Source: Minisyncoccota bacterium (GTDB taxonomy: Bacteria; Patescibacteriota; Minisyncoccia; Phycocordibacterales; UBA9973). From it: DNA of 64,000 nt. The stretch spans positions 4,726 to 68,725 of the forward strand of contig JAGOQQ010000005.1 of NCBI GenBank assembly GCA_017991395.1, given 5' to 3'. Of this stretch, positions 1-64,000 are shown in pieces. How positions within the stretch are numbered: the first letter of the stretch is position 1; every line of letters starts with the position of its first letter. Under the pieces are notes generated by a model, which made no database searches, was not told the DNA's origin, and saw only the letters and a list, made by a program, of their open reading frames with translations. Both the position numbers and the translations under genes were made by a program.

Positions 1-1816
1 AGATCTTTTCAGATGAAATAATCATATTCTTCAAAGAAAAATTAAACGCACCAATAGAGCTTTCAAATCTCCTGACCAATAGACGCCTCATGAATTTTGA
101 AACGTTTACCTGAGCTTGTTTTATTTGTTGAATTTTTTCTTCAGGAGAAATGCCGTCTTCTTCGTATTCTTCAACTAATTTTTTCGCAAAACCAGACCCT
201 TCTTTTAAATAACTCAAAATCTTATATCGAACACCGCGAAAACCAACACTCCTGTCTTCGGGTGAAATTTTTTCTAGAGTGTTTGCATACAAATCAAACA
301 TTTCTCCCAAATCGTATTCTAGTAATTCAGGATCCTTAACTTTTGCAAAAGATACTCCTTGTGCTTTAAGGTCTTCTTTATATTCTTCAATTTCATCCAA
401 ATCCAATCTGGAACGTCTAATGATAAGGGGTTCTATCATTTTTCTCAATTCATCGGCAATTGAGTTTAATTCCACTTTAATCTCTGTGTCTTCAGATGAA
501 TTTTTACGCAACTCTCTTCTTACAGCTTTATATCTTTTGAACAGTGCATGAAAAGACATACTTAAGTTCTCTACGGTTCTAATTGTAGATTGACCCGGAG
601 TGCTAAATAGTTTTATAAGTGCGTAAATATCTTTTGGATCATTATTAAATGGTGTTGCAGAAAGAGCCATTACATAATGCCCCGCGCAAAGTCTATGCAA
701 CATTTTATAATTTTCAGTGTCCTCATTCCGGTGTTTATGCGCTTCGTCTAGAATGAAAAGAATTTTTCCAGTATCTGAGCCATGCCTATCTAATGCTTCC
801 TGAATTTTTCCTGTTGAATAAACTAATCCCTTAAAATCAAATTCAGACATATAATCCTTCCATTGATTTTCAAGATGAGGAGGAGCGATAACAATAGTTT
901 TAAGTCCTAAATTGTGTGCTATTGCTGATGCAATAATACTTTTTCCAAGCCCCACAACATCAGCAATAATTACTCCTCCAAATTTTTTGATTCGATCTAT
1001 CCCAAGATTAATTGCATCTTTTTGATATTTAAGATCAGAAAATTTACCTCCAGTTATATGTTTTGGAGTTTTCATGTCCTCAATTTCAGTAACAGAAAAA
1101 TACTCACTAAGTACTTTGTAATACATTAAGAGAGGATCTGGGAGAGAATAAAGCCATATTTTACTTTTTATCTCTTTTATAAAATTATCTGAAGACTCAA
1201 TATCAGTTATTGTTATATTATTTTCATCGTTCCAGTGATCTTCAAAATACGTAACCTGTTTATCATAATGGTGATTTTCTTCCAAAAGAATATTGAACTC
1301 TCTCTGTCCTTTTAAACCAGACTCACTAAGGTTACTGGATCCAATAACGACATATCCTTTTTGACCATCAGACGTATCAATTTTATTTAAAATATAAAAT
1401 TTTGAGTGATCTGGCTCAGCTGTCTTCTTAATTTGTAAACTACCATCTTTTATTTTGTCCAAAAAAATTTCAAACGCTTTTTGAGATTCTTCATTATCGA
1501 AGTAGTCCGTATCATTAAAGATTTGAGAAAAAGTATCTATATAGTCAGTTTTTGCTCCGGCACGAGAAGAAATATTTGTTTCAACCACATTAGAATCAAA
1601 ATTTAAATCTTTTAATACGGAAACTTTATCAATGATCTTCTTATCAATATCCATTCCAACTAAAATTCGGATTTGCTTGTCTTTTAATTCATTATGTAAA
1701 TCTTTAAATCCAGAAAAGTAGAAATAACCAACCAAGGCATCAATTTTGTCGCACTTTGGCAAAATTGATTTTAAGTTAGATGAAAGTGTATTTGTTCCAG
1801 TGTTTGTTATTGCCAT
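1..1816 (-). CDS. PLD-like (HKD) nuclease domain fused to SNF2-family helicase N-terminal domain. The gene is partial and its C-terminal part runs off the window start.
   Basis: Manual reverse translation from the ATG at 1816-1814. The N-terminal part has an HxK(x)4D(x)6GSxN motif (HSKFYILNKIDTSDGQKGYVVIGSSNLS). Further in are SNF2 motif I (DVVGLGKS), a DEAH box (LDEAHKHRNE) and motif III (LSATP). The reading frame stays open to position 1. The ORF is not in the supplied track because it is truncated by the window edge. Confidence 0.75.
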   Translation of the reverse strand, partial: MAITNTGTNTLSSNLKSILPKCDKIDALVGYFYFSGFKDLHNELKDKQIRILVGMDIDKKIIDKVSVLKDLNFDSNVVETNISSRAGAKTDYIDTFSQIFNDTDYFDNEESQKAFEIFLDKIKDGSLQIKKTAEPDHSKFYILNKIDTSDGQKGYVVIGSSNLSESGLKGQREFNILLEENHHYDKQVTYFEDHWNDENNITITDIESSDNFIKEIKSKIWLYSLPDPLLMYYKVLSEYFSVTEIEDMKTPKHITGGKFSDLKYQKDAINLGIDRIKKFGGVIIADVVGLGKSIIASAIAHNLGLKTIVIAPPHLENQWKDYMSEFDFKGLVYSTGKIQEALDRHGSDTGKILFILDEAHKHRNEDTENYKMLHRLCAGHYVMALSATPFNNDPKDIYALIKLFSTPGQSTIRTVENLSMSFHALFKRYKAVRRELRKNSSEDTEIKVELNSIADELRKMIEPLIIRRSRLDLDEIEEYKEDLKAQGVSFAKVKDPELLEYDLGEMFDLYANTLEKISPEDRSVGFRGVRYKILSYLKEGSGFAKKLVEEYEEDGISPEEKIQQIKQAQVNVSKFMRRLLVRRFESSIGAFNFSLKNMIISSEKI

Positions 1817-1820
1817 AAAT

Positions 1821-2042
1821 TTATTTCAAAAGTTCGCTACTGGAAATCCCAAGCGCTTTAGAAATTTTTTCTAAAGTTGAAAGAGTAGGATTCATTCGAC
1901 CATTTTCAATGTTGCTGATATATGCTCTATCAACACTCAAAGCGTTCGCAAGGTCTACTTGCGACATGTTTTTTTTCAAACGCCATTTTCTTAGGTTTTC
2001 CCCAAGTTTCTTTCCGGATGACATAAATGGATTATATTCCAA
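1821..2042 (-). CDS. XRE-family helix-turn-helix transcriptional regulator
   Basis: The sequence MSQVDLANALSVDRAYISNIENGRMNPTLSTLEKISKALG is a typical Cro/C1-type HTH. The stop codon lies 4 nt before the ATG of the downstream PLD-SNF2 gene. The likely true start is the internal Met at 2024, which is leaderless with respect to the -10 at 2031-2036. Confidence 0.8.
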   Translation of the reverse strand: MEYNPFMSSGKKLGENLRKWRLKKNMSQVDLANALSVDRAYISNIENGRMNPTLSTLEKISKALGISSSELLK

Positions 2043-2072
2043 GTTGCATCACATTACAACGTGTAATATAAT
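2031..2072. promoter_or_regulatory. Divergent promoter pair with a palindromic operator
   Basis: The plus-strand promoter is TTGCAT (2044-2049), a 17-nt spacer, then TATAAT (2067-2072). The minus-strand promoter is TTGTAA (rc of 2054-2059), a 17-nt spacer, then TATAAT (rc of 2031-2036), ending 7 nt before the Met codon at 2024. The palindrome ATTACA-acg-TGTAAT (2053-2067) sits inside both spacers and is the probable XRE operator. Confidence 0.55.
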
Positions 2073-2079
2073 TCACATA

Positions 2080-2445
2080 GGGCATGTCCGCCCCGAATTT
2101 CGCCAAAAGAAAACGGATGGAGCAAGCGGAGGATTCCTCCCCAGACCCCTTCTCCTCCGCTTGCGAAATCCGAAATTAGCCGAGGTTTTGCGGAAACCAT
2201 ATCCCCAGAAAAATGCTTCCGCAAAACCGAGTCCGCATTGTATTCGTGCTTCCGTCCTTTTCCTTTTGGAAAAGCTCTGTGCTTCGCACAGAGGCGCTTC
2301 AGCGCAACGGATGCACGAGATTAGTCACTTTGCCGTTCGAAAAAAGTTCGAGCAAAGTGTACGATTAGAGCACTAAAACAGTAGTAAAAAGAAATGGTGA
2401 GATGTATCTGTATTTACCTCCTCTCCTAGACAGGAGAGGATTGAG
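2080..2445 (+). ncRNA. Candidate structured leader or ncRNA. It is GC-rich relative to its surroundings and has nested stems. The class is unknown.
   Basis: It lies downstream of the plus-strand promoter. There is a perfect 11-bp stem gcaagcggagg (2122-2132) with cctccgcttgc (2153-2163), nested inside cgaatttcgc...gcgaaatccg. A 12-bp stem joins ggttttgcggaa (2183-2194) with ttccgcaaaacc (2217-2228). An 8-bp stem joins ctctgtgc with gcacagag (2275-2293). The terminal hairpin cctctcct-agac-aggagagg (2421-2440) contains the RBS for the GTG start at 2446. I recognised no known riboswitch consensus. Confidence 0.35.
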
Positions 2446-2854
2446 GTGAGGTTGATTGTACATTCCATGAATAGAATAATTAACAACTCAAATAGAAAAA
2501 GTTTTCGTAAAGAGTTGCGGAAAAATCAAACTCCGCAAGAAATTATTTTATGGTCTAAGGTACGAAATAATCAAACTGGTTTTAAATGGCGCCGACAAGT
2601 AAGTATCGGCTCATATATTGCTGATTTTTACTGTAAGGAAAAATTCTTGGTAATAGAAATTGATGGTTCACAACACGAAGATGCTAAGCTTTATGACAAG
2701 CAAAGGGAGAAATTTTTTCAAAATTTAGGAATTAAAACTCTTCGCTTTTGGAACAACGAAATAAATACCAACATCGAAGGTGTGATGCTTAAAATTTATT
2801 CCGAATTATCAAATACACTACCTCACCCCAACCCTCTCCTGGCAAGGAGAGGGG
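2417..2854 (+). mobile_element. DUF559 ORF bracketed by ~35-bp hairpin-containing terminal inverted repeats. It may be a small selfish element.
   Basis: The left repeat is CCTCCTCTCCTAGACAGGAGAGGATTGAGGTGAGG (2417-2451). The reverse complement of the right repeat (2821-2854) is CCCTCTCCTTGCCAGGAGAGGGTTGGGGTGAGG. The two differ only in the loop and a few spacer bases. Confidence 0.35.
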
Positions 2855-2883
2855 GCACCCAAAAACTCAACACACCAAAATGA
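2446..2883 (+). CDS. DUF559 endonuclease-domain protein with a Vsr-like fold
   Basis: It contains FLVIEIDGSQHED ... LGIKTLRFWNNEI, a typical DUF559 core. It starts with GTG after the RBS AGGAGAGG. Its stop overlaps the miaA ATG (ATGA). The C-terminal 20 aa are encoded by the right inverted repeat. Confidence 0.65.
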   Translation: MRLIVHSMNRIINNSNRKSFRKELRKNQTPQEIILWSKVRNNQTGFKWRRQVSIGSYIADFYCKEKFLVIEIDGSQHEDAKLYDKQREKFFQNLGIKTLRFWNNEINTNIEGVMLKIYSELSNTLPHPNPLLARRGGTQKLNTPK

Positions 2884-3740
2884 AAGAAAAAGAACTCAAT
2901 CAAAAACCCAAAATCATCGTCGTCTGTGGACCTACCGCCACAGGCAAAAGCGACTATGCGGTCACTCTCGCCAAAAAAACTTCAGGTGAGATAATTTCTG
3001 CTGATTCACGCCAAGTCTACAAAGGACTTGATATTGGTAGTGGGAAAATAACAAAAAAAGAAATGCGTGGTGTTCCCCATCACCTTCTTGATGTTGTCTC
3101 ACCAAAAAAAGTTTTCACTGTCGAGCAATTTCAAAAACTCGGAAAGAAAGCAATTTCCAATATTTTGAAAAAAGGCAAAACTCCTATCATCTGCGGTGGA
3201 ACTGGATTTTATATTGACGCTCTAGTGTATGAATCAAACTTCCCTGCCGTTCCGCCAAACAAATCACTTCGTACACAACTTGAGAAAAAATCTGTTGAAG
3301 AATTGTTTGAACTTGTACAAGAAAAAGATCCAGAGCGCGCAGATACTATCGACAGCAAAAACAAAGTGCGACTCATTCGCGCACTTGAAATAATTGATGC
3401 TATAGGAAAAGTGCCTAATGTCAAAAAAGAATCTACATATGATGTGGAGTGGATTGGACTAGATTTCCCCGACGAAATTCTCAAGGAACGAATTCACAAC
3501 AGACTTCTCGCACGAATTAAAAAAGGAATGCTCAAAGAAGCACACAATTTGCATACACAAGGTCTCTCATGGAAAAGAATGCGTGAACTTGGACTCGAAT
3601 ATCGATTTATGGCAGATTACCTCACAGGAAAAATATCGAAAGATGAAATGATAACACTACTCGAAACGGCAATCTGGCAGTACGCAAAAAGACAGAGGAC
3701 TTGGTTTAAGAGGAACAAGGAGATACGGTGGGTGAAATAG
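2880..3740 (+). CDS. miaA: tRNA dimethylallyltransferase
   Basis: The P-loop is IIVVCGPTATGKS. The motifs SADSRQVYKGLDIGSGK and ICGGTGFYIDAL match MiaA. Confidence 0.9.
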   Translation: MKEKELNQKPKIIVVCGPTATGKSDYAVTLAKKTSGEIISADSRQVYKGLDIGSGKITKKEMRGVPHHLLDVVSPKKVFTVEQFQKLGKKAISNILKKGKTPIICGGTGFYIDALVYESNFPAVPPNKSLRTQLEKKSVEELFELVQEKDPERADTIDSKNKVRLIRALEIIDAIGKVPNVKKESTYDVEWIGLDFPDEILKERIHNRLLARIKKGMLKEAHNLHTQGLSWKRMRELGLEYRFMADYLTGKISKDEMITLLETAIWQYAKRQRTWFKRNKEIRWVK

Positions 3741-3838
3741 AATTAGTTTTTTGACAAAAAATTCTTTTTATGTATAATAAATACTGCCTAACTCTTGGGG
3801 CATAATACCAAGAATTCGTTCATTTAAATTTAATAATA

Positions 3839-4717
3839 ATGATTCAAAAAATCAGAGAAACACAGAAAACCCATCTTCTAAACATGTTTGGAAATGTGAT
3901 TGATGCTCAATCCCTCACCAAGGATGAGGCACAAGTAATTATTACTCATGGCAATCAGTTGAAGGAAGACTTATTTAAGACTACAAAAGATTTTGTTCAA
4001 AGAGCTTTGTGGCAAGGAAATAACTATCCTAAAGATTATCGCCGTAAGCCAGTTGAACGTCAGGTAAACATTTTAGCCTCAGTTTTTGATTTATCAACTG
4101 ATGAAACAATGAAGTTTGTTACAGAACGATTACCTAACATTAAACTGCCCCGCCATGCCGAAGGATGGTTCGCAATTCCCTCTATCGAAGCTGTTGCGAA
4201 AAAACATTTTCCACAGGTAACAGGTGATATTGATCAGTATCGTGAATGTATTCGATTTGTTTGTAAAAAAGTTAAAGACACACGAGTATTTAGCGATTAC
4301 GGTTTGGGGTACTTCAATCATCATTCGTTCATGGAAAGACCAAAATCTTTAAACGCTTTTGGTTGGATGGGTGGACAAAAGGGAGAAATTATTATTATTC
4401 CTGCACAATTAGGAATGCGCTACCAAGGAAAGTCTATTAATGATGCTTTACAAGCATTCAGAAAAGAAGAATTTCCACTTGGAATGTTTGAAGTGCTTTC
4501 AATTCTCCTTACTCATCCTAAACGATTAGGAATTTATTCCGGTCTTGGTATGACATGTGCAGACAACGCTATATCAAACGATGGAGTTCCTAAGTATCCT
4601 CATTTTTGGATGGATTCAACAGAGCCTTCTTGGGGTGATAGAATAAACTTTCAAAACAGATTGAATGGTTATGACACACAACCTTATTATGCTGTCCTTT
4701 CTGGATTTAAATTTTAA
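3839..4717 (+). CDS. hypothetical protein
   Basis: It is a 292-aa ORF with coding-like composition. I recognised no motif. Confidence 0.5.
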   Translation: MIQKIRETQKTHLLNMFGNVIDAQSLTKDEAQVIITHGNQLKEDLFKTTKDFVQRALWQGNNYPKDYRRKPVERQVNILASVFDLSTDETMKFVTERLPNIKLPRHAEGWFAIPSIEAVAKKHFPQVTGDIDQYRECIRFVCKKVKDTRVFSDYGLGYFNHHSFMERPKSLNAFGWMGGQKGEIIIIPAQLGMRYQGKSINDALQAFRKEEFPLGMFEVLSILLTHPKRLGIYSGLGMTCADNAISNDGVPKYPHFWMDSTEPSWGDRINFQNRLNGYDTQPYYAVLSGFKF

Positions 4718-4736
4718 TTGAATTTAAACTTTTATA

Positions 4737-4766
4737 CCGCTTGCATTTTGCAGGCGGTATTTTTAT
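4737..4766 (+). terminator. rho-independent terminator
   Basis: The hairpin is ccgcttgc-atttt-gcaggcgg, followed by a T-run. Confidence 0.6.
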
Positions 4767-4822
4767 TTCTCAATTTAATATTATGGTAAAAGTATCTAAA
4801 AACGCTACTTTTTCACATCTAC

Positions 4823-5020
4823 GGAGGATGAAGGAATCTTTCCTTGCAGGAACAGTATACCTTTTCGGTGGAGATGAAGGAATCGGTCACAAGTCTTTTT
4901 CTACTGAAAAAGCTCGCGACCCCGCCTCCCGCCGTCGCGGTCCGGCTTTCGATTCCTTCATCCCTCTCGCAATGATGATACAAAAAGACAGAGCGTTTAG
5001 CTCTGCCTTTTTGTTCATTG
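4823..5020. repeat. Array of tRNA-Trp 3'-end-derived fragments joined to conserved element-end sequences
   Basis: GGAGGATGAAGGAATC (4823-4838) is a direct copy of the tRNA-Trp acceptor and T-arm up to the T-loop. It is followed by the 29-mer TTTCCTTGCAGGAACAGTATACCTTTTCG (4839-4867), which recurs at 50578-50606. A second copy GGAGATGAAGGAATCG (4870-4885) is followed by GTCACAAG..TTTTTCT. An inverted partial copy lies at 4947-4965. Confidence 0.6.
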
Positions 5021-5091
5021 CGGGGGATGAAGGAATCGAACCCTCACCAAAGGTTTTGGAGACCTTCGTTCTACCACTAAACTAATCCCCC
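5021..5091 (-). tRNA. tRNA-Trp (anticodon CCA)
   Basis: Manual fold: acceptor gggggat/atccccc, anticodon stem aaggt/acctt, loop ctCCAaa, T-arm gaggg-ttcgatt-ccttc. CCA is not encoded. Confidence 0.8.
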
Positions 5092-5261
5092 ATCTCCGCC
5101 ACAAGGGCGGACGACGCGAATGCCCAGCAAAATAATAATTATGCGGGATCACTTTCCTAAACTAAAGTGTTAGGACTAGAAAGAACATATAACAAAAAAG
5201 AAAAAGGAATCCCTTTTCTTTTTTGCAGTTCTAGTATAGCAAACCTTTCAATAGTAAGAAA

Positions 5262-5423
5262 CTATTTCTTTGCTTCCTTGTGAACAGTGTTTTTCTTACA
5301 CCATTTGCAGTACTTTTTGAGCTCGATCTTTTTTGTAACGAGCTTCTTATTTTTACTTGACCAGTAGTTGATTCTTTTACAACTTCCGCAGGCAAGCTTT
5401 ATCAATCTGTCTTGTGATGCCAT
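5262..5423 (-). CDS. rpmG: 50S ribosomal protein L33
   Basis: The 53-aa product is MASQDRLIKLACGSCKRINYWSSKNKKLVTKKIELKKYCKWCKKNTVHKEAKK, with a Cys4 zinc ribbon and the conserved KYC..C..HTVHKE motif. It is under 60 aa and so is missing from the ORF track. Confidence 0.8.
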   Translation of the reverse strand: MASQDRLIKLACGSCKRINYWSSKNKKLVTKKIELKKYCKWCKKNTVHKEAKK

Positions 5424-5517
5424 AGTGGGTATACAATACTATAATTTGTTTAAAAATGCAAGGATATATTATGGACAAAAGTGCAATAAAATGCTATTTT
5501 ATTTAGGTGTAAAGTAT

Positions 5518-5600
5518 GCGTCGGTGGTAGAGTGGTCAATTACAACAGACTGTAAATCTGTCGGCTTCGGCCTACGTAGGTTCAAATCCTACCCGGCGCA
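5518..5600 (+). tRNA. tRNA-Tyr (anticodon GTA)
   Basis: The acceptor is gcgtcgg/ccggcgc with one G-U pair. The anticodon loop is ctGTAaa. It has a long variable arm and the T-arm gtagg-ttcaaat-cctac. Confidence 0.8.
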
Positions 5601-5604
5601 CAAT

Positions 5605-5655
5605 AAAAATCCCCGTAAGGGGATTTTTTTGACGGGTAGGATTTGAACCGAAGGT
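5605..5655 (+). terminator. Terminator hairpin followed by an inverted copy of the tRNA-Tyr 3' end
   Basis: The hairpin atccccgtaaggggat plus a T-run lies at 5609-5630. It is followed by gacgggtaggatttgaacc (5632-5650), which is the rc of the T-arm and acceptor region of tRNA-Tyr and ends inside the T-loop. Confidence 0.6.
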
Positions 5656-5784
5656 GCCAATTTTTAATGAGCTTGCGTAGTATAAGCGATTGCTAAAAAT
5701 TGAGCATCTCGACTGAAAGGAGAGGCAAATCCTAATAATATATAAAAAATGAGCTACTGTTTTTTAAACAATAGCTCATTATAT

Positions 5785-6381
5785 TTAAAAGATTAAATCT
5801 CTTTTTTCTTTCAACAAATACTCAAACAATACAGCTCGAGTTCTATCTTCAGAAAATTTACGCTCAAGTAAAAGTTTAAATACTTCTTTGTACGTCATCT
5901 CAACAATTTCGATTCTTTCATCATCTTCAGGTCGAGGTTTTCCTTTCTGAAATTCTTCAACAAGATAATAATGCAAATCATGCTCAACGGTAGCAGACGA
6001 AGGAGAAACATAAAAAGGCTTCAGCCTTTCAATAAAAATACCAATCTCTTCTTTTGCTTCACGAATAATCGCATCACGAAGCATGTATTCATTCCCAGAA
6101 TTATCTGATCCGTCTTTTTCAAGAAAATCAAGATACTCACAAAGATTGTCGGCGACCTTTCCTCCAGTCAACCGATAATCCCACGGTTGATCAAGATATT
6201 CCCTTTTTTCTTTTTGAAAAATTAATCCTGTTTCTGTAGGAATTATTGCTCTTACCCCGGGAGATCTCCGGAAATATTCCTTGCCTTTTTCATTCTGAAG
6301 AACTTGTCCAATTTTTCCGTTAAACACAGGACTATATCCGTCGCGTGCATCAATTGCATAATTAATTGGTTTTATTTTCAT
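5785..6381 (-). CDS. NUDIX hydrolase
   Basis: It carries a Nudix box-like sequence, GGKV...E...LRDAIIREAKEEIGI. Confidence 0.6.
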   Translation of the reverse strand: MKIKPINYAIDARDGYSPVFNGKIGQVLQNEKGKEYFRRSPGVRAIIPTETGLIFQKEKREYLDQPWDYRLTGGKVADNLCEYLDFLEKDGSDNSGNEYMLRDAIIREAKEEIGIFIERLKPFYVSPSSATVEHDLHYYLVEEFQKGKPRPEDDERIEIVEMTYKEVFKLLLERKFSEDRTRAVLFEYLLKEKRDLIF

Positions 6382-6548
6382 AGTTATTATTTTTAAATAT
6401 TATATATAATTTTAAATATTTGTCAATATTATAAAATTGATTAGCAAACACTTTACATAAGTGTTTTCATGATACCAACTATGTAGCGCTTTGACTTCTT
6501 TGTTATTGACAGGAACTTTAAATATGTTATTATTGTGAAAAACCGAAC

Positions 6549-7091
6549 ATGAAAAAGGACCCTAGAATCAAGAATCTTGAAAGGATTCACAAAAAACTTC
6601 AATCAACTACCGATAGATTGGGAATGCCCATCGATAAGGGTATTTTTAATACTGTGAAGTACCTCAATGCACTGGGCTACAAAACATCAATGAGCTGTGA
6701 GGGGCATCTTAAAAAATCTGGAAAATTACCTAATGGCGGACTACCATTTCCTTGGGTGGTAATTGATTACGCTAATGACAATGCTGATTTGCAAAAAATG
6801 ACTGACAGCGAAAGGAAACTGTACAAAAAGAATCAACTAAAGAAATGTTTTCCTGTGATGAACGAAATATTAGGTCTTATTGATGAATTTTATAAAAACA
6901 GGCACCATGTGCCATCAATACACAAAATCACAGTAATACCATTTCATCAGGGAAAATTGCGCATTCAAAGTCTTTCTGGATACTTTATTGAAGCTCAACC
7001 AAAAAAAGTTCAATCTGAATGGTTTTTCATAACCAGTATGGAAATGCGATATTTTACAAAATTCTTAGGAATAAAGTACTTCTCAAAATAA
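6549..7091 (+). CDS. hypothetical protein
   Basis: It is a 180-aa ORF. A bidirectional terminator, atcccccttccgggggat (7100-7117), follows it. Confidence 0.45.
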   Translation: MKKDPRIKNLERIHKKLQSTTDRLGMPIDKGIFNTVKYLNALGYKTSMSCEGHLKKSGKLPNGGLPFPWVVIDYANDNADLQKMTDSERKLYKKNQLKKCFPVMNEILGLIDEFYKNRHHVPSIHKITVIPFHQGKLRIQSLSGYFIEAQPKKVQSEWFFITSMEMRYFTKFLGIKYFSK

Positions 7092-7127
7092 GTATTTAAA
7101 AATCCCCCTTCCGGGGGATTTTATAAT

Positions 7128-9824
7128 TTACATCGACTCCTTCTTGCTTCTTGTCTTTGCAATCGGGCTTTTTGTTTTTGATCTACGAGTATCTATGTGA
7201 AGTGCACCATCTTTTACCGACACGTACACCACATCACCCTTTTCTGCTCCCTTAGTAATGATATGTGATGCGACAGGATTCAAAATCTTTGTTTGAATCA
7301 GACGATTGAGTGGTCTTGCACCATACTGTGGATTGTACCCTTCCTTACCGAGCAGTTCGAGTGCTTCATCGGTGATTTGAAGTGCAATATCTTTTGCAGT
7401 CAATCGTGCGCGAACTTGCTCGATTCTGATTTCTACAATATTTCTAATTGATTGAGGTGAAAGAATATCGAATAGAATAATTTCATCAAGACGATTCAAA
7501 AATTCTGGGCGGAAATGATCTTTGAGACTTGTCATAACCTTTTCTTTTGTCTGAACATAATCATCTGTAGCGGTGTTGTTAGAAAATCCTATTGTCTCCA
7601 TTTTTTCAATATGCCGTGAACCAATGTTTGAAGTCAGAATAATTACAGAATTTCGGAAATTCACCACTCTTCCCTTTGCATCAGTGAGTCGTCCTTCATC
7701 AAGCACTTGAAGGAGAATATTGAATACTTCAGGATGAGCTTTTTCAATTTCATCAAACAAGATTACTGAGTACGGGCGATGTCGGACCGCTTCGGTAAGC
7801 TGACCTGATTCATCGTGTCCTACATATCCTGGTGGCGAACCCACAAGCTTTGACACACTGTGTCGCTCCATATACTCAGACATATCTACTCTAATAAGCG
7901 CCTTGTCATCATTGAAAAGAAATTGCGCGAGTGCCTTTGTGAGTTCTGTCTTTCCGACTCCTGTTGGACCAAGAAATATAAATGAACCGATTGGGCGATT
8001 TGGATCTGCGATTCCAGCACGTGAACGGCGAATCACATCAGATATTTTGGTAATTGCTTCACTTTGTCCTATCACACGTTTTGTGAGCTCTTCTTCCATT
8101 CGAGCAAGTTTTGCACGTTCTTCTTCCAGCATCTTTGCAAGAGGAATACCTGTCCATCGTGCGACAACTTCTGCAATATCTTCACTTGTAATTTCTTCTT
8201 TGAGAATACGACGAGATTTTTGGAGCTTCTTCAGTCGTCCGAGCTTCACGTCGAGTTCTTTTGAGAGAGTAGGAATTTTTCCATAACGAATTTCAGCTGC
8301 TCGAGCAAGGTCTGCACGCATTTCTGCTTGCTCAGCTTCTAGTCGGAGTGCATCCAAATCTTTTTTGATTGTCCGAATCTCTGTGACGGTAGTTTTCTCG
8401 TTTTGCCACTTGAGTTCAATTTCTCGAGTTTTTTCTTTGTGGTTTGCAATTTCTTTATCAATATCTTTGATACGATTTTTTGTTCCCTTGTCTTCTTTGT
8501 CGGCAAGTTCAACTTCTTTTTTCAATGCTTCTTTTTCGATTTCAAGTCGCATAATTTTGCGATGGGCTTCATCGAGAATTGGAGGTTTATTTTCAAGTGC
8601 AATCCGAAGAGAAGATGCTGCTTCGTCTATGAGGTCGACAGCTTTGTCAGGAAGATTTCGATTTGTGATGTATCGTACAGAGAGATTGACCGCAGATTGA
8701 ATCGCGTCATCCGTAATACGCACGCCGTGATAGAGTTCATATTTTTCTTTGAGTCCACGCAAAATAGCAGTCGCGTCCTCAGGTGATGGTTCTTCTATGT
8801 AGACAGGCTGAAATCGCCGAGCGAGGGCTGGATCCTTTTCAATGTGTTTTTGATATTCTTTAAGAGTTGTTGCTCCGATTGCACGAAGTTCTCCGCGTGA
8901 GAGTGCCGGCTTGAGCATGTTTGATGCATCAAGTGAACCTTCTGAAGCCCCTGCGCCTACGATAGTATGAATTTCATCAATAAAAAGAATAATCTTTCCA
9001 TCAGCACGTTCGATTTCTTTCATGAGTGATTTCAATCGCTCTTCAAATTCTCCGCGGTATTTTGTACCTGCAATAAGTGAGCCCAGATCAAGAGAAACAA
9101 GCTCTTTGTCTTTCAAAGATTCTGTAACATCACCTTTGGCGATGCGTTGTGCCAATCCTTCTACTACTGCAGTCTTACCTGTACCGGGTTCTCCAATCAA
9201 AATTGGATTGTTTTTTGTACGACGTGAAAGAATCTGCATAATCCGCATTATTTCTGTATCGCGTCCAATCACAGGATCAAGCTTGTCTTCTTTTGCAAGT
9301 TTTGTAAGATTGCGAGTGTATTTTGTGAGTACTCGAAACTTTTTTGGAGAATTTGTGTCGGTAATATTTTGAGCTTTGAATTCTTCGACAATTTTCAGCA
9401 CTTGATCTTTGCTAATTCGGAAACGAGTGAGAAGTTCTTTTGCATCACTTGGAACTTCGAGAAGTGCAACAAAAATATGTTCTGTTGATACAAATTCATC
9501 TTTCAAATATCCTGCGACTTTGCTTGATGTTTCGATGACTTGTGCGAGGTCAGGCGTGAGGTACAGCTGAAACGAGGGTGACGCAACATTGTTGACGCGA
9601 GATTCAGGTGCTTCGATATTTTCAAGTACCGAATCAGTAAGAAGCATCGAATCTATCTCGAGTCGTTCGATGATTGAAAGCACCATAGACTCCTCTTGTA
9701 AAAGGAGTGCGGTGAGAAGATGAAAAGAGTTCACATGGTTTTGACCTCGCTCAATAGCGAGTTCGTGTGCCTTCTTGATAGCTTCTTTTGCTTTTGATGT
9801 GAAGTGATTGAATGGAGGCATCAT
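7128..9824 (-). CDS. clpB: ATP-dependent chaperone ClpB (Clp/Hsp100 AAA+ family)
   Basis: It has an N-terminal Clp N domain, two AAA+ modules ([16 protein letters not shown]) and a long coiled-coil middle domain between them. Confidence 0.9.
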
Positions 9825-9862
9825 ATAGTGTGATTATATAATTTTATTAAAAAATGTCAAAC

Positions 9863-10600
9863 CTACAACCCAAACGTATTTTTCAATTCAGCACCGAAAA
9901 TAACGAGTCCTGTGGTGTCTGTGGCAAGTAATACTCCGAGTGCTTTTCCCTCTTTGTTGACCACGAGTGCGCCTGACTTCATTTGTGGAATAGATGTAAG
10001 CTCTATTCTGGTTCCATAGCCGTCATCTGGCGAGACTGTTTTGACATATACTTTGTCAAACGAAAGAGGATTGCCTTCAATGACGTAAAGCTCATCCCCT
10101 GAAACTGGAGTAGGTGCGTCAAATGTGACAAATTTTTCTGAAGTGATTTTCTTTGATGATTCAAAAAAAGTGATTCGCTCAAGGCTTGAAGACGCGGGGA
10201 TTTTTTGTTCAACACCTGCAACAAGTGAAGCGTATTCCTTTTTTAACTCAATCAACGTTCCTTCACTTATGTACGAGAGCAACTTCCCTTTCGACACCAT
10301 TACGAGTGGGCGAGAAAGTGTCTTTGTGTCATCAAGATATAGTATGCCTACAGAATCCTTGTATTTTGCAACAATATCCGAAGCCGAAAGCGGTGCGGGC
10401 ACAACTGGTATTTCTGGTGTCACCGGTGCAGGATTTGGGTTAAATGTATCTTTGACGACTTGATAGATAGTCTGCGTCACCGGGACTGAACGTTGTTCCA
10501 TGACAGACACTACAGCAATTGCCGTGACAATTGCGGTGACAAAACTTATAAGAAGTCCAAGTAAAATTAATTGTGTTTTTGTAAGATCATTAATATCCAT
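9863..10600 (-). CDS. Hypothetical membrane-anchored protein. Its C-terminal region weakly resembles a trypsin-like peptidase.
   Basis: It has an N-terminal TM segment. MKSGALVVNKEGKALGVL resembles GNSGGPLVN..G.VIGI. The track ORF extends to 10651, but an internal Met start at 10600 avoids overlap with iscS. Confidence 0.4.
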   Translation of the reverse strand: MDINDLTKTQLILLGLLISFVTAIVTAIAVVSVMEQRSVPVTQTIYQVVKDTFNPNPAPVTPEIPVVPAPLSASDIVAKYKDSVGILYLDDTKTLSRPLVMVSKGKLLSYISEGTLIELKKEYASLVAGVEQKIPASSSLERITFFESSKKITSEKFVTFDAPTPVSGDELYVIEGNPLSFDKVYVKTVSPDDGYGTRIELTSIPQMKSGALVVNKEGKALGVLLATDTTGLVIFGAELKNTFGL

Positions 10601-10610
10601 ACTATTAGTT

Positions 10611-11864
10611 CTAACGATTTTTTGCCAAAATCGTGATTGATTGATTTGCAAGATCGACTACATCGCGAAGCGCACGAACAAAGTACACCAAATCTTTTTT
10701 TTCTGTCTGTCGTCCGAGTGTTATTCGCAAGCTACCATCTTCAGGTTTAATTTCTTTCGATAGTGCCATTATAACATGAGACGTGTGTTCGTCTAACGCA
10801 TTGCATGCACTTTTTGAGGATACACGAACACCTTTTGCATCAAGTCCAATCACGAGTGCGTCACTTTCGATTCCATGAAATGTAAAATTGATATTGTTTG
10901 GAAGTCGCAGTGTCTCATGACCATTGAGCTCGGCACCTGGAAACTCTTTTCGAATTTCTTTAATCAAAAAATCTCGAAGTATCGTCAGTCGCTTCACTTC
11001 CTTTTCTTTTATTTTTTCAGCAAGCAAAAGTGCCTGCGCAAAACCAAGTATTCCTGGAATATTTTCTGTTCCTGGTCTTACATCAAATTCTTGTTCACCA
11101 CCTTTCATTATTCCTGAAAATGGAAGTCCGCGTTTTTTGTAGAGCATTCCAACACCTTTTGGACCGTAAATCTTTGAACCATTACAACTAAGCATATCTA
11201 CTCCCAAAGGTGGGACTCGAAGTGGCAAATAATTCACGGCTTGTGTGGCATCTGTGTGGAAAACTGGATACGGTCCAGAAATTTCATTATGCTTTTTGAA
11301 ATGTCGAATTGCTTTTGCAATTTCCGAAATCGGCTGGATTGTACCAATCTCATTGTTTGCATACATCACCGAAACAAAAATCGTATCCTTGGTCAGTGCA
11401 TCGCGGACATCTTTTGGATTTACTATTCCGTCTTTGTCGACAGGAATAAGAGTGACATTGACACCACTTGATCTTATAAACTTTGCAGATTCAAAAAGCG
11501 CTGAATGTTCGATTGCAGAAATAATGATATGTGGATTCTTTGTGGTTTCTTTTGATTTCAGCAAATATCCTTCGAGTATTCCACTAATCGCCATATTGTC
11601 GCTTTCAGTTCCACTTCCGCAAAAAATAATCTCATCCGAATGCACATCAAACACACCCGCCACATCTTTGCGGGCTCTAGTCAGGGCTTCTTTTGCACGA
11701 AGTCCATCTTTGTGCAATGCACTTGGATTGCCAAAATACACCTCACTCGCTTTTTTAACGACTGAAATGACCGACGGATCAATGGGTGTATTTGATGCAT
11801 AATCAAGATATACACTTTTTTCGATTTTCTTTGATTTTGTTGTTTTTCGTGTGGTTGTTGCCAT
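10611..11864 (-). CDS. iscS: cysteine desulfurase (class V aminotransferase; IscS/NifS family)
   Basis: It contains SGTESDNMAI, HTDATQA and the active-site region SCNGSKIYGPKGVGMLY. Confidence 0.85.
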   Translation of the reverse strand: MATTTRKTTKSKKIEKSVYLDYASNTPIDPSVISVVKKASEVYFGNPSALHKDGLRAKEALTRARKDVAGVFDVHSDEIIFCGSGTESDNMAISGILEGYLLKSKETTKNPHIIISAIEHSALFESAKFIRSSGVNVTLIPVDKDGIVNPKDVRDALTKDTIFVSVMYANNEIGTIQPISEIAKAIRHFKKHNEISGPYPVFHTDATQAVNYLPLRVPPLGVDMLSCNGSKIYGPKGVGMLYKKRGLPFSGIMKGGEQEFDVRPGTENIPGILGFAQALLLAEKIKEKEVKRLTILRDFLIKEIRKEFPGAELNGHETLRLPNNINFTFHGIESDALVIGLDAKGVRVSSKSACNALDEHTSHVIMALSKEIKPEDGSLRITLGRQTEKKDLVYFVRALRDVVDLANQSITILAKNR

Positions 11865-11874
11865 AATTTCTATT

Positions 11875-11903
11875 TATTGCAAAAATGATGATTTTGCACT
11901 ATA
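11875..11903 (+). promoter_or_regulatory. sigma70-type promoter for the infB operon
   Basis: TTGCAA (11875-11880), a 17-nt spacer, then TATAAT (11898-11903). Confidence 0.55.
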
Positions 11904-11915
11904 ATCTATGTCTAT

Positions 11916-12371
11916 ATGATAGCAAATACATCAATTATCCTCTATGGGGCAATAGTACTACTTGTCATTAATATCATATGGCTTGTCAGAATGGAAATGA
12001 GACTCAAAAAAGTCTTCCGTGGAAAACGCGCCCAAGACCTTGAAGAAATCATGTCGGGACTTCGAAAAGACATCGACACACTTCACACATTAGAGCGAGA
12101 TCTTGATGTTCGCTCAAAAAATATGGACGCGCGTATTCGTACAAGCCTACGTGGAATTGATACTATCAGATTTAATCCATTCAAAGATCAAGGAAGCAAC
12201 CAAAGTTTTGCAATTGGACTTTTGAATGAAGAAGGAACTGGTGTAGTCATCTCTAGTCTTTATTCACGAGACAGAGTTTCGGTATTTGCAAAACCAATCA
12301 AAAAAGGTCAGCCCGAGTACGACCTGACCGAAGAAGAATCAATCGTATTCAAAAACGCATTACCAAAATAA
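11916..12371 (+). CDS. Small membrane protein. DUF4446-like is a tentative call.
   Basis: It has an N-terminal TM. It sits in an operon position ahead of infB. Confidence 0.4.
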   Translation: MIANTSIILYGAIVLLVINIIWLVRMEMRLKKVFRGKRAQDLEEIMSGLRKDIDTLHTLERDLDVRSKNMDARIRTSLRGIDTIRFNPFKDQGSNQSFAIGLLNEEGTGVVISSLYSRDRVSVFAKPIKKGQPEYDLTEEESIVFKNALPK

Positions 12372-12385
12372 TTTACTAAAAAAAT

Positions 12386-13891
12386 ATGAACACTAAAGGA
12401 GTCACTGTACGTCCTCCTGTTGTTGTCATTATGGGTCACATTGACCATGGCAAATCAACACTATTGGACTACATTCGAAAATCAAACATAGTGGACAAAG
12501 AAGCGGGTGGTATCACTCAGCATCTTTCTGCATATGAAGTGATTCATAAAGACGAAAAAGGAGAAAGTCGCAAAATTACTTTTCTTGATACTCCAGGACA
12601 TGCAGCATTTTCTGGTATGCGTGAACGTGGCGCAACAGTAGCAGACATTGCAATATTGATTGTATCTGCAGAAGACGGCGTCAAGGCTCAAACTATTGAA
12701 GCATTAAATACTATTGTAGAAGCAAAAGTTCCCTACCTCGTTGCGATCAACAAAATCGACCGACCTGGAGCAAACGTGGAGAAAGCAAAAATGGAATTGA
12801 TGGAAAAAGGTGTGTATCTCGAAGGATATGGCGGAAATATTCCATATGTTGAAATTTCTGCAAAGGCTGGGACAAACATTCCTGCACTTCTCGATACAAT
12901 CTTACTTGTTGCTGATATGGAAAACTTCACAGGCGACATGTCAAAAACCGCGCGCGGTATTGTGATCGAATCAAACATGGATCCAAAGCGTGGAATTTCT
13001 GCGACAATGGTGATTAAAGATGGAACACTTTCAAAAGGAATGTTTTTGGTTGTAGAAGACGCAATTGTTGCAACTCGCATTATGGAAGATTTTCTCGGAA
13101 AAACTATTTCTGAAGTTTCGATGTGTGCACCTGTGCGACTGATTGGTTTTGATAAAGTTCCTGCGGTAGGATCAGTGTTTGAATCTTTTAATTCAAAAAA
13201 AGAAGCTGAATCTGCTGTTGCACTCTACAAAGAGATACTTCGCACAGGAACTTCAACTGTCAAAAAAGAATTACTATCACCAGACACGAAAGTTATTCCA
13301 ATTGTCATCAAGACTGATGTGGTGGGAACTGGTGAAGCAATTGAAAAAGAAATACTAAAAATGAACACTTCAGAAATTTCATTCAAAATTCTTTCTCGTG
13401 GAGTTGGCTCTATTGGTGAAAATGATCTCAAAGCTGTAAGTGGTGACAAAGAAGCATTGATAGTGGGATTCAACGTCAAAATCGACTCAAAGGCCGAAAA
13501 CTTAAACGAATCATTGCAAATCCCAGTTCACACATACACAATCATTTACAAGCTCACAGAGATGCTTGCAGAACTTATTGAAGAACGCCGACCACGCAAG
13601 CAAGTCATGGAAGTTGTAGGAAAAACAAAAGTACTGAAAACATTTAGTGCGACAAAAGAACGGCGTGTGATCGGTGGACGTGTGGAATCAGGCAAACTCG
13701 CACAGGGTCACAAAGTAAGAATAATGCGACGTGATTTTGAAATCGGCGAAGGTGTAATCATTGGTGTAGAACAAGGAAAAATTAAGTCAAAAGAAGTACT
13801 CGAAGGAAACGAGTGCGGAATCCTGGTTGAAGCAAAAAATGAAATCGCACCCGGTGATTATCTTGAATCTTTTGTGATGACGACAAAATAA
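12386..13891 (+). CDS. infB: translation initiation factor IF-2 (short form lacking N-terminal domains)
   Basis: The G domain has [12 protein letters not shown] and DTPGHAAF. The C-terminal IF2 domains are present. Confidence 0.9.
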
Positions 13892-13892
13892 A

Positions 13893-14243
13893 ATGAGTAT
13901 TAGACAAGACAAAGTAAGAGGAGAACTCATGAAGTATGTAGCAACATACATTGAGCACGAAGCGACACGACAATCGCTTATTAGTGTTACCGATGCATCA
14001 ATATCCCCTGATTTGAAACGAGGAACAATTTTTATTTCTGTATTTCCTGAAAAAGAAGAAAACACTGCAGTATTATTTCTAAAACGAAAGCGTCCAGAAA
14101 TCCGCGCATTTATACGAAAGCAATTTCAAGCAAAGACTATTCCCTTCATCGACATCGAAATCGACCGAGGTGAAAAAAATCGCCAGCATATCGAATCCTT
14201 AGAAAAACAGATTCGTGACAGCGACGCAGAGATTGGGAAATAA
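13893..14243 (+). CDS. rbfA: ribosome-binding factor A
   Basis: It sits immediately downstream of infB. It has an RbfA-like sequence (R..RV..E..K......TR..LISVT...ISPDLK...IF). Confidence 0.7.
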   Translation: MSIRQDKVRGELMKYVATYIEHEATRQSLISVTDASISPDLKRGTIFISVFPEKEENTAVLFLKRKRPEIRAFIRKQFQAKTIPFIDIEIDRGEKNRQHIESLEKQIRDSDAEIGK

Positions 14244-14245
14244 AA

Positions 14246-14272
14246 AAACCCTCGAAAGGGTTTTTTTATTTC
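14246..14272. terminator. bidirectional rho-independent terminator
   Basis: aaaaaccctcgaaagggttttttt. Confidence 0.65.
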
Positions 14273-14282
14273 CCACACACTT

Positions 14283-15392
14283 CTATTGCGGAACAACAAT
14301 CAATGAAATATTTTTAGTTATATTTTGAGTAGTTATGTCCATATTTAAATAACACGGTTGATTCATCTGAAGACCACTAATCAAATTATTACCCAACTCC
14401 AATCTTTGCAGTGGACCATCATTAATGCCTGCAAGATTTGTGGCAACACCATTAATAGTTGTACACGTTCCATTCGAATAATTAATTACTACTTTATTGC
14501 TTCGTCCAAAACCCAAACCGACAAGTGAATTATCGTCTTGTGTAAGTATCGGTGTGAAATAATTATTACCTGCAAGAGATGCAAATATTGCTGTCTTGTT
14601 AATCCCGTCTACATGAAGAGCACGGTCTGGCATGTTTAAGACTGGTAAATAAACTGCTGGGGAGGATGAAGAATCTTGTAAGGTATCAATTTTAAAACTA
14701 TGAATTCCAGAAAAAAGTTGGTCTTTGGGAATGTTGTATGTGAACTCAATAGTTCCAACCTGATTTGCTGGTACGGTAAAAGTATTATTGTTATTGATGA
14801 TATTAGTTGAAGTTGAGACAGAGTTAAAATATGGACCCCATCCTGCTGTCGACCTTAGTTCTAAAGTGGTTCCATATTTAGAAGCAGAACTACCATTTCT
14901 TTTCCAAGGAATCTGTGGAAGCATCACGTCGCTTCGCTGAAAAGAATATGGAGTGAAAACAAAATCACTCGTTCCTGAAAAAACATTTATTAAAACTTTG
15001 TAATCAACAGTGTTTACATTATCAGTAACAGTTATTAAATTTGGAAATGGTGCGTAAATGACTGGGTTTACAGAAAGTTTGTTTGGGTTTCCATTTTTAC
15101 TAATATCATCCTGAGCTTGATTTACATTTGCTGTCGCAGGCTTAGAAACAATTTTTACACTATTGAGTCGTGTTATTTGATCAGAAACTATTTTTTCTTC
15201 AAATTCTTTCATGGCGGTACTAGTTGCTATTTCTTTTGACGAATCAATCAAATTTTGACTTTTCACTGCGATTTGTGAATCTGAAACAGACGCACTCTGA
15301 TCTCTAGTACTGCTTAGTGAATTGATCATAAACCCAAACGTTAACCCAATGATCAGAACTAAGACAATTACTATAATATTATTATTTTTCAT
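14283..15392 (-). CDS. hypothetical secreted/membrane-anchored protein
   Basis: It has an N-terminal TM or signal sequence (IIVIVLVLIIGLTFGFMI). I recognised no other motif. Confidence 0.5.
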   Translation of the reverse strand: MKNNNIIVIVLVLIIGLTFGFMINSLSSTRDQSASVSDSQIAVKSQNLIDSSKEIATSTAMKEFEEKIVSDQITRLNSVKIVSKPATANVNQAQDDISKNGNPNKLSVNPVIYAPFPNLITVTDNVNTVDYKVLINVFSGTSDFVFTPYSFQRSDVMLPQIPWKRNGSSASKYGTTLELRSTAGWGPYFNSVSTSTNIINNNNTFTVPANQVGTIEFTYNIPKDQLFSGIHSFKIDTLQDSSSSPAVYLPVLNMPDRALHVDGINKTAIFASLAGNNYFTPILTQDDNSLVGLGFGRSNKVVINYSNGTCTTINGVATNLAGINDGPLQRLELGNNLISGLQMNQPCYLNMDITTQNITKNISLIVVPQ

Positions 15393-15493
15393 ATTTTGTG
15401 AATTACATTATCCCGTGTTTACTAATACTTGAATTTTACCCCTTCCCGCAGGGTTTTGGCAAACGCATCTGTGTACAAACATAAACAATGTCT

Positions 15494-15678
15494 GAGGTGG
15501 GACTCGGTCACGAATATTTTTCTCGCCGTCGCTTGAAAAATTTCTCTACCCCAGCTCGGTATTTTATTCTGGTGAACAAAATATACCTGCGCTTTTAGAG
15601 TCCCACACGTACGCAAAAAACTTTGCGTACTCTCGGGCACATATTAAAATAACCACCATTGGTGGTTATTTTAATATG
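15494..15678. repeat. tRNA-Leu(TAA) 3'-fragment with element-end sequences and a 27-bp-arm palindrome
   Basis: GAGGTGGGACTCG (15494-15507) is a direct copy of the tRNA 3' part up to the T-loop and is followed by GTCACGAATATTTTTCT. The palindrome ctcgggcacatattaaaataaccacca/tggtggttattttaatatgtgcccgag (15631-15686) incorporates the tRNA acceptor end. Confidence 0.55.
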
Positions 15679-15763
15679 TGCCCGAGGTGGGACTCGAACC
15701 CACACGGCCGTTAAAGGCCAAGAAATTTTAAGTCTCTCGTGGCTACCATTACACCACTCGGGC
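15679..15763 (-). tRNA. tRNA-Leu (anticodon TAA)
   Basis: The acceptor is gcccgag/ctcgggc. The anticodon stem agaga/tttct has loop ctTAAaa. It has a long variable arm and the T-arm gtggg-ttcgagt-cccac. Confidence 0.8.
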
Positions 15764-15781
15764 AACTTTATTATTTTTTTG

Positions 15782-15853
15782 AGGCGTGGGCGGGAATTGA
15801 ACCCGCGCATGGCGGTTTTGCAGACCGCAGCGTTACCACTTCGCCACCACGCC
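15782..15853 (-). tRNA. tRNA-Cys (anticodon GCA)
   Basis: The acceptor is ggcgtgg/ccacgcc. The anticodon stem gcggt/accgc has loop ctGCAaa. The T-arm is cgggt-tcaattc-ccgcc. Confidence 0.8.
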
Positions 15854-15969
15854 AAAGACTTGTGTAACCCACTATACACAAAATACACTAAAAAATAAAG
15901 TTTTTCCGGGAGTTAATAATATTTGAAGTATAATTAAATATAATGTATAATGCCCAAGTATTTTAATAT

Positions 15970-16042
15970 CCACCCGTAGCTCAGCTGGTAGAGCACTCGA
16001 CTCTTAATCGATTGGTCGTTGGTTCGATTCCAACCGGGTGGA
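15970..16042 (+). tRNA. tRNA-Lys (anticodon CTT)
   Basis: The acceptor is ccacccg/cgggtgg. The D-arm is gctc-agctggta-gagc. The anticodon loop is ctCTTaa. The T-arm is gttgg-ttcgatt-ccaac. Confidence 0.8.
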
Positions 16043-16468
16043 CACGAATTAAAAAGAAGAACTTCTTCTTGTTTTTAGTTCGTGTCCAAGCCGCAGTAAT
16101 GTTTTTGTTTGAGCGAAGCGAAAGGCAAAAACCACGAGGCGGGCTCGCGAAATTTTTACGTCAGTAAAAATATTTGTGAGGACACGTAGTAGCAAGAACT
16201 TCTTCTTGTTTTTAGTTCGTGTCCAAGCCGCAGCGATGTTTTTGTTTGAGCAAAGCGAAAGGCAAAAACCGCGAGGCGGGTGAGAAAGTGTGGGACACTT
16301 TCGCAAGACCTTTTGAGAATTTTTGTGAGCGAGCGAAACAAAAAGTCCAAAAGGTGTACAGAATCTGTAAGATTCGCGAAATTTTTACGTCAGTAAAAAT
16401 ATTTGTGAGGACACGTAGTAGCAAGAACTTCTTCTTGTTTTTAATTTAAAAAAAGATAGTAACAATAT
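16043..16468. repeat. Tandem ~140-bp direct repeats (about 2.5 copies) with hairpin modules between two tRNA genes
   Basis: aagaacttcttcttgttttta occurs three times (16063-, 16203-, 16420-). gttcgtgtccaagccgcag..gtttttgtttgagc.aagcgaaaggcaaaaacc.cgaggcggg occurs twice. cgcgaaatttttacgtcagtaaaaatatttgtgaggacacgtagtagcaag occurs twice. The first hairpin pairs with the tRNA-Lys 3' end (tggacacgaa / ttcgtgtcca). Confidence 0.7.
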
Positions 16469-16550
16469 GCTCGGGTGGCGTAATTGGTAGCCGCGTCAGT
16501 CTTAGGAACTGGTGGAGAAATCCGTGGAGGTTCAAGTCCTCTCCCGAGCA
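16469..16550 (+). tRNA. tRNA-Leu (anticodon TAG)
   Basis: The acceptor is gctcggg/cccgagc. The anticodon stem tcagt/actgg has loop ctTAGga. It has a long variable arm and the T-arm ggagg-ttcaagt-cctct. Confidence 0.75.
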
Positions 16551-16976
16551 CAACGAAAAATAATGAACCCAATGCGAGAGCATTGGGTGATTTATTTTTA
16601 TGCTCGGGAGAGGACTTGAAAGCCGGAGGCGGTATACAAGACGCAGCGAAGCGAAGTGCTTGTCGCCGAGGCGGGGTCGCGAGTACTTAGTAGAATTTGA
16701 GCTGGCGAAAAATTATACTTAGTAACTCGTGACCAAGACACTGCTTGGCTTGCGCGAGAGGACTTGAAAAGGTTCTCCCATATTTTTGTGAGCCTGCGAA
16801 CAAAAATGGGAAACCTGTACTGCTCCTGTAAGGAGAAAATCCTCTCCTGGACACTATCCCAAATTCTCGTGACCAAGTCCCCTCCCGACGACCACTGAAA
16901 TTATACTTAGTAACCTGTGACCAAGACATCCCAATACGCAAATTAAAAACACCCGAACTCACGTACGGGTGTAAAT
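16551..16976. repeat. Non-coding repeat region carrying inverted T-loop-truncated copies of the tRNA-Leu(TAG) 3' end and other short repeats
   Basis: The terminator hairpin cccaatgcgagagcattggg is followed by gctcgggagaggacttgaa (16601-16619), the rc of the T-arm and acceptor. A second copy gcgagaggacttgaa lies at 16755-16769. attatacttagtaac.tgtgaccaagaca occurs twice (16713-, 16897-). Confidence 0.55.
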
Positions 16977-17651
16977 TTATTCTTTAAATTCTATTGGTCC
17001 ATATATACATTCACTTTGCCTTGAATATACTGCCCACATTCTATCTCCCCAGCAATAGTGCCACCATTCTCCTGGGTACCAGACAAAATCTTCAGTCTCC
17101 ATTACGTCACGTAAAATCTTTCGATTCTGTTTTTGTATATCAGTAATTTCATCAGAGAGCATTTGAAATTTCGTGTACCAATCTGCGCTCATTGCTTCGC
17201 TCGGATAAATTGTTCCCATATCAAGCAAGGTTCCATCAGTGCACGCAAGAGTAACATCAATCGCGCCTCCACAATGATGATTTGCAAGCGGTAAAGGTTT
17301 TGCGATAACAAGACGTACTTGCTCCTCAATTTCTTGATCAGACCAAAGAGGATTTTCAATTTTAATCTTTTCAAATTTCCTATCCCATGAATCTTGTTGA
17401 GCACGAAGAGTTCTATAACCTTCTATTAAAACCAGTACAGTTTTTTCAGGAAGTCTCTCTGAGACTTTATACAACTTTTCTGCAACAGATTTACGAACGT
17501 AAAAAATGGCCTCATAGAGCTTCTTAACCAGACCAACTTTTAATCGATCAGTCTCTACAATAGGAACCAATTCTTCTCCAGATTCTTGGATGACAACTTT
17601 TTGCCATGCGCTTCTTGGTAATACATTTCTAATTTGATTTATCATTTTCAA
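16977..17651 (-). CDS. D-alanyl-D-alanine dipeptidase-like peptidase (M15 family, VanX-like)
   Basis: It contains HHCGGAIDV and GEWWHY, the zinc-ligand motifs of M15 dipeptidases. Confidence 0.65.
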   Translation of the reverse strand: MKMINQIRNVLPRSAWQKVVIQESGEELVPIVETDRLKVGLVKKLYEAIFYVRKSVAEKLYKVSERLPEKTVLVLIEGYRTLRAQQDSWDRKFEKIKIENPLWSDQEIEEQVRLVIAKPLPLANHHCGGAIDVTLACTDGTLLDMGTIYPSEAMSADWYTKFQMLSDEITDIQKQNRKILRDVMETEDFVWYPGEWWHYCWGDRMWAVYSRQSECIYGPIEFKE

Positions 17652-17709
17652 GAATTTTTATTTTCTATATAATACCAAAAAGTATATTTATTACAAGAAA
17701 AAATACTCC

Positions 17710-18096
17710 TCAAAACTCCAAATCATCTCCTTTTGGAATAATTCTCTGGAAAAAATTTTCAGGCTTTTTCTCTACTTCTTCGCTATCCTTCTCATTGTCT
17801 ATAATCACCACTACTCCTTCCCCTTCTTTTGTAACTTGAAAATTCTCTCGTATTACTTCCTCCTGTCCTCTTTCACTTTTAAGTGAAGTTATATCTTCCT
17901 CTAGTTTTTGCTTTCGCACTTGAAGCTCCGTCAATTCTCGTGAAGCTTGTTCTTTGAGCTGTCTTGTATCACGATTCTTTTTAACAAGAGTAATCATGTT
18001 TGAGGCGAAGAAAATACACACGCCAATCAACACCAATAATACAATCGGTGAGTGGAACCATTTTGGCTTTTTTGATGATACTTGATAGTCTGCCAT
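17710..18096 (-). CDS. septum formation initiator family protein (FtsB/DivIC-like)
   Basis: It has an N-terminal TM and a coiled coil (QLKEQASRELTELQVRKQKLEEDITSLK). Confidence 0.55.
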   Translation of the reverse strand: MADYQVSSKKPKWFHSPIVLLVLIGVCIFFASNMITLVKKNRDTRQLKEQASRELTELQVRKQKLEEDITSLKSERGQEEVIRENFQVTKEGEGVVVIIDNEKDSEEVEKKPENFFQRIIPKGDDLEF

Positions 18097-18475
18097 TATC
18101 TGGTATTATAAGCTACATAGCCATAATTTGCGAACATATATATGATCCTAAACCCAAAACATCGAAAAAAAGTGAAAATTATCTGGAGTATTATTTCTAT
18201 TTTAATTGTACTTTCAATGATACTTCTCTATACACCAGTGTTTAGATAGCAATAAGCATGAGAACATAGAACGTGAAGCGTAGAACGTAAAATACTGATT
18301 TTGTGTCATTCTGAACTTGTTTCAGAATCTCAAATACTAAAGAGCGACGGCATAGCCGTCGCTCTTTTTGATTTTCTACATACAAAATATAGTGTTTCGA
18401 GGTATATTTAATTTGCTTGACTTTTTCGGAATTATGTAGTATAATACACACAAAAGAACTTAAAAACTATATCTC

Positions 18476-18958
18476 ATGAAGAACGTACTTCCCTTGTTTA
18501 TCCTCGCCTTGTTTTTTGCATCCTGCGAAAAAGAAGAGATCAACACCTTGGTATCACCGATTCCGCCGGCAACAATACGAGTTACTTATTTAGTGCACTC
18601 AGTAGACCAACAAGCAGAAACGTTAAGCAGAAAAATTACTTACGTGTCTGACTGGAAAAAGGACTCTGCTGGTAACGCGGTGACCCCCGTACTAACCACG
18701 GTTGTTGCAACAGGAAACTTTACAATAACTGTTGAAATGACCACAATCCATGTACCCGTAGGCACAAGCCACCCAGGGAAATTTAATTGTATGGTTCCTT
18801 CCGGAATAGGCTGGGAATCTACAGACGGAAAAAATTCCCTTACGGTAGTCGAAATTAAAAATGAAGACTCACTGGTAGCAAAAAAGTCTGGAGGTTGCGT
18901 AAGTAGCGGTAGGTCTTTCTTTACAGCAGATGTTTACTTATACGATATGTATTGGTAA
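18476..18958 (+). CDS. hypothetical lipoprotein
   Basis: The signal peptide has a lipobox (LALFFASC). A bidirectional terminator, atccctttc...gaaagggat (18975-19002), follows it. Confidence 0.55.
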   Translation: MKNVLPLFILALFFASCEKEEINTLVSPIPPATIRVTYLVHSVDQQAETLSRKITYVSDWKKDSAGNAVTPVLTTVVATGNFTITVEMTTIHVPVGTSHPGKFNCMVPSGIGWESTDGKNSLTVVEIKNEDSLVAKKSGGCVSSGRSFFTADVYLYDMYW

Positions 18959-19011
18959 ACACATTGCAAAAAAACAAAATCCCTTTCTTTTAACTGGAAA
19001 GGGATTTTTTA

Positions 19012-20835
19012 CTATCCTTCTCTCATCATTTTCAAAAAAACGTCATGAGGAATATTGACCTTTGCGCGAGCTTGCATCTTTTTCTTTCCTTTCTTTTGTT
19101 TTTCGAGCAATTTCATTTTTCGAGTAATATCACCTCCATACAAATATCCCGTCACATCCTTTCGAAACGCGGACAATGTCTTTGAAGCGATAATTCTACC
19201 ATTTGCATATCCTTGAATCTTAGTGACGAACATTTGCCGTGGAAGAATACCATGCAATTTTTCAACCGCATTTTCTGCTTCTTCTTGTGCACGACGTTTT
19301 GAAATAACTCGCGTAAACGCAGGAACAATTTCTTCTGCAACAAAAATATCAAGTCGTGTGACATCAGCGAGACGCATATCTGCAAATTCGTAGGAAATTG
19401 ATGCATACCCAGATGAAATACTTTTGAGTTCATCAAAAAAGTTTCGCATCATTTCTCGAAGTGGCATAAGAACATTGATCGCAGAACGATTGTCTCCAAA
19501 GTTTTCTGTTTCGTGTACCTCTGCTTCATGATCATACAAAAGTGGCATAAGTGAACTAAGATAATTTGATGGTGTGATGATTTTTATTTTCACCCACGGC
19601 TCCATCACTTGCGTAAAATCACCATCGTTTGGAAAAAGATGAGGAGAATAAATAGTTTGTTCTTTACCGTTTTTGAGTTTGACAATATACGTAATCGAAG
19701 GCGTGGTGACTACAAGTTCAAGGTTGAATTCTCTGCGAAGTCTCTCTGAAATGATTTCCATATGAAGCATCCCAAGGAAGCCACATCTATACCCACGTCC
19801 AAGTGCCCCAGAAGCCTCTTCCTCGAATGTAAACGCAGAATCCGAGAGCTTGAGTCGAGACAAGGCAAGCTTGAGCTCTGGGAAGTCGTCCGCACTTTCT
19901 GGATAAATAGACGCCCACACCACAGGACGTGGGAGCATGTATCCAGGAAGTGCTTCTTGAGGATTTTTGAAGAGTGTAATCGTATCTCCCACAGACGCGA
20001 TACCTGGGCGTTTGATACCGGTCACAATATATCCAATTTCACCCGCACAAATTTTTTCTTTTGAAACTTCGTCAGGACTAAAGGTACCAACTTCAAGTGT
20101 GATAAATTTTTCATTTGAAATTCTAAAAAGAAGTGTGTCGTGTGGCTTCACCTGTCCGTTCAAAATTCGAACATACACAATCACACCTTGGTGGTTTGAG
20201 TATTTGAAATCAAACACAAGTGCCTGAAGCACAGACGCGGAGTCACGCGGATCTGACGCGGATGAACGCGGAGAAGTAATAGTTGGAGCAGGTACTCTTT
20301 CTTTTACAGCCCTTAAAAGTTCAGCTACACCCTGTCCGGTTTTTCCAGAAACCTCAAGCACAGTATCTGGATCAACATTTAGAAGTGCGGCAATTTCAAG
20401 CTTAGTTTCGTCCACGCGTGCAAGTGGTGAATCCACTTTTGACACCGCGGGAATAATCACCAGTCCACTTTCGCGCGCCATTTGAAGTGTAGTGAGAGTC
20501 TGCGCTTGAACACCTTGAGTAGAGTCAACAAGAAGAATAGATCCTTCTACTGCTTTCAATGCACGAGATACTTCGTATGAAAAGTCGATGTGTCCAGGAG
20601 TATCGATGAGGTTCATCACATACATCTGTCCATCAATTTCGTATTCCATTCGCACAGGTTGCATTTTGATTGTAATTCCCCGCTCTCGTTCAAGCTCCAT
20701 ATTGTCTAGTACCTGATCACGCATTTTGCGAGATTCAATAGTATGAGTCACCTCAAGCATACGATCGGCAAGCGTAGACTTGCCGTGGTCGATGTGGGCG
20801 ATAATAGAAAAGTTTCGGATATTTTCAGGCTTCAT
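19012..20835 (-). CDS. lepA: elongation factor 4 (LepA)
   Basis: The G domain has [10 protein letters not shown] and DTPGH. The LepA-specific C-terminal domain is present. A repeat-encoded peptide, SPRSSASDPRDSAS, is inserted in the linker after the G domain. Confidence 0.9.
   Translation of the reverse strand: MKPENIRNFSIIAHIDHGKSTLADRMLEVTHTIESRKMRDQVLDNMELERERGITIKMQPVRMEYEIDGQMYVMNLIDTPGHIDFSYEVSRALKAVEGSILLVDSTQGVQAQTLTTLQMARESGLVIIPAVSKVDSPLARVDETKLEIAALLNVDPDTVLEVSGKTGQGVAELLRAVKERVPAPTITSPRSSASDPRDSASVLQALVFDFKYSNHQGVIVYVRILNGQVKPHDTLLFRISNEKFITLEVGTFSPDEVSKEKICAGEIGYIVTGIKRPGIASVGDTITLFKNPQEALPGYMLPRPVVWASIYPESADDFPELKLALSRLKLSDSAFTFEEEASGALGRGYRCGFLGMLHMEIISERLRREFNLELVVTTPSITYIVKLKNGKEQTIYSPHLFPNDGDFTQVMEPWVKIKIITPSNYLSSLMPLLYDHEAEVHETENFGDNRSAINVLMPLREMMRNFFDELKSISSGYASISYEFADMRLADVTRLDIFVAEEIVPAFTRVISKRRAQEEAENAVEKLHGILPRQMFVTKIQGYANGRIIASKTLSAFRKDVTGYLYGGDITRKMKLLEKQKKGKKKMQARAKVNIPHDVFLKMMREG
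20231..20272. repeat. In-frame 11-bp-periodic TCCGCG(T)NNNN tandem array inside lepA
   Basis: cagacgcggag tcacgcggat ctgacgcggat gaacgcggag. This encodes the extra peptide SPRSSASDPRDSAS between the G domain and domain II. Confidence 0.8.
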
Positions 20836-20963
20836 GTCTTGCCATCATATCAGAAAAGTGTTGGAAAATAAAGGCCTCTTAAACGCGAACGAGACGCGAA
20901 CTGAACGCTGACTGGATGCGAATTTAGCGAAAATCACAAGAAAAACTTAATTATTAATAATCA

Positions 20964-20992
20964 TTGACAAAACCATATAATTGTGATAAAAT
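20964..20992 (+). promoter_or_regulatory. sigma70-type promoter
   Basis: TTGACA (20964-20969), a 17-nt spacer, then TAAAAT (20987-20992), upstream of the ORF at 21016. Confidence 0.55.
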
Positions 20993-21015
20993 GTTTTTAA
21001 ACAATAAACATAAAA

Positions 21016-21267
21016 ATGGAGCCAAAAATAGCTATCGAGCTAATTCAAACTGGAAAATTATCAACGGAGGAAATTCTTCAGATTGGTAAAGAAGTAAAGG
21101 ATCAAAAGGTCTGGCAGGAGATTATTCAACAAATCGACTGGTCAAAATTTGAAATCAATGAAATGCTCAAGATTGGCAAAGAAGCAAATGATCCGAATGT
21201 CTGGCAAAAGATTGTTCAACAAATTAAATCTGGCAAATTCAAACAATACGAAGACCATCGTGGTTGA
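21016..21267 (+). CDS. small hypothetical protein with two ~35-aa internal repeats
   Basis: The repeats are EEILQIGKEVKDQKVWQEIIQQI and NEMLKIGKEANDPNVWQKIVQQI. The gene has a strong promoter and a terminator hairpin, gctcccctttattggggagc plus a T-run (21306-21336). Confidence 0.5.
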   Translation: MEPKIAIELIQTGKLSTEEILQIGKEVKDQKVWQEIIQQIDWSKFEINEMLKIGKEANDPNVWQKIVQQIKSGKFKQYEDHRG

Positions 21268-21390
21268 CAGATTTTTTTCAAATCTAAAAACTTAATTATT
21301 ATCATGCTCCCCTTTATTGGGGAGCTTTTTTATTTTTCATTTTCTGCGTTTTTTCCGCGTTCAGTCCGCGTGGTTCCGCGTCTTAGACGT

Positions 21391-23082
21391 TTAATCAGCG
21401 ATATTTTGATCTGGCACCACCACTGCCTGTTTCCAAAACTTTCTGTGTAGTGCTTGTGCCACTTCGGCAAGCTCGCGACTCTTAAGCAAATACAAAATTC
21501 CTGCCCACGCAATAAGTCCAATTATTCCTGCGACAAATCCCTGCAAGAAAATTCCCCAAAATGTATTTATGTCTACAATATCATCCAAAAATCCCAGAGC
21601 CTTGTATGTGACAAATCCAAGAATAAATGATGCGGCGATACTTTCAAATCCCACACGTTTGATTGTTGTTTTTGTTTCGGCAAAATAATCTTTTCTAAAC
21701 ATGAGCCAAAGTGCAAATGCATTTGCAATGATTCCACACGCATACCCAAGTGGAAGCATGAGTATTCGTGTACCTTCGATACCATCTACACGAAGAAGAG
21801 AATCTAGAAAATGCGCAAAAAATGGAACTTTGTCATACAGCATCAAAAATCCAAACGCAAAAAGAATTTCAGAAAGTGTAAATACAATATTTACCACAAG
21901 CGGACGATTCGTTCGGCCTGCTGCATAGTATCCACGTGTCAAAAGCACAATAAGACTTTGAGCAACAACAGAAAATGCAAAGAGTGCGAGAGCCGCCGCA
22001 GTGAGTCGTGTGTCATCCCAAGTAAATCTCCCTGTACCCAAAATCACACGAACAATCTGCGCACGTAATACGACGAAGAGTACAATCACTGGCATTGACC
22101 AAAAAATAATCTGACGCATTGATGTCATTATTGAGTGGCGAAATTCATCGAGCTTGCCGAGTGAAAATGCTTTTGCAAGCGTCGGAAATGCCGCGACAGA
22201 ATATGACACACCAATAATACTGATTGGAACTGCTTGAAGATTGTATGCAAAAGAGAAAATAGAAATTGATCCTTCATCCATCATTGAGGCAATAGCAATA
22301 AGTACCAAAAGTGCAAGACTATTGAGTGAAAGCCCAAGTGTTCTTGGGAGTGAAAGTAGCACAACTTCTTTGAGGAGTTTTTTGTCGACAGATTTTACAA
22401 CTGCTGGTGCAAATGAATGTGAGTACAGTACTGGCAACTGAATAAGCATATGAAGTATCGCTCCGATCACCACACCAATACCAAGACCAATCACACCCAT
22501 AGACGGGTAGAAAAAATAAATACCAGCAAGTATTCCGGCATTGTACAGTACTGGCGCAAGTGCATAGACAAAAAACTTTCTATACAACTGTGTGACTGTA
22601 CCAAAAAGATTTGAAAGTCCAAGAAATATTGGAGACAGAAGCATCACACGACTAGTAAGTACGAGTTCGTACATTTGGGCACTATCAAAACCTGGTGCGA
22701 TAAATGGTGCGATGTCTGGCATCAGTACAAACAAAATGACCGAGACCACTGCCATGAGAGCAAGGAAGCCTGAAAACACCTGAGAGAGAAATGCTCGAGC
22801 TACCGATGTATTGTTTTCATCGCCTTTCAATCGGTCAATCACAAATGGCAAAAGCACCGTAATTGAAACCATTGTAGAAACAGAGTTGAACATCAAGTCC
22901 GGAATTCGAAATGATGCGTAGTAGACATCGAGCGATCCAGACGCACCAAGCACGTGCGCAAAAGACCTGTCTCGAATCAATCCGAGAATCTGTGAGAGAA
23001 ACGCAAATCCGGCAAGCAAAAAAGCGGCTTCTGTGATACCGCTAAATTCCTTGTGTACGAGTGAGAGAAGCTTTTTGACCAT
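21391..23082 (-). CDS. murJ: lipid II flippase MurJ (MviN)
   Basis: It is a polytopic membrane protein. The N-terminal motif is IRDRSFAHVLGASGSLDVYYASFRIPD. Confidence 0.85.
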   Translation of the reverse strand: MVKKLLSLVHKEFSGITEAAFLLAGFAFLSQILGLIRDRSFAHVLGASGSLDVYYASFRIPDLMFNSVSTMVSITVLLPFVIDRLKGDENNTSVARAFLSQVFSGFLALMAVVSVILFVLMPDIAPFIAPGFDSAQMYELVLTSRVMLLSPIFLGLSNLFGTVTQLYRKFFVYALAPVLYNAGILAGIYFFYPSMGVIGLGIGVVIGAILHMLIQLPVLYSHSFAPAVVKSVDKKLLKEVVLLSLPRTLGLSLNSLALLVLIAIASMMDEGSISIFSFAYNLQAVPISIIGVSYSVAAFPTLAKAFSLGKLDEFRHSIMTSMRQIIFWSMPVIVLFVVLRAQIVRVILGTGRFTWDDTRLTAAALALFAFSVVAQSLIVLLTRGYYAAGRTNRPLVVNIVFTLSEILFAFGFLMLYDKVPFFAHFLDSLLRVDGIEGTRILMLPLGYACGIIANAFALWLMFRKDYFAETKTTIKRVGFESIAASFILGFVTYKALGFLDDIVDINTFWGIFLQGFVAGIIGLIAWAGILYLLKSRELAEVAQALHRKFWKQAVVVPDQNIAD

Positions 23083-23308
23083 TGTTTCTATTATATACGA
23101 GGAAAGGATGTATATTCAAACTGTTGATAAATTCCAATGAGCGGCGGCCTTTGGCCGCCGCTCATTGTGCGCGTAATAACAAAAGAATTTTAGATCCTGA
23201 AACAAGTTCAGGATGACACGGAATTCAGTATTTCAGGTTCTACGCTCCACGTTTAACGTACAACTTTCCCCGCTATTCCCTCATCCTTATTCCCTAACCC
23301 CTCTTTCT

Positions 23309-25969
23309 TTACCCTACCACTATATTTATAATTCTTCCTTTTACATACACAAACTTTTTAATTTCTTTTCCTAGAAGCCACGCGATTATCTTTGGATCTT
23401 GAAGTATCATATTTTTTACTTCGTCCTCATCTGCATTTTCATCAAGTGTAATTTCGCTACGCACCTTGCCATTTACCTGAATCCCAATTGTCACACCCTC
23501 GTGTGCAATTTTCTTTTTGTTTACTTTTGGCCACTCACTTTGATGTATTGAGTTTTTCATTCCAAGATTCTCCCAAATTTCTTCTGTCATAAATGGTGCA
23601 AACGGAGAGAGGAGTTTTATGAAATGAATATAATCATCTTTTGTTATGGCAGGCATATCATCAATCTGATTTTGTAAAATCATTAATGCTGAAATAGAAG
23701 TGTTGAAAGAAAATCCTTCAATGTCTTTTTGAACTTTTTCTGTGGTCTTGTGTAAAAGTGATTCAAATTTGTTGTATTTTTCGAGAGTTTCTTTTGAAAT
23801 ACTTTTCACAACTTTTTCCTGTGTACGCCATACTCGCTCAAGAAAACGTCTTGGCCCCATAATACTATCTGTATTCCACAATACCATTTGATCAAATGGT
23901 CCCATAAAAGATTCATACACACGAAGTGTGTCTGCACCATACGTCTTCACAATGTCATCAGGATTGATAACATTTCCCCAACGCTTAGACATTTTTCTTC
24001 CATCTTGGGCAATTACAAAACCTTGGTTGCGAAGTGCTTTGAACGGTTCTTCTGTGGGAACATATCCCATATCTTTCAAAAACTTGTGCCAAAAACGAGA
24101 ATATAAAAGGTGTCCTGTCGCATGCTCTTGTCCTCCAACATACATATCTACATCTTTCCAGTACGCAATTGCCTTTTTGTCTGCAAAAGCTTTTTTGTTT
24201 TTTGGATCCATATAGCGAAGAAAGTACCATGAAGATCCAGCCCATCCCGGCATTGTATTTGTCTCATATCCAGATTTGACCCAAGATGATACTGTCGCGA
24301 GAGGACTCTCACCTGTTCCAGACGGTGCGTATGATTTTACGTTTGGAAGCTTGAGTGGCAAAGATTTTACCTCACTTATTGTGCCATCTTTTTTGTGAAC
24401 AAGAGGAATTGGCTCACCCCAATATCTTTGTCGTGCAAAAATCGCATCACGCATTTTGTATTTTGTTACAATACGTCCACCAACTTTTTTTGTAATAGCT
24501 ATGCGCGCTTCGTGTGTTGAAAGTTTGTCAAAATCACCCGAATTGATCAGCTTGCCTTCTTCGCCGAGATAACAATCTTTTCCTTGTACAACTTTGACCA
24601 AAAATGACTCAAGTGTTTCAAGATCCATTCCAGAACCCGATGGCTCAACCACACACTTTTTTTCAAGTCCGTATTTTTCTGCAAATTCAAAATCTCTTTT
24701 GTCATGAGAAGGTACTGCCATCACCGCACCTGTGCCATATGACGCAAGTACATAATCAGCAATCCATACTGGAACTTCTTCACCATTTGCGGGATTGATA
24801 GCAAACACACCGTCAAGAATAACTCCTGACTTTTCTTTTGAAATATCTGTGCGATCGTGAATATCTTTTAATTTTGCACGAGCAATATATTCTTCAACCT
24901 CTTCTATATTTTTAGTATTCTTTTTCAATCTTTCAACAAGTGTGTGTTCGGGTGCAAGTACAACATACGTCACACCAAAAAGAGTATCCGCGCGAGTAGT
25001 GAAAACTTTTAATACAGCGTCTAGCGACTTGCTACTAGCGACTAGTTTGAAATCAATTTCGCTTCCTTCAGATTTTCCAATCCAATTTCTTTGAATTTCT
25101 TTTATGTTGTCGTTCCAATCAAGTCCATCAAGTCCGTTCAAAAGTCTATCTGCATATGCTGTGATTCGCATAAACCACTGTCGCATCATTTTCTTTGTAA
25201 CAGGATGCTCTCCGCGTTCTGACACTGGGCCACTTGGTCCATCAATAATCTCATCATTTGCAAGCACAGTCCCAAGTTCTTCACACCAATTCACTTCACT
25301 ATATCCTTGGTATGAGAGACGGTAATTCATCAGCATTTTTTCACGCTCATTTGACGACATTTTTTTCCAATCTTCTTTTGAAAAAAGCGAAGTGCTGTCG
25401 GAACATTCTGCCTCTACATTTTTATTTCCTTCTTTACTAAAAATAGTTTCAAGTATTTTTATGTCTCGTGCGCAATTTTTCTTTTTGTCATACCAAGAAT
25501 TATAAAGTTGCAAAAAAATCCATTGAGTCCATTTGTAATAGCTCGGGTCGTGAGTTGCAATCATCTTGTCCCAGTCATACGAAAATCCAATGATTTCGAG
25601 TTGCTTTCGATATTGTTTTACAAGTGTATCAGTAAAAGGCCCCGGATTCTTTCCAGTTTTGATTGCGTATTGTTCTGCAGGAAGTCCAAATGAATCAAAT
25701 CCCATCGGATGAAGTACGTTGTATCCTTGCATTCTCTTGAGTCGTGCAAACACATCAGACGCAATATACCCCCGCGGATGTCCCACGTGAAGTCCTGCCC
25801 CAGATGGGTACGGAAACATATCCAATACATAGCACTTACGCGGAAGTGACGCGGACTTTCGCGGACTAGACGCGGAAGGATTCTTTGTTTTATAAACCTT
25901 TTTCTTCTCCCACTGTTTTAGGATTTTTGCCTCAATTTTCTTGTGGTCATATTGCGTTAGTTTTTTCAT
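23309..25969 (-). CDS. leuS: leucine--tRNA ligase
   Basis: It has the HIGH-region FPYPSGAGLHVGHP and the KMSKS-region KMSKRWGN, with class I editing and anticodon-binding domains. A repeat-encoded insert, NPSASSPRKSASLPRK, lies near the N-terminus. Confidence 0.9.
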   Translation of the reverse strand: MKKLTQYDHKKIEAKILKQWEKKKVYKTKNPSASSPRKSASLPRKCYVLDMFPYPSGAGLHVGHPRGYIASDVFARLKRMQGYNVLHPMGFDSFGLPAEQYAIKTGKNPGPFTDTLVKQYRKQLEIIGFSYDWDKMIATHDPSYYKWTQWIFLQLYNSWYDKKKNCARDIKILETIFSKEGNKNVEAECSDSTSLFSKEDWKKMSSNEREKMLMNYRLSYQGYSEVNWCEELGTVLANDEIIDGPSGPVSERGEHPVTKKMMRQWFMRITAYADRLLNGLDGLDWNDNIKEIQRNWIGKSEGSEIDFKLVASSKSLDAVLKVFTTRADTLFGVTYVVLAPEHTLVERLKKNTKNIEEVEEYIARAKLKDIHDRTDISKEKSGVILDGVFAINPANGEEVPVWIADYVLASYGTGAVMAVPSHDKRDFEFAEKYGLEKKCVVEPSGSGMDLETLESFLVKVVQGKDCYLGEEGKLINSGDFDKLSTHEARIAITKKVGGRIVTKYKMRDAIFARQRYWGEPIPLVHKKDGTISEVKSLPLKLPNVKSYAPSGTGESPLATVSSWVKSGYETNTMPGWAGSSWYFLRYMDPKNKKAFADKKAIAYWKDVDMYVGGQEHATGHLLYSRFWHKFLKDMGYVPTEEPFKALRNQGFVIAQDGRKMSKRWGNVINPDDIVKTYGADTLRVYESFMGPFDQMVLWNTDSIMGPRRFLERVWRTQEKVVKSISKETLEKYNKFESLLHKTTEKVQKDIEGFSFNTSISALMILQNQIDDMPAITKDDYIHFIKLLSPFAPFMTEEIWENLGMKNSIHQSEWPKVNKKKIAHEGVTIGIQVNGKVRSEITLDENADEDEVKNMILQDPKIIAWLLGKEIKKFVYVKGRIINIVVG
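25838..25880. repeat. In-frame 11-bp-periodic TCCGCG array inside leuS
   Basis: acgcggaagtg acgcggacttt cgcggactag acgcggaagg. This is the same repeat family as in lepA and the intergenic copies. Confidence 0.8.
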
Positions 25970-26039
25970 ACTTCACTAAGGATATCAAAAAACCCCCGAA
26001 AAATCGAGGGTTTAAATACAATGCTTCTAATCCAATAAC

Positions 26040-26615
26040 TCACTTTCCCAAAGAACACACTGGGCGAAATTTTGTTTCTATAGGTGACAAAATTCCGCCT
26101 GACCAAGTAAACGCACTGTGATGATCAAGAGGAGGGTACAATATACGTCTAATCAAAATCGGAAATGATTTATAATTAGTAATGCCTTTTAGTCGAAATT
26201 CCAACAAATCTTTATCTGATGGATACTCCATTATTGCCATTTCAAAAAGTGCATTCACGCCATCTTCGAAATTTCTCGCTTTGACTGAAAAATCGTGTGC
26301 TTTTGGATGATCATAAAGCGATCTCAGGCACAATCCATAATTCACTACATAAGATTGCTTAGCAATTCTTTCAAACGCGTTATTTGACTCTTCTACTCCA
26401 TAAATTTCTGTCAAATACACAATTTTCCAACTACCTGAAAGCGAAACACGCACATTTCTAATTTTCTCTTCGTACGGGTCATCTTTTTGAGGAATTGTAT
26501 AGCGGAGTCCAATAATATCAATATCCGAATTATATTCCGGTTGACCGAAGATTTCTCGAAAGTACTCGAGTTTTTCCTGCACACTTACTTCCATTTTGAT
26601 GAAGTCTGTTTCCAT
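26040..26615 (-). CDS. hypothetical protein
   Basis: It is a 191-aa ORF. I recognised no motif. Confidence 0.45.
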   Translation of the reverse strand: METDFIKMEVSVQEKLEYFREIFGQPEYNSDIDIIGLRYTIPQKDDPYEEKIRNVRVSLSGSWKIVYLTEIYGVEESNNAFERIAKQSYVVNYGLCLRSLYDHPKAHDFSVKARNFEDGVNALFEMAIMEYPSDKDLLEFRLKGITNYKSFPILIRRILYPPLDHHSAFTWSGGILSPIETKFRPVCSLGK

Positions 26616-26852
26616 TTTTTCTAAGATTGTTTAGAAACAGTCTACTGTATTTGGTTTAAAAAGCAAGTAAAATACAAAGTGGGAAAATGCCGAGGCATTT
26701 TCCCACTGTATTTTTTTACCCCTCCTCGCATTCACTTCGTTCATGTCGTCCTCCCCTCTAGGGGAGGCTTTAATTCCGAATTCACTTTTCACTAACCCTA
26801 TTTACTAATCCCTGTTTTCTAAAGTCTAAAGACTAACTACTAAAGACTCTAA

Positions 26853-27899
26853 TTAAAGTCCCTTTGCTTCAACTGGTTTTGGGTATGGCGGGTACATATC
26901 CTTGTCGATAGTTCGTTCATAGCAGGTTCTACCTATTTTGTGATCCCAAGATTCATTTGTAGCTACACCAGGGTATGGATAGTTCGAACTTGTTGCCACA
27001 TCTCTCTCTGTCATCACAGGATACGCAATTCCACCACCAGAATACTCTTGCCATCCTTTTGGCATATCAGCACTAAATGTCGCACATAGTTCAAATGTCA
27101 TATCACTCTTTTTTGCATATTCATATGAAAGACCTTTTTCAAATTCCGGATCAACAGGAATCGTACTACCTGAAAGCGGATTTGAAAGTAATGCAAGTGT
27201 ATCAGGGAGCATTTCTTTTTGTTGCCAATAATTAATGACACTCCATTGGATTGATATCAGGTCTTGTACACGTTTGTCATCAAGACGAAGTGCGCGCTGA
27301 CTTTTCGGAGAACCAATAACAGAAAAGCTAAATGCGACAAGAAGTATCACCCATACAGACGCTTTGACCGCAGACCAAATACCTACTTTCATTTTCCATA
27401 CCCTTTCTCTGTTTGTAATTTCAAAAATATAATACACGCCCACAAATACCGCCACGAGAAGCGTCACGAGTACTTTGAATATAAAGCGTGAAGTGATTTC
27501 GCCGGAAACAAAATAACGCACAAGTGTCACGAGATCAACCACGACGACAATACTCGACAAAAACAAAATCAAATACACCATCCATTTTCGAATAGCAGTA
27601 TCAATATTTCCAAGTCCCGCTTTTGATGTCTTGCTCCAAAAATACGAAAGTGCCAAAAATACTGGGAACACTATAATAAGTGTCGCGATAGATGATCTGA
27701 TTGCATCATAGTTGTAGCTTGTGTATCCATATTGATATACAGCATTTAATACGTCTGGAAACTTTTTATCGAGAACATCGAAAGCAAGTGTAAGAAACGA
27801 TGTCACGACCGTAATCAATGACACAATTACGCCAAGCGACAAAAAGAAAAACTTCGGTGTCATTTTTGGCTGATTTTGCTGAATAGTTGTGTTTTCCAT
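26853..27899 (-). CDS. hypothetical polytopic membrane protein with a C-terminal extracytoplasmic domain
   Basis: Several TM helices lie in the first ~200 aa. Confidence 0.5.
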   Translation of the reverse strand: MENTTIQQNQPKMTPKFFFLSLGVIVSLITVVTSFLTLAFDVLDKKFPDVLNAVYQYGYTSYNYDAIRSSIATLIIVFPVFLALSYFWSKTSKAGLGNIDTAIRKWMVYLILFLSSIVVVVDLVTLVRYFVSGEITSRFIFKVLVTLLVAVFVGVYYIFEITNRERVWKMKVGIWSAVKASVWVILLVAFSFSVIGSPKSQRALRLDDKRVQDLISIQWSVINYWQQKEMLPDTLALLSNPLSGSTIPVDPEFEKGLSYEYAKKSDMTFELCATFSADMPKGWQEYSGGGIAYPVMTERDVATSSNYPYPGVATNESWDHKIGRTCYERTIDKDMYPPYPKPVEAKGL

Positions 27900-27957
27900 A
27901 TATGTATAAGTTAATTGAAGTGATAATATAAATATAGTATACTACTAACCCACACAA

Positions 27958-28506
27958 ATGACATCTCGTAAAACACCAAAAACAAAAACCCGAGTTCGCC
28001 CACGCCTTGAGCGCTGGACAGAAAATGCTATTAGCTGGGTCGGCTCAAAAAACTCAGTTGCGGTACATACCGTCTTTTTTATAGGGATGTTTCTTTTGAT
28101 ATTCCTTGGGGTAAAACCTGAGACAGTACTACTTGTACTTACGACAATTGTGTCACTCGAAGCGATCTACTTGGCAATCTTCATTCAAATGACCGTCAAC
28201 AAAAACACATTCGATATTGAAGAGATTCAAGAAGACGTGGAAGAAATTCAAGAGGATGTGGAAGAGATTCAGAAAGATGTCGATGAGATTCAAGAGGATG
28301 TGGATGAAATTCAAGAAGACGTCGAAGAAATTCAGGAAGACGTGGAAGAAATTCAAGAGGATGTTGATGAGATTCAGGAAGATGTTGACGAGATCGAAAA
28401 AGAAGAAGAGACAGCAGAACAAAAGCATGACCGCGAACTTCTCACAAAGATTGAAGGAACACTTGGAATTTTAATCAAAGAAATTGAACAGTTGAAAAAG
28501 AAATAA
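27958..28506 (+). CDS. Membrane protein (2 TM, DUF1003-like) with an acidic C-terminal heptad array
   Basis: The array is (E/D)EIQEDV x9, encoded by 21-bp tandem repeats at ~28219-28395. A terminator, ccccgcacacgtgcgggg, follows at 28510-28535. Confidence 0.55.
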   Translation: MTSRKTPKTKTRVRPRLERWTENAISWVGSKNSVAVHTVFFIGMFLLIFLGVKPETVLLVLTTIVSLEAIYLAIFIQMTVNKNTFDIEEIQEDVEEIQEDVEEIQKDVDEIQEDVDEIQEDVEEIQEDVEEIQEDVDEIQEDVDEIEKEEETAEQKHDRELLTKIEGTLGILIKEIEQLKKK

Positions 28507-28539
28507 CCCCGCACACGTGCGGGGTTATTTCTTAGTAAA

Positions 28540-29439
28540 TTAAAACTCTCCTACAAAAGAAATCTCCGTTTCAAGCCAATAACCAGTTTGTTCTTTTACT
28601 TCATTTTGTATTTTTTGAATAAGAGTCCTCACATCCGAAGCTTTTCCTTCTCCTGTATTCACAAGAAAATTTGCATGCTTTTCAGAAACTTTAATACCTC
28701 CAATTTGATGTCCCTTAAGTCCGACTTTTTCAATTAAGCGTCCTGCCCCCACATTCTCAATTTTTTTAAATACCGAACCACATGAAGGATATATATCAAG
28801 CTGGGGTTGTCTTTCTTTTCTCCAGGCAATATTTTCATTCGCCTGCATTTTAATTTTCTCTTTTGTAGATTGAAACAATTTAAAAGTTACCTCAAGTACA
28901 ACTATATTTCTTGTATGCAATATACTAAAGTCGTATCCAAATTCAAAAAAATCTCTATCTACAACACACTCTGTATTATTTTCATCTAAAATTTTTACAG
29001 AATCAACAAGCATCTCAATAAAAAATGTGTCTTTTCTATCTGCTGTAAGAAAATGTAAATTTTGCCACAACGCTCCCCCCACAGTACTCGGTATTCCTGC
29101 AAAATTCTCAAGTCCTGAAAGTCCCTTCTCTGCTGAATACGATATAAGATTTTCTATAGTAGCTCCACTTTCTGCAATACAATACTCATCTTTAAAACAT
29201 ACATTATCAGATTCATTCTTGATAACGAGACCCCTAAATCCTTTATCTCCGAATAAAATATTTGCTCCTGCGCCTAGTAAAAAATAATGGATATTATTTT
29301 CCCTCGCATAAATAATTGCCGACTTTAGATCTTCTTGATTTTGAGCAATAAAAAAGTAATCTGCAAATCCACCAATTTTATAAGTAGAATAAGCGGCAAG
29401 TGATACATTTTTTTTAAATTTTAAAGAAATATCTTCCAT
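28540..29439 (-). CDS. murB: UDP-N-acetylenolpyruvoylglucosamine reductase
   Basis: It has the FAD-binding domain (SLAAYSTYKIGGFADYF) and the MurB C-terminal domain. Confidence 0.8.
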   Translation of the reverse strand: MEDISLKFKKNVSLAAYSTYKIGGFADYFFIAQNQEDLKSAIIYARENNIHYFLLGAGANILFGDKGFRGLVIKNESDNVCFKDEYCIAESGATIENLISYSAEKGLSGLENFAGIPSTVGGALWQNLHFLTADRKDTFFIEMLVDSVKILDENNTECVVDRDFFEFGYDFSILHTRNIVVLEVTFKLFQSTKEKIKMQANENIAWRKERQPQLDIYPSCGSVFKKIENVGAGRLIEKVGLKGHQIGGIKVSEKHANFLVNTGEGKASDVRTLIQKIQNEVKEQTGYWLETEISFVGEF

Positions 29440-29510
29440 AATTATATAGTGCTTATAATATCACTCTCATTAAAAAAAGTGACCCTTTATAGTATCGCTC
29501 TTTTAATCTT

Positions 29511-30620
29511 TTATATTTTAAACTCAATCACATCTCCATCCTTTACAATATATTCCTTCCCTTCAGTTCGTACTTTTCCTTTTGCACGGGCGTCGGCATA
29601 TGAACCACAGTCTAGTAGTTCCTGCCAGTTCACCACTTCTGCTCTGATAAACTTGTCTTTAAAATCCGTATGAATTGCCATTCCTGCCACTGGTGCAGTA
29701 CTTCCCTTTTTTATTGTCCACGCACGAGTCTCTTGGACTCCTGTAGTAAAATATGTGTCTAGACCAAGAAGCATATACGCTTCTTTGATGAGAGTATTGA
29801 TGCCGTCTGTCTCGCCTCCCATTTCAATACGGAAAGTTTCCTTTTCTTCTCCTTCAAAATCTTTAAGTTCATCTTCAATCTTTGCATCGAGTACCACAAA
29901 TCGTGAACCTATTGAAACAATATATTCACAGAGTTCTTTGAAAAGTTCTGGGTGAGTTTCGTCGAGATTTTTTGCTCCGGCTTTTTTGTTGAGCCCGTAG
30001 AGAAATGGCTTGAAAGTGAGGAGTCCGAGTTGTTTTATTTTTGGAATTTCTTTTTCCTCCAAATCTACTGTGTGTGCCATTTTTTCATCTTCAAGTGCTT
30101 TCAGTGTTTTTGTAAGTGCACTGTGTTCGATGATCGCTTCTTTGTCGCCTTGTTTAATTTCTCGAGAAATATTATTGATACGCTTTGCAACGGTTTCAAG
30201 GTCGGCAAGAATGAGCTCCATATTGATCACCTTGATATCTCGAAGTGGATCAATGTCACCATAGACATGAAGAATATCATTTCCATTTCCGGCTTTAAGT
30301 GGAAAAATTCTCACCATTTCAAAAATCGCATCAGTCTCTCGAATGTTTGCAAGAAATTTATTTCCGAGTCCTTCACCTTTTGACGCACCTGCGACAAGTC
30401 CTGCGATGTCTACAAACTCAATCGCAGCCGGAACAGTCTTCAAGGTTTTTGAAAATTCTGAAAGCTTCCAGAGACGTTCATCGGGCACACCCACAATACC
30501 CACCGATGGATCGATAGTACAAAATGGATAGTTTTCAGCAGGCACACCCTTTTTGGTGAGTGCGTTGAATAATGTTGATTTTCCCACGTTCGGCAAGCCG
30601 ACAATTCCTATACTTAGCAT
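29511..30620 (-). CDS. ychF: ribosome-binding ATPase YchF (Obg-like GTPase family)
   Basis: It contains GIVGLPNVGKSTLFNALT and NYPFCTIDPSVGIVGVPDERL. It has a C-terminal TGS domain. Confidence 0.85.
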   Translation of the reverse strand: MLSIGIVGLPNVGKSTLFNALTKKGVPAENYPFCTIDPSVGIVGVPDERLWKLSEFSKTLKTVPAAIEFVDIAGLVAGASKGEGLGNKFLANIRETDAIFEMVRIFPLKAGNGNDILHVYGDIDPLRDIKVINMELILADLETVAKRINNISREIKQGDKEAIIEHSALTKTLKALEDEKMAHTVDLEEKEIPKIKQLGLLTFKPFLYGLNKKAGAKNLDETHPELFKELCEYIVSIGSRFVVLDAKIEDELKDFEGEEKETFRIEMGGETDGINTLIKEAYMLLGLDTYFTTGVQETRAWTIKKGSTAPVAGMAIHTDFKDKFIRAEVVNWQELLDCGSYADARAKGKVRTEGKEYIVKDGDVIEFKI

Positions 30621-30671
30621 TGTGTCACTATAGCAAAATCCAGTACAAATGTCATTTGTACTGGATTGTTA

Positions 30672-32390
30672 CTACATCAATTTTTTGAGCTTATTTTCAA
30701 TAAATTTGTCGAGAGTGTCAAGATTCTTTTTTACCTTTGCAAACACCACTTCTTCTCTTTGACTTAGAGCCCTATCAACCCTAATCTTCTCAAGTGTATC
30801 AAGTTGCGATTCGAGATCCTCTTTGAATAACATTGTTGCCTCGTGAATATTCTTTACTGTGACCATCAATTCTTGATTCATGCGTCGCTTTAATCCAAAG
30901 AATTTATGCCATCCAATATACAGTGCGATAAGTAGCACAACAAACAGTACTACAACAACAATTATCGAAAAGAGTGCAAAACTTATTTTTTCAAATTGAG
31001 TTTCCGAAACAGTAAGGTGTATTTTCTCTGACAATTGACTGCTCACGTTTTCTCCAAGCACACTTCTTGCAGACACTTCAATCACACCAACTTTTTTTAA
31101 TTTTTCCGTTACTACTGAGAATGATCCGTCCTCTGATGTCGTCTGAGTGTATCGCCCTACTTCTTCATCACCCATAAACAACAATACTTCTACTTGTGTA
31201 TTTGGATATTCAGACTTTCCAAGTATCGTCACCGTATCTCCTTTTTGTACATCTTCACCACTAAGTTCGATTTGGGGTATTGAAATTTTTGGTGTAGTAA
31301 ATACTACAGTAGCGACTGTTTGATTTTCTGCCTTGTCATATGCAGTCACTATAAGACTATGATTTCCTTCGTTTTGATACGGCAAAAGATACGTACCGTC
31401 AACAATTTGATCAATAGACACTTTTTGCAATTGCTGATTGTCAATTTTGAGTGTATAAAAATCTATTCCTGAAGTACTATCTTCAGCATCGAGAGTTACT
31501 GATGCTCTATTTTGTACTATTGATATCTTTGGTTCAAAAGATTTTGGTGGAGTTGCATCAACTTTTATAACATAGTGCGTTACTGCACTTGAAGTATTGT
31601 CATTCTTGTATCTCAAATGAAAATAAGAAATACCATCAGAAATACTGCTGAGTGTTTTTTGTGTTACCGAATTATCGTATGAGACTGTAGGAGTTGAGTT
31701 TGATGTCTTGTTGAAAAGAGTTTGAATTGATGTCACTCCGCTAGGTATTTTCCAGCTCAATGTCGCAGAAGTATTTTTGTACCAACGATTTTGATCAGGA
31801 TGTGTATCAGACGAAATAACTGGCTTTGATATCGAAGTTTGTGATTTGTCTGGGACTACAACTTCTGGAATTTCCGCAGGCTTCGCAATTCCAACTGTTA
31901 TAGTGCTTCCATTTTTTGAGCTTAAAATATTTGTCCCAAGACCATCGTTTTTTCGAACTGCACCATCTGTAAACAACACAGATGCAGTCCCTTGTTTCTT
32001 AGCCTTAAACACAATCGACGCTATTGTGCCATTTGAGCCATTGAATCCAGGATTTGCAGCACCGCCATTAAACACAATCCTACCAGTACCATTTGAAAAA
32101 CTTGGTTCTTCAACCCACAAAGTAAATATTGAAGAACTTTTACTTATAGAAATAACTTCCAATACATCATTGGGAAACTGAATCACTCCTTCGGCGTTGT
32201 TGACTGCCAAACCACCAGTATCTACCTTGATCGATACTGTTGTAATATTGCCAACAGATACCGACGATGAACTCGGCGACAGTGTCAACGTGGCAGCGAG
32301 AGCAGGAATAGGAACACAGACACACAGCATCGCGAGAAGTGTGAGTATGTGCTTCCTATTTAAGATTAATTCAATGAACCTGATTCGCAT
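30672..32390 (-). CDS. cell-surface protein with an N-terminal cohesin-like domain, Ig-like repeats and a C-terminal TM anchor
   Basis: It has a signal peptide. A ~140-aa beta-sandwich region (VSVGNITTVSIKVDTGGLAVNNAEGVIQFPNDVLEVISI) resembles a cohesin. A TM helix plus basic tail lies at the C-terminus. Confidence 0.5.
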   Translation of the reverse strand: MRIRFIELILNRKHILTLLAMLCVCVPIPALAATLTLSPSSSSVSVGNITTVSIKVDTGGLAVNNAEGVIQFPNDVLEVISISKSSSIFTLWVEEPSFSNGTGRIVFNGGAANPGFNGSNGTIASIVFKAKKQGTASVLFTDGAVRKNDGLGTNILSSKNGSTITVGIAKPAEIPEVVVPDKSQTSISKPVISSDTHPDQNRWYKNTSATLSWKIPSGVTSIQTLFNKTSNSTPTVSYDNSVTQKTLSSISDGISYFHLRYKNDNTSSAVTHYVIKVDATPPKSFEPKISIVQNRASVTLDAEDSTSGIDFYTLKIDNQQLQKVSIDQIVDGTYLLPYQNEGNHSLIVTAYDKAENQTVATVVFTTPKISIPQIELSGEDVQKGDTVTILGKSEYPNTQVEVLLFMGDEEVGRYTQTTSEDGSFSVVTEKLKKVGVIEVSARSVLGENVSSQLSEKIHLTVSETQFEKISFALFSIIVVVVLFVVLLIALYIGWHKFFGLKRRMNQELMVTVKNIHEATMLFKEDLESQLDTLEKIRVDRALSQREEVVFAKVKKNLDTLDKFIENKLKKLM

Positions 32391-33306
32391 TTCTCTTTCG
32401 CTTACGTAATTTTCTAATGATTAAATAAAGTATACTTACACCAATACATACCATCACAAGTGATGCCCAAGGAAATGCTTTCTTTTGAACAAATGTTGCT
32501 GTTTGGAAATTTCCAGCTTTGTCATATGCTGCCACTATTACATCGAGTTTTCCGTCTTGGTCTATCAGTACATAGTGTGTGCCTGTACGAACAGGTGGAT
32601 TGTTGCCCTCTGTTACTTCATAGTGACTTATCCCAGACTCTTTGTCTGTAGTCTCAAATGAGATAAACTTTTTTCCATCATAGAGATTTTGATCTTGAAT
32701 CAATTCGATTGTAAAAGGTTCTGGAGCGTTGTTATCATTTGATATTATTTCTTTCCAGACATCTTGTGGTTTTTCACGAGCTGTTCCAACGTTGATTGTT
32801 GAAGAATTCTTTGTGATATTACGAGTCGTCCCTAGCCCATCATTTAAAAATGAAGTTATTACTTTTGGAGAAATAGTAAACTTTCCTTCTTGATGTATCT
32901 TTACCACCACACTAAAAAGTAACAACTTTTCACCAGTCACTCCACCTGGTACTCCTCCCACAAAAGAAATCGCACGACCTTCTTCCAAAGAAGGTTTTCG
33001 TGGCCACATTGTAAATGCAGAATTCACCAGACTCAATTCCTTTATTTCAAAATTGCCTTTGTGTTCATCGGTCAAAACAATAGACCCGTCAATAGAATTG
33101 ATTGTCTCCCCTTCGGTGTTTAGATACACCCGAATGATTGCAGTGTCATTTGCATTGATCAGGGTATCGCTCGAGGCACTAATTGTTGCAGCAGATACAA
33201 GTGATGGAATACAAAAGCTGATCAGTACAATACATCCTGCCGAAACAAATGCTCGAACATTATTTTTTATAGTTATTTTATTGATCATAAAGGTTTTGTT
33301 CCCCAC
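32371..33306 (-). CDS. paralogous cohesin-like-domain surface protein with a C-terminal TM anchor
   Basis: Its N-terminal domain is homologous to the 572-aa neighbour (ATISASSDTLINANDTAIIRVYLNTEGETINSIDGSIVL). It has a C-terminal TM and an RKLRKRKR tail. Confidence 0.5.
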   Translation of the reverse strand: MGNKTFMINKITIKNNVRAFVSAGCIVLISFCIPSLVSAATISASSDTLINANDTAIIRVYLNTEGETINSIDGSIVLTDEHKGNFEIKELSLVNSAFTMWPRKPSLEEGRAISFVGGVPGGVTGEKLLLFSVVVKIHQEGKFTISPKVITSFLNDGLGTTRNITKNSSTINVGTAREKPQDVWKEIISNDNNAPEPFTIELIQDQNLYDGKKFISFETTDKESGISHYEVTEGNNPPVRTGTHYVLIDQDGKLDVIVAAYDKAGNFQTATFVQKKAFPWASLVMVCIGVSILYLIIRKLRKRKRNANQVH

Positions 33307-35723
33307 TGGTAAAGAAGGATTGAGAAATCAACAGAGTCAACTTTTGTGTCAACATTTATATCTACGCAAGGATTTGCGAATGGTGATTTTGTTTTCCAGA
33401 AAAAGAGCAATATTGAGAAATCAGTTGAATCTACTTTGCCACTTGCATTGAAGTCTGCCCCATTACAAGATCCATTAGTAGTGGTTGATCCTCCACCTCC
33501 TCCGCCCCCGCCACTACTAGGTGCACTGCCAGAAGTGACAGTAAATACACGCGATGCAGACGAACTGTCTGTGCCGAAATATACTTTGAGTTTAAAATAA
33601 TACGTCCCCGCCGTCGCGACAGTTGCAGACAATCCAGTATTCCAATCTTCACTTGGATTAATAAACTTCGCTGCTAATGCATAGTACGCGTCATCATTTC
33701 CTCCACAATCATTTGATAGGTCAGACACAACACACCACTCGTATTGGTATTCATACCCTGAAAGACCTTCGTTTGTAATAGTCACATTTCCTGTAATCGA
33801 TGTAAGGTCTGTAGCTGTGACTGAGTTGATGAGTACTTGCGCTGGAGATCCTGATACTTCCCAATAATCATTTGTCTGAATTGTCTTACCACTTTCTACT
33901 TCTGTAGAAATAATAGCTTCCCAAAGTCCTTGAGCGGCATTGTTTGAAACCGAGTATGTGTATTCATATACTCCCGTGCTCAACAATGTTGTTGCGACAC
34001 CTGAGACAACAATGTTTCTATCTGCATCATACAAAGTGACTGTTGGAATTGAAAATGGTGCGGTAGGTGTGGCACTTGAATCTAATATAAATACTTTCGT
34101 TCTGTACGTATATCCTGCTTGAACTCTTTCAACATTACCCATTTTTACTGACCAGTTGTCTGCGCCTCCCGCTGTCGAAACTTGTGCATCAACATTTGTT
34201 GCAAGTTGTTCTCCGATTGATCCGACAGTGACGAGTGACGATGAAAGTACATTCCATACATCCTCTGCGGTTATGTCATTTCCATAGTTTGAAAGAGTTC
34301 GTGTGCCATTTGCCCACACTGCTGTTGCAATAGAACTTGTTGAATAATCAGACAATGTTCGTGTTGCAGAATTCCACACATCAGCTGCGGTGAGTGAACT
34401 TGTACCTCGAGTAGATACTTGAACATCCAGATTGTCTGCAATAAGCTTTCCTACACTTCCACTCGCAGTAAGTCCCGATGATGCAGTATCCCAAATAGCA
34501 TCGACAGAAGTAGTTGAAATATCTACCGTACCTGTAAGAGTACGCGTACCGGCCGCCCACACATCAGCTGCAGAGATATCATTTAATGCAAGAATAAGTG
34601 CCTCATTTGCTTGTACTTGTGTAAGAATGTCGGACGATTGTGCATCAACATTTGTTGCAAGTTGTTCTCCGATTGATCCGACAGTGACGAGTGACGATGA
34701 AAGTACATTCCATACATCCTCTGCGGTTATGTCATTTCCATAGTTTGTGAGAGTTCGAGTAGCATTTGCCCATACACCTGAAGAAACCGCATCAACTCCT
34801 GTGGTTGAAAGTGTTCGTGTCGCAGAATTCCACACATCACCTGCGGTGAGCGTACTTGTGCCCCGAGTAGATACTTGAGCATCCAGATTGTCCACGATCA
34901 ACTTACCAATACTTCCTGAAGTAGAGAGTCCCAATGTTGCAGTATCCCAAATAGCATCCACTGAAGTAGTGTCTACAGTAACAGTTCCAGAATTTATTGA
35001 ACGAGTGCCATGTGCCCACACATCAGCTGCAGAAATATTGTTGAGTGCATTGATAAGTCCTTGTGTAGTTTGAATTTCTGCCACAACAGTAGCTTCAGAT
35101 GTATCTATGTAACTTTCAGTGGCAAAACTTCCACCTCCGGCAATATTCTTTGTAGTCAATTGTCTCGTTGGGGCAAAAGCTCCGTCCCACACATCAGCTG
35201 CAAGTGATCCGAAAGCTGTCATGGTACGAGTACCATTACTCCACACATCTGACACAAGAGTTCCAAAGGTTGTGAGGGATCGTGATCCACTCGCCCAGAC
35301 TGCAGAAGCGATAGACGCGTCGCTGACTTCCGCATTTTTAGCAATAAATGTTTTATCGAGTTTCAACAAATCACCACCAATCAAAGTCCCACACGTAATA
35401 AATGTAGGATATTTCCCTTCTACTCCAGGAACTGTATATGAGTAATAATGCCATCCTGTGGCATCGTCAGTCATTGTGGCTTCATTCACAAGAGTTGCTC
35501 CGGCTGGTGAGTATATTGAAATAGTACAATCATCTGTGGTGGGAGTATAGTCATCTTCGTATATAAACTCTCCTATAACAATCGCTTCACTTGGTTCATA
35601 TGTTTCGATAGCATAAGAAATTTGAGTAAAAGAAAATACTAAAAACATTACAATAAATGTTTTTAAAAAGATACCCACTTTTTTATTTTTAAAATAATGG
35701 ATTATCACAGTCAAATTACTCAC
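33285..35723 (-). CDS. large secreted repeat protein with a C-terminal dockerin domain
   Basis: It has a signal peptide. It has internal ~110-aa repeats with ADVW/DVWN motifs. After a Gly8 linker there are two Ca-binding dockerin segments, DFNASGKVDSTDFSILLFFW and DINVDTKVDSVDFSILLYQW. Confidence 0.6.
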   Translation of the reverse strand: MSNLTVIIHYFKNKKVGIFLKTFIVMFLVFSFTQISYAIETYEPSEAIVIGEFIYEDDYTPTTDDCTISIYSPAGATLVNEATMTDDATGWHYYSYTVPGVEGKYPTFITCGTLIGGDLLKLDKTFIAKNAEVSDASIASAVWASGSRSLTTFGTLVSDVWSNGTRTMTAFGSLAADVWDGAFAPTRQLTTKNIAGGGSFATESYIDTSEATVVAEIQTTQGLINALNNISAADVWAHGTRSINSGTVTVDTTSVDAIWDTATLGLSTSGSIGKLIVDNLDAQVSTRGTSTLTAGDVWNSATRTLSTTGVDAVSSGVWANATRTLTNYGNDITAEDVWNVLSSSLVTVGSIGEQLATNVDAQSSDILTQVQANEALILALNDISAADVWAAGTRTLTGTVDISTTSVDAIWDTASSGLTASGSVGKLIADNLDVQVSTRGTSSLTAADVWNSATRTLSDYSTSSIATAVWANGTRTLSNYGNDITAEDVWNVLSSSLVTVGSIGEQLATNVDAQVSTAGGADNWSVKMGNVERVQAGYTYRTKVFILDSSATPTAPFSIPTVTLYDADRNIVVSGVATTLLSTGVYEYTYSVSNNAAQGLWEAIISTEVESGKTIQTNDYWEVSGSPAQVLINSVTATDLTSITGNVTITNEGLSGYEYQYEWCVVSDLSNDCGGNDDAYYALAAKFINPSEDWNTGLSATVATAGTYYFKLKVYFGTDSSSASRVFTVTSGSAPSSGGGGGGGGSTTTNGSCNGADFNASGKVDSTDFSILLFFWKTKSPFANPCVDINVDTKVDSVDFSILLYQWGTKPL

Positions 35724-35749
35724 ACCAAACCACTTACAACCCTAAAAAA

Positions 35750-35908
35750 TTACTTCTTCTTATCAGTGTCTGTTCCTTTGAATGCACCAGTAAAATGCTT
35801 AATTGCATCAACGATACTCTTTGCAAGTTCTGGAATCTTCTTTGATCCAAACAAAAGCACGAGCACGACTGCTATTATAATAATTTCTTTTGTTCCTAAT
35901 CCAAACAT
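35750..35908 (-). CDS. tatA: Sec-independent translocase subunit TatA/E
   Basis: The 52-aa product is MFGLGTKEIIIIAVVLVLLFGSKKIPELAKSIVDAIKHFTGAFKG... It is under 60 aa and so is missing from the ORF track. Confidence 0.75.
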   Translation of the reverse strand: MFGLGTKEIIIIAVVLVLLFGSKKIPELAKSIVDAIKHFTGAFKGTDTDKKK

Positions 35909-35946
35909 ATAAATATAAGTTAAAAATACACTCTAATAAATTGTTG

Positions 35947-36102
35947 CTACTTTTTTGCACCATCTGCTGATTTGAAAATACCCATAAGGTGTCTTACTGC
36001 ATCAGCAATACTCTTTGCAAGTTCTGGAATCTTCTTTGATCCAAACAAAAGCACGATCACGACTGCAATGATAATAATTTCTTTTGTTCCTAATCCAAAC
36101 AT
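35947..36102 (-). CDS. tatA: Sec-independent translocase subunit TatA/E (second, tandem paralog)
   Basis: The 51-aa product is MFGLGTKEIIIIAVVIVLLFGSKKIPELAKSIADAVRHLMGIFKSADGAKK. Confidence 0.75.
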   Translation of the reverse strand: MFGLGTKEIIIIAVVIVLLFGSKKIPELAKSIADAVRHLMGIFKSADGAKK

Positions 36103-36113
36103 AATTTTGTGTG

Positions 36114-36881
36114 TTAGTTTTCCAAAAGGACATGCTCCTTTTGAGATTTATTAAAGAGAACTGTGATTTCAAAAATCAAAATCAATGGCACCGCCATTAA
36201 CACTAATGATAAACCGTCTGTCGGCGGAAGTAAAGAGACTAACACAAATATTCCTGCAATTACATGCCTACGCTTTGACTTCAGAAATGACACACTGAGT
36301 ATGCCCATTCGAATTAAAAATGTAACAACTAACGGTAAAATAAAAAGTATCCCAAGTAAAGACGAGGTGAATACAATCTGAGAAATAAACAACCCAATAT
36401 CCCAATAATTCACCACTCCTAGTCCCACATTTATATGAGCTACAAACTTGACCGCATAATAGAGCGTCCCACACCCATACAAAAACCCTACAAGATACAT
36501 CACAATTCCCATCGGCAACGATAGTAAAAAAGTTGTGCGCTCTTTTTTGAGTAATCCCGGTTTAACAAATGTATATAGTTGAAAAATAAAAATTGGTATT
36601 ATCACCACGCACGCAGTAAAAAATCCAATACTCATTGCAAGATCTATCAATTGAAAAGGAGACGTGGTCACTATCTTCACGCCTTCAATCTGAATCTTGC
36701 TCAACATAAACTTGATGATTGGCGACGTTCCCAAAAACCCAAGAACAAACACAACCAAAAAAATTTTGGTCAGCAACACAATATTACTTCTTAATTCTTC
36801 TAGATATACAGCGTATTTATCTATGCTTTTCTGGAAATTGTTCACCCTCCTATTCTGACATAATAAAGATATTTCCTCCAC
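36114..36881 (-). CDS. tatC: Sec-independent translocase subunit TatC
   Basis: It is a 6-TM protein with TatC-like topology and sequence. It lies upstream of two tatA genes on the same strand. Confidence 0.8.
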   Translation of the reverse strand: MEEISLLCQNRRVNNFQKSIDKYAVYLEELRSNIVLLTKIFLVVFVLGFLGTSPIIKFMLSKIQIEGVKIVTTSPFQLIDLAMSIGFFTACVVIIPIFIFQLYTFVKPGLLKKERTTFLLSLPMGIVMYLVGFLYGCGTLYYAVKFVAHINVGLGVVNYWDIGLFISQIVFTSSLLGILFILPLVVTFLIRMGILSVSFLKSKRRHVIAGIFVLVSLLPPTDGLSLVLMAVPLILIFEITVLFNKSQKEHVLLEN

Positions 36882-37026
36882 CTCTTGGGATTTCAGTTAC
36901 CAGATATTGAGTACTGCTAGGCTCAATATTTATATCGTCAATTTCACCTGCATATACAGCAGACGGTATTTCCACAATATAATCCTGAATTTCTCCGGTT
37001 TGAAAATTTACATCAGTGAGTGCCAT
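36850..37026 (-). CDS. small hypothetical protein (58 aa)
   Basis: The ORF is tightly packed. It starts 5 nt after the upstream gene and overlaps the tatC start. It is speculative. Confidence 0.3.
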   Translation of the reverse strand: MALTDVNFQTGEIQDYIVEIPSAVYAGEIDDINIEPSSTQYLVTEIPRGGGNIFIMSE

Positions 37027-37030
37027 ATTT

Positions 37031-37690
37031 TTAACTTATTGATTGAATTTTTCCCTTTTTTCGTTTTTTTAACATTGAAACAACGTTGTTTGTGGTACTT
37101 TCATCTGGAATAATTACTTCTGTTGCATCTAGGGGATCACTTGGCGGTATGAGCACTTCCGGCTCTACAACTTCAGGCACCGAGCCGTCATCTGACGGTT
37201 CGACCACTTCACTGTCATCCTGATTTACACCTTCGACTTCACCTTCTGTTTCGACGACAGGTGTTTCTTGCGGTACTTCATCAAGATTTTCATTGGTCTC
37301 CTCTTCTTCTACAACATCAACAGGCTCTATGCGCTGTTGTTCTATTTTTGTTTGCTCGGTACTTATGACTTCATCCAATGAATCAACCTCGAGAGTACCA
37401 CCGTCCATTTTTTCCAAAAGCTCATTGGACATTCTGACATACGACGCAGAAGTGTGAGTTGATTGTGGATCAATTTTCAAAATTTCTTCACCCAATTCTT
37501 TTGCGCTGTTGTATCGATATACCAACCCTCCGTAGGCAATATATTGAGCGTGGAATGATCCTGTAATCACGCCTGGATTCGAAACATCATACACTTCAAT
37601 AAGTGCATTGTCATCGTAATCACCTGTTGCAGTTGCAACCTTTAAGGTTTGATTTTCCGAAACTAATTGATCTTTTTCAATATGAATCAT
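37031..37690 (-). CDS. hypothetical acidic protein (C-terminal half E/D/V/P-rich)
   Basis: It is a 219-aa ORF. I recognised no motif. Confidence 0.5.
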   Translation of the reverse strand: MIHIEKDQLVSENQTLKVATATGDYDDNALIEVYDVSNPGVITGSFHAQYIAYGGLVYRYNSAKELGEEILKIDPQSTHTSASYVRMSNELLEKMDGGTLEVDSLDEVISTEQTKIEQQRIEPVDVVEEEETNENLDEVPQETPVVETEGEVEGVNQDDSEVVEPSDDGSVPEVVEPEVLIPPSDPLDATEVIIPDESTTNNVVSMLKKRKKGKIQSIS

Positions 37691-37691
37691 A

Positions 37692-40355
37692 TTAAGATTG
37701 AGTTAGGAGTGCGCGCACTTTAATATTGTCAGCTAATGATGTTGGAGTGTATCGAATATATGTTGTTTCGTTGAGCTTGTCAGTAGAATCGTACGAGCCC
37801 CATGCAGCACCATCATTTGTAGATTTTTGAAATGAACCTAGTGGTACTCCAGCGTCCGTGGTGTCAGTGAGTAACAATGCTCCAGTTTCAGCATTGTATA
37901 AACGAATTTTAAGTGCAGGAACAGTACCTCCAAATGCAGTTGAAAATCTCCATGCAAATATTTTACTACTTATTGAAGATTGTCCAACTGAAGGCTGGTA
38001 GTGACTGTCTGTCGTATTGTCTTCATATGTACAGCAAATACTATACACTCTATTTGGGAGACATAGTGCACCAATTGTTCGAAACTCTATTGCAAACTGA
38101 ATATTTGCACCCGGTGACGCAGCTGACAAATCACCCGTCTTGTCCACGAGTGTCCACGCACCTGAATCATCATCTATTCCTGAAGTCCTATAATAAATTC
38201 GTATAGGCTCTGTAGGCATCGTGAGACCTGCGTCTCCAAGATATCCTGCAGTGCTCACATATACACGCGAAAGCACTTCAGCGTTGGTAGTAAGCATTGA
38301 AGGTGTAATGAGTCGTTGGTTGACGGTCCCATCAGCATATTCCCAATCAGCACCCAGTGGCACTGTATACATTACGTTTGTAGTTGCAGCTGTTCCTGTA
38401 CGCACCATATACACAAGTCCTGCCTGTGACCACACAGAAAGAAGTGCACCCTGAGGATTTGGATGTGGAACAGAACTATTGTCCGCTGCCGATTGATCTT
38501 GCTGACCAGTATCTGCGAGAAACATATGATCAAATTCATATGAACCCGATGCGTCATATTTTGTAATATACGCGCGACGATGAGCCGTGGTGGCACCAGC
38601 TCCTGTTGAGGTCACAATAAGCCTATCAATCTGGTCTGCAATCTCAACACTTGCCAACAATGAAGACAGAGTATATGTTCCTGATCCTCCTGTTGGGACT
38701 TCTGTCATAGAATCAGAAACCCACGAGGCACTTCCTTGCACAATATCAGTCAACGGTGCGCGATGAATTCTTGTGGTAGATGCAAAATAAAGACATTTAA
38801 TACCAGAACCTGGACCATGAGAAAGTGTGCCAATACGCCCATTGTTTGCCTGAGAGACAGTACCTGTAACTGTTTGTGTTGCTGTATGAAGAACCCATGC
38901 AGACGCTGTCTTGCCTCCCTGTATTCCACCTAAAGTTGTTAAGTCTGTTCTAAAATTGTATTTGTATACCTGCGGAGTTGTAGCTGCTTGAAGCTCAATT
39001 ATATACGCATACTGCGTAGTCCAATTCACCCTATCATCCAAAGCAAGTCCACAAGAAATACCGTTTCCTCCTACAATGACATACGCAGATCCACCGGGCA
39101 CAGTAGTTGCTGATGAAATAGTAAGACCAGTAGTAGACCCAACCGCAGTAATGGTAAACCAATCAGTAATGGCAGATGGAGTGGTTGATCCAAATCCAAT
39201 TTTACATCCCAAATACAATGCAGCTGTCCAAGCAGTACCAACACCTGTAACAGCAGTGGTTCCTGGTACGGTCACAGTTCCTGTTGCATACACAGAATCA
39301 AGATCTACCAAACTATACGCAGCCTTTGCTTTGTCCACTGTTGTTGCAGCAGAAATGGTAGTACCACCCACCACAAAATCGTCATATGATAGACCATTTA
39401 CGAGCGTTAGACCAGCTGATGCAATCACTGCAGCCGTGGTTGATGTGAGTACTTTGAAGTCTTCTATAACATACGCAGTACCTGCGGACACTGTAATATT
39501 TGCGGCAGTTCCTCCTGTTCCTGTTGCAGTAATATTTGATTGCAGAGTGAGTGAAGTGTCAGAACCAACAGCGTTTATGTAATACCAAGTTGCTATCTGT
39601 GTTGGATCAGTACTTCCAAAACCAATCCGTGAACCAATTGCAATACGATCAGCCGACCATGTAGTACCAGACCCCGTGACTGTGGCACCAGAGACTTCTG
39701 CTGTACCTGTAGTATATGTATCATACACAACGCGCATACCTCGAATCGTCTGTACACCTCCACCTGTTGGATAAGTGATTGTAATAAAACCTCTCCAAGT
39801 AAAAAGCGATGTCAATCTGTCATAAACAAAACAAGAAATACGTCGAGTTGTGGCAGCTGTCGCTATATCAGCCAAAAAAACCCAATCTTTTTTGACTTCT
39901 TTATTGATTACAAAAGAAGTTCCACCTGCGATAGTTCCCGCAGAAGCAGAGAGTGTGAGAGATGTCGCAGAATCGATTGCGGTAATTGTATACCACGTTG
40001 TAATTTCTGCTATGTTTGTCGAACCAAATCCAATTCGAGCACCAATTGGAACACCGTCTGCGAGCCACCCAGTACCAGAACCGGTCACTGCTGTTCCTGA
40101 AACAGCAACTGTACCAGTGGAATACAAACCTTCTTTGTTTACCCATGAGATTACGTGTGGGTATGTAGAAGGTATAGATGTTCCAGTTTCAAAAGGACGA
40201 CCAACACCTATGGTCATTGGTCCAATATAATTGTCCTCTGCCGAGGCGCCAGAATATTGCTCAATCAAATCTCCCATCATTGTAAATGATGAATCGTAGG
40301 AATCATACGGTACTGTTGTCCCAGTAAATACGTGTTCAATTGCTCTTTTTGCCAT
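37692..40355 (-). CDS. giant Thr/Gly/Ala/Ser-rich repeat protein (putative surface or fibre-like protein)
   Basis: The 887-aa product has three ~60-aa internal repeats (TGTVAVSGTAVTGSGTGW...IGFGST....ITTWYTITAIDS). There is no obvious signal peptide. Confidence 0.55.
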   Translation of the reverse strand: MAKRAIEHVFTGTTVPYDSYDSSFTMMGDLIEQYSGASAEDNYIGPMTIGVGRPFETGTSIPSTYPHVISWVNKEGLYSTGTVAVSGTAVTGSGTGWLADGVPIGARIGFGSTNIAEITTWYTITAIDSATSLTLSASAGTIAGGTSFVINKEVKKDWVFLADIATAATTRRISCFVYDRLTSLFTWRGFITITYPTGGGVQTIRGMRVVYDTYTTGTAEVSGATVTGSGTTWSADRIAIGSRIGFGSTDPTQIATWYYINAVGSDTSLTLQSNITATGTGGTAANITVSAGTAYVIEDFKVLTSTTAAVIASAGLTLVNGLSYDDFVVGGTTISAATTVDKAKAAYSLVDLDSVYATGTVTVPGTTAVTGVGTAWTAALYLGCKIGFGSTTPSAITDWFTITAVGSTTGLTISSATTVPGGSAYVIVGGNGISCGLALDDRVNWTTQYAYIIELQAATTPQVYKYNFRTDLTTLGGIQGGKTASAWVLHTATQTVTGTVSQANNGRIGTLSHGPGSGIKCLYFASTTRIHRAPLTDIVQGSASWVSDSMTEVPTGGSGTYTLSSLLASVEIADQIDRLIVTSTGAGATTAHRRAYITKYDASGSYEFDHMFLADTGQQDQSAADNSSVPHPNPQGALLSVWSQAGLVYMVRTGTAATTNVMYTVPLGADWEYADGTVNQRLITPSMLTTNAEVLSRVYVSTAGYLGDAGLTMPTEPIRIYYRTSGIDDDSGAWTLVDKTGDLSAASPGANIQFAIEFRTIGALCLPNRVYSICCTYEDNTTDSHYQPSVGQSSISSKIFAWRFSTAFGGTVPALKIRLYNAETGALLLTDTTDAGVPLGSFQKSTNDGAAWGSYDSTDKLNETTYIRYTPTSLADNIKVRALLTQS

Positions 40356-40367
40356 ATATAATAAAAA

Positions 40368-41018
40368 TTACACTTCTAAATAATCAATGTTAATTTGCAC
40401 AGTAGTTGTTCCTGATATTACACAGTATAACACCTCGTCAACACCACCCTCAATATAATTTGGATGATTGTTTGCCCCATACAGTCCACCAGTCTTGGGT
40501 GAGACATATTTTTCATGATCTGTACCACCTGCAGTAAATCGAAATGATACGGATGTCGCATCGGCAGTAAGAGAAAAACGTGATGCATACACACGAATTT
40601 TATTTCCAGAACCAGGTGTCAGCACATTTCCAGAAGCTGCGAGGTTTAATGAGAGCTTGCTGACACTTTGTCCTGCAATGAGCGCACTCACTGTCTCTTC
40701 TGTTGCAGGATTGATACGAGTATTGGAAGCATTTTTAACTCCTACCACATTTGAGGTCGGAGTACTTCCTGCGACATACGCCTTTGCACTCTTGGGAAGT
40801 ACAGAGGATGCAATAAGTCCAAGCCCGGTAAGTCCTGCAACCTTCAAAAAAATTCTTTTATTGTTATCTGCGGGATTTTCTTGTTCGGATAATACTTTGG
40901 ATTTTTTCTTAGATAGACGAACCTGTGAAGTCACCGGAGTATCAGAAACAATCACTTTTTGATTAAGTGATTTAGAGGACACCAATTTGAAAGAATATTT
41001 AGAATCTAAAAATCGCAT
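40368..41018 (-). CDS. hypothetical secreted protein
   Basis: It has an internal hydrophobic segment (IFLKVAGLTGLGLIASSVL). It is co-directional with and adjacent to the giant repeat protein. Confidence 0.5.
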   Translation of the reverse strand: MRFLDSKYSFKLVSSKSLNQKVIVSDTPVTSQVRLSKKKSKVLSEQENPADNNKRIFLKVAGLTGLGLIASSVLPKSAKAYVAGSTPTSNVVGVKNASNTRINPATEETVSALIAGQSVSKLSLNLAASGNVLTPGSGNKIRVYASRFSLTADATSVSFRFTAGGTDHEKYVSPKTGGLYGANNHPNYIEGGVDEVLYCVISGTTTVQINIDYLEV

Positions 41019-41098
41019 ACACTACACTTCTTATTCTACTACACACTAGTTTTTATACAATGAAAAATCCCCACAATGTGGGGATTTTTCATTGTGGA

Positions 41099-41329
41099 CT
41101 ATTTTCCACCCATCAATTTTTGGAGTTCGGCTTGATACTTTTGCATTACCACCATAGTTGCGTTTGACTGAGGCATTCCACCTTTTGTTTTTTCTTGGAT
41201 TTCTTTACCAATCTTTTCAAAAAGTTCTGGATTTTCAGTCACAAGTTTTATAATTCTCTCCTGTTCAGCCTCTGGTACTCCCTTGAGCTGACGTTTGAGC
41301 ATTTGCTTCATTAAAAAATTCTTAAACAT
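41099..41329 (-). CDS. small hypothetical protein (76 aa)
   Basis: I chose the internal Met start MFKNFLMKQMLKRQ. The longer track ORF would overlap the convergent signal-peptide gene. Confidence 0.4.
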   Translation of the reverse strand: MFKNFLMKQMLKRQLKGVPEAEQERIIKLVTENPELFEKIGKEIQEKTKGGMPQSNATMVVMQKYQAELQKLMGGK

Positions 41330-41414
41330 TTCATCATTGTATAGCAAAAATCTAATTTCGTACAACTTGACTATGTGATGTTTTAGTCTATAATCACAAG
41401 TCAAAACGAACCTT

Positions 41415-41882
41415 ATGAAAAAAATACACATAGTACTACTCTTGCTTCTACTTCCGCTATACACGCATGCCCAGGAAAAACCTCCAGGACTCACGTATAT
41501 TGATTCTATCAATTTGTCTGTGCAGTCTACCGCACTTGAACTTGCCATGTTTGAATGCCTTCCAGAATCAGACAGTGGCGAGCTTGAAATCATACCAATT
41601 GGAAGCATGTACTTCTGTGTTGTCCAATGTATTTCAAATGATAAATTATTTCAATTTGAGTACGAAAGTAGTTCATGGATTAATATACCATTACCCTCAC
41701 TACAAGATCCTGAAGTCGCAACAATTCGAAAAGTGAAATCACTTTTTCAAAAAAACGGACAGATTTTTATCACACTCCACTGGTCCGGTGCTGAAATTCG
41801 AGGATATGATGATGAACGTCCGTATGTATATGAAGACAAGACATTTACACTGTCTTATTTGCAACAATTGGTGAAGAAATAA
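41415..41882 (+). CDS. hypothetical secreted protein
   Basis: It has a clear signal peptide (MKKIHIVLLLLLLPLYTHAQE). Confidence 0.55.
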   Translation: MKKIHIVLLLLLLPLYTHAQEKPPGLTYIDSINLSVQSTALELAMFECLPESDSGELEIIPIGSMYFCVVQCISNDKLFQFEYESSSWINIPLPSLQDPEVATIRKVKSLFQKNGQIFITLHWSGAEIRGYDDERPYVYEDKTFTLSYLQQLVKK

Positions 41883-41914
41883 CGTGAAAGCGCCCGAGTA
41901 TACGGGCGCTTCTT

Positions 41915-42142
41915 TTATTCTGCAGATGGAAGTTCTTCTTTAAAATTTTCCACTTCACATCCACCATTTTCTTTACACAATCCTCCACAATGTACACACG
42001 CAGTCATTATTCCTGGATGAGTGTTATCCGCACAATCACACTCTACAAGAGGCTTGTCGTGTCGCGGACAAGTATCCGCTGTACACACTCCTGGTTCTGG
42101 GGCAACTCCGTTACATCCACCGCTACATACATAATGAGACAT
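41915..42142 (-). CDS. small cysteine-rich protein (12 Cys in 75 aa), putative metal-binding
   Basis: It carries CSGGC, CTADTCPRH, CDC, CVHCGGLC and GGC motifs. Confidence 0.5.
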   Translation of the reverse strand: MSHYVCSGGCNGVAPEPGVCTADTCPRHDKPLVECDCADNTHPGIMTACVHCGGLCKENGGCEVENFKEELPSAE

Positions 42143-42220
42143 AATTAGTTTATAGTTTTAAGTTGATAGTTTATAGAATGAATGCGACCACAAACTTCTA
42201 TGTTATAAAGTATAACAAAT

Positions 42221-42829
42221 ATGTATACTATACCCATGACAAACGGTGAAAAACTCACACATCTCCAAATTGGCTGGCATACGCGAAACACCTGCCCGCT
42301 CAAAAAATTCGCTATACAACCAGTCTTTGGCGAAGGCAATCCTGAGGCAGATATTGTATTCATCGGCGAAGCCCCGGGAAAACTTGAAGATATTGAAGGA
42401 AGACCATTTGTGGGATCATCAGGAAAGTTTCTTTCTGAAATGCTTAGTTCAATAAAAATAGAAAGAGAGAGCGTGTATATCACCAATATGGTAAAGTATC
42501 GTCCGCCAAACAATCGGGACCCACTTCCACTTGAAAAAAATGCGTGCAAAGGATGGCTGATTGATGAGCTCAATTTTATACAACCAAAACTAATTGTTTT
42601 TCTTGGTCGACACGCAATGAGCAATTTTTTTCCTGAAGAAAAGATAAGTGAAGTACATGGAAAGCTCCTTACGAAAAAATTTACGAATCTCGCGACCTCA
42701 CACTTTCTTCCGCTCTATCATCCAGCGTCTGCCCTCTACAATGGTGGGTTGCGCGCTACACTAAAAAAAGACTTCAAAAAAATTCCTGCATTTTTGAAAA
42801 AAATTATATCGCGAACGCACGCGGACTAG
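42221..42829 (+). CDS. udg: uracil-DNA glycosylase, family 4
   Basis: It contains [17 protein letters not shown] and [12 protein letters not shown]. The last 5 codons and the stop are supplied by the TCCGCG repeat array. Confidence 0.8.
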
Positions 42830-43053
42830 ACGCGAACCTAACGCTGACAGATACATTCACAGTCTTTAGTGTTTAGTTGTTAGTCTTTAGTGAATTTCTG
42901 TATTGTGTCATCCTGAACTTGTTTCAGGAACTCAAGGTTTTTAATTCATTCTTACCCCTCTGCCCTTCGGGCACCTCCCCTCAAGGGGAGGCTTCATACA
43001 TCCGCGTCCATCTGCGTAAAGTCAGCGTTTAGTCTGCGTTAGTTCGCGTCTTA
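42830..43053. repeat. mosaic intergenic repeat block
   Basis: It holds a TCCGCG-type 11-bp array (42811-42850), an ACTAAAGACTN 11-bp array (42859-42893) and the hairpin gtgtcatcctgaacttgtttcagga (42905-42933). It also holds the hairpins gcccttcgggc and cctcccctcaaggggagg (42975-42992) and a second GCG 11-bp array (43009-43053). Confidence 0.75.
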
Positions 43054-44289
43054 TTATTTCCGTACTCGATACTTCCACCCTTCCACAAACAAACTAAAGA
43101 ATTTGAGTGGTGCGACAATGCCTGCAAAATACACGAAGTCAATTGCGTGACGAATAAAATATCCCAATCCTCCATAAATTTTTATTGGGCCGTACACAAA
43201 CACACCCCAGTCATTACCCACTGGAATCGAGAGCGCAACCTTCTTCGGTGAATACAGTGCGCGGTTTTTGATACCACGAATCTGTCCCAAAATTTGTTTT
43301 GCGACGAATGCACCATCATACATTGCCGTCTGTGCAAGGCCACTATATTTTGTATTTGCCGCATCACCGACTATATATACATTGGTATGACCATGTGCTT
43401 GCAAATACTCATCGACAACCACCCTTTTATTATCAGCAAATTCGAGTCCGTTTATTTGTGAATATATTCGACTCAATCGAGTTCCTGCTGTCCAAATAAC
43501 CGTCTTTGCTTTTAGTGACATATCTTTCATAAAAACCTGTTCCACTTCCTCACGCTCGAGACGTCGATTGAGAAAAATATTCACACCGAGTTTTCGTAGT
43601 TGTGCAAGAATTTTTTCTGACACATCAGGAGGTAGCTGTGGTACCACTCGTGGATTTGACTCAATAAGATCAACGGTGATAAATGACGGATCTACCTCAG
43701 TAAGTTTGGCAATTTTTTTCATAAAAATAGCGAGGTCGCCCGCAACTTCTACGCCAGAAGGCCCTCCACCCACCACAACAATATGAAAATGTGACACGAG
43801 TTCATTTTGCGATGGATGCGTATGTGTTTTGAAAAGAGTTGTAATATGTTCCTTCAAACGATTTGCTTCTTTGATTGATTTGAAACCAAATGACATTGTG
43901 TCGAGTCCTGGCACATCAAAATACGTCGTCTCACTCCCCATCGCAAGCACAAGATAATCCGCAATATACTCACCTGTGTCTTGGCAGACAACTTTTTTTC
44001 CTATAACATCTACAGACGTCACTGTATCAATAAGTATTTCAACATTACTTGGAACCATTTCTTCAAGTGGTATCGCCACTTCAATTGGCGAAGAACCAGT
44101 GACTACACGATATAGCCCTGGATAATATTCAAAATAAGACTTGTTTGAAATCAAAGTCACCTTCACCGAACTTCCGACTCTAAATGCAATCCGTCGAGCT
44201 GTTTCAATACCAGCAAATCCTCCCCCAACCACAATCACCCGAGTTACCAATGAATTTTGTGTCATAGATAAAAAAAGTATACCATGCAC
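43054..44289 (-). CDS. ndh: type II NADH dehydrogenase / FAD-dependent pyridine nucleotide-disulfide oxidoreductase
   Basis: It has two Rossmann GxGxxG motifs (VVGGGFAGIE and VVGGGPSGVE). Confidence 0.75.
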   Translation of the reverse strand: MHGILFLSMTQNSLVTRVIVVGGGFAGIETARRIAFRVGSSVKVTLISNKSYFEYYPGLYRVVTGSSPIEVAIPLEEMVPSNVEILIDTVTSVDVIGKKVVCQDTGEYIADYLVLAMGSETTYFDVPGLDTMSFGFKSIKEANRLKEHITTLFKTHTHPSQNELVSHFHIVVVGGGPSGVEVAGDLAIFMKKIAKLTEVDPSFITVDLIESNPRVVPQLPPDVSEKILAQLRKLGVNIFLNRRLEREEVEQVFMKDMSLKAKTVIWTAGTRLSRIYSQINGLEFADNKRVVVDEYLQAHGHTNVYIVGDAANTKYSGLAQTAMYDGAFVAKQILGQIRGIKNRALYSPKKVALSIPVGNDWGVFVYGPIKIYGGLGYFIRHAIDFVYFAGIVAPLKFFSLFVEGWKYRVRK

Positions 44290-45767
44290 TATTCGACTAG
44301 TGTAAATTCATCCGGATCATACTCATCAGCATCTTTTTCCTCCTTTGAAGTCCTTCTAATTCGAAATACAGCAACAACACCCACAATGAGCACAATCACA
44401 AACAATCCATAATATATAAGTTTTGAAAAATCTTTCGACATAGTGAGTGAATCAACTGCCGTGAGAGTATTTGCAGAAAGTGTATTTTCCGTGAGAGATG
44501 AGTCCCCTGAATCAACAGGATCAACTGGGCCAGACGATGCGACAATCGAATCACTCTCGCCTTTGACAGAAACAGTACTCACGCGTGCCACAGATTTTGT
44601 CGCAGTACTCGCACTTGTACCACCTGATGTGTTCGCAAGTGCAATCGTCGAACTTTTTGCTGACGCCACGACACCACTTGGATGAATAAGTGTTGCACTA
44701 TAGAGTGGACTAAATCCAAGAACTGAAGGTCGAAGGATAATTTTTTTACCTTTCATCAAAATTGTATTTTTCGGCAACACATACGAAGTACTTCCTGAAT
44801 GTATCTTCCACATCGACAAATCAATATCATCTCCTGTGGTGTTTGAAAGTTCAACTTTTGGCTCCGATGGAGTACCAAGAGACGTGATAAGCACACCACC
44901 ATCAGTCACAGAAATAATTTTCTTTATGACAATCTCCGGTGTAAATGCACCGCGTGATTTGTAGTACTCAAAATACACCACATACTCACCTGCGTCGTTG
45001 TAAATATGAGTAAATGGTAATCCATCAAAATATTCATGTACAGTACCATCTCCAAAATTCCACACATATCTTCCGGGCAATACTACTTTTCTTTCTGTGT
45101 TTACAATCAATGTCGAAAACTGTGTGGGCACACCTTTTGTAATTGGATCTTTGACACTAATTGTCCCCGCATAACGAGGAATCACATACTCTTTATCAAC
45201 CTCAATTTCTTCTTCCTCTGTTTCTTCTTCGTTTTCTTCTACTTCTGTTGTCGTTTTTGTATTTACACTTCCAGGTGTTGGCGTCCCTGGTGCAAGTACA
45301 TTTCCAAATGATCCAAGCGAATTTCCATCACCTGCACCACCTTGCGATTTTGTATAGGTTACCGAATCAATAACGTCATTGTTTGAATCCACAATCGAAA
45401 GTGAATCACCTTCATTTGCAAGTGCCATCACGGTATCAATAACTGTTCCCGAATACGACGGGTAATCATTTTTAAACACAGTCGCATTTGCTGCCAAAAT
45501 CACATACCCATTTGCCGGCACAGAAAGCGAACCAGCTCCGCCATTTACTGGCGGAGCATTGAGTCCGTGATTTGCCCCGTCGTTGAATTTGTATCCTTCA
45601 AGTGTTATTGAAGAAGATGAATCATTGTGTAGTTCAATCCATTCGTGATCTGTATCTGTACCTGCCAAATCATACATGATTTCATTTATACTCAAGCCTG
45701 CATGTGCATAGAGTGGCACACACCATACTCCAAGAGTTATATATACAAATACGAGAAACGATTTCAT
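44289..45767 (-). CDS. secreted lamin-tail-domain (LTD) protein with a C-terminal TM anchor
   Basis: It has a signal peptide. The LTD motif is INEIMYDLAGTDTDHEWIELHN...GY. It has a C-terminal TM and an acidic tail. Confidence 0.6.
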   Translation of the reverse strand: MKSFLVFVYITLGVWCVPLYAHAGLSINEIMYDLAGTDTDHEWIELHNDSSSSITLEGYKFNDGANHGLNAPPVNGGAGSLSVPANGYVILAANATVFKNDYPSYSGTVIDTVMALANEGDSLSIVDSNNDVIDSVTYTKSQGGAGDGNSLGSFGNVLAPGTPTPGSVNTKTTTEVEENEEETEEEEIEVDKEYVIPRYAGTISVKDPITKGVPTQFSTLIVNTERKVVLPGRYVWNFGDGTVHEYFDGLPFTHIYNDAGEYVVYFEYYKSRGAFTPEIVIKKIISVTDGGVLITSLGTPSEPKVELSNTTGDDIDLSMWKIHSGSTSYVLPKNTILMKGKKIILRPSVLGFSPLYSATLIHPSGVVASAKSSTIALANTSGGTSASTATKSVARVSTVSVKGESDSIVASSGPVDPVDSGDSSLTENTLSANTLTAVDSLTMSKDFSKLIYYGLFVIVLIVGVVAVFRIRRTSKEEKDADEYDPDEFTLVE

Positions 45768-45774
45768 ATCAGTA

Positions 45775-47880
45775 TTATGCAGACGTGCCTAAAATTTTTC
45801 GGAGTACGTCTTCGGGGACTTCTTTTCTTGTTTCGACTTTTGGTGGTGTGTGGTCGCTTTGTGGTGTAGAAATTTTCTCTTCACGTGTATGCACTGAAAA
45901 ACTTTCCTTTATTACTGTTTCTGAATTTTGTGTTTTTTCATCTCTGCGTACTGGAGTATCTTTTTTCATCACCCTACTCAAAAGTGCTTTGAGTTCTGCT
46001 TTTTTTTCTGCGGTTGGTTCTTTTTTTGAGGTATTGTTGAGAGTAGAAAGTGAGATTGATTCTACAGATTTTGTGGAAGTAGACACAAGAGACCCCTGTG
46101 TGACGGTGTGTTCAGTATTTTTCGTGTGCACTACATTTGATGTTCTTGGTGCCTCACTTTTCTCAACTCTTGGAGCTTGTGTTTCAAGAACACTCAGTAG
46201 CTCTTTAAGTTTTGGAGAATGTGGAGCATGTGTGTGCGCTGGCCGAGGATTGACTGACGCTGGCTTTCTCACATCTGTATTAGTGTGATTTTTGAACTGG
46301 TGTGGTGCTGGTGCGACACGAGGTGTTGGCGCTGGTGTTCGCGGTGGTTCTGGCCGCACAACCGGGCGCTCGTGACTAGTATCTCTGTGTGGTTTTGACT
46401 GAACTGGTGTTTGAGTTTGAGGTTGTGGCTCTGGTCGTGGTGCGATATTTTCAGTGATAGGATTTCGAATTGCAGTTTCAATTTTGCCTTGAAATGGTTT
46501 TCGCATACCTTCAACTCGTGGAGCATCATACTCTTTTTTAACACCCGCATCCCTTTCTTTGAGATCCTTTTCAGATTTTGAACTATCGCCATGCCAAGAA
46601 TTGATTTCATTCTCCACTTCTTCTTTTGGTCGAGCATAATTTCTCCGTGAGGCGTCAATCATTTTGTCGAGATACACAAACTCTGGCTTCGGCCACGGTG
46701 CAAGCGTATGGGCAGAAAATGGCTTTGATGTCATCCCGCCGATCATGAGTCGAAGATAAATCTGCGCGAAACCGAGGTTGGTCAAATCTTGTGCGGTAAA
46801 TGTCGGCGCAAATTCTTTTTCAAAAATTTCTGCATCAGAAGGTCCAATTCTAAAGGTCACCATGCTTCCGACGTTTCCAAGAATCGCATCACGCACTTCA
46901 TCTACCATTTGAGTCACATACTGGTTTGCGACAGTAAGACAGAGCTTGTACTTTCGAGCCTCAGATAGAATTTGCGCAAATGATTCGTTTGCAAAGTTTT
47001 GAAATTCGTCCACATAAAAATAAAATGGAGGAAGCTTGTCGATTTCACTTTGCGAAATTTCAGCACGAGACATTGCCGCAAGATAAATTTTGGTTACAAA
47101 CATACCGCCAAGAAGATTCATATTTTGTTCGCCAATTCTTCCCTTTGAAAGATTGATGATAAAAATCTTTTTCTTGTCCATGATTTCTCGAATATCAAAA
47201 GACGATGTGGGCTGGCCGATGATATTTCTAATCAACGGATTGAGTGTATATTGTCCGATTTTATTTTGAATTGCCGGAGTTGCCTCAGCCGCAAATTTGT
47301 CAGTATATTTTGCATATTCATCAACCCAAAAAGATTTTACGGCTGGGTCTTTGATATTGTCTACAATTTTCTTTCGAAATTCTTTGTCTGAATACATTTT
47401 GTTCACACCCATCAATGTAGATCCCGGATACTCAATAAGAGCAAGAAGTGTATTGTTCAAAATGTATTCCATACGCGCACTCCATGCGTCTTGCCAGATC
47501 TTTTTGAAAACACTCATGAGCCCAGACACCACAAGGTGGCGTTTGTCTACACCAATGTCTTCGAGTACATTAAATGACATCGGATACTCTGTATCAAATG
47601 GGGCAAAATAAATCACATCGTTGATTCTATCTTCAGGTACATACTCAAGTGCTTTTTCTGCAAGTGATCCGTGCGGGTCAATCACACACACACCTTCTCC
47701 ATTTTGGATATCTTGAATAACCAGATTTTCAAGCAGTGTTGATTTACCTGTACCAGTCTTACCGATGATGTACATATGTCGAGTACGGTCCTTGGCTTGA
47801 ATACCAAATTTTGTTTTCTTATTACGAAAATCCGTTTCGCCGAAGTATGTTACTTTTTTATCTGGATCAAAGTCGCTCAT
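45775..47880 (-). CDS. VirD4/TraD/TraG-like coupling-type ATPase (DUF87 AAA-like) with a long Pro-rich disordered C-terminal tail
   Basis: Walker A is IIGKTGTGKSTL. Walker B is FYFYVDEFQNF. The C-terminal ~280 aa are P/T/K-rich. Confidence 0.55.
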   Translation of the reverse strand: MSDFDPDKKVTYFGETDFRNKKTKFGIQAKDRTRHMYIIGKTGTGKSTLLENLVIQDIQNGEGVCVIDPHGSLAEKALEYVPEDRINDVIYFAPFDTEYPMSFNVLEDIGVDKRHLVVSGLMSVFKKIWQDAWSARMEYILNNTLLALIEYPGSTLMGVNKMYSDKEFRKKIVDNIKDPAVKSFWVDEYAKYTDKFAAEATPAIQNKIGQYTLNPLIRNIIGQPTSSFDIREIMDKKKIFIINLSKGRIGEQNMNLLGGMFVTKIYLAAMSRAEISQSEIDKLPPFYFYVDEFQNFANESFAQILSEARKYKLCLTVANQYVTQMVDEVRDAILGNVGSMVTFRIGPSDAEIFEKEFAPTFTAQDLTNLGFAQIYLRLMIGGMTSKPFSAHTLAPWPKPEFVYLDKMIDASRRNYARPKEEVENEINSWHGDSSKSEKDLKERDAGVKKEYDAPRVEGMRKPFQGKIETAIRNPITENIAPRPEPQPQTQTPVQSKPHRDTSHERPVVRPEPPRTPAPTPRVAPAPHQFKNHTNTDVRKPASVNPRPAHTHAPHSPKLKELLSVLETQAPRVEKSEAPRTSNVVHTKNTEHTVTQGSLVSTSTKSVESISLSTLNNTSKKEPTAEKKAELKALLSRVMKKDTPVRRDEKTQNSETVIKESFSVHTREEKISTPQSDHTPPKVETRKEVPEDVLRKILGTSA

Positions 47881-47944
47881 TACTTCAAATTATAGTATAT
47901 AAATGCAATAAAAAACACTCGCACAACTGTGGAGTGAAATTTAT

Positions 47945-48922
47945 TTAAAATTTAAACGGAGAAATCAGTGATTTTAATTTTATTTCAGCCGGTACTGTAG
48001 GGGTCACAGTAGCAGTGGATGTCGCTGAAATTGATTCGGGAGTAGAGAGTATAAGGGGTTCAAGAACGGGTTGTGTGATTGGTGCATCAATATCATCAGT
48101 CACTACTTCACCGTCAGTGATAAACAATTCATCTTTATATGTAAGATCACCATCAAAGAAATCTTCCTCCAAAGTATCAAGCGCCTCGTTCTCTACAAAA
48201 TCTTGGATTTCTTCAAACGGTGCTACCTCATCGGCTTTTGTTGCAACTTCCACTTCAACTCGTGATGTAGTCTCTTGTGCGACTTGTGTTTGTTCGGCTA
48301 CAGATGCGAGAAGAGTCGCCACTGCAGTACTTGATTGAGTATCGTTTGTAGATTCTGAAATCTTAGAAAGTGATTGTGTGTGAACCTCGAGTGTGTCTTC
48401 GAGTTCTCCTGTAATTTCCACCGCGTCAGAAAGATCTTCCTTTTTTGAAAGCTCAGCGATATGTTCAGATGCTTTTGTAACATGCTCTTCGATATTTTTT
48501 TGCAATTCAACCTGAATTGATTCTTCGAGCTTGCCTGATCGTGCAAGAGTAGCCGCTTCTTCGAGACGACGTTCTGTGAGCTTTACTTCATACTTTGCTT
48601 TTGATTTTTCACCGAGCACAAGAAAGCCTTCAACTTTTTCTGTCATTTCAGTTTTGACCGGATAGAGTGCCTCACCAGGTAGAGATTGGTTTGAGGCATA
48701 TCCTACTCCACCAGAAAGCACAAAGATAATAGCGACGAGGGATGCAGTGTATCGTGATTGAGACATCATCGATATCATGTGTATAAAATATGGTGTCTTG
48801 ATTGGGATAATTCCAGTACGTGAAAGAAGCGCATTTCGAATTGCGAGTTTGTCGTCTTGTGTCATTCGCACACGTGATGCGTGTGAAAAAAGTTTTTTTA
48901 GTTGTTTATCGTAATCGCTCAT
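47945..48922 (-). CDS. putative anti-sigma factor (single TM, long acidic extracytoplasmic domain)
   Basis: It overlaps and lies downstream of the ECF sigma gene. It has one TM segment (LVAIIFVLSGGVGYA). Confidence 0.5.
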   Translation of the reverse strand: MSDYDKQLKKLFSHASRVRMTQDDKLAIRNALLSRTGIIPIKTPYFIHMISMMSQSRYTASLVAIIFVLSGGVGYASNQSLPGEALYPVKTEMTEKVEGFLVLGEKSKAKYEVKLTERRLEEAATLARSGKLEESIQVELQKNIEEHVTKASEHIAELSKKEDLSDAVEITGELEDTLEVHTQSLSKISESTNDTQSSTAVATLLASVAEQTQVAQETTSRVEVEVATKADEVAPFEEIQDFVENEALDTLEEDFFDGDLTYKDELFITDGEVVTDDIDAPITQPVLEPLILSTPESISATSTATVTPTVPAEIKLKSLISPFKF

Positions 48923-49418
48923 CGTGTAATTCTTTTAGTTTCTTAAGTGCCCTGTGAAGTCGTACTGAAATTGAATTTGGTTGATCTCCAGTGAGTTCTG
49001 CAATTTCTTGAATCGTCATATCGTCTACATATCTCATGACCAATACATTTCTATATGATTCGTCAAGTTCATCGAGGAGCACCAGAAGTTTTTTTGCATC
49101 AATTCGAGATTCTTCTTCTTTGCGACCACCGTGAGCTATGTCGAATCCGTCTTCAGAAAGCTCGTCGAGTGACACTTGTGGCTTTCTTTTTCGCAAATAG
49201 TCTATCAGCTGATTGTGCAGTACTCTGTATAAAAATGGCCGTATTTCGTCTACTTTATTGCCTTTTTTCATATATTCCCACGTTTTCATAAATGTCTCCT
49301 GGAGGAGCTCTTTTGCTGCCTCTTTATCAGAAACTCTGAAAATCACGTGACGGAATAAGTCATCTGCGTATTTGTCATATGCATCCAAAAATTGTTTTGA
49401 AATCTTATCAATCTCCAT
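48906..49418 (-). CDS. RNA polymerase sigma factor, ECF (sigma-24) subfamily
   Basis: Region 2 is FMKTWEYM.. and region 4 is IQEIAELTG...ISVRLHRALKKL. Confidence 0.75.
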   Translation of the reverse strand: MEIDKISKQFLDAYDKYADDLFRHVIFRVSDKEAAKELLQETFMKTWEYMKKGNKVDEIRPFLYRVLHNQLIDYLRKRKPQVSLDELSEDGFDIAHGGRKEEESRIDAKKLLVLLDELDESYRNVLVMRYVDDMTIQEIAELTGDQPNSISVRLHRALKKLKELHDERLR

Positions 49419-49525
49419 ACTTATGACGTATAAAGAGGCATAATCTTACACCTCTTTATGTGCGTAAATATATAATACCATGCAATCAAAAAAGCCCCCC
49501 TTATAAGGAGGCTACAATACACAAA

Positions 49526-50116
49526 TTAGTTCAGATTTGGGTCAGATGGGAAATTGGCAAGCAATTTATACTTATCCCCCATAGAACGAAGAACATCACC
49601 CCAGAGATTTTCTGGCGCATAGTCAAAGATCCATTTTTTCACGTCTGCACGAATGGAGGGTGAGCTCTGATGTACTATCCATGATTTCTCACTAATCTCA
49701 AACTCCAGCTGATGTGGCTCCCACCCAGCATACCCGGCAAAAAAGCGAATCTGATTTGGCCTAACCTGTTTAGTGTCAATCAAAAACAACAGCTGATCAT
49801 AATTTCCACCCCACCATAAATTTTCACCAAGCATTACTGAATTTTCAAGCTTCTTACCAATAGTGTGAACATAATACAGTGTGTCGTCTTCTACAGGACC
49901 ACCAAAATAAAGTTGTGCATCAATGAAGGGAAATTCATCAACTGCTTCGTTTACTGACTTATCAGTAATTTTGTTAAAAATAAACCCTCTTGTTCCCCAT
50001 TGGTCAAACTCTGTAATCAAGACTGTTGAGCGTGCAAAATATGAATCAATCAAGAATGGCTCAGCGATAATAATTCCTCCAACTGAGGGCTTCGGTACAC
50101 TATTTCTTTTTTCCAT
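49526..50116 (-). CDS. YqgE/AlgH family protein (DUF179)
   Basis: It contains GGPVEDDTLYYVHT and YAGWEPHQLEFE, which are characteristic of the family. Confidence 0.65.
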   Translation of the reverse strand: MEKRNSVPKPSVGGIIIAEPFLIDSYFARSTVLITEFDQWGTRGFIFNKITDKSVNEAVDEFPFIDAQLYFGGPVEDDTLYYVHTIGKKLENSVMLGENLWWGGNYDQLLFLIDTKQVRPNQIRFFAGYAGWEPHQLEFEISEKSWIVHQSSPSIRADVKKWIFDYAPENLWGDVLRSMGDKYKLLANFPSDPNLN

Positions 50117-50212
50117 TGTGGGTGATTTTTGGAGGTTCGAGACACTTTTTCTTGATACTACACTTTTTTAAAAAAGGGTCAAATAAATGCGTCCGCAGTA
50201 CGGCGGACGCAT

Positions 50213-50503
50213 TTATTTGAAAACCCCTTCACTCTTCAATGTTTTTCTCTTCTTTTCAACACCCCATCTGTATCCACCAAGTGTTCCGTCTTTTCTGATC
50301 ACCCGATGACACGGTACAACTATTGGTAGATTATTTTTTCCGATGGCTGTCCCTACTGCGCGTACTGCTTTAGGTTTGCCAATCTTTTTTGCAATGTATT
50401 CATATGTGCATACACTTCCCTTTGGAATTTTCAAAAGCTCATTCCATACTTTTTGCTGGAATGGTGTACCTTGAGAAAATATTTTTTTCTGAGATGGGGT
50501 CAT
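50213..50503 (-). CDS. ogt: methylated-DNA--protein-cysteine methyltransferase, DNA-binding/catalytic domain
   Basis: The active-site motif is IVVPCHRVI. A terminator hairpin, aaataaatgcgtccgc...gcggacgcatttattt (50175-50212), follows it. Confidence 0.75.
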   Translation of the reverse strand: MTPSQKKIFSQGTPFQQKVWNELLKIPKGSVCTYEYIAKKIGKPKAVRAVGTAIGKNNLPIVVPCHRVIRKDGTLGGYRWGVEKKRKTLKSEGVFK

Positions 50504-50880
50504 GGGTGAATGATATCACGAAAATACAGGACTCTCGACTACCGTCGCGGGTACTTCACTTATTTAGTACAGGACTCTTTCCTTACAGGAACAGTATACC
50601 TTTTCGATTTTCTCAGAGCACAGCTCTTCGTAAATAGCGAAAAGCTTTTCGAGTCCTGACGCAGAGTCTCCCAGACTCTGCTTACGGTCCACGCAAGAAA
50701 AAAGGCCTAACAAAAGTTAGGCTCTTTTTTCAAAGTGTGGACTTCTCTACACAAGAATTGAATCAACAGGATGATACCAAAAAGAGCTATAAATGGCCTA
50801 ATGTCCTGCCTAGAAACTTAGAAGAGGAAGAGTTATTCTGGAAACAGGTATATGATGATGTAATAGAGTTAGCATCGATA

Positions 50881-51708
50881 CTAAGAGGAGAGTAATTTTG
50901 TCATTTTGATTTTTAAGGACACTAAACCATCTTTAAAGATAAAGTCACCATACAAACACCAATTAGTTCCTTGTATGGCATTTTGTATCGTGGTACGGAC
51001 AACTTGAAGAGATTGTGTTTCTCCTCTCACACTCAAATCCAATGTTTTTATTATAAACGTTGTCTCTTTGCAATAGGGTTTTTCAATACAACTTATCCTT
51101 GTGTAGTTCTGATTAATTAGTACCCTGTTCAGTCTTTTCTTAATTTTAAATATTGAAAGTTGTTCAACTTTTGTTTCTTGAGGTGAAAGTTTTTTAGGTC
51201 CAAGAATATCTGCAAGTATTAAAATATCATCATAAACTTTTTCCCAAAACTTCCCAATGTGCACACAAGGATCATCATCTTTTATACAGTACTTTTCCCT
51301 GTCAGCTTCTTTGATCTTTTTTCTCTTTCTTAATTTATATGGTTTTTCATCTTCAGATTCACGAGGTGGCACCCATTCAGAACCATCATTATATAGTGCA
51401 CGCTTTGGAAGATGTCCCTCTAGGCACGAATAGAAAATGAGTACTCTTCCTTCATCTACAATTTTAGAAGTTGCTCTCATTCTTCTTTTGCATTGGAGAC
51501 AGTATATATCTTCGGGAATAACAGTTCTAGATAAGAGGAGAGCTTTTTGAGCAAGTCGTTCTCTTACAAGCTTCAAGTAAGTAGGTTTGGCTTTCCACCT
51601 TTGATACAAATAGGAACTTTGCTTAATGTGTTTCTTTTTCTTTGCGAAAATTATAGTTTGGGAATCATATAAATCATTGAGATATTTTTCTTCTTGTTGC
51701 ATATACAA
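50881..51708 (-). CDS. hypothetical protein (island cargo), with a possible Zn-ribbon-like CxxC...C..H element
   Basis: It is a 275-aa ORF. It contains YCLQCKRRM...FYSCLEGH. It is lysine-rich. It has its own upstream region. Confidence 0.45.
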   Translation of the reverse strand: MYMQQEEKYLNDLYDSQTIIFAKKKKHIKQSSYLYQRWKAKPTYLKLVRERLAQKALLLSRTVIPEDIYCLQCKRRMRATSKIVDEGRVLIFYSCLEGHLPKRALYNDGSEWVPPRESEDEKPYKLRKRKKIKEADREKYCIKDDDPCVHIGKFWEKVYDDILILADILGPKKLSPQETKVEQLSIFKIKKRLNRVLINQNYTRISCIEKPYCKETTFIIKTLDLSVRGETQSLQVVRTTIQNAIQGTNWCLYGDFIFKDGLVSLKIKMTKLLSS

Positions 51709-51904
51709 ATGATTCAGTATATACCGAAAAGAGATTACTTATATTTTATTGTATAAACATATCAGAAACGAGTACTTTTAGTTTTCCACAATTATTTATA
51801 CGCAATTCACATTTCAAATAAAGTGTGTTATATTATATATATCTCATCTACCCATGGTAGAAGGAGCAAAGAGGCCGTTACCCTATGGGTAGCGGCCTCG
51901 GTCA

Positions 51905-52408
51905 TTATGGATTAAATTTCATAAAGTTTGAATACTCCTTCTGAAGTTTCTTTTTGTCATGTTTATACACAATTGGATAGGCCGTCCATGGCAAAATATA
52001 ATTTTTTCGCTTATTTAAAACAACTAAATATTCCCAATCTCCAAAACAAAGACATATTCTATACTGAATGCCCTTTTTGGTATTTCTTTGATTCTCCCAC
52101 ATTTTCACATTATTCACATTACTGCTATTTTCGATTATTGGTTTTGGCCACTTAATTCGCTCGCATCTTGATTCATCTAAGTTTCTTTGAAGTTCTGGAA
52201 CTTTTCCAGAAGTTGTCATATGCCAGAAAGTTGCTGCCTTGCCTTCAATTAGAGGATATTTTTTCAACCCTAACTTATTACCATTATATATTGGTCTTGA
52301 TTCAATAAAATCTTGTACAAAAGATTTGTAAACCGCATCAACAAAATCATCCCAATTGCTAGAATGGTGAATAAGTAATATAAGGTCTGGTAAGGTTAAG
52401 CTGCTCAT
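51905..52408 (-). CDS. hypothetical protein (island cargo), downstream partner of the DUF3800 gene
   Basis: The ORF starts 8 nt after the DUF3800 stop at the Met in MSSLTLPDL. The track ORF extends to 52447. A terminator hairpin, ggccgctacccatagggtaacggcc, follows it. Confidence 0.45.
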   Translation of the reverse strand: MSSLTLPDLILLIHHSSNWDDFVDAVYKSFVQDFIESRPIYNGNKLGLKKYPLIEGKAATFWHMTTSGKVPELQRNLDESRCERIKWPKPIIENSSNVNNVKMWENQRNTKKGIQYRICLCFGDWEYLVVLNKRKNYILPWTAYPIVYKHDKKKLQKEYSNFMKFNP

Positions 52409-52416
52409 CAATAAAA

Positions 52417-53130
52417 CTACTCGGGTGAATAAAATGAAGGCTCCCAAAAGAATATGTTAAATTTCTCCTCTCTCACCAATGTCGACTTTTCAAGAGAATA
52501 CCCGGATCGTTCTTCGATTCTTTTAATTAAGATTTTCTTGGCTTCGCTTTTTCTTTCACTTCTTTGGGAATATGAAATTGCACCTATTAAAAGATCTGTT
52601 AGTTGCATAATTCCTGTTTCGTTGGATCTTATAATTTGTGTCTTTTTAATGATTTTATTATCGAAATCATACATCGAATTAGAAAGAATATTATGTAATT
52701 CCTTTACTTTTGATCCACCCTTTGTATCCTTAATATCCAAGTAAATATTATATTTAGAATCCGGACTTAAAATCACTTTTAACATATTAAAATATGTTTT
52801 GTAATAGAAAACATCATGTGTTTGTTTATATTGAATGTGATTAAGTTTGTTTTTGTCTTTTATCACCACAATACGAAAATGTAAGTCATCATTATCAAAG
52901 AAGTAATCAATGAGGTCTAAATAAAATTCTTTTTTCACAGTGGAAACTTTGGTCCACTTAATTTCGAAAACGGGGTTAAAATTATGTCGAATTTTTATCT
53001 CCTTGATTCTAGAGTTAATTTCTCTGATTTTCTCTTTAGGACACCAAATAGCACCAAGTACCATGTGTTTTTGGTGATCATTCTCCAAGTGACAACTTTC
53101 ATCACAATAAATATTGTATAAGTTTCCCAT
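52417..53130 (-). CDS. DUF3800-like protein (island cargo)
   Basis: The N-terminal motif NIYCDESCH resembles the conserved (I/L)Y.DESG start of DUF3800 proteins. It is 237 aa. Confidence 0.45.
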   Translation of the reverse strand: MGNLYNIYCDESCHLENDHQKHMVLGAIWCPKEKIREINSRIKEIKIRHNFNPVFEIKWTKVSTVKKEFYLDLIDYFFDNDDLHFRIVVIKDKNKLNHIQYKQTHDVFYYKTYFNMLKVILSPDSKYNIYLDIKDTKGGSKVKELHNILSNSMYDFDNKIIKKTQIIRSNETGIMQLTDLLIGAISYSQRSERKSEAKKILIKRIEERSGYSLEKSTLVREEKFNIFFWEPSFYSPE

Positions 53131-53224
53131 GAGGTGATTATACCACCTTCATTTGATTTAAATAAAATTACTTAAAACTATTTTAAATCACTATTTTTAG
53201 AATTTCCAAACGGACCTTGTCAAG

Positions 53225-53257
53225 ACAGGAAAAAGAGCTATTTCTAGCTCTTTTTTG
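53225..53257 (-). terminator. terminator hairpin immediately 3' of tRNA-Ala
   Basis: On the minus strand it reads agagctagaaatagctct plus a T-run. It is similar to the hairpin acagagcgtttagctctg plus T-run just 3' of tRNA-Trp (4995-5019). Confidence 0.55.
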
Positions 53258-53330
53258 TGGACCGTACAGGACTCGAACCTGCCACCCCATCATTGCAAAT
53301 GATGTGCTCTACCAGATGAGCTAACGGCCC
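53258..53330 (-). tRNA. tRNA-Ala (anticodon TGC)
   Basis: The acceptor is gggccgt/acggtcc. The D-arm is gctc-atctggta-gagc. The anticodon stem catca/tgatg has loop ttTGCaa. The T-arm is gcagg-ttcgagt-cctgt. Confidence 0.8.
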
Positions 53331-53493
53331 AGAATTTAATTTCAAACTTTATCTTTCCTCCCCTCTTTCACGATACACCACAGACGAGGTTGGGAGGTAA
53401 GGCATTGAAATCCACCCCAATAGTATACCCATATTTATATTTTTTGCAATATATATACACCCTCATCAATACTGCTCATGATATACTATTTAT

Positions 53494-54558
53494 ATGGACG
53501 CATTCATTCAACAAACTCAAAAAAAGTCACATACTTTTCTCGTGGTCACGTTTTTGTTAATTATATTTTTTGCATTTATAAGTATTATCGGCAGTATTGC
53601 TGTTGGTAGAAAAATAGACTCATTACAACGAAAAACCCTCATCACGCGTGCTGAAACCGCATCACTTGCTATCAATACTGAATACCTAAAAAAACTTGCA
53701 GGGACTCCGGAGGATATCAGATTGCCAGAATATCAATCACTCAAAAAATTGATGTTCGATCTCAAACAAAAAAATTCTGATGCACGCTTTGTGTATCTCA
53801 TGGGACTGCGTGGTGAAAAACTATTCTTTTATGTTGACTCAGAACCTACCGACTCCAAAGAGTATTCTGCTCCAGGTGATATCTATGAAGAAACATCACC
53901 TGAAGAAATTGAGAATTATCTAAAAGGAACCGCATTTGTGCAAGGTCCTTATGAAGATCGTTGGGGTAAATGGGTCACCGCAGAAGCACCAATATTTGAT
54001 ACAAACGGACAAACTATCGGAATCATTGGTGTCGACATCAGTACAACAATCTGGCGAACTGAAATATTGTTTGCACGAATAATGATATCTGTCTCTGCTG
54101 CTCTTTTGACTGTATTCTTGCTCATTTTGTATATGTATCTCGAACGATCAATAAAAAGTTTGGACAGTCTCAAGCAAACCAAAAACACACTTGAAGCTCA
54201 GAAGGCAGTATTGAGCGAAGCAGAAGATGTGGCAGGACTTGGTAGATTCACTCTCCTTCTTGGTAGTGGCACAATGACATGGGACAAAACAATGTATACA
54301 TTTTTTGCAATCCCAGATAATACAAAAATCGATAGAGAATTATTTGAATCTTACATCGACGAAAAAGACAGACAAAAAATACGGCAAGTGTTTGACACTC
54401 TCACAAATGGTAGCGAAAGTCGGGCAATACTTGAATACACAATTTCACACAATGATACACACCGCACTCTCCTTAGTATCATGAAAGCATACAAAGGTCC
54501 ACAAGGTGAAATCACTCGCATTGTCGGTACTACTCAAGACGTATCCAACAGACATTAA
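53494..54558 (+). CDS. membrane sensor protein with a periplasmic Cache-like domain plus a cytoplasmic PAS domain and no output domain
   Basis: It has two TM segments flanking a ~150-aa extracytoplasmic region. The C-terminal PAS-like fold is GRFTLLLGSGTMTWDKTMYTFF...GEITRIVGTTQDVSNR. Confidence 0.5.
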   Translation: MDAFIQQTQKKSHTFLVVTFLLIIFFAFISIIGSIAVGRKIDSLQRKTLITRAETASLAINTEYLKKLAGTPEDIRLPEYQSLKKLMFDLKQKNSDARFVYLMGLRGEKLFFYVDSEPTDSKEYSAPGDIYEETSPEEIENYLKGTAFVQGPYEDRWGKWVTAEAPIFDTNGQTIGIIGVDISTTIWRTEILFARIMISVSAALLTVFLLILYMYLERSIKSLDSLKQTKNTLEAQKAVLSEAEDVAGLGRFTLLLGSGTMTWDKTMYTFFAIPDNTKIDRELFESYIDEKDRQKIRQVFDTLTNGSESRAILEYTISHNDTHRTLLSIMKAYKGPQGEITRIVGTTQDVSNRH

Positions 54559-54559
54559 A

Positions 54560-54600
54560 TTAAATCACTTGCACATATATGTGCAAGTGATTTAATTTTT
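54560..54600. terminator. bidirectional terminator (perfect 16-bp-arm palindrome)
   Basis: ttaaatcacttgcacatat/atgtgcaagtgatttaa, flanked by T/A runs. Confidence 0.65.
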
Positions 54601-55554
54601 ACCAAGTGAATCATCTATTCGTGACTCGAGAAACTGTGCGAATGATATTCCCATTGCATCAAGTGCTTTTGAAAATGGTGAGTGTTCATTGAATGCAGGT
54701 TGATTGTCTACTTCGAGCACATACAAGCCTTTTTTGTTTTGAATAAAATCAATACTCGAGTATCCTTTGAGTCCGAGCGCGCTGTGAATTTTGCGTGCAT
54801 GCGCTTCCACTTCATCACGTTTCTCTTTGTGTGTATCCTTTGGAATATAAAACAAGTATTCGCCCGAAACCCTATGATGCGTACAAAGCATTCCCTCTTT
54901 TGTTGAAATACAGTGTGCAGGAAATGTATAGTGCTCTTTGTTTCTAAAATTATCTATCACACCAGTCCAAAGTTCTTGTCCGTAAATATATTCTTCAATC
55001 AAAATTTCTTCATATTTATTTTTCAAATCATACAATGCACCGACGAGCTCGTCGTATGTTCGTGCAATATATGTATCGACAGATGATCCGCCAGAAAGTG
55101 GCTTCACTACCCACGGTGGTGAAATTGTCATAAAGACATCCTTCGCAACAAGTTCCACAATGTCATCGTCCACACATTTTAATACACGAGACTTTGGAAT
55201 CAAATATCCAAGTTCTTTGAGTCTTTCTTTTGCGAGAACTTTGTTGTGGCAAATCGCGGACGCAAGCATCCCCGAACCCACATACGGCACAGAGAGTGAG
55301 TCGAGAAATTGTTGGACTTTACCATCTTCTCCAAAATGCCCATGAAGTGAGTTCCAAATAATATCCACGCTCATTTTGAGTTTATCAGGACTGACAGGCA
55401 GACCATTCATGTGCCATTCACCATCTTTTGTAATAAGTAAATCAATCGGAATAAACTTGTCGCGGTTCAAACTCGAAAGAACTCTTCCTCCAACAAGAAG
55501 AGAGATATCATATTCTTGACTTACTCCGCCACGCAATACTCCAACACGAATCAT
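54592..55554 (-). CDS. ddl: D-alanine--D-alanine ligase
   Basis: It has ATP-grasp motifs. The N-terminal motif is IRVGVLRGGVSQEYDISL and the C-terminal domain is EVDNQPAF. I chose the internal Met, and the track ORF extends to 55605. Confidence 0.8.
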   Translation of the reverse strand: MIRVGVLRGGVSQEYDISLLVGGRVLSSLNRDKFIPIDLLITKDGEWHMNGLPVSPDKLKMSVDIIWNSLHGHFGEDGKVQQFLDSLSVPYVGSGMLASAICHNKVLAKERLKELGYLIPKSRVLKCVDDDIVELVAKDVFMTISPPWVVKPLSGGSSVDTYIARTYDELVGALYDLKNKYEEILIEEYIYGQELWTGVIDNFRNKEHYTFPAHCISTKEGMLCTHHRVSGEYLFYIPKDTHKEKRDEVEAHARKIHSALGLKGYSSIDFIQNKKGLYVLEVDNQPAFNEHSPFSKALDAMGISFAQFLESRIDDSLGKN

Positions 55555-55646
55555 ATACGCTAAGTATAAAGCTAAAAGCTGAAAGTTCAAAGAAAAATAC
55601 ACCATACTACTCTGTATGGTGTATTTTCAAATCACATTTTCTGCCC

Positions 55647-56915
55647 CTACTTCTTTCCCAGAAAATTTTTACTTCTTTTTAATTTATGAAATGTTATTGC
55701 AAATCTGTGTGCTTCACTATTTACAAGTAAAATAGCATCTTTGTATTTTGAGACAATAGTTTTGTCGCCACGAATCTCCCGCGCTTTGTGGCGTTCATCT
55801 TTTACCACCGCCACGATGGGAATTGAAATTTGATATCTATCAAGTACTTGCTGTGCAATATTTTCTTGCGCGACAGAGCCGTCTACTACAACTAAGTCAG
55901 GAATTCCCCATTCCATATGTCGAAAACGTCGCGAAAGAATTTCCTCAAGTGCACCCGTGTCATTGGAATTTGCCTGCGTGCGAACTATAAACTTTTTGTA
56001 TTCTTTTTTGGCGGGGATGCCATTTTCAAGTACTGTCATAACGCCGACCATGTTTTTACCCGACATGTGCGCCACATCATATGCCTCAATTCTAAAGACA
56101 GAGATACCAGATTGATATACCTCTGTGCTCAAATCATTTTTCAACAACGCCACGTCATTTATATGTTCGAGTGAAAAGAGTGTTTTCTTTATTTTGTGAG
56201 CTTCTTCAAATTTCTGTTTTTTTGCGCACTCCATCATTTCCTTTTTAAGATTTCTGACAATATCTTTTTTCTTTCCTTCAAAAAACAATCGAATATTTTT
56301 GACCGTTTTTCCATATCGAAGTGCCGCATCAGACTCACTCATGTCAGGAGTAAGTTCGATTTGTTTATAAAACTCATAATTATCACTTTTTGATGATGAG
56401 TCATCTCGAAATGGAAAAATCCGTCGAATGATTTTCAACGCCTCACGCAGTGCACTTCCGTTTGCAAATGGACCATAGATTGCTTTTAGTTTAAAGTTTT
56501 TTCCTGTATTGGTTTCAAAATCAATATCTTTTTTTCGAATTGAGAGCACTTGAGGAAATACTTCATCAGTGATACCGACACACATAAAACTTTTGTCTGA
56601 TTTCTCTTTGACGTTGTAATGTGGTTGATACTTCTTTATTAGCTCTGCCTCCAAAAGAAGCGCCTCAAGTACAGAGTCTGTTTCTTTCCAGTCGAGTGTA
56701 TCCGTTTTGACCGTCATATCTAGAATTGCCGGACCGCGAGTGTCGATCAAATCCTTGGCAAAATAACTCCGCGTACGATCTCTAAGTGATGTCGCTTTCC
56801 CAATATACAAAATATCTTTTCCCTTTCGGACCCCTACGCTTTGCTTCGACGGTCCAAGAAAAAAATACACCCCTGGTTTTTCAGGGATATTTAGTTTTTT
56901 GACTTCAGAAATCTT
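55647..56915 (-). CDS. uvrC: excinuclease ABC subunit C (short form: GIY-YIG plus the RNase H-like endonuclease domain)
   Basis: The GIY-YIG motif is PGVYFF...ILYIGKATSLRDRTRSYF. The C-terminal UvrC endonuclease domain is present. I chose the Met at 56915, and the track ORF extends to 56978. Confidence 0.7.
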   Translation of the reverse strand, partial: KISEVKKLNIPEKPGVYFFLGPSKQSVGVRKGKDILYIGKATSLRDRTRSYFAKDLIDTRGPAILDMTVKTDTLDWKETDSVLEALLLEAELIKKYQPHYNVKEKSDKSFMCVGITDEVFPQVLSIRKKDIDFETNTGKNFKLKAIYGPFANGSALREALKIIRRIFPFRDDSSSKSDNYEFYKQIELTPDMSESDAALRYGKTVKNIRLFFEGKKKDIVRNLKKEMMECAKKQKFEEAHKIKKTLFSLEHINDVALLKNDLSTEVYQSGISVFRIEAYDVAHMSGKNMVGVMTVLENGIPAKKEYKKFIVRTQANSNDTGALEEILSRRFRHMEWGIPDLVVVDGSVAQENIAQQVLDRYQISIPIVAVVKDERHKAREIRGDKTIVSKYKDAILLVNSEAHRFAITFHKLKRSKNFLGKK

Positions 56916-56920
56916 CATAT

Positions 56921-57322
56921 TTGACAAGTATACAATACGGGCGTAAAGTGAGCAAAAACGTACATATGAGCACATCACACATCACTGGAGTCGATTTCAT
57001 CACAACTGAAATCTGTGGGTTGTTTCAAATCAACACCCAAAACAAAAACAGCGAACATAGAGAAATTTGGTGTATGTTTAATTCTATTCAAAATAGACCA
57101 TCACTCGAGGGATTCGTACATAGAGATCTGTGTACTCGAATAGGCATAAAAATGAAAAATCATATGAAGAGTATGTTGGTTATATCAATTTTGTCCGAAA
57201 AAATACTTTGTATTTTAGATAACCATCTCAAACAAAAATCGATTTCATACGATTATGCGCATCAAATGGTGTGGAGGAAACTTTATGAACACAAACAAAT
57301 ACAACTTGGTGAATTTATGTAA
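56921..57322 (+). CDS. hypothetical protein (low confidence)
   Basis: The 133-aa ORF is followed by a plus-strand terminator, gccggcaatgccggc plus T6 (57330-57350). Confidence 0.3.
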   Translation: MTSIQYGRKVSKNVHMSTSHITGVDFITTEICGLFQINTQNKNSEHREIWCMFNSIQNRPSLEGFVHRDLCTRIGIKMKNHMKSMLVISILSEKILCILDNHLKQKSISYDYAHQMVWRKLYEHKQIQLGEFM

Positions 57323-57376
57323 ACACACTGCCGGCAATGCCGGCTTTTTTATTTCCTCCTCCCTCCTTCGTTAAAA

Positions 57377-60007
57377 CTACTTGTGGGCACGCAAAATTTT
57401 CTTCAAATATTTTCCAGTATAACTTTTTGGAGTATTCGCCACTTCTTCTGGTGTTCCCTTCGCCACAATGTCTCCACCACCCACGCCACCTTCTGGACCA
57501 ATATCAATAATATAATCCGCACACTTTATAATATCGAGATTGTGTTCGATCAACACCACAGAATTTCCTTTTATCACAAGTTGACTCAGTACACCTAAAA
57601 GATTGGCAACATCATCATAATGAAGTCCTACAGTTGGTTCGTCGAGTAGATAGATTGTTTTTTCGAGATGTGGACGATAGAGTTCCGAAGAAATTTTCAC
57701 ACGTTGCGCTTCTCCACCTGAAAGTGTAGTTGCACTTTGTCCAAGCTTCACATAGCCGAGTCCAACATCCATCAATGTTTTCAGTCGATCATAAATAGCG
57801 GGAATATCTTCAAAAAATGTCAGACCTTCTTCGACAGTCATCTGAAGTACTTCATAAATATTTTTGCCACCGAGTTTTGATTTTGTTGCACCTTTAAATT
57901 TGACTTGGAGAGTTTCTTTGTCAAAACGTTTTCCACCACACACATCACACGTCACATATACGGTTGGCAAAAAATGCATCTCTACAGCAATTTCTCCATT
58001 TCCTTCGCAGGCTTCACAACGTCCACCTTTGACATTGAACGAAAATCTATTTGCCTTCCATCCTCGAAGTCTCGCTTCTTCTGTTGTCGCAAACAAATCT
58101 CGAATAAAAGTAAATGATCCTGTATAGGTCGCAATATTCGAACGAGGTGTTCGGCCAATTGGTGATTGGTCTATCAATATCGCGCGCGACAAATATTCTG
58201 TACCAGAAAATGATGCACAGTTGTATGTTTGTGCACTTCGAAATTTTCGCTCATATCGTGCGAGAAGATTTTTGTGCAGAATCTCGTACATAAATGAACT
58301 CTTCCCACTTCCTGACACACCCGTAATACACACGAGCTTTCCAAGCGGAAGCTCAACATTCATATTTTTAATATTAAACACTTTTCCTCCAACAACCTTG
58401 AGAGATCCTTTATCAGAAGTTCTACGTTTTTCTGGAATTTCGATTCGTGCTTCACCGCGAAGATATGCGAGCGTACGAGATTTTGAAGGATTGGTCTTGG
58501 CATCAAGAAGCTTGCCGAGATAATCTGCGACAATCACTTCCCCGCCATGCACACCGGCCTTTGGACCAATATCAATAATATAGTCCGATGCAAAAATAGT
58601 ATCTTCATCATGTTCCACTACGAGAATTGTATTCCCCAGATCGCGAAGATTTTCGAGAGTCCTAATGAGACGTTCGTTGTCGCGTTGGTGAAGTCCAATT
58701 GTCGGCTCATCAAGTACATACAGAGCTCCCACAAGTCGTGAACCAAGTTGTGATGCAAGACGAATACGTTGTGATTCACCGCCTGAAAGCGTGTTTGTTT
58801 TTCGGTCGAGTGAAAGGTATTCAAGTCCCACATTCAACAGGAACTCAAGCCGAGCTTCAATTTCTCGAATGACTGGTTTTGATATTTCTTTTTCTGAAGG
58901 AGATAATTTGAGTTCAATAAAAAAGTCTACTGCCAATTGAATAGACATTCTGGTTAGTTCTACTATGTTTATTTTCTTCCCGTTTGTTGCCACTAGAAAC
59001 ACGTTTAATGCTTCTGACCGAAGTCGCGCACCTTTACAATCATCACAAGGCTCATCTCCTCCAAAATACTTTGAACCCAACCCATTACAAGTTGGACAGG
59101 CACCGTATGGCGAGTTGAATGAAAATAGTCTTGGTTCCACTTCAGGAAAAGAGAATCCGTCATTTTTACATGCAAATTTTGCAGACATGATAAATTCTTC
59201 TTCACCAATCGAAATAGTCACCAATCCATCGGCTTCAAGAAGTGCCCGCTCAATTGCCTCAGCAAGTCGCATTCGAGAATCATTTGGATTGTCTTTAAAT
59301 TCATGAAGTGCAAATTCGTCAATCAGAATATCTATCGAGTGTTTCTTTTGTTTTGAAAGCTCAATACGGTCGCGAAGGTTTTTCATCTGTCCGTCGAGAC
59401 GTACGCGAGAATACCCTTTTCCGAGTAGATCATACAGTAGCTGATAGTACTCACCTTTTCTTCCACGCACCACAGGCGCATACACAGTGAGAGGAATCTC
59501 ATTCCACTCCACGCCCATGACAGATTTTTTCTTTTTATTTGAATTTGTGTACTCAGTGATTTTTTGTTGAACAAACGAAGTGATTTCTTCGTTTGAAAGT
59601 TTTTTAATTTCTTCACCACACTCCGGACAATGCGGATGACCCACACGAGCATACAGCACGCGAAGATAGTCGTACATTTCGGTGATTGTTGCCACAGTCG
59701 AACGTGGGTTGTTTGAGCGAGATTTTTGATCTATTGAGATTGCGGGTGAAAGCCCTGTGATTTCATCTACATCTGGCTTGGGCATTTGATTCAAAAATTG
59801 CCGTGCGTATGCAGAAAGAGATTCCACATACCGTCTTTGACCTTCTGCGAAAATAGTATCAAACGCGAGAGAACTTTTGCCACTTCCAGACATACCCGTA
59901 ACCACCACCATTTTGTTTCGTGGCATCTCAACTGAAATATTTTTGAGATTGTGAGTTCGAGCACCTTTGACCACAATCAATTCACTTTTTTCGTTATTTT
60001 TTTTCAT
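57377..60007 (-). CDS. uvrA: excinuclease ABC subunit A
   Basis: It has two ABC ATPase modules ([23 protein letters not shown]) and zinc-finger Cys clusters (CPECG, CPTCNG, CEAC). Confidence 0.9.
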
Positions 60008-60155
60008 TGCATTATCTCTGACTAATTGCCAGTAAAAACACTATGAGCCCCATCAAAACTGTATGGGGGTATATGTGTTTGGTTGTACATGTATAGTACC
60101 ACAAAATGGACAAATAAATACTCTGCTTCAAAAGATTGACTTTCGAATATAATTA

Positions 60156-60410
60156 TTGTTAAATGGTTTAAACCCAAAAAATAATATCATGGAAAACGTT
60201 ACGCGAGGATTACAAATAGTGTTCTTCATTTCACTATTTGCACTGTATGTGTGCACAACATTCAATCTTTACCCAAATGAAATAGTGATTGAAGAATATC
60301 TATCTAAGTTAAATTTCTTTGCTCGCCTTATTATCGCAAGCGTACTCACGATGATTTTGTTTTTATTGTATTTTTTTGCTGGAAATAAAATGATAAAAGA
60401 AGTTGACTAA
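60156..60410 (+). CDS. small hypothetical membrane protein
   Basis: It has two predicted TM helices. Its stop overlaps the next ORF's start (ATGA-type). Confidence 0.4.
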   Translation: MLNGLNPKNNIMENVTRGLQIVFFISLFALYVCTTFNLYPNEIVIEEYLSKLNFFARLIIASVLTMILFLLYFFAGNKMIKEVD

Positions 60411-61459
60411 TGGCACAGTGGGTGGATTTTGTTTTTACAAAATCCACCTTTTTTATTTGGAACAATCTATACGAAGGATTACACTATATGTATATGAAAA
60501 AGTTTTTAATATTTCTTGGTGTCTTGTGTGCACCACTTATTAGTCTCGCGCACGTTGGATATGTTGTCGGACCCGAAGAGCTTCCCTTGTATATGGGTAA
60601 TGACGGAGCATTTTTGTGGAGTGCATTATCGGACTCATACAATGTCATACTTACTCTAGTAGTGCTCGCATTGTTTATACTCGTGTACTGGATTGCGCAC
60701 CACAATTATTTTATTGAAAAGTATCTCAAAAAGATTCGTGCAAAAATTGAAACCTATTATGAATTCATTCCATGGATTCTACGCCTCTCACTTGGAATAG
60801 CACTCATTGGCGCGGGCTCAGCCCACACGCTCATTTCTCCCCTCTTGCCACAAATGCCACATTTTGCACTCATGCAAGTGGTACTCGGCTTTATGATGCT
60901 TGCAGGATTCTTGCTCACACCAGTAATTATATTTACAATAGTCTTGTTTTTGTTTGCACTCCTTCAAGATGCATACCTGATCGGAAATATTGAATTTATT
61001 TTTGGAGCATTCGCATTGCTCATACTTGGCAACGACCGCCCAGGACTTGATGACATTTTGATGATTCCCGTACATAAAATTGAATCACTCAAAAAATATG
61101 TACCTCTCGTGATTCGACTTGGCCTCGGTGGTGCAATGATATATCTTGCATTATTTGAAAAACTTTTCAATCCACATATTTCAGAACTCGTTGTGACAAA
61201 ATTCAATCTCACTTCGGTGATTGGTGTCTCGCCTGAAATGTGGGTTCTCGCAGCAGGACTGATTGAACTACTCGTTGGACTATTTATTTTTATTGGATAT
61301 CATACACGACTCACATCTGCGATAGCATTTCTCGTGATCACCACAACATTTTTCTATTTCAAAGAAGATGTGTACTCACACGTTACACTCTTTGGAATGC
61401 TTTCAGTACTGTTTATTACAGGAGGAGGCGCGATGAGTGCGGACTTTAATCGCAGATAA
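60410..61459 (+). CDS. hypothetical polytopic membrane protein
   Basis: It has about 8 TM segments. An alternative start is at MYMKKFLIF (60488). The final codons and stop are encoded by a GCGGAC-type repeat. Confidence 0.5.
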   Translation: MAQWVDFVFTKSTFFIWNNLYEGLHYMYMKKFLIFLGVLCAPLISLAHVGYVVGPEELPLYMGNDGAFLWSALSDSYNVILTLVVLALFILVYWIAHHNYFIEKYLKKIRAKIETYYEFIPWILRLSLGIALIGAGSAHTLISPLLPQMPHFALMQVVLGFMMLAGFLLTPVIIFTIVLFLFALLQDAYLIGNIEFIFGAFALLILGNDRPGLDDILMIPVHKIESLKKYVPLVIRLGLGGAMIYLALFEKLFNPHISELVVTKFNLTSVIGVSPEMWVLAAGLIELLVGLFIFIGYHTRLTSAIAFLVITTTFFYFKEDVYSHVTLFGMLSVLFITGGGAMSADFNRR

Positions 61460-61756
61460 TCACAGAAAACACGCGGATAGTCGCGGACAAGAGAACACTT
61501 ATGAAGGGCTAAAGCTTAAAGAAATTGGTTTCCTAAAACCAGAATCCTCCTCATTTGAATCATTGCGCAAGGCTGACGAGCCGAGCATAGCAAAAATTCA
61601 GCAGAATTTTATGCGTGATTAAGGGAACACTTATGCAAAGCTCAAAATGAGGAGGATTGGAAAGAGAAAACATCTTTGAGATCCTGAAACAAGTTCAGGA
61701 TGACACAATGCAGAATTTAACTAAAACCTAAAGACTAGCGACTAAAGACTGAATTT

Positions 61757-63895
61757 TTAACTTTTAGGTTCAAGCTTTCTCTTCAATACCACAATCTCGT
61801 CTCTTAATATCGCTGCTGTTTCAAAATCAAGCTCTTTGACGGCTTTACTCATTTCTTTTTCTTTGAGCTTTACGATTTTCTCATACACCATAAGCTCACG
61901 TTCTTCATCAGACATGTATCGCTTTTCAAGTGCGCCTTTCAATGACTTTGCAGGTTTGTTCAATTCTTTTGCATACGCTTTTTTAAATAGCTCTACGTCG
62001 AGTGCAAGCTCGGCATTGACTGCCTTGCCGTGCTCACTTTCCATTTGCTCAGTAATATCTTTGATATTTTTCTTAATTGTTGTTGGAGTTATTTTGTGTT
62101 TTTTGTTGTACGCAATTTGAATTTCTCGACGACGATTTGTTTCTTTTATTGCGCGGTCCATCGAACCAGTCAGGTTGTCAGCATACAAGACAACGTGACC
62201 TTTGCTATTTCTCGCTGCACGGCCAATTGTTTGTATCAAAGATGTCTCACTTCGAAGAAATCCTTCTTTATCCGCATCAAGAATTCCGATAAGTTCCACT
62301 TCCGGCAAATCAAGTCCTTCTCGAAGCAAGTTTACTCCAACAAGACAATCAAATTCCCCACGACGAAATTGTGACAAAATTTTGATTCGGTCCATTGTCT
62401 TGATATCACTATGAAGATATTCAGAATTTATTTTCTTTCCTTTTTCTGGAGGAAGCTCTTTCAAATACGAAGCCAGATCTTCCGCCATTTTTTTTGTGAG
62501 AGTTGTCGCAAGTACACGTCCACCACCAACAATTGTTTTGCGAGCCTCATCAATAAAATCTTGTATCTGTCCTTTGTATGCACCAGTCGGAACTATTGGG
62601 CGTATTGAGAGTACTGGATCAAGCAATCCAGTCGGGCGAATAATTTGCTCTACCACTTGGTCACTCGACTCACGTTCAAGAAGCGACGGTGTCGCCGAGA
62701 CATATACTACTTGTCCAATTCGTTCTTCAAATTCAGGGTACTTTAGTGGACGATTATCCTTTGCAGACGGAAGTCGAAAACCAAATTCCACAAGTGTCTG
62801 CTTTCGAGATGCATCACCTGCGTACATTCCCTGGAGTTGCGGAAGTGTCACGTGTGATTCATCAATGACTGTCAAAAATTCTGGCGTTCCATCTTTTGCA
62901 TGAGGAAAATATGAAAGCAGTGTCTCAGGTGGTTCGCCTTCTTTTTTTCCTGCGAAGTGTCGAGAATAATTTTCAATACCAGAGCAATATCCAACCTCAC
63001 GAATCATCGCCAAGTCATAGCTAGTTCTTCGCTTGATACGCTCCACTTCAAGTAGCTTCCCTTCCTTTTGAAATTTTTTGAGCTGAAGTTCAAGCTCTTT
63101 TTTAATATCTTTCATTGCCCGTTCGAGTTCTTTGTCTTGTGTAATAAAATGCTTTGCAGGAAAAATAAAAATATTTTCTGGTGTCTCCAGGATTTCTGAA
63201 GTGATTGGATCGATTTTCAAAATTTTAGTAATCGAATTTCCCATCAATTCAATTGAGTACATAAATGTTTCCGATACTGGCATCACATCAAGTCGTGCAC
63301 CAGTAGAGCGAAATTGTCCTGGAGAAAGATCGGCATTTGTTCGTTCAAAATGAACATCCACCAGCTTTCGCATCAAATCATTGCGATTGATTTTGTCGCC
63401 AATACTCAAACGAGTATTTTTTTCTTCGTATTGTTTTGGTGAGCCCAATCCATACAAACACGACACTGATGCGACAATAATCACATCCTTTCGTGTGAGA
63501 AGTGCTTGGGTCGTCGCATGTCTCAATCGATCAATTTCTTTGTTGATTTGTGCATCCTTTTCAATAAAAGTATCCGTCACCGGCATGTATGCTTCGGGCT
63601 GGTAGTAGTCGTAGTACGATACAAAATAATGCACTGCGTGGTCTGGGAAAAATTCTCGAAACTCTTGTGCGAGCTGTGCAGCCAGAGTTTTGTTGTGAGC
63701 AATAACAAGAGTTGGCTTGCTAATGTTTGCGATCACATGCGCCATTGTAAAAGTCTTCCCAGTTCCGGTAGCACCAAGAAGGGTTTGCTTTCGCAATCCC
63801 TTTTTTATCCCTTCAGTGAGCTGTCGTATAGCTTCTGGCTGATCGCCCGCGGGAGAGTAGTCACTCTTTAAATTAAATATAGATTTGTTGGACAT
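61757..63895 (-). CDS. uvrB: excinuclease ABC subunit B
   Basis: It contains SGDQPEAIRQL and GATGTGKTFTMA, helicase motifs and the C-terminal UvrB/UvrC interaction domain (DFETAAILRDEIVVLK). I chose the Met at 63895. Confidence 0.9.
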   Translation of the reverse strand: MSNKSIFNLKSDYSPAGDQPEAIRQLTEGIKKGLRKQTLLGATGTGKTFTMAHVIANISKPTLVIAHNKTLAAQLAQEFREFFPDHAVHYFVSYYDYYQPEAYMPVTDTFIEKDAQINKEIDRLRHATTQALLTRKDVIIVASVSCLYGLGSPKQYEEKNTRLSIGDKINRNDLMRKLVDVHFERTNADLSPGQFRSTGARLDVMPVSETFMYSIELMGNSITKILKIDPITSEILETPENIFIFPAKHFITQDKELERAMKDIKKELELQLKKFQKEGKLLEVERIKRRTSYDLAMIREVGYCSGIENYSRHFAGKKEGEPPETLLSYFPHAKDGTPEFLTVIDESHVTLPQLQGMYAGDASRKQTLVEFGFRLPSAKDNRPLKYPEFEERIGQVVYVSATPSLLERESSDQVVEQIIRPTGLLDPVLSIRPIVPTGAYKGQIQDFIDEARKTIVGGGRVLATTLTKKMAEDLASYLKELPPEKGKKINSEYLHSDIKTMDRIKILSQFRRGEFDCLVGVNLLREGLDLPEVELIGILDADKEGFLRSETSLIQTIGRAARNSKGHVVLYADNLTGSMDRAIKETNRRREIQIAYNKKHKITPTTIKKNIKDITEQMESEHGKAVNAELALDVELFKKAYAKELNKPAKSLKGALEKRYMSDEERELMVYEKIVKLKEKEMSKAVKELDFETAAILRDEIVVLKRKLEPKS

Positions 63896-64000
63896 AAATT
63901 TTAGTATCATTTTTCATCCCCTAAATGATGGTTGACTTGGGATCTTTCGTTAGACCAACAACGCCCACATTTCAAGATCAATAAATTTTCCATTCTGAAT

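Follow-up and report, generated by a model that had tools for sequence, protein, structure and literature searches.

The intergenic repeat blocks of the window, by which we mean the whole 64-kb stretch of DNA that was analysed, are best read as mosaics of orphan nuclease-associated repeats, similar to REP/BIME and to the NIMEs of Neisseria. This reading follows from sequence comparison, and we give it a probability of roughly 55%. The modules probably spread recently, as selfish or recombination-modulating elements, and are unlikely to form a chromosome-partition array. A sequence-only reading had described six such regions as built from small modules with a common ~11-bp phasing. All six are intergenic and rank among the longest intergenic stretches of the window, and the modules are real and non-random; the common phasing did not hold. 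The order and orientation of the modules had been called varying, which is misleading, as both are constant when measured from the upstream gene. Every block runs from a gene stop through arrays and a spacer (12 nt between the arrays and hairpin B) to hairpin B and/or module D and then a terminator. The block at 42809-43053 is bracketed by an inverted pair of module A arrays, a4 and a7, and contains the following features.

42809..42851, plus strand: module A array a4, four units at 42809, 42819, 42830 and 42841
42861..42895, plus strand: module C array, AGTCTTT AGTGTTT AGTTGTT AGTCTTT AGTGAAT
42892..42904, plus strand: conserved spacer GAATTTCTGTATT (consensus WWWTWCTGNWTT), found 5' of every hairpin B in this organism
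42905..42931, plus strand: SRM-like hairpin B, GTGTCATCCTGAACTTGTTTCAGGAAC, with a GTCAT head, an 8-bp stem and a 5-nt loop
42951..42994, minus strand: module D, consisting of D1 GCCTCCCCTTGAGGGGAGG, D2 TGCCCGAAGGGCA and then GAGGGGTAA
42997..43049, minus strand: module A array a7, five units at spacings of 10, 11, 11 and 10

Array a4, with the core form (A/T)CGC(G/T)(G/A)A, covers the last seven codons and the TAG stop (42827-42829) of the UDG gene, and a7 starts 4 nt past the TAA stop of the Pyr_redox gene, with which module D is co-oriented. Co-orientation with the upstream gene was observed for 5/5 copies of hairpin B, 4/4 copies of module D and all six A arrays at gene 3' ends. An orientation bias relative to replication or transcription had been proposed for checking; the link to genes was found and the replication-strand bias was rejected. 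Within one replichore of monotonic GC skew, hairpin B is oriented + + - - and the A arrays divide 5:4, and thus orientation follows the genes, not replication. The other blocks of the window contribute the hairpins and heptamer arrays listed below.

18261..18302, plus strand: heptamer array, AGAACAT AGAACGT GAAGCGT AGAACGT AAAATAC TGATTTT, downstream of a conserved 35-aa membrane ORF (18142-18249)
18303..18329, plus strand: hairpin B with the stem variant ATTCTGAA/TTCAGAAT, followed by an intrinsic terminator at 18339-18370
23193..23219, minus strand: hairpin B in the LeuRS 3' region
23220..23308, minus strand: 7-nt-phased tract, AAAGAAA GAGGGGT TAGGGAA TAAGGAT ... GAATTCC, beginning right after the LeuRS TAA stop
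26791..26861, minus strand: 14-mer and heptamer (AGTCTTT-type) arrays, beginning at the former DUF5671 stop codon, the ORF being two codons longer than in relatives
61680..61706, minus strand: hairpin B in the UvrB 3' region
61720..61751, minus strand: module C heptamer array directly after the UvrB stop

The expectation of a consistent period of 11 across the modules failed. Module C, which had been reported as an 11-mer array, has a period of 7 by TRF and by a lag scan. The supposed pyrimidine-rich 11-phased array at 23230-23300 also has a period of 7, with self-identities of 0.51, 0.53 and 0.56 at lags 7, 14 and 21 versus 0.25 at lag 11. The heptamer units are degenerate (lag identity 0.58-0.67). 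We note that no partner gene was identified for the heptamer arrays, which counts against the nuclease-associated explanation. Tandem heptamers of unknown function also occur intergenically in heterocystous cyanobacteria, as STRR, but with different units; the present arrays are degenerate and short, at 4-13 units, and each lies on the 5' side of a hairpin module.

Module A alone is phased near the helical repeat. It is non-random, with 6 ACGCG-N6-phased matches versus 0.07 expected. Its cores, ACGCGGA, are spaced 10 nt (11 times) or 11 nt (15 times) apart, with a mean of 10.6; the spacings alternate in a 21-bp super-unit, and the arrays usually begin with 10, 11. Over 39 units in nine arrays, the core has a high information content and the spacers only ~0.1-0.5. 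As a class, we define such arrays as tandem ACGC(G/A/T)GA cores at 10-11-nt spacing, frequently in inverted pairs of arrays, and the arrays of the window have this form. Those outside the block described above are as follows.

20235..20276, plus strand: module A array in the LepA coding sequence, antisense to LepA
20883..20931, plus strand: module A array a2, between the LepA promoter and the promoter of an 83-aa ORF (21016-21267)
21339..21381, minus strand: module A array a6, 10 nt past the MurJ stop
25838..25880, plus strand: module A array in the LeuRS coding sequence, antisense to LeuRS
61438..61491, plus strand: module A array a5, overlapping the stop codon of a DoxX-domain gene

The arrays at 21339-21381 (minus), 20235 and 25838, the last two inside coding sequences, had been missed in the earlier reading. 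Two inverted A pairs are present, 42809/43049 and 20883/21381. The second (a2/a6) encloses a cargo ORF that differs between this genome and its relative L130; a6 is nearly identical in L130, and the a2 site there also has an array with different spacers. Array a5 is conserved in L122, a 98% relative. A DnaA-box, Chi or CsrA (GGA) reading of ACGCGGA(T) was rejected, as the unit variants ACGCTGA and ACGCGAA speak against it.

Could the A arrays, and perhaps module C, be helically phased binding sites for a nucleoid, partition or regulatory protein, as was first suggested? The 10/11 alternation would place 4-6 cores along the same face of B-DNA, conservation is confined to the core, with spacers free to vary, and two A arrays are kept at the same sites in L130, one of which, immediately upstream of the LepA promoter, has its units reshuffled and its phasing unchanged. 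On the other hand, no ParA/ParM/ParR-type gene was found among 45 window ORFs screened with Pfam, nor any partition family among four small block-adjacent ORFs screened with NCBIfam. The arrays also lie inside essential coding sequences and across stop codons, they are rapidly gained and lost between 98% relatives, and the heptamers are too degenerate for a defined operator. Furthermore, in its widespread form the array keeps strictly to a 10-nt unit (222 of 262 spacings), and the class goes with PDDEXK_3 genes. We consider such binding arrays quite unlikely, and the common-phasing argument for a nucleoid, partition or curved-DNA element is unsupported, as only module A is near-helical and the others are 7-phased. 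The plasmid centromeres and operators formed by the 11-bp iterons of ParR/parC and the 7-bp heptads of the omega protein do share direct repeats of 7-bp or ~11-bp period with these arrays. OmpR/PhoB direct repeats would be another comparable case. The present arrays differ from the plasmid centromeres and operators in that they lie in the chromosome, scattered over gene 3' ends and coding sequences, and consist of degenerate units, and no partition operon was noted among the screened window ORFs. A protein gripping the A cores from one DNA face is possible, and the candidate would be a PD-(D/E)XK nuclease and not a partition protein.

Inside LeuRS and LepA, the A arrays overwrite loops. The LepA array encodes SPRSSASDPRDSAS and replaces the linker of the relatives, and the LeuRS array encodes PSASSPRKSASLPR where the relatives have SKKGAK. 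Rickettsia palindromic elements (RPE), which are palindromes of 100-150 bp, similarly insert in-frame at tolerated loops of essential genes; the A patches differ in being 42-nt iteron arrays with a 21-nt (seven-codon) period.

A comparison with relatives bears on the age of the mosaics. In relatives with a 90-98% identical UvrB, the compared sites hold a plain terminator or unrelated filler, and those with an 81-82% identical LeuRS have a stop and a plain terminator or unrelated filler at the same sites. Hairpin B at UvrB is absent from the same site in L122, L123 and L125. Approximately 90 kb of the relatives contained no hairpin B and no module D, versus five and four copies, respectively, in the ~76 kb of this organism's genome that was covered (the window and L127). 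The modules thus recur beyond the window in the same organism, where L127 adds one hairpin B, two module D copies and two A arrays. As the compared orthologous sites in close relatives lack the modules, the repeat mosaics are, on this sequence evidence, a recent lineage-specific burst. No target-site duplications or clean insertion boundaries were seen, and several events look like replacements.

The four hairpin B sites that had been reported were all recovered, at 18303 (+), 23194 (−), 42905 (+) and 61681 (−), with at most two mismatches and 0 expected by chance. The copies share the 5' spacer and units of 70-92 nt that are 80-88% identical; the 92-nt UvrB unit (array, spacer and hairpin), for example, is 80% identical to 42860-42951. 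GTGTCAT, which has the non-palindromic (H)GTC(W)(Y) head of SRMs, precedes the stem in 5/5 copies, a C directly follows the palindrome in 5/5, and the canonical ...GAATC/...GGATC tail is present in 4/5. The exception is the copy at 42905, where the tail ...GGAAC is non-canonical and breaks the last stem pair. The hairpin folds as DNA at -6.1 kcal/mol (z = -3.4), and its stem covaries, two variable positions being paired in 262 of 272 copies with five pair types. The exact 23-mer was found at 120 or more loci in at least 12 phyla, plus 34 viral contigs. Among the 120 loci listed, GTCAT is by far the commonest head of perfect hairpins. The GTCAT-hairpin variants include the exact Neisseria dRS3 sequence, which co-occurs with hairpin B in the Patescibacteria locus L073. 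An identity with parS or the LexA box was rejected, as only a partial 7-mer similarity was seen by eye and was judged coincidental.

These features place hairpin B beside the NTS/dRS3 repeats of Neisseria, whose ssDNA nuclease is the GIY-YIG protein SsnA (Chenal et al. 2025, PMC11893778). Ssn nucleases bind SRM ssDNA on one strand and place the nick a few nucleotides to the 5' side of the motif; the bases that matter most for binding and cleavage are the GTC before the palindrome and the C after it (PMC11893778). Like an SRM, hairpin B has a GTCAT head, a palindrome of ~20 nt and a C directly after it, and is directional, multi-copy, intergenic and spread across phyla. It also brackets a ~95-aa single-domain GIY-YIG gene in the order SRM, gene, inverted SRM. 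At L114, a 97-aa GIY-YIG ORF (Pfam E = 2.7e-16) comes 30 nt after it and precedes an inverted GTCAT hairpin, and at L071 the gene's 3' end shows this layout too. L097, L032 and L115 carry small GIY-YIG genes within 2.3 kb of hairpin B, and among the 120 hairpin-B loci listed, only five have an Ssn-like gene.

There are also differences from the SRM/NTS system. The stem of hairpin B is CTGAA/TTCAG and not G+C-rich, the DNA available for this lineage yielded no ssn gene, and the single copies placed after arrays and a 12-nt spacer, co-oriented with a gene, are undescribed for NTS. Hairpin B and several GTCAT variants fail the published degenerate SRM string HGTCWYN(0-2)YYVSBRHN(0-5)WNVSBRGN(0-2)RNCYNB, and neither the window nor L127 contains a match to it, although the NTS control passes; the stem of hairpin B is richer in A and T, and the string therefore does not match. 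The composite of the organism-specific hairpin and its spacer had 0 matches in JGI metagenomes. A literature search by sequence string for hairpin B and the A arrays returned nothing except one Neisseria match to the dRS3 string. CPR/Patescibacteria and Bacteroidota are unmentioned in the Ssn paper (PMC11893778).

Each of the other two classes is associated elsewhere with a different nuclease family. Module-A-type arrays bracket the PDDEXK_3 genes of L192, L244 and L165. When PDDEXK_3 loci were chosen by the protein alone, the same core was found on the flanks in 5-6 of 7, versus 0/6 of the DUF559 loci. A Pfam search of 150 ORFs adjoining A-type arrays gave no dominant family, and PDDEXK_3 stood out. 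The array pattern was found in metagenomes, among the matches listed, and in 20 viral contigs. The window's units differ from the widespread form: most carry C at position 8 and are spaced 10/11, where the latter has a 10-nt unit with T at position 8. No PDDEXK_3 gene stands beside or between the arrays of the window, the association being found only in other genomes, and neither an Ssn-like nor a PDDEXK_3 gene was found in the 64-kb window, L127 or the ~90 kb of relatives.

Module D was recovered at 26750 and 42974, versus 0.02 sites expected. The sequence given for it was one base off, the real form being CCTCCCCT-NN-AGGGGAGG. Four copies have the order D1, D2, GAGGGGTAA, with a compensatory change in D2, and the class consists of CCYCYCC...GGRGRGG hairpins adjoining a GAGG or CCTC box. 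The proposed relation to the inverted repeats of the DUF559 gene was confirmed, CT-rich hairpins flanking 6/6 DUF559 loci in four phyla. Besides the copy at 42951-42994, the window has these two sites.

2417..2853, plus strand: DUF559 gene (2446-2883) with CT-rich hairpins on both sides and inverted GAGGTGAGG / CCTCACCCC boxes at 2417-2451 and 2821-2853
26716..26770, minus strand: module D copy with the D1 hairpin and GAGGAGGGGTAA, another sequence taking the D2 position

The DUF559 locus of the window is an autonomous-looking counterpart of module D. The loci of Deinococcus, cyanobacteria, Sphingomonas and Azospirillum have such hairpins in 6/6 cases by eye and in 5/6 by a strict count, which gave 0/7 for PDDEXK_3 loci. 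The Azospirillum flank and the window flank share CCTCACCCCAACCC(C)TCTCC. No DUF559 relatives were found in viral contigs. Neither the PDDEXK_3 nor the DUF559 association with repeats was found in the searchable literature. A 2012 survey listed the function of PDDEXK_3 as unknown and grouped DUF559 with Vsr endonucleases; DUF559 is still annotated as a domain of unknown function.

Together, these associations suggest how the blocks may have arisen. Small non-coding modules would have recently colonised the sole permissive DNA of a compact Paceibacteria (CPR) genome, that is, the stretch from stop to terminator and, in two cases, a variable loop of an essential gene. Elsewhere, each hairpin or iteron class stands on both sides of a small stand-alone nuclease gene, in the order repeat, gene, inverted repeat: hairpin B as an SRM-class element (GTCAT head, palindrome, ATC tail) with GIY-YIG Ssn as partner, module A as the ACGCGGA iteron class with PDDEXK_3 ('GxxExxY') genes, and module D as the CT-rich hairpin class with DUF559 genes, heptamer arrays filling the space 5' of the hairpins. 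As the copies in the blocks have no adjacent nuclease gene, they would be orphan and non-autonomous, following the logic of REP/RAYT and NIMEs. We infer that in this organism the cognate nucleases would recognise these very copies, which would spread, and give rise to the tandem arrays on their 5' side, when nicks are repaired or recombined. The effect on the host may lie in ssDNA recombination, such as transformation, with 3'-UTR structures as a by-product. An element that was selfish purely at the DNA level would not be expected to keep so strictly to the direction of transcription.

The earlier comparison with a composite REP/BIME-like system proved a good description, as the blocks combine, in mosaic fashion, several small repeat families that the orthologous sites compared in close relatives lack. 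RAYTs are IS200/IS605-like Y1 transposases, and the REPs are species-specific with a GTAG head. The blocks share with REP/BIME the short extragenic palindromes with a conserved 5' head, the mosaic clustering at operon ends and the bracketing of a gene whose enzyme recognises the repeat as a DNA hairpin. However, the head of hairpin B is GTCAT and not GTAG, and the hairpin is identical across phyla. Motifs of Y1/RAYT, DUF559 and GIY-YIG were scanned around hairpin B in the 120 listed loci and the window; no credible Y1 transposase was found, and GIY-YIG was occasional. REP/BIME and RAYT are discussed beside the Ssn system (PMC11893778).

NIMEs are also similar: both are intergenic mosaics of several short families that include a dRS3-class hairpin, vary between close strains and are proposed to influence recombination. 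The Neisseria intergenic mosaic elements were reportedly described by Parkhill et al. in 2000 as RS segments bounded by dRS3. NIMEs alternate dRS3 with RS units of 50-150 bp, whereas the partners here are 7-nt and 10/11-nt arrays and a CT-rich double hairpin, in an order fixed relative to the upstream gene. The boundary of RS segments by dRS3 is likewise given in the literature (PMC1797815).

Could the modules act instead as RNA in 3' UTRs, protecting mRNA ends, insulating or terminating convergent transcription and providing back-up stops in three frames? They point the same way as the upstream gene and occupy the stretch from its stop codon to the terminator; the hairpins form stable folds and the arrays have no structure. 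Hairpins B and D have no T-run, and a terminator scan of 42700-43150, which lies between convergent genes, found none, so that these hairpins stand there without a canonical terminator; elsewhere, blocks are followed by true terminators of their own. In other phyla, hairpin B tends to come soon after a co-oriented stop codon, with 61 copies co-oriented versus 40 anti-oriented and many of the copies 8-16 nt from the stop. Three ORFs running into A arrays all end ...AD*. Seven runs of at least four stop codons at 7-nt spacing were found versus 2.3 expected. All of them lie in heptamer arrays, and the heptamer arrays 5' of hairpin B in Bacteroidota (L112, L091) have no stop codons; a stop codon per unit was therefore rejected as a selected feature and kept as a minor point. 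Against an RNA role, the elements are missing at the compared sites of close relatives and are thus dispensable, SsnA binds the related NTS only as ssDNA and not as RNA, the inverted bracketing of nuclease genes elsewhere is a DNA-level symmetry, and A arrays run antisense within LeuRS and LepA. We consider this explanation unlikely. Among the Rfam 15 covariance models, at gathering and E-value thresholds, only tRNAs passed and no family was found at any module, whalefall-1 at module D being a chance-level match of 19 bits.

Neutral junk, in the form of slipped-strand microsatellites and decaying terminator hairpins under weak selection with no dedicated machinery, is already disfavoured, and we regard it as very unlikely. 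It would fit the degenerate arrays, the positions where insertions are tolerated and the replacement-type events without clean boundaries. However, it does not account for an exact 23-nt hairpin in so many phyla with covarying stems, for a conservation of A cores over spacers that simple unit duplication would not be expected to give, for the specific pairing of each repeat class with one nuclease family or for the constant module order and polarity.

The nuclease-associated reading can be extended, tentatively and at less than even odds, to the proposal that Ssn/SRM is one of at least three parallel systems of a small nuclease and its cognate repeat, whose orphan copies co-accumulate in polar 3'-end mosaics. 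The three pairs would be GIY-YIG Ssn with GTCAT hairpins, which is published, PDDEXK_3 with ACGCGGA(T/C) arrays of 10/11 nt, and DUF559 (Vsr-like) with CT-rich hairpins. Orphan repeats could then overwrite protein loops, as in this CPR genome, and the arrays 5' of the hairpins would be scars left at the nuclease cut site by nicks made and repaired again and again. The repeat pattern thereby turns into testable enzyme-substrate pairs. Hairpin B is a candidate new specificity class for Ssn ssDNA nucleases, which are of interest as ssDNA tools, and the arrays and CT-rich hairpins are possible substrates of two very common families, PDDEXK_3 and DUF559.

Furthermore, the blocks show that minimal CPR genomes, too, undergo rapid lineage-specific repeat invasion, which here rewrites gene C-termini and the LeuRS and LepA loops. 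Such repeats break short-read assemblies and therefore matter for the quality of metagenome-assembled genomes; two short-read assemblies, L001 and L128, break exactly at hairpin B.

The window, at ~39% G+C, is chromosomal DNA from a metagenome-assembled CPR genome (Candidatus Pacebacteria/Paceibacteria). Its UvrB and LeuRS match proteins named from this group at 100% identity, and it carries housekeeping genes (LepA, LeuRS, MurJ, UvrA, and UvrB) together with the CPR-typical DUF5671 and lamin-tail domains. Intergenic DNA makes up ~9% of it, and the six regions that the sequence-only reading had described as modular rank among its longest intergenic stretches. The modules exist far above chance. 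In the window, hairpin B (GTCAT head) has four matches vs. 0 expected; the CT-rich module D, which reads CCTCCCCT-NN-AGGGGAGG once its transcription is corrected, has two vs. 0.02 expected; and module A, an array of ACGCGGA-core iterons, is represented by six phased ACGCG-N6 triplets vs. 0.07 expected. Module C is an array of AGTCTTT-type heptamers. We consider it somewhat better than an even bet (about 0.55) that the blocks are a REP/BIME- or NIME-like mosaic (NIME, Neisseria intergenic mosaic element) of orphan repeats that belong to three classes of nuclease-associated element and have recently expanded in this lineage. The REP/BIME-like label first given to them is retained; the likeness lies in the mosaic of short repeats, here probably orphan nuclease-associated ones. 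The original finding is real and more structured than was seen, except for its common 11-bp period.

When each block is read along its upstream gene, a single order holds throughout, not the varying order and orientation first described: stop codon, A and/or 7-nt arrays, a conserved 12-nt spacer before the hairpin (WWWTWCTGNWTT), B and/or D, and a terminator. The blocks below include two from L127 (GCA_018062865.1, contig JAGORK010000006.1), which is from the same organism and reaches past the window end.

Repeat blocks by upstream gene
UDG, 3′ block: A x4, C x5, B
Pyr_redox, 3′ block, opposite strand to UDG: A x5, D
LeuRS, 3′ block: ~13 heptamer-phased units, B, GC-rich hairpin
DUF5671 gene, 3′ block: heptamers, 14-mers, D, terminator
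UvrB, 3′ block: C, B
Conserved 35-aa membrane ORF (18142-18249), 3′ block: heptamers, B, terminator
MreC (L127), 3′ block: A x6, B, D, shared terminator
TGT (L127), 3′ block: A x4, heptamers, D

Every B copy (five), every D copy (four), and every A array at a gene 3′ end (six) points the same way as the gene upstream of it. Because the B hairpins of the window lie on strands + + - - within one replichore, module orientation tracks transcription rather than replication. Could the modules, then, act at the RNA level? Their polarity, which goes with transcription, keeps such a role alive, but we think it rather unlikely. In single-strand folding, hairpins B and D are stable and the arrays unstructured. 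The A arrays frequently begin within the last codons of a gene, and three ORFs terminate ...AD* inside an array. One inverted A-array pair, 42809(+)/43049(-), encloses the whole focal block (42809-43053). Another, 20883(+)/21381(-), encloses an 83-aa ORF with an internal duplication, and the same pair in a relative (L130, 8996-9466) surrounds a 91-aa ORF that is unrelated to it (no similarity by BLASTP), which suggests cassette exchange between the inverted arrays.

A common 11-bp period does not hold up. Module C and related arrays repeat every 7 nt, and the "pyrimidine-rich" tract (23225-23308) has self-identities of 0.51, 0.53, and 0.56 at lags 7, 14, and 21, vs. 0.25 at lag 11. Across 39 module A units in nine arrays (two of them from L127), the cores are spaced by 10 nt (11 times) or 11 nt (15 times), with a mean of 10.6, and seven of the nine arrays open with spacings 10 and 11, giving a 21-nt super-unit. 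Core positions are near-invariant, with conservation values partly inflated by how the units were picked, and positions 8-10 are almost free. That this near-helical phasing reflects binding by a protein, most plausibly the PD-(D/E)XK protein itself, strikes us as slightly less probable still than an RNA-level role of the modules. A coding tandem repeat with the same 21-nt period (28219-28394, 8.4 copies, GAAGAGATTCAAGAAGATGTG, within ORF 27958-28506) is probably a coincidence.

The dRS3/NTS sequence of Neisseria (CGTCATTCCCGCGMAVGCGGGAATCYRG) and the Ssn-related motifs (SRMs) are targets of the 94-aa GIY-YIG nuclease SsnA (Chenal et al. 2025, PMC11893778). SsnA binds and cuts SRMs solely as ssDNA, on one strand, a few nt 5′ of the motif; cleavage depends most on the GTC before the palindrome, and binding on the C that follows; ssnA genes are as a rule bracketed by SRMs, and the Neisseria system restricts incoming transforming ssDNA (PMC11893778). 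Hairpin B has both features, GTC before the palindrome and C after it, and does not match the degenerate SRM search string of that study. A scan with GTCATYCTGAACTTGTTTCAGRA in one genome per species gave at least 120 loci, in nine candidate lineages of Patescibacteria (Gracilibacteria to Saccharibacteria) and, among the matches listed, in Bacteroidota, Alpha-, Beta-, and Gammaproteobacteria, Spirochaetota, Elusimicrobiota, Bacillota, Melainabacteria, Campylobacterota, Dependentiae, Caldiserica, Ignavibacteriota, Rhodothermota, and Balneolota. Unannotated copies are also present in plasmids of sphingomonads, Treponema, and Sulfurovum, and 34 viral contigs carry the hairpin as well. Among the matches listed, 262 of 272 copies are paired at the two variable stem positions, in five combinations, and the loci hold many further GTCAT...ATC hairpins with different yet compensating stems, including the exact dRS3 sequence. 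Ssn-like genes are bracketed by hairpin B at two loci (L114 and L071), three more lie within 2.3 kb of it, and at one Berkelbacteria locus a truncated GIY-YIG ORF abuts it; the DNA of the window's own lineage (window, L127, and ~90 kb of relatives) held no ssn-like gene. Hairpin B would be an SRM-class variant working like an SRM, a membership that is putative rather than proven.

Every copy of hairpin B in the window has tandem 7-mers 5′ of it, as do a minority of the copies from other phyla. A lag identity of 0.7 was reached by five upstream flanks, no downstream flank, and 2 of 375 random segments. Since Ssn-type nucleases cut just 5′ of their motif, repeated nicking and slipped repair at this position would be an attractive, if inferential, origin for such polar arrays. 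At three CPR loci, L117 (Falkowbacteria), L116, and L052 (Magasanikbacteria), tandem 21-22-nt units upstream of hairpin B each repeat its left arm (GTCATCCTGAA) without the right arm.

Module A, searched as ACGCGGA-N3-4-ACGCGRA-N3-4-ACGCNGA, occurs at metagenome loci of 24-71% G+C among the matches listed and in 20 viral contigs. Among those matches, 10-nt units of GGACGCGGAT-N-A dominate (222 of 262 spacings), 27 of 131 are followed by an inverted array, and, with one exception (L140), none is linked to SRM hairpins. Pfam searches of 150 ORFs neighbouring A-type arrays gave no dominant family; PDDEXK_3 ("GxxExxY protein"), of unknown function in a 2012 survey, appeared twice (E = 3.5e-40). 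PDDEXK_3 genes at three loci (L192, L244, and L165) are bracketed by arrays, the 5′ array reaching into the ORF start. When loci were picked by protein alone, the core was present, as arrays or single inverted copies, at two of three viral and four of four plasmid PDDEXK_3 genes, and at none of the DUF559-selected loci. The units in the window, mostly ACGCGGAC and spaced 10/11, are a variant of this PDDEXK_3-associated class, a partnership of which we found no description in the searchable literature. Across L192, L244, L165, L307, L308, L311, and L313, PDDEXK_3 genes lie between ACGCGGAT-type arrays or single inverted ACACGGAT cores. Phage contigs L253 and L266 (IMGVR_UViG_3300033991_000115), L254, and L256 carry multiple copies of GGGACGCGGAT-N-AACGCGGAT-N-AACGCGGATCGGAAGGA, five in the first, directly upstream of the ribosome-binding sites of successive genes; this iteron class may be a phage regulatory or intergenic element.

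The DUF559 gene of the window (Pfam E = 3.4e-34) has CT-rich hairpins and inverted GAGGTGAGG/CCTCACCCC boxes on both sides. Module D has a like design, namely a D1 hairpin, a D2 hairpin with a compensatory variant, and then GAGGGGTAA. By eye, CT-rich hairpins lie on both sides of DUF559 genes in Deinococcus, two cyanobacterial genera, Sphingomonas, and Azospirillum plasmids, the Azospirillum and window flanks having CCTCACCCCAACCC(C)TCTCC in common; the PDDEXK_3 loci examined had none. The earlier linking of module D to the inverted repeats around DUF559 was, therefore, correct, and module D looks like the orphan end of a DUF559 element. At L314-L319 and window 2417-2853, CT-rich/AG-rich hairpins bracket DUF559 genes of four phyla.

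We compared syntenic sites one by one with close relatives: L122 (UvrB 98%), L123, L124, and L130 (UvrB 92%, LeuRS 82%), L125 (UvrB 90%), and L129 (LeuRS 81%). At the DUF5671 gene, LeuRS, the small ORF, and MreC, their terminator immediately follows the stop codon, with no block; 3′ of uvrB (L122) and at TGT, unrelated filler takes its place. About 90 kb of relatives held no B and no D, vs. five B and four D in ~76 kb of the window organism. Two A arrays are older, being common to L130, one nearly unchanged and the other with different units in the same phasing. Further A arrays, inside the LepA (20235-20276) and LeuRS (25838-25880) coding sequences, are antisense and in-frame, encoding SPRSSASDPRDSAS and PSASSPRKSASLPR, with 7-aa repeats SASDPRD / SASSPRK, in loops where relatives have other sequences; this in-frame insertion into essential genes resembles that of Rickettsia palindromic elements. 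The similarity between copies of hairpin B reaches beyond the hairpin, in units of 92 nt (80% identity) and ~70 nt (85-88%), and two short-read assemblies end within the hairpin. Taken together, these results indicate recent intragenomic spread, not ancient conserved sites. Part of the picture has been on record since 2025; what appears to be new is the CPR context, the polar architecture with its fixed order, the in-frame LeuRS/LepA invasion, and the pairing of repeats with PDDEXK_3 and DUF559 genes.

The TGT 3′ end of the relatives continues into a sequence like the 5′ part of 23S rRNA (…GAACTGAAACATCTAAGTA…AAGTAGTGGCGAGCGAAAGG…), for which an A-array/heptamer/D block substitutes in the window organism. 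A "module E" (ATAAAATTCTGCTGAATTTTTRCTATGCTCGGCTCGYCAGCCTTGCGCAATG) has a conserved core of ~55 nt enclosed by inverted repeats that vary by copy (AATCCTCCTCATTT... in the window, AAAATCAATTTTAAAAAC... in L122). It lies 3′ of uvrB in the window and 3′ of mreC in relatives, has no Rfam match, and may represent either a structured RNA or a small mobile element.

Positions of module E and the 23S-like segment
Window 61543-61658 (core 61561-61612): module E
L122 ~8000-8110: module E
L124 ~5430-5500: module E
L122 ~9740-9900: 23S-like segment at the TGT 3′ end
L124 ~7070-7200: 23S-like segment at the TGT 3′ end
L125 ~7720-7850: 23S-like segment at the TGT 3′ end

Other repeats of the window include a heptamer array, (TAGTTTA) x4.4, with no adjoining hairpin in the divergent promoter region upstream of the UDG gene (42146-42176), and repeats with no sequence kinship to modules A-D (16039-16446 and 35743-36103). 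Near-identical direct and inverted repeats (73-87 nt, 95-99% identity) lie in the tRNA-Lys/tRNA-Leu gene area, and a 167-nt direct repeat (82% identity) lies downstream of a large MG2/dockerin ORF.

Follow-up and report, generated by a model that had tools for sequence, protein, structure and literature searches.

A horizontally acquired, integrase-less islet at a tRNA-Ala gene of a Candidatus Pacebacteria chromosome: its RlfA/RlfB-like (PDC-M04) cassette and the structured element that it separated from the tRNA

The 3′ end of a tRNA-Ala(UGC) gene on a Candidatus Pacebacteria chromosome, from the Candidate Phyla Radiation (CPR), abuts about 2.5 kb of AT-rich DNA that carries a two-gene operon (genes A and B) and a further reading frame (ORF C). 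The window, by which we mean the whole 64,000-nt stretch of DNA that was analyzed, holds this islet at about 50743-53255 (2,513 nt). Its features and those of its immediate flanks are as follows, in window coordinates.

50525-50694, minus strand: resident structured element of the tRNA flank, not part of the islet (BLAST and CM matches)
50697-50730, both strands: ancestral bidirectional tRNA-Ala terminator, outside the islet and shifted 2.5 kb by the insertion (terminator scan)
50736-50762, minus strand: distal junction, where the final ~24 nt of tRNA-Ala recur in degenerate form (TTCAATTCTTGT..AGTCCACA) and close with an exact GTCCACA at 50736-50742 (local alignment and empty-site comparison)
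50737-50895, plus strand: 52-aa antisense ORF at the distal islet end (BLASTP, inverted repeat I3)
50881-51702/51708, minus strand: ORF C, a 273-aa Zn-ribbon protein (273/275-aa ORF; phmmer, alignment)
51868-51899, minus strand: G+C-rich hairpin GAGGCCG...CGGCCTC followed by TTT, after gene B (sequence reading; not flagged by a strict terminator scan)
51905-52408, minus strand: gene B, RlfB-like partner, 167 aa, matching PDC-M04B (PADLOC, phrog_16230, P1 RlfB homology, AF2 model)
52417-53130, minus strand: gene A, encoding a 237-aa DUF3800 protein of the RlfA type that is predicted to be a nuclease and matches PDC-M04A (Pfam, PADLOC, P1 RlfA homology, AF2 model)
53180-53222, minus strand: promoter-like region upstream of gene A, with a perfect TTGACA at 53217-53222 and a scan hit TTGGAA/TAAAAT at 53209-53180 (consensus matches only, in a number not above chance)
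53229-53255, minus strand: islet-borne hairpin AGAGCTA-gaaa-TAGCTCT followed by TTTTT (sequence reading)
53256-53262, minus strand: proximal GTCCACA junction repeat, made of the last tRNA bases plus 2 nt (sequence reading and empty-site comparison)
53257-53330, minus strand: tRNA-Ala(UGC) (ARAGORN; Rfam tRNA, 62.6 bits)

A preliminary description of this DNA had placed an AT-rich islet at the tRNA-Ala 3′ end, and measurement of the composition bears this out. The G+C content of the islet is 31.9% against 38.8% for the window, which is below that of all 1,230 windows of the same length and 3.4 SD under the mean, with values down to 0.26-0.34 along the islet. The same tRNA on other contigs also speaks for an insertion. 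In at least 12 metagenomic contigs, tRNA-Ala is followed, 15-50 nt beyond its end, by a conserved structured element of ~150 nt that lies 2,563 nt from the tRNA in the window, and we therefore take about 50743-53255 to be inserted DNA. Contig L018, one of those in which the site lacks the islet, shares the gene order of the window 5′ of the tRNA (tRNA-Ala, Ddl, UvrC). In two empty sites (L058 and L054), ...GGTCCACA runs directly into the sequence found in the window after 50736, placing the distal junction at about 50736-50743, so that 50525-50742 is resident DNA. The preliminary description had let the islet end at repeats of the tRNA T-arm, a far boundary that is ~220 nt too far out. These repeats, at 50525 and 50568, were considered as attR sites and rejected, as they belong to the resident element, which in contigs without the islet comes after tRNA-Ala. 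The terminator at 50697-50730 is the positional homologue of those found directly after tRNA-Ala in L054, L058, L090 and others, and the hairpin at 53229-53255 has taken its place as the terminator-like structure behind the tRNA. The heptamer GTCCACA flanks the islet on both ends and is the whole of the exact repeat. The DNA at 50743-53255 is a horizontally acquired insertion exactly at the tRNA-Ala 3′ end.

Compared with classical tRNA-linked islands, this islet is alike in abutting a tRNA 3′ end, in its deviant composition, in its absence from related sites and, less clearly, in the degenerate copy of the tRNA end at its far junction. Those islands have an integrase and attL/attR sites, whereas this one has neither integrase nor excisionase, only 7 nt of exact repeat with the rest degenerate, and a length of only 2.5 kb. 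Proteins A, B and C have no recombinase family match in Pfam, NCBIfam or PHROGs, in agreement with the initial impression that none resembles a recombinase, and the islet and its flanks hold no phage genes. As it lacks an integrase of its own, the islet has presumably decayed or was passively recombined. Nor does the site look like a cargo hotspot, for among the 80 contigs listed (L018-L097) none has genes between tRNA and element and the window stands alone in this; GlnA or GH3 genes lie 3′ of the tRNA in L048 and L092. Logan contigs retrieved by exact-protein look-ups were short, 100% identical to the window, and broke in the tRNA and at 50605-50713. An empty site was not obtained from the nearest relatives, where L006 ends 720 nt past Ddl and the L007 contig ends within the tRNA, and a YqgE-anchored metagenome scan for one found nothing.

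Boundary mapping also brought to light what may be an undescribed RNA family. A structured element of ~130-170 nt lies directly 3′ of the tRNA genes for Ala, Val, Lys, Leu and Trp, and probably also Tyr, in the window genome and many related metagenomic contigs. Each element has a 5′ arm that is the reverse complement of the 3′ end of its own tRNA and a 3′ end that is a direct copy of the T-loop/acceptor strand of the same tRNA, with strongly covarying hairpins between. In the window copy (100.5 bits with the CM over 50557-50694), the arm complementary to the tRNA-Ala 3′ end is split by a hairpin and two 3′ modules each end in GAGTCCTGTA, a 10-mer that occurs three times in the window (the tRNA T-arm, 50525 and 50568) against ~0.05 expected by chance. 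Base pairing is preserved in 93.4% of cells, compared with 39-50% in slid controls, and compensatory changes occur in 15 pairs (0/500 shuffles). Statistics on contiguous inverted copies over all tRNAs are weak because the arm is offset and split, and the case for the element rests on the CM and direct reading. The element has no Rfam family match, and a literature search on it found nothing relevant. It was considered as an RNA partner of the A/B cassette and ruled out, as it occurs without A/B at no fewer than 12 loci and was not found in L010, the sole A/B context searched with the model. We tentatively suggest, short of favoring the idea, that the elements could be a new tRNA-trailer RNA class, whose members might for example control tRNA 3′ maturation or stability by forming a long duplex or serve as mimics or decoys of a tRNA end, or else tRNA-end "landing pads" at which integrase-less cargo like the RlfAB islet swaps by recombination. 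It is this element, split off from its tRNA by the insertion, rather than the islet, that is the chief novelty of the locus.

Gene A begins with MGNLYNIYCDESCH and was first described as DUF3800-like, which the Pfam model confirms (PF12686, E 5e-13; 50.4 bits, with the gathering score at 21). It also matches PADLOC PDC-M04A (PDLC04353) with E 3.8e-96, residues 1-231 covering profile positions 1-228 of 232, and phage P1 RlfA with 51.5% identity over 96% of its length (tblastn, E 2e-71). It has more than 7,800 homologues, and it also occurs in Mannheimia and Moorella phages. The invariant positions are NxYCDESCH, D132, K134, D135, Q176 and D179; the N-terminal DE (D10, E11) and C-terminal QxxD (Q176, D179), a motif defined in PMC7736814, do not vary in 49 aligned sequences. 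There are no PDB relatives at the sequence level. The AF2 model (pLDDT 89.3) finds RNase HII/H2 as its best Foldseek matches in PDB (E ~1e-5, probability 1.00, TM 0.45-0.51), and the top 23 PDB matches are all RNase HII, H2 or HIII, so that the protein, as modeled, has an RNase H-like fold with its acidic motif intact. The acidic residues resemble the DEDD set of RNase HII and the RNase H2 catalytic subunit. Gene A is unlike those enzymes in its additional conserved Cys/His cluster (C9, C13, H14, C30) and its non-housekeeping position.

Gene B starts 8 nt past the gene A stop on the same strand, with an ATG backed by gene calls and homologue alignment, and the earlier view of A and its 167-aa partner as an operon stands. 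Gene B matches PADLOC PDC-M04B (PDLC04357; E 3.8e-56, profile 1-158 of 162), phrog_16230, which PHROGs labels "replication protein", and P1 RlfB, with 29.7% identity over 92% of its length (tblastn, E 6e-14). Residues FWH, CE and W are invariant across 334 homologues. Its AF2 model is confident (pLDDT 92.3); searches of PDB gave no relatives by sequence and no fold match, the best E being 0.2. Any role assigned to gene B is a guess, since it lacks a recognizable fold. The operon had been credited with its own terminator, and the hairpin at 51868-51899 with its TTT run is a likely one, although the terminator scan left it unflagged. With its promoter-like region and terminator-like hairpin, the two-gene unit measures ~1.4 kb.

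Taken as an uncharacterized family in the preliminary description, the pair is already known: by sequence homology genes A and B are a new instance of the RlfA/RlfB cassette of phage P1 (RapA/RapB in P7), which is also the PADLOC candidate PDC-M04. The two families come in the same order in P1, with the same tight coupling, the end of rlfA there being the start of rlfB. In six of six other contexts, as in P1, B follows A with a gap of at most 12 nt or an overlap. The window cassette differs from that of P1 in being chromosomal, at a tRNA and in a CPR bacterium rather than in a phage, and a C1 operator, repL/oriL and structural genes are all missing around it. The likeness to PDC-M04 is close, with both component HMMs matched full-length by adjacent genes on one strand. 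PDC systems are candidates proposed because their genes turned up inside BREX, DISARM or type I RM systems (Payne et al. 2024 preprint, 10.1101/2024.01.29.577857), and PDC-M04 was defined from such copies, whereas the window copy is solitary. Only one of the six other contexts is an obvious defence island (L015, where the pair adjoins AbiEii, NERD, MazG-like and Schlafen-type helicase genes); in the rest the pair is inserted on its own between genes of housekeeping or metabolism. Our literature search found no paper that mentions PDC-M04.

The DUF3800 domain itself is described as RNase H-like and has been tied to retron type VII effectors, to accessory genes of Cas12a2/a3 and to ncRNA motifs (PMC7736814, PMC10910872, PMC13594972, PMC5737381). 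The retron type VII effector, the TPR-DUF3800 proteins of Cas12a2/a3 loci and Csx32 of Cas13 CASK loci share this domain and the DE and QxxD motifs with gene A, and all are found in conflict-system contexts. In place of the reverse transcriptase, msr/msd RNA, CRISPR, TPR or kinase of these systems, the window islet has RlfB as the partner. No reverse transcriptase ORF or domain, which retron type VII would call for, is present in the islet. None of the 11 Rfam DUF3800 RNA motifs (DUF3800-I to XI) was found either: cmscan reported tRNAs only, both for 49500-54500 at E ≤ 5 and for the whole window at the gathering threshold.

From these comparisons we modestly favor the reading in which an acquired islet without an integrase carries, at tRNA-Ala, an RlfAB/PDC-M04 cassette that acts as a nuclease with its partner in a conflict module of the anti-phage or abortive-infection type. 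The functional cargo of the islet would be A and B as a translationally coupled two-gene cassette. Gene A, with its RNase HII-like fold, would act as a metal-dependent nuclease through the conserved acids D10-E11, D132/D135 and Q176xxD179, and gene B might be an obligate small partner that regulates or targets the nuclease or keeps it inactive. Once an invader is present, the two together could cleave hybrids of RNA and DNA or nucleic acid with some other structure, for example replication primers or R-loops. An anti-phage function is thus a plausible prediction, and the original suggestion of defence cargo holds in part: the recommended search with defence HMMs assigns A to PDC-M04A and B to PDC-M04B, but PDC systems are candidates, and in P1 the genes are accessory, non-essential and preceded by a C1 operator. 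We found no published anti-phage experiment for PDC-M04, RlfAB or a stand-alone DUF3800 protein.

The P1 setting is where the main competing explanation begins. Annotation of P1 and P7 describes the rlf/rap genes as "possibly associated with lytic replication", and the site of the P1 operon behind a C1-controlled operator beside the lytic replicon (repL/oriL) indicates that it is expressed when the phage grows lytically and not in the lysogen; this setting suits a phage-side role no less than host defence. The cassette could on this evidence be a phage or plasmid replication accessory module left over from a decayed prophage or integrative plasmid, its RNase H-like enzyme serving at an origin to process RNA primers or R-loops. 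Primer processing is compatible with RNase H chemistry, the PHROG label of gene B points the same way, and the pair also occurs in Bifidobacterium phage Bbif-1, besides the two other phages noted above for A. Against this, the P1 label is purely positional, both P1 genes are non-essential by CRISPRi knock-down (PMC10695390), and P1-like plasmids carry other, unrelated cargo in place of rlfAB (PMC6906374). Origin, replication, structural and integrase genes are moreover absent near A/B in the window and in the six other contexts, and we consider a replication role unlikely.

Another possibility is a selfish addiction module, toxin-antitoxin-like, with A as toxic nuclease and B as its neutralizer, kept since its loss kills the cell and having no dedicated anti-phage role. 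Tight coupling of two genes that always occur together would suit such a module, as would the cross-phylum spread of the cassette at 57-67% identity, from which frequent transfer can be deduced. A solitary position between housekeeping genes is typical of TA loci, and the DUF3800 protein of retron type VII is a presumed toxic effector. The order with the putative toxin first and the sizes of 237 and 167 aa are, however, atypical of type II TA, and Pfam and NCBIfam searches gave no TA family match, which leaves this explanation quite improbable. That the region is instead ancestral DNA lost from other lineages, with A as a housekeeping RNase H substitute, draws on the reduced nature of CPR genomes, where canonical enzymes are often missing, and on the truncated contig of the nearest relative, L007, yet it is very hard to credit given the window's lowest G+C, the junction repeat, a tRNA-to-element adjacency kept both in the 12 or more diverse contigs and for other tRNAs of the window genome, and closest A and B homologues scattered over unrelated phyla and phages.

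Finding the P1 RlfA/RlfB (PDC-M04) cassette in the CPR as a minimal tRNA islet without an integrase lends weight to seeing the widespread pair of DUF3800 protein and RlfB as a mobile module complete in itself rather than as a phage replication function. At ~1.4 kb it offers a compact natural two-gene example. Characterization of A and B would also shed light on the DUF3800 proteins that accompany retrons, Cas12a2/a3 and Cas13, because the fold of B is confidently predicted with no solved relative and the nuclease chemistry of A is only predicted.

ORF C is a separate passenger, outside the A/B cassette. The preliminary description had noted a separate 275-aa protein with a CxxC...C..H element, which corresponds to the 273/275-aa ORF and its CxxC...CxxxH; it belongs to an uncharacterized family of its own, and the A/B pair stands without it in all six other contexts. 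A word-indexed search returned only the protein itself, but the idea of an orphan was ruled out when exhaustive phmmer recovered 70 relatives at E ≤ 1e-3. In the alignment C68, C71 and C93 are invariant, H97 aligns to the CPxxH consensus of the family, a C-terminal NW motif is present and the second ribbon of the family is missing, so ORF C reads as a shortened, diverged member of a Zn-ribbon family of ~350 aa. It has no match in Pfam, PADLOC, PHROG or NCBIfam, its relatives have none in Pfam, and a search of IMG/VR did not find the family. The sole informative context of the family has an AbiEi_2 gene downstream. Finally, the 52-aa antisense ORF contains a 16-aa stretch (FWxxVYDD..L..IL) similar to part of the interior of ORF C (BLASTP: 10 of 16 residues identical, E 1e-5 as a single pairwise comparison) and is probably a relic rather than a gene.

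The segment 50743-53255, adjoining tRNA-Ala, is nearly certainly a foreign insertion. Its features are as follows.

Features of the islet and the adjoining tRNA
53257-53330, minus: tRNA-Ala(UGC), called by ARAGORN and Rfam
53229-53255, minus: short hairpin and T-run downstream of tRNA-Ala, read from the sequence
Between the tRNA-side hairpin and gene A, minus: TTGACA box and A/T-rich spacer, by sequence reading
Ahead of gene A, minus: Shine-Dalgarno-like GAAGGTGG, by sequence reading
52417-53130, minus: gene A, 237 aa, beginning MGNLYNIYCDESCH
51905-52408, minus: gene B, 167 aa, 8 bases beyond gene A
51868-51899, minus: G+C-rich hairpin and TTT after gene B
Between the post-B hairpin and ORF C, minus: A/T-rich spacer of 196 nt
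50881-51702, minus: ORF C, 273 aa from ATG or 275 aa from an upstream TTG start

The islet had been described as visibly more AT-rich than its flanks, and measurement agrees: its GC content is 31.9% versus 38.8% for the window, dips to 0.26-0.34 along the stretch, and falls below that of each of 1,230 equally long windows (3.4 SD under their mean). Both flanks are ordinary chromosome: one carries a protein with an MGMT-like DNA-binding domain along with YqgE/DUF179 and an ECF sigma/anti-sigma pair, the other a Cache/PAS protein, Ddl, and UvrC. Judged by the names of database proteins identical to those encoded here, the window comes from a Candidatus Pacebacteria MAG. A VirD4/TraG-type coupling protein of 701 aa (45775-47880, minus) lies 3 kb from the islet; its domains are TrwB_AAD_bind, TraG-D_C, and a HerA-like P-loop, and its tail is long and rich in Pro and Thr. 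A near-perfect 21+21-nt palindrome at 50179-50220 (TCAAATAAATGCGTCCGCAGT/ACGGCGGACGCATTTATTTGA) separates the YqgE-like gene from the MGMT-like gene and is probably a bidirectional terminator.

The preliminary description placed the distal end of the islet at direct repeats of the tRNA T-arm. These repeats (GAGTCCTGTA at 50525 and 50568) are real and nonrandom, with three occurrences in the window versus 0.05 expected, but they are not the islet border. A metagenome scan queried with the final 26 nt of tRNA-Ala retrieved 80 contigs, at least 12 of which carry the tRNA, only a terminator hairpin, and then a conserved noncoding element that aligns by BLAST to window positions 50566-50742. A covariance model of this tRNA-flank element, built from 11 copies, gives the window copy (50557-50694) a score of 100.5 bits. 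Of the 30 model hits, the majority are found 15-230 nt 3′ of a same-strand tRNA, and a few have no upstream tRNA called or lie farther away (one marginal hit up to 5.4 kb). Among the strong tRNA-Ala copies, only that of the window is displaced (2,563 nt). One of the islet-free contigs, L018, also shares the order tRNA-Ala/Ddl/UvrC on the tRNA's opposite flank. The junction reads ...GGTCCACA/CGTTGAAAAAG... in one empty site (L058) and ...GGTCCACA/CTTATAAAAAAGG... in another (L054), and the window has ...GGTCCACA/AAAAAGAGCTAG... at the tRNA and ...GAAGTCCACA/CTTTGAAAAAAGAGCC... at 50742-50736. By this comparison, the inserted DNA comprises about 2,513 nt (50743-53255) and a single copy of GTCCACA, in agreement with the earlier placement of the islet's start at the tRNA-Ala 3′ end. 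Judged from sequence, the insertion point lies between the end of tRNA-Ala and its original terminator, now at 50697-50730. A 27-nt stretch inside the distal border (50736-50762) resembles the final 24 nt of the tRNA in decayed form and is consistent with an old integration at the tRNA 3′ end. Family searches of the islet proteins found no recombinase gene left in the islet, as first described. The contig of the nearest relative, L007, stops inside the tRNA. Breaks recur among independent assemblies (L001-L005, L017, L007, and L144): several of them, short-read and identical to the window, end in tRNA-Ala (53277-53288) and at 50605-50713, and another organism's contig ends 53 nt upstream of its rlfA-like gene. 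Heterogeneity in the population or hairpins that interrupt assembly may be the cause.

The cargo next to the tRNA is a strictly paired, widely transferred cassette whose assignment to PADLOC PDC-M04, the RlfA/RlfB family, is nearly certain. Gene A, suspected from the outset to be DUF3800-like, matches Pfam DUF3800 (E 5e-13) and PDC-M04A (E 3.8e-96) in HMM searches, and among GenBank phages it is 51.5% identical over 96% of its length to P1 RlfA and P7 RapA (E 2e-71). More than 7,800 relatives with 57-67% identity occur in many phyla. The invariant residues, which include N6, Y8-C9-D10-E11-S12-C13-H14, D132, K134, D135, Q176, and D179, conform to the published DUF3800 signature DE...QxxD (PMC7736814). 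The first structure matches of the AlphaFold model (pLDDT 89.3) are RNase HII/H2 (E about 1e-5, probability 1.00, TM 0.45-0.51), in agreement with the RNase H fold also stated for DUF3800 in published work; as modeled, A folds like RNase HII and has conserved acidic residues.

Gene B begins 8 bases after A on the same strand and is followed by the hairpin and TTT at 51868-51899, in line with the operon originally proposed and its likely terminator. The partner is not without a family. It matches PDC-M04B (E 3.8e-56) and, among GenBank phages, RlfB/RapB (about 30% identity over 92%, E 6e-14). All 334 relatives detected are about 165 aa long without a Pfam domain, and F61-W62-H63, C82-E83, W87, W104, and T142-A143 are among the invariant residues. 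The structure model of B is confident (pLDDT 92.3), but no PDB fold matches it significantly (best E 0.2), and its sole match in BFVD is an uncharacterized homologue. By sequence, the PDB holds no solved relative of either family.

The A/B cassette agrees with PDC-M04 and the RlfA/RlfB family in every sequence and architecture comparison. In contrast, the islet differs from a type VII retron in having no reverse transcriptase or ncRNA, from the DUF3800 RNA-motif systems in having no Rfam match, and from a complete integrase-type island. The cassette is therefore of a known, functionally uncharacterized kind, set apart by its CPR genome setting and its reduction to a minimum. In six of six further contexts, B directly follows A with a gap of at most 12 nt or an overlap. 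Two of these lie among small-genome housekeeping genes and one between metabolic operons; the others are a Paceibacterota chromosome, a contig start, and a defense-type cluster. In this last (L015 1181-7486, an unrelated metagenomic contig), the rlfA/rlfB-like pair follows an island with an unannotated ORF and, after it, an AbiEii nucleotidyltransferase, together with NERD, a MazG-like protein, and a Schlafen-group-3-type helicase. Both homologues are also present in Bifidobacterium phage Bbif-1. PADLOC defined its PDC candidates from genes inside BREX, DISARM, or RM loci (10.1101/2024.01.29.577857). Relatives of the cassette occur in phage accessory regions, one defense island, and, by PADLOC's definition, BREX/DISARM/RM loci.

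We slightly favor a joint proposal in which A, as an active nuclease, would cleave RNA-DNA hybrids or structured nucleic acid, B would regulate or target A, and the pair would restrict invading DNA or abort infection; an anti-phage role as such stands at roughly even odds. A phage replication accessory function is an unlikely reading. Its main argument is the C1 operator in P1, where rlfA and rlfB follow repL behind Op55 and are annotated as "possibly associated with lytic replication"; B owes its PHROG label, "replication protein", to that annotation. Against it stand solitary chromosomal A/B copies without any replication genes. In P1, rlfA and rlfB are both nonessential by CRISPRi (PMC10695390), and P1-like plasmids have them swapped for other cargo (PMC6906374). 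Somewhat less likely again is a plain addiction module, and an ancestral housekeeping locus is very improbable.

ORF C is independent of the A/B cassette and sits at the islet's distal end; no relative of it occurs in the six further A/B contexts. The CxxC...CxxxH-type ribbon first noted in it is present, but the protein is not an orphan. A word-indexed search returned only itself, and exhaustive phmmer against 1.84 billion representatives gave 70 relatives at E <= 1e-3, a family that marks ORF C as a real gene. Mostly about 350 aa long, these share an N-terminal YYxDxYDRxTI, the CxxC...CPxxH ribbon, DRxKYC, and a C-terminal TNWRL...YRLG, and usually have a second ribbon (CxxCG...TCxxCG) that the window protein lacks. 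No Pfam model covers the family, and in IMG/VR it was found in no contig. The only longer context, and the only context clue, is contig L138 (6001-7964), where the gene after a full-length relative (355 aa) encodes an AbiEi_2 antitoxin domain. An antisense ORF of 52 aa at the distal islet end (50737-50895, plus) has FWxxVYDD..L..IL in common with the middle of ORF C (51226-51249 region; 10/16 identities over 16 aa) and is perhaps a relic of rearrangement or inverted duplication.

The tRNA-flank element, itself unusual, belongs to a family of structured elements whose members are about 130-170 nt in length and sit immediately 3′ of tRNA genes (Ala, Val, Lys, Leu, Trp), sharing their strand.

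Copies of the tRNA-flank element
50525-50694, minus: the displaced copy
16720-16857, plus: further copy
16271-16391, plus: further copy
4837-4901, minus: further copy
Loci in other contigs: L018, L023, L024, L025, L029, L037, L045, L054, L058, L065, L074, L075, L077, L089, L090, L095

In the tRNA sense, its order is the terminator, GTGGACCGTAAG, a 9-bp hairpin, CGTCAGGAC(G/T)(A/C)GAAAAG, a variable hairpin, and then one or two modules. Both ends of the element copy the 3′ end of the adjacent tRNA: the 5′ arm as reverse complement (for tRNA-Ala, 20/20 bases in the window, split by a hairpin), the 3′ end in direct orientation. The internal hairpins show strong covariation, and four helices are supported: paired cells make up 93.4% versus 39-50% with partners slid, both sides change in 15 pairs versus 2-7 in controls, and the observed values were reached in 0 of 500 shuffles. 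On the tRNA-sense strand, G-U-type cells number 18 versus 5 of A-C type. No Rfam family matches the element, and a literature search turned up nothing relevant. Weaker copies occur behind three other tRNAs of the window, namely tRNA-Leu(tag), tRNA-Lys(ctt), and tRNA-Trp, and behind tRNA-Val and tRNA-Lys outside it. The tRNA-Leu and tRNA-Trp elements have an antisense arm and 3′ copy fitted to their own tRNA (TGCTCGGGAGAGGACTTGAA and TGCGAGAGGGATGAAGGAATCGAA, respectively), and in the tRNA-Lys element TGTCCA alone is recognizable of the antisense arm. At 16551-16625, 4948-5025, and tRNA-Tyr (5518-5601, plus), a terminator hairpin is followed by an inverted copy of the last 15-20 nt of the tRNA (Leu 18/18, Trp 16/18, Tyr 15/18), so that the tRNA 3′ strand, terminator, and trailer could form one very long hairpin. 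The stretch 16040-16440, downstream of tRNA-Lys(ctt), holds a tandem pair of repeats, each about 180 nt long (...TGTCCAAGCCGCAG...GAGGCGGG...TTTTTACGTCAGTAAAAA...GAGGACACGTAGTAGCAAGAACTTCTTCTTGTTTTTAGTTCG), that look like duplicated trailer elements.
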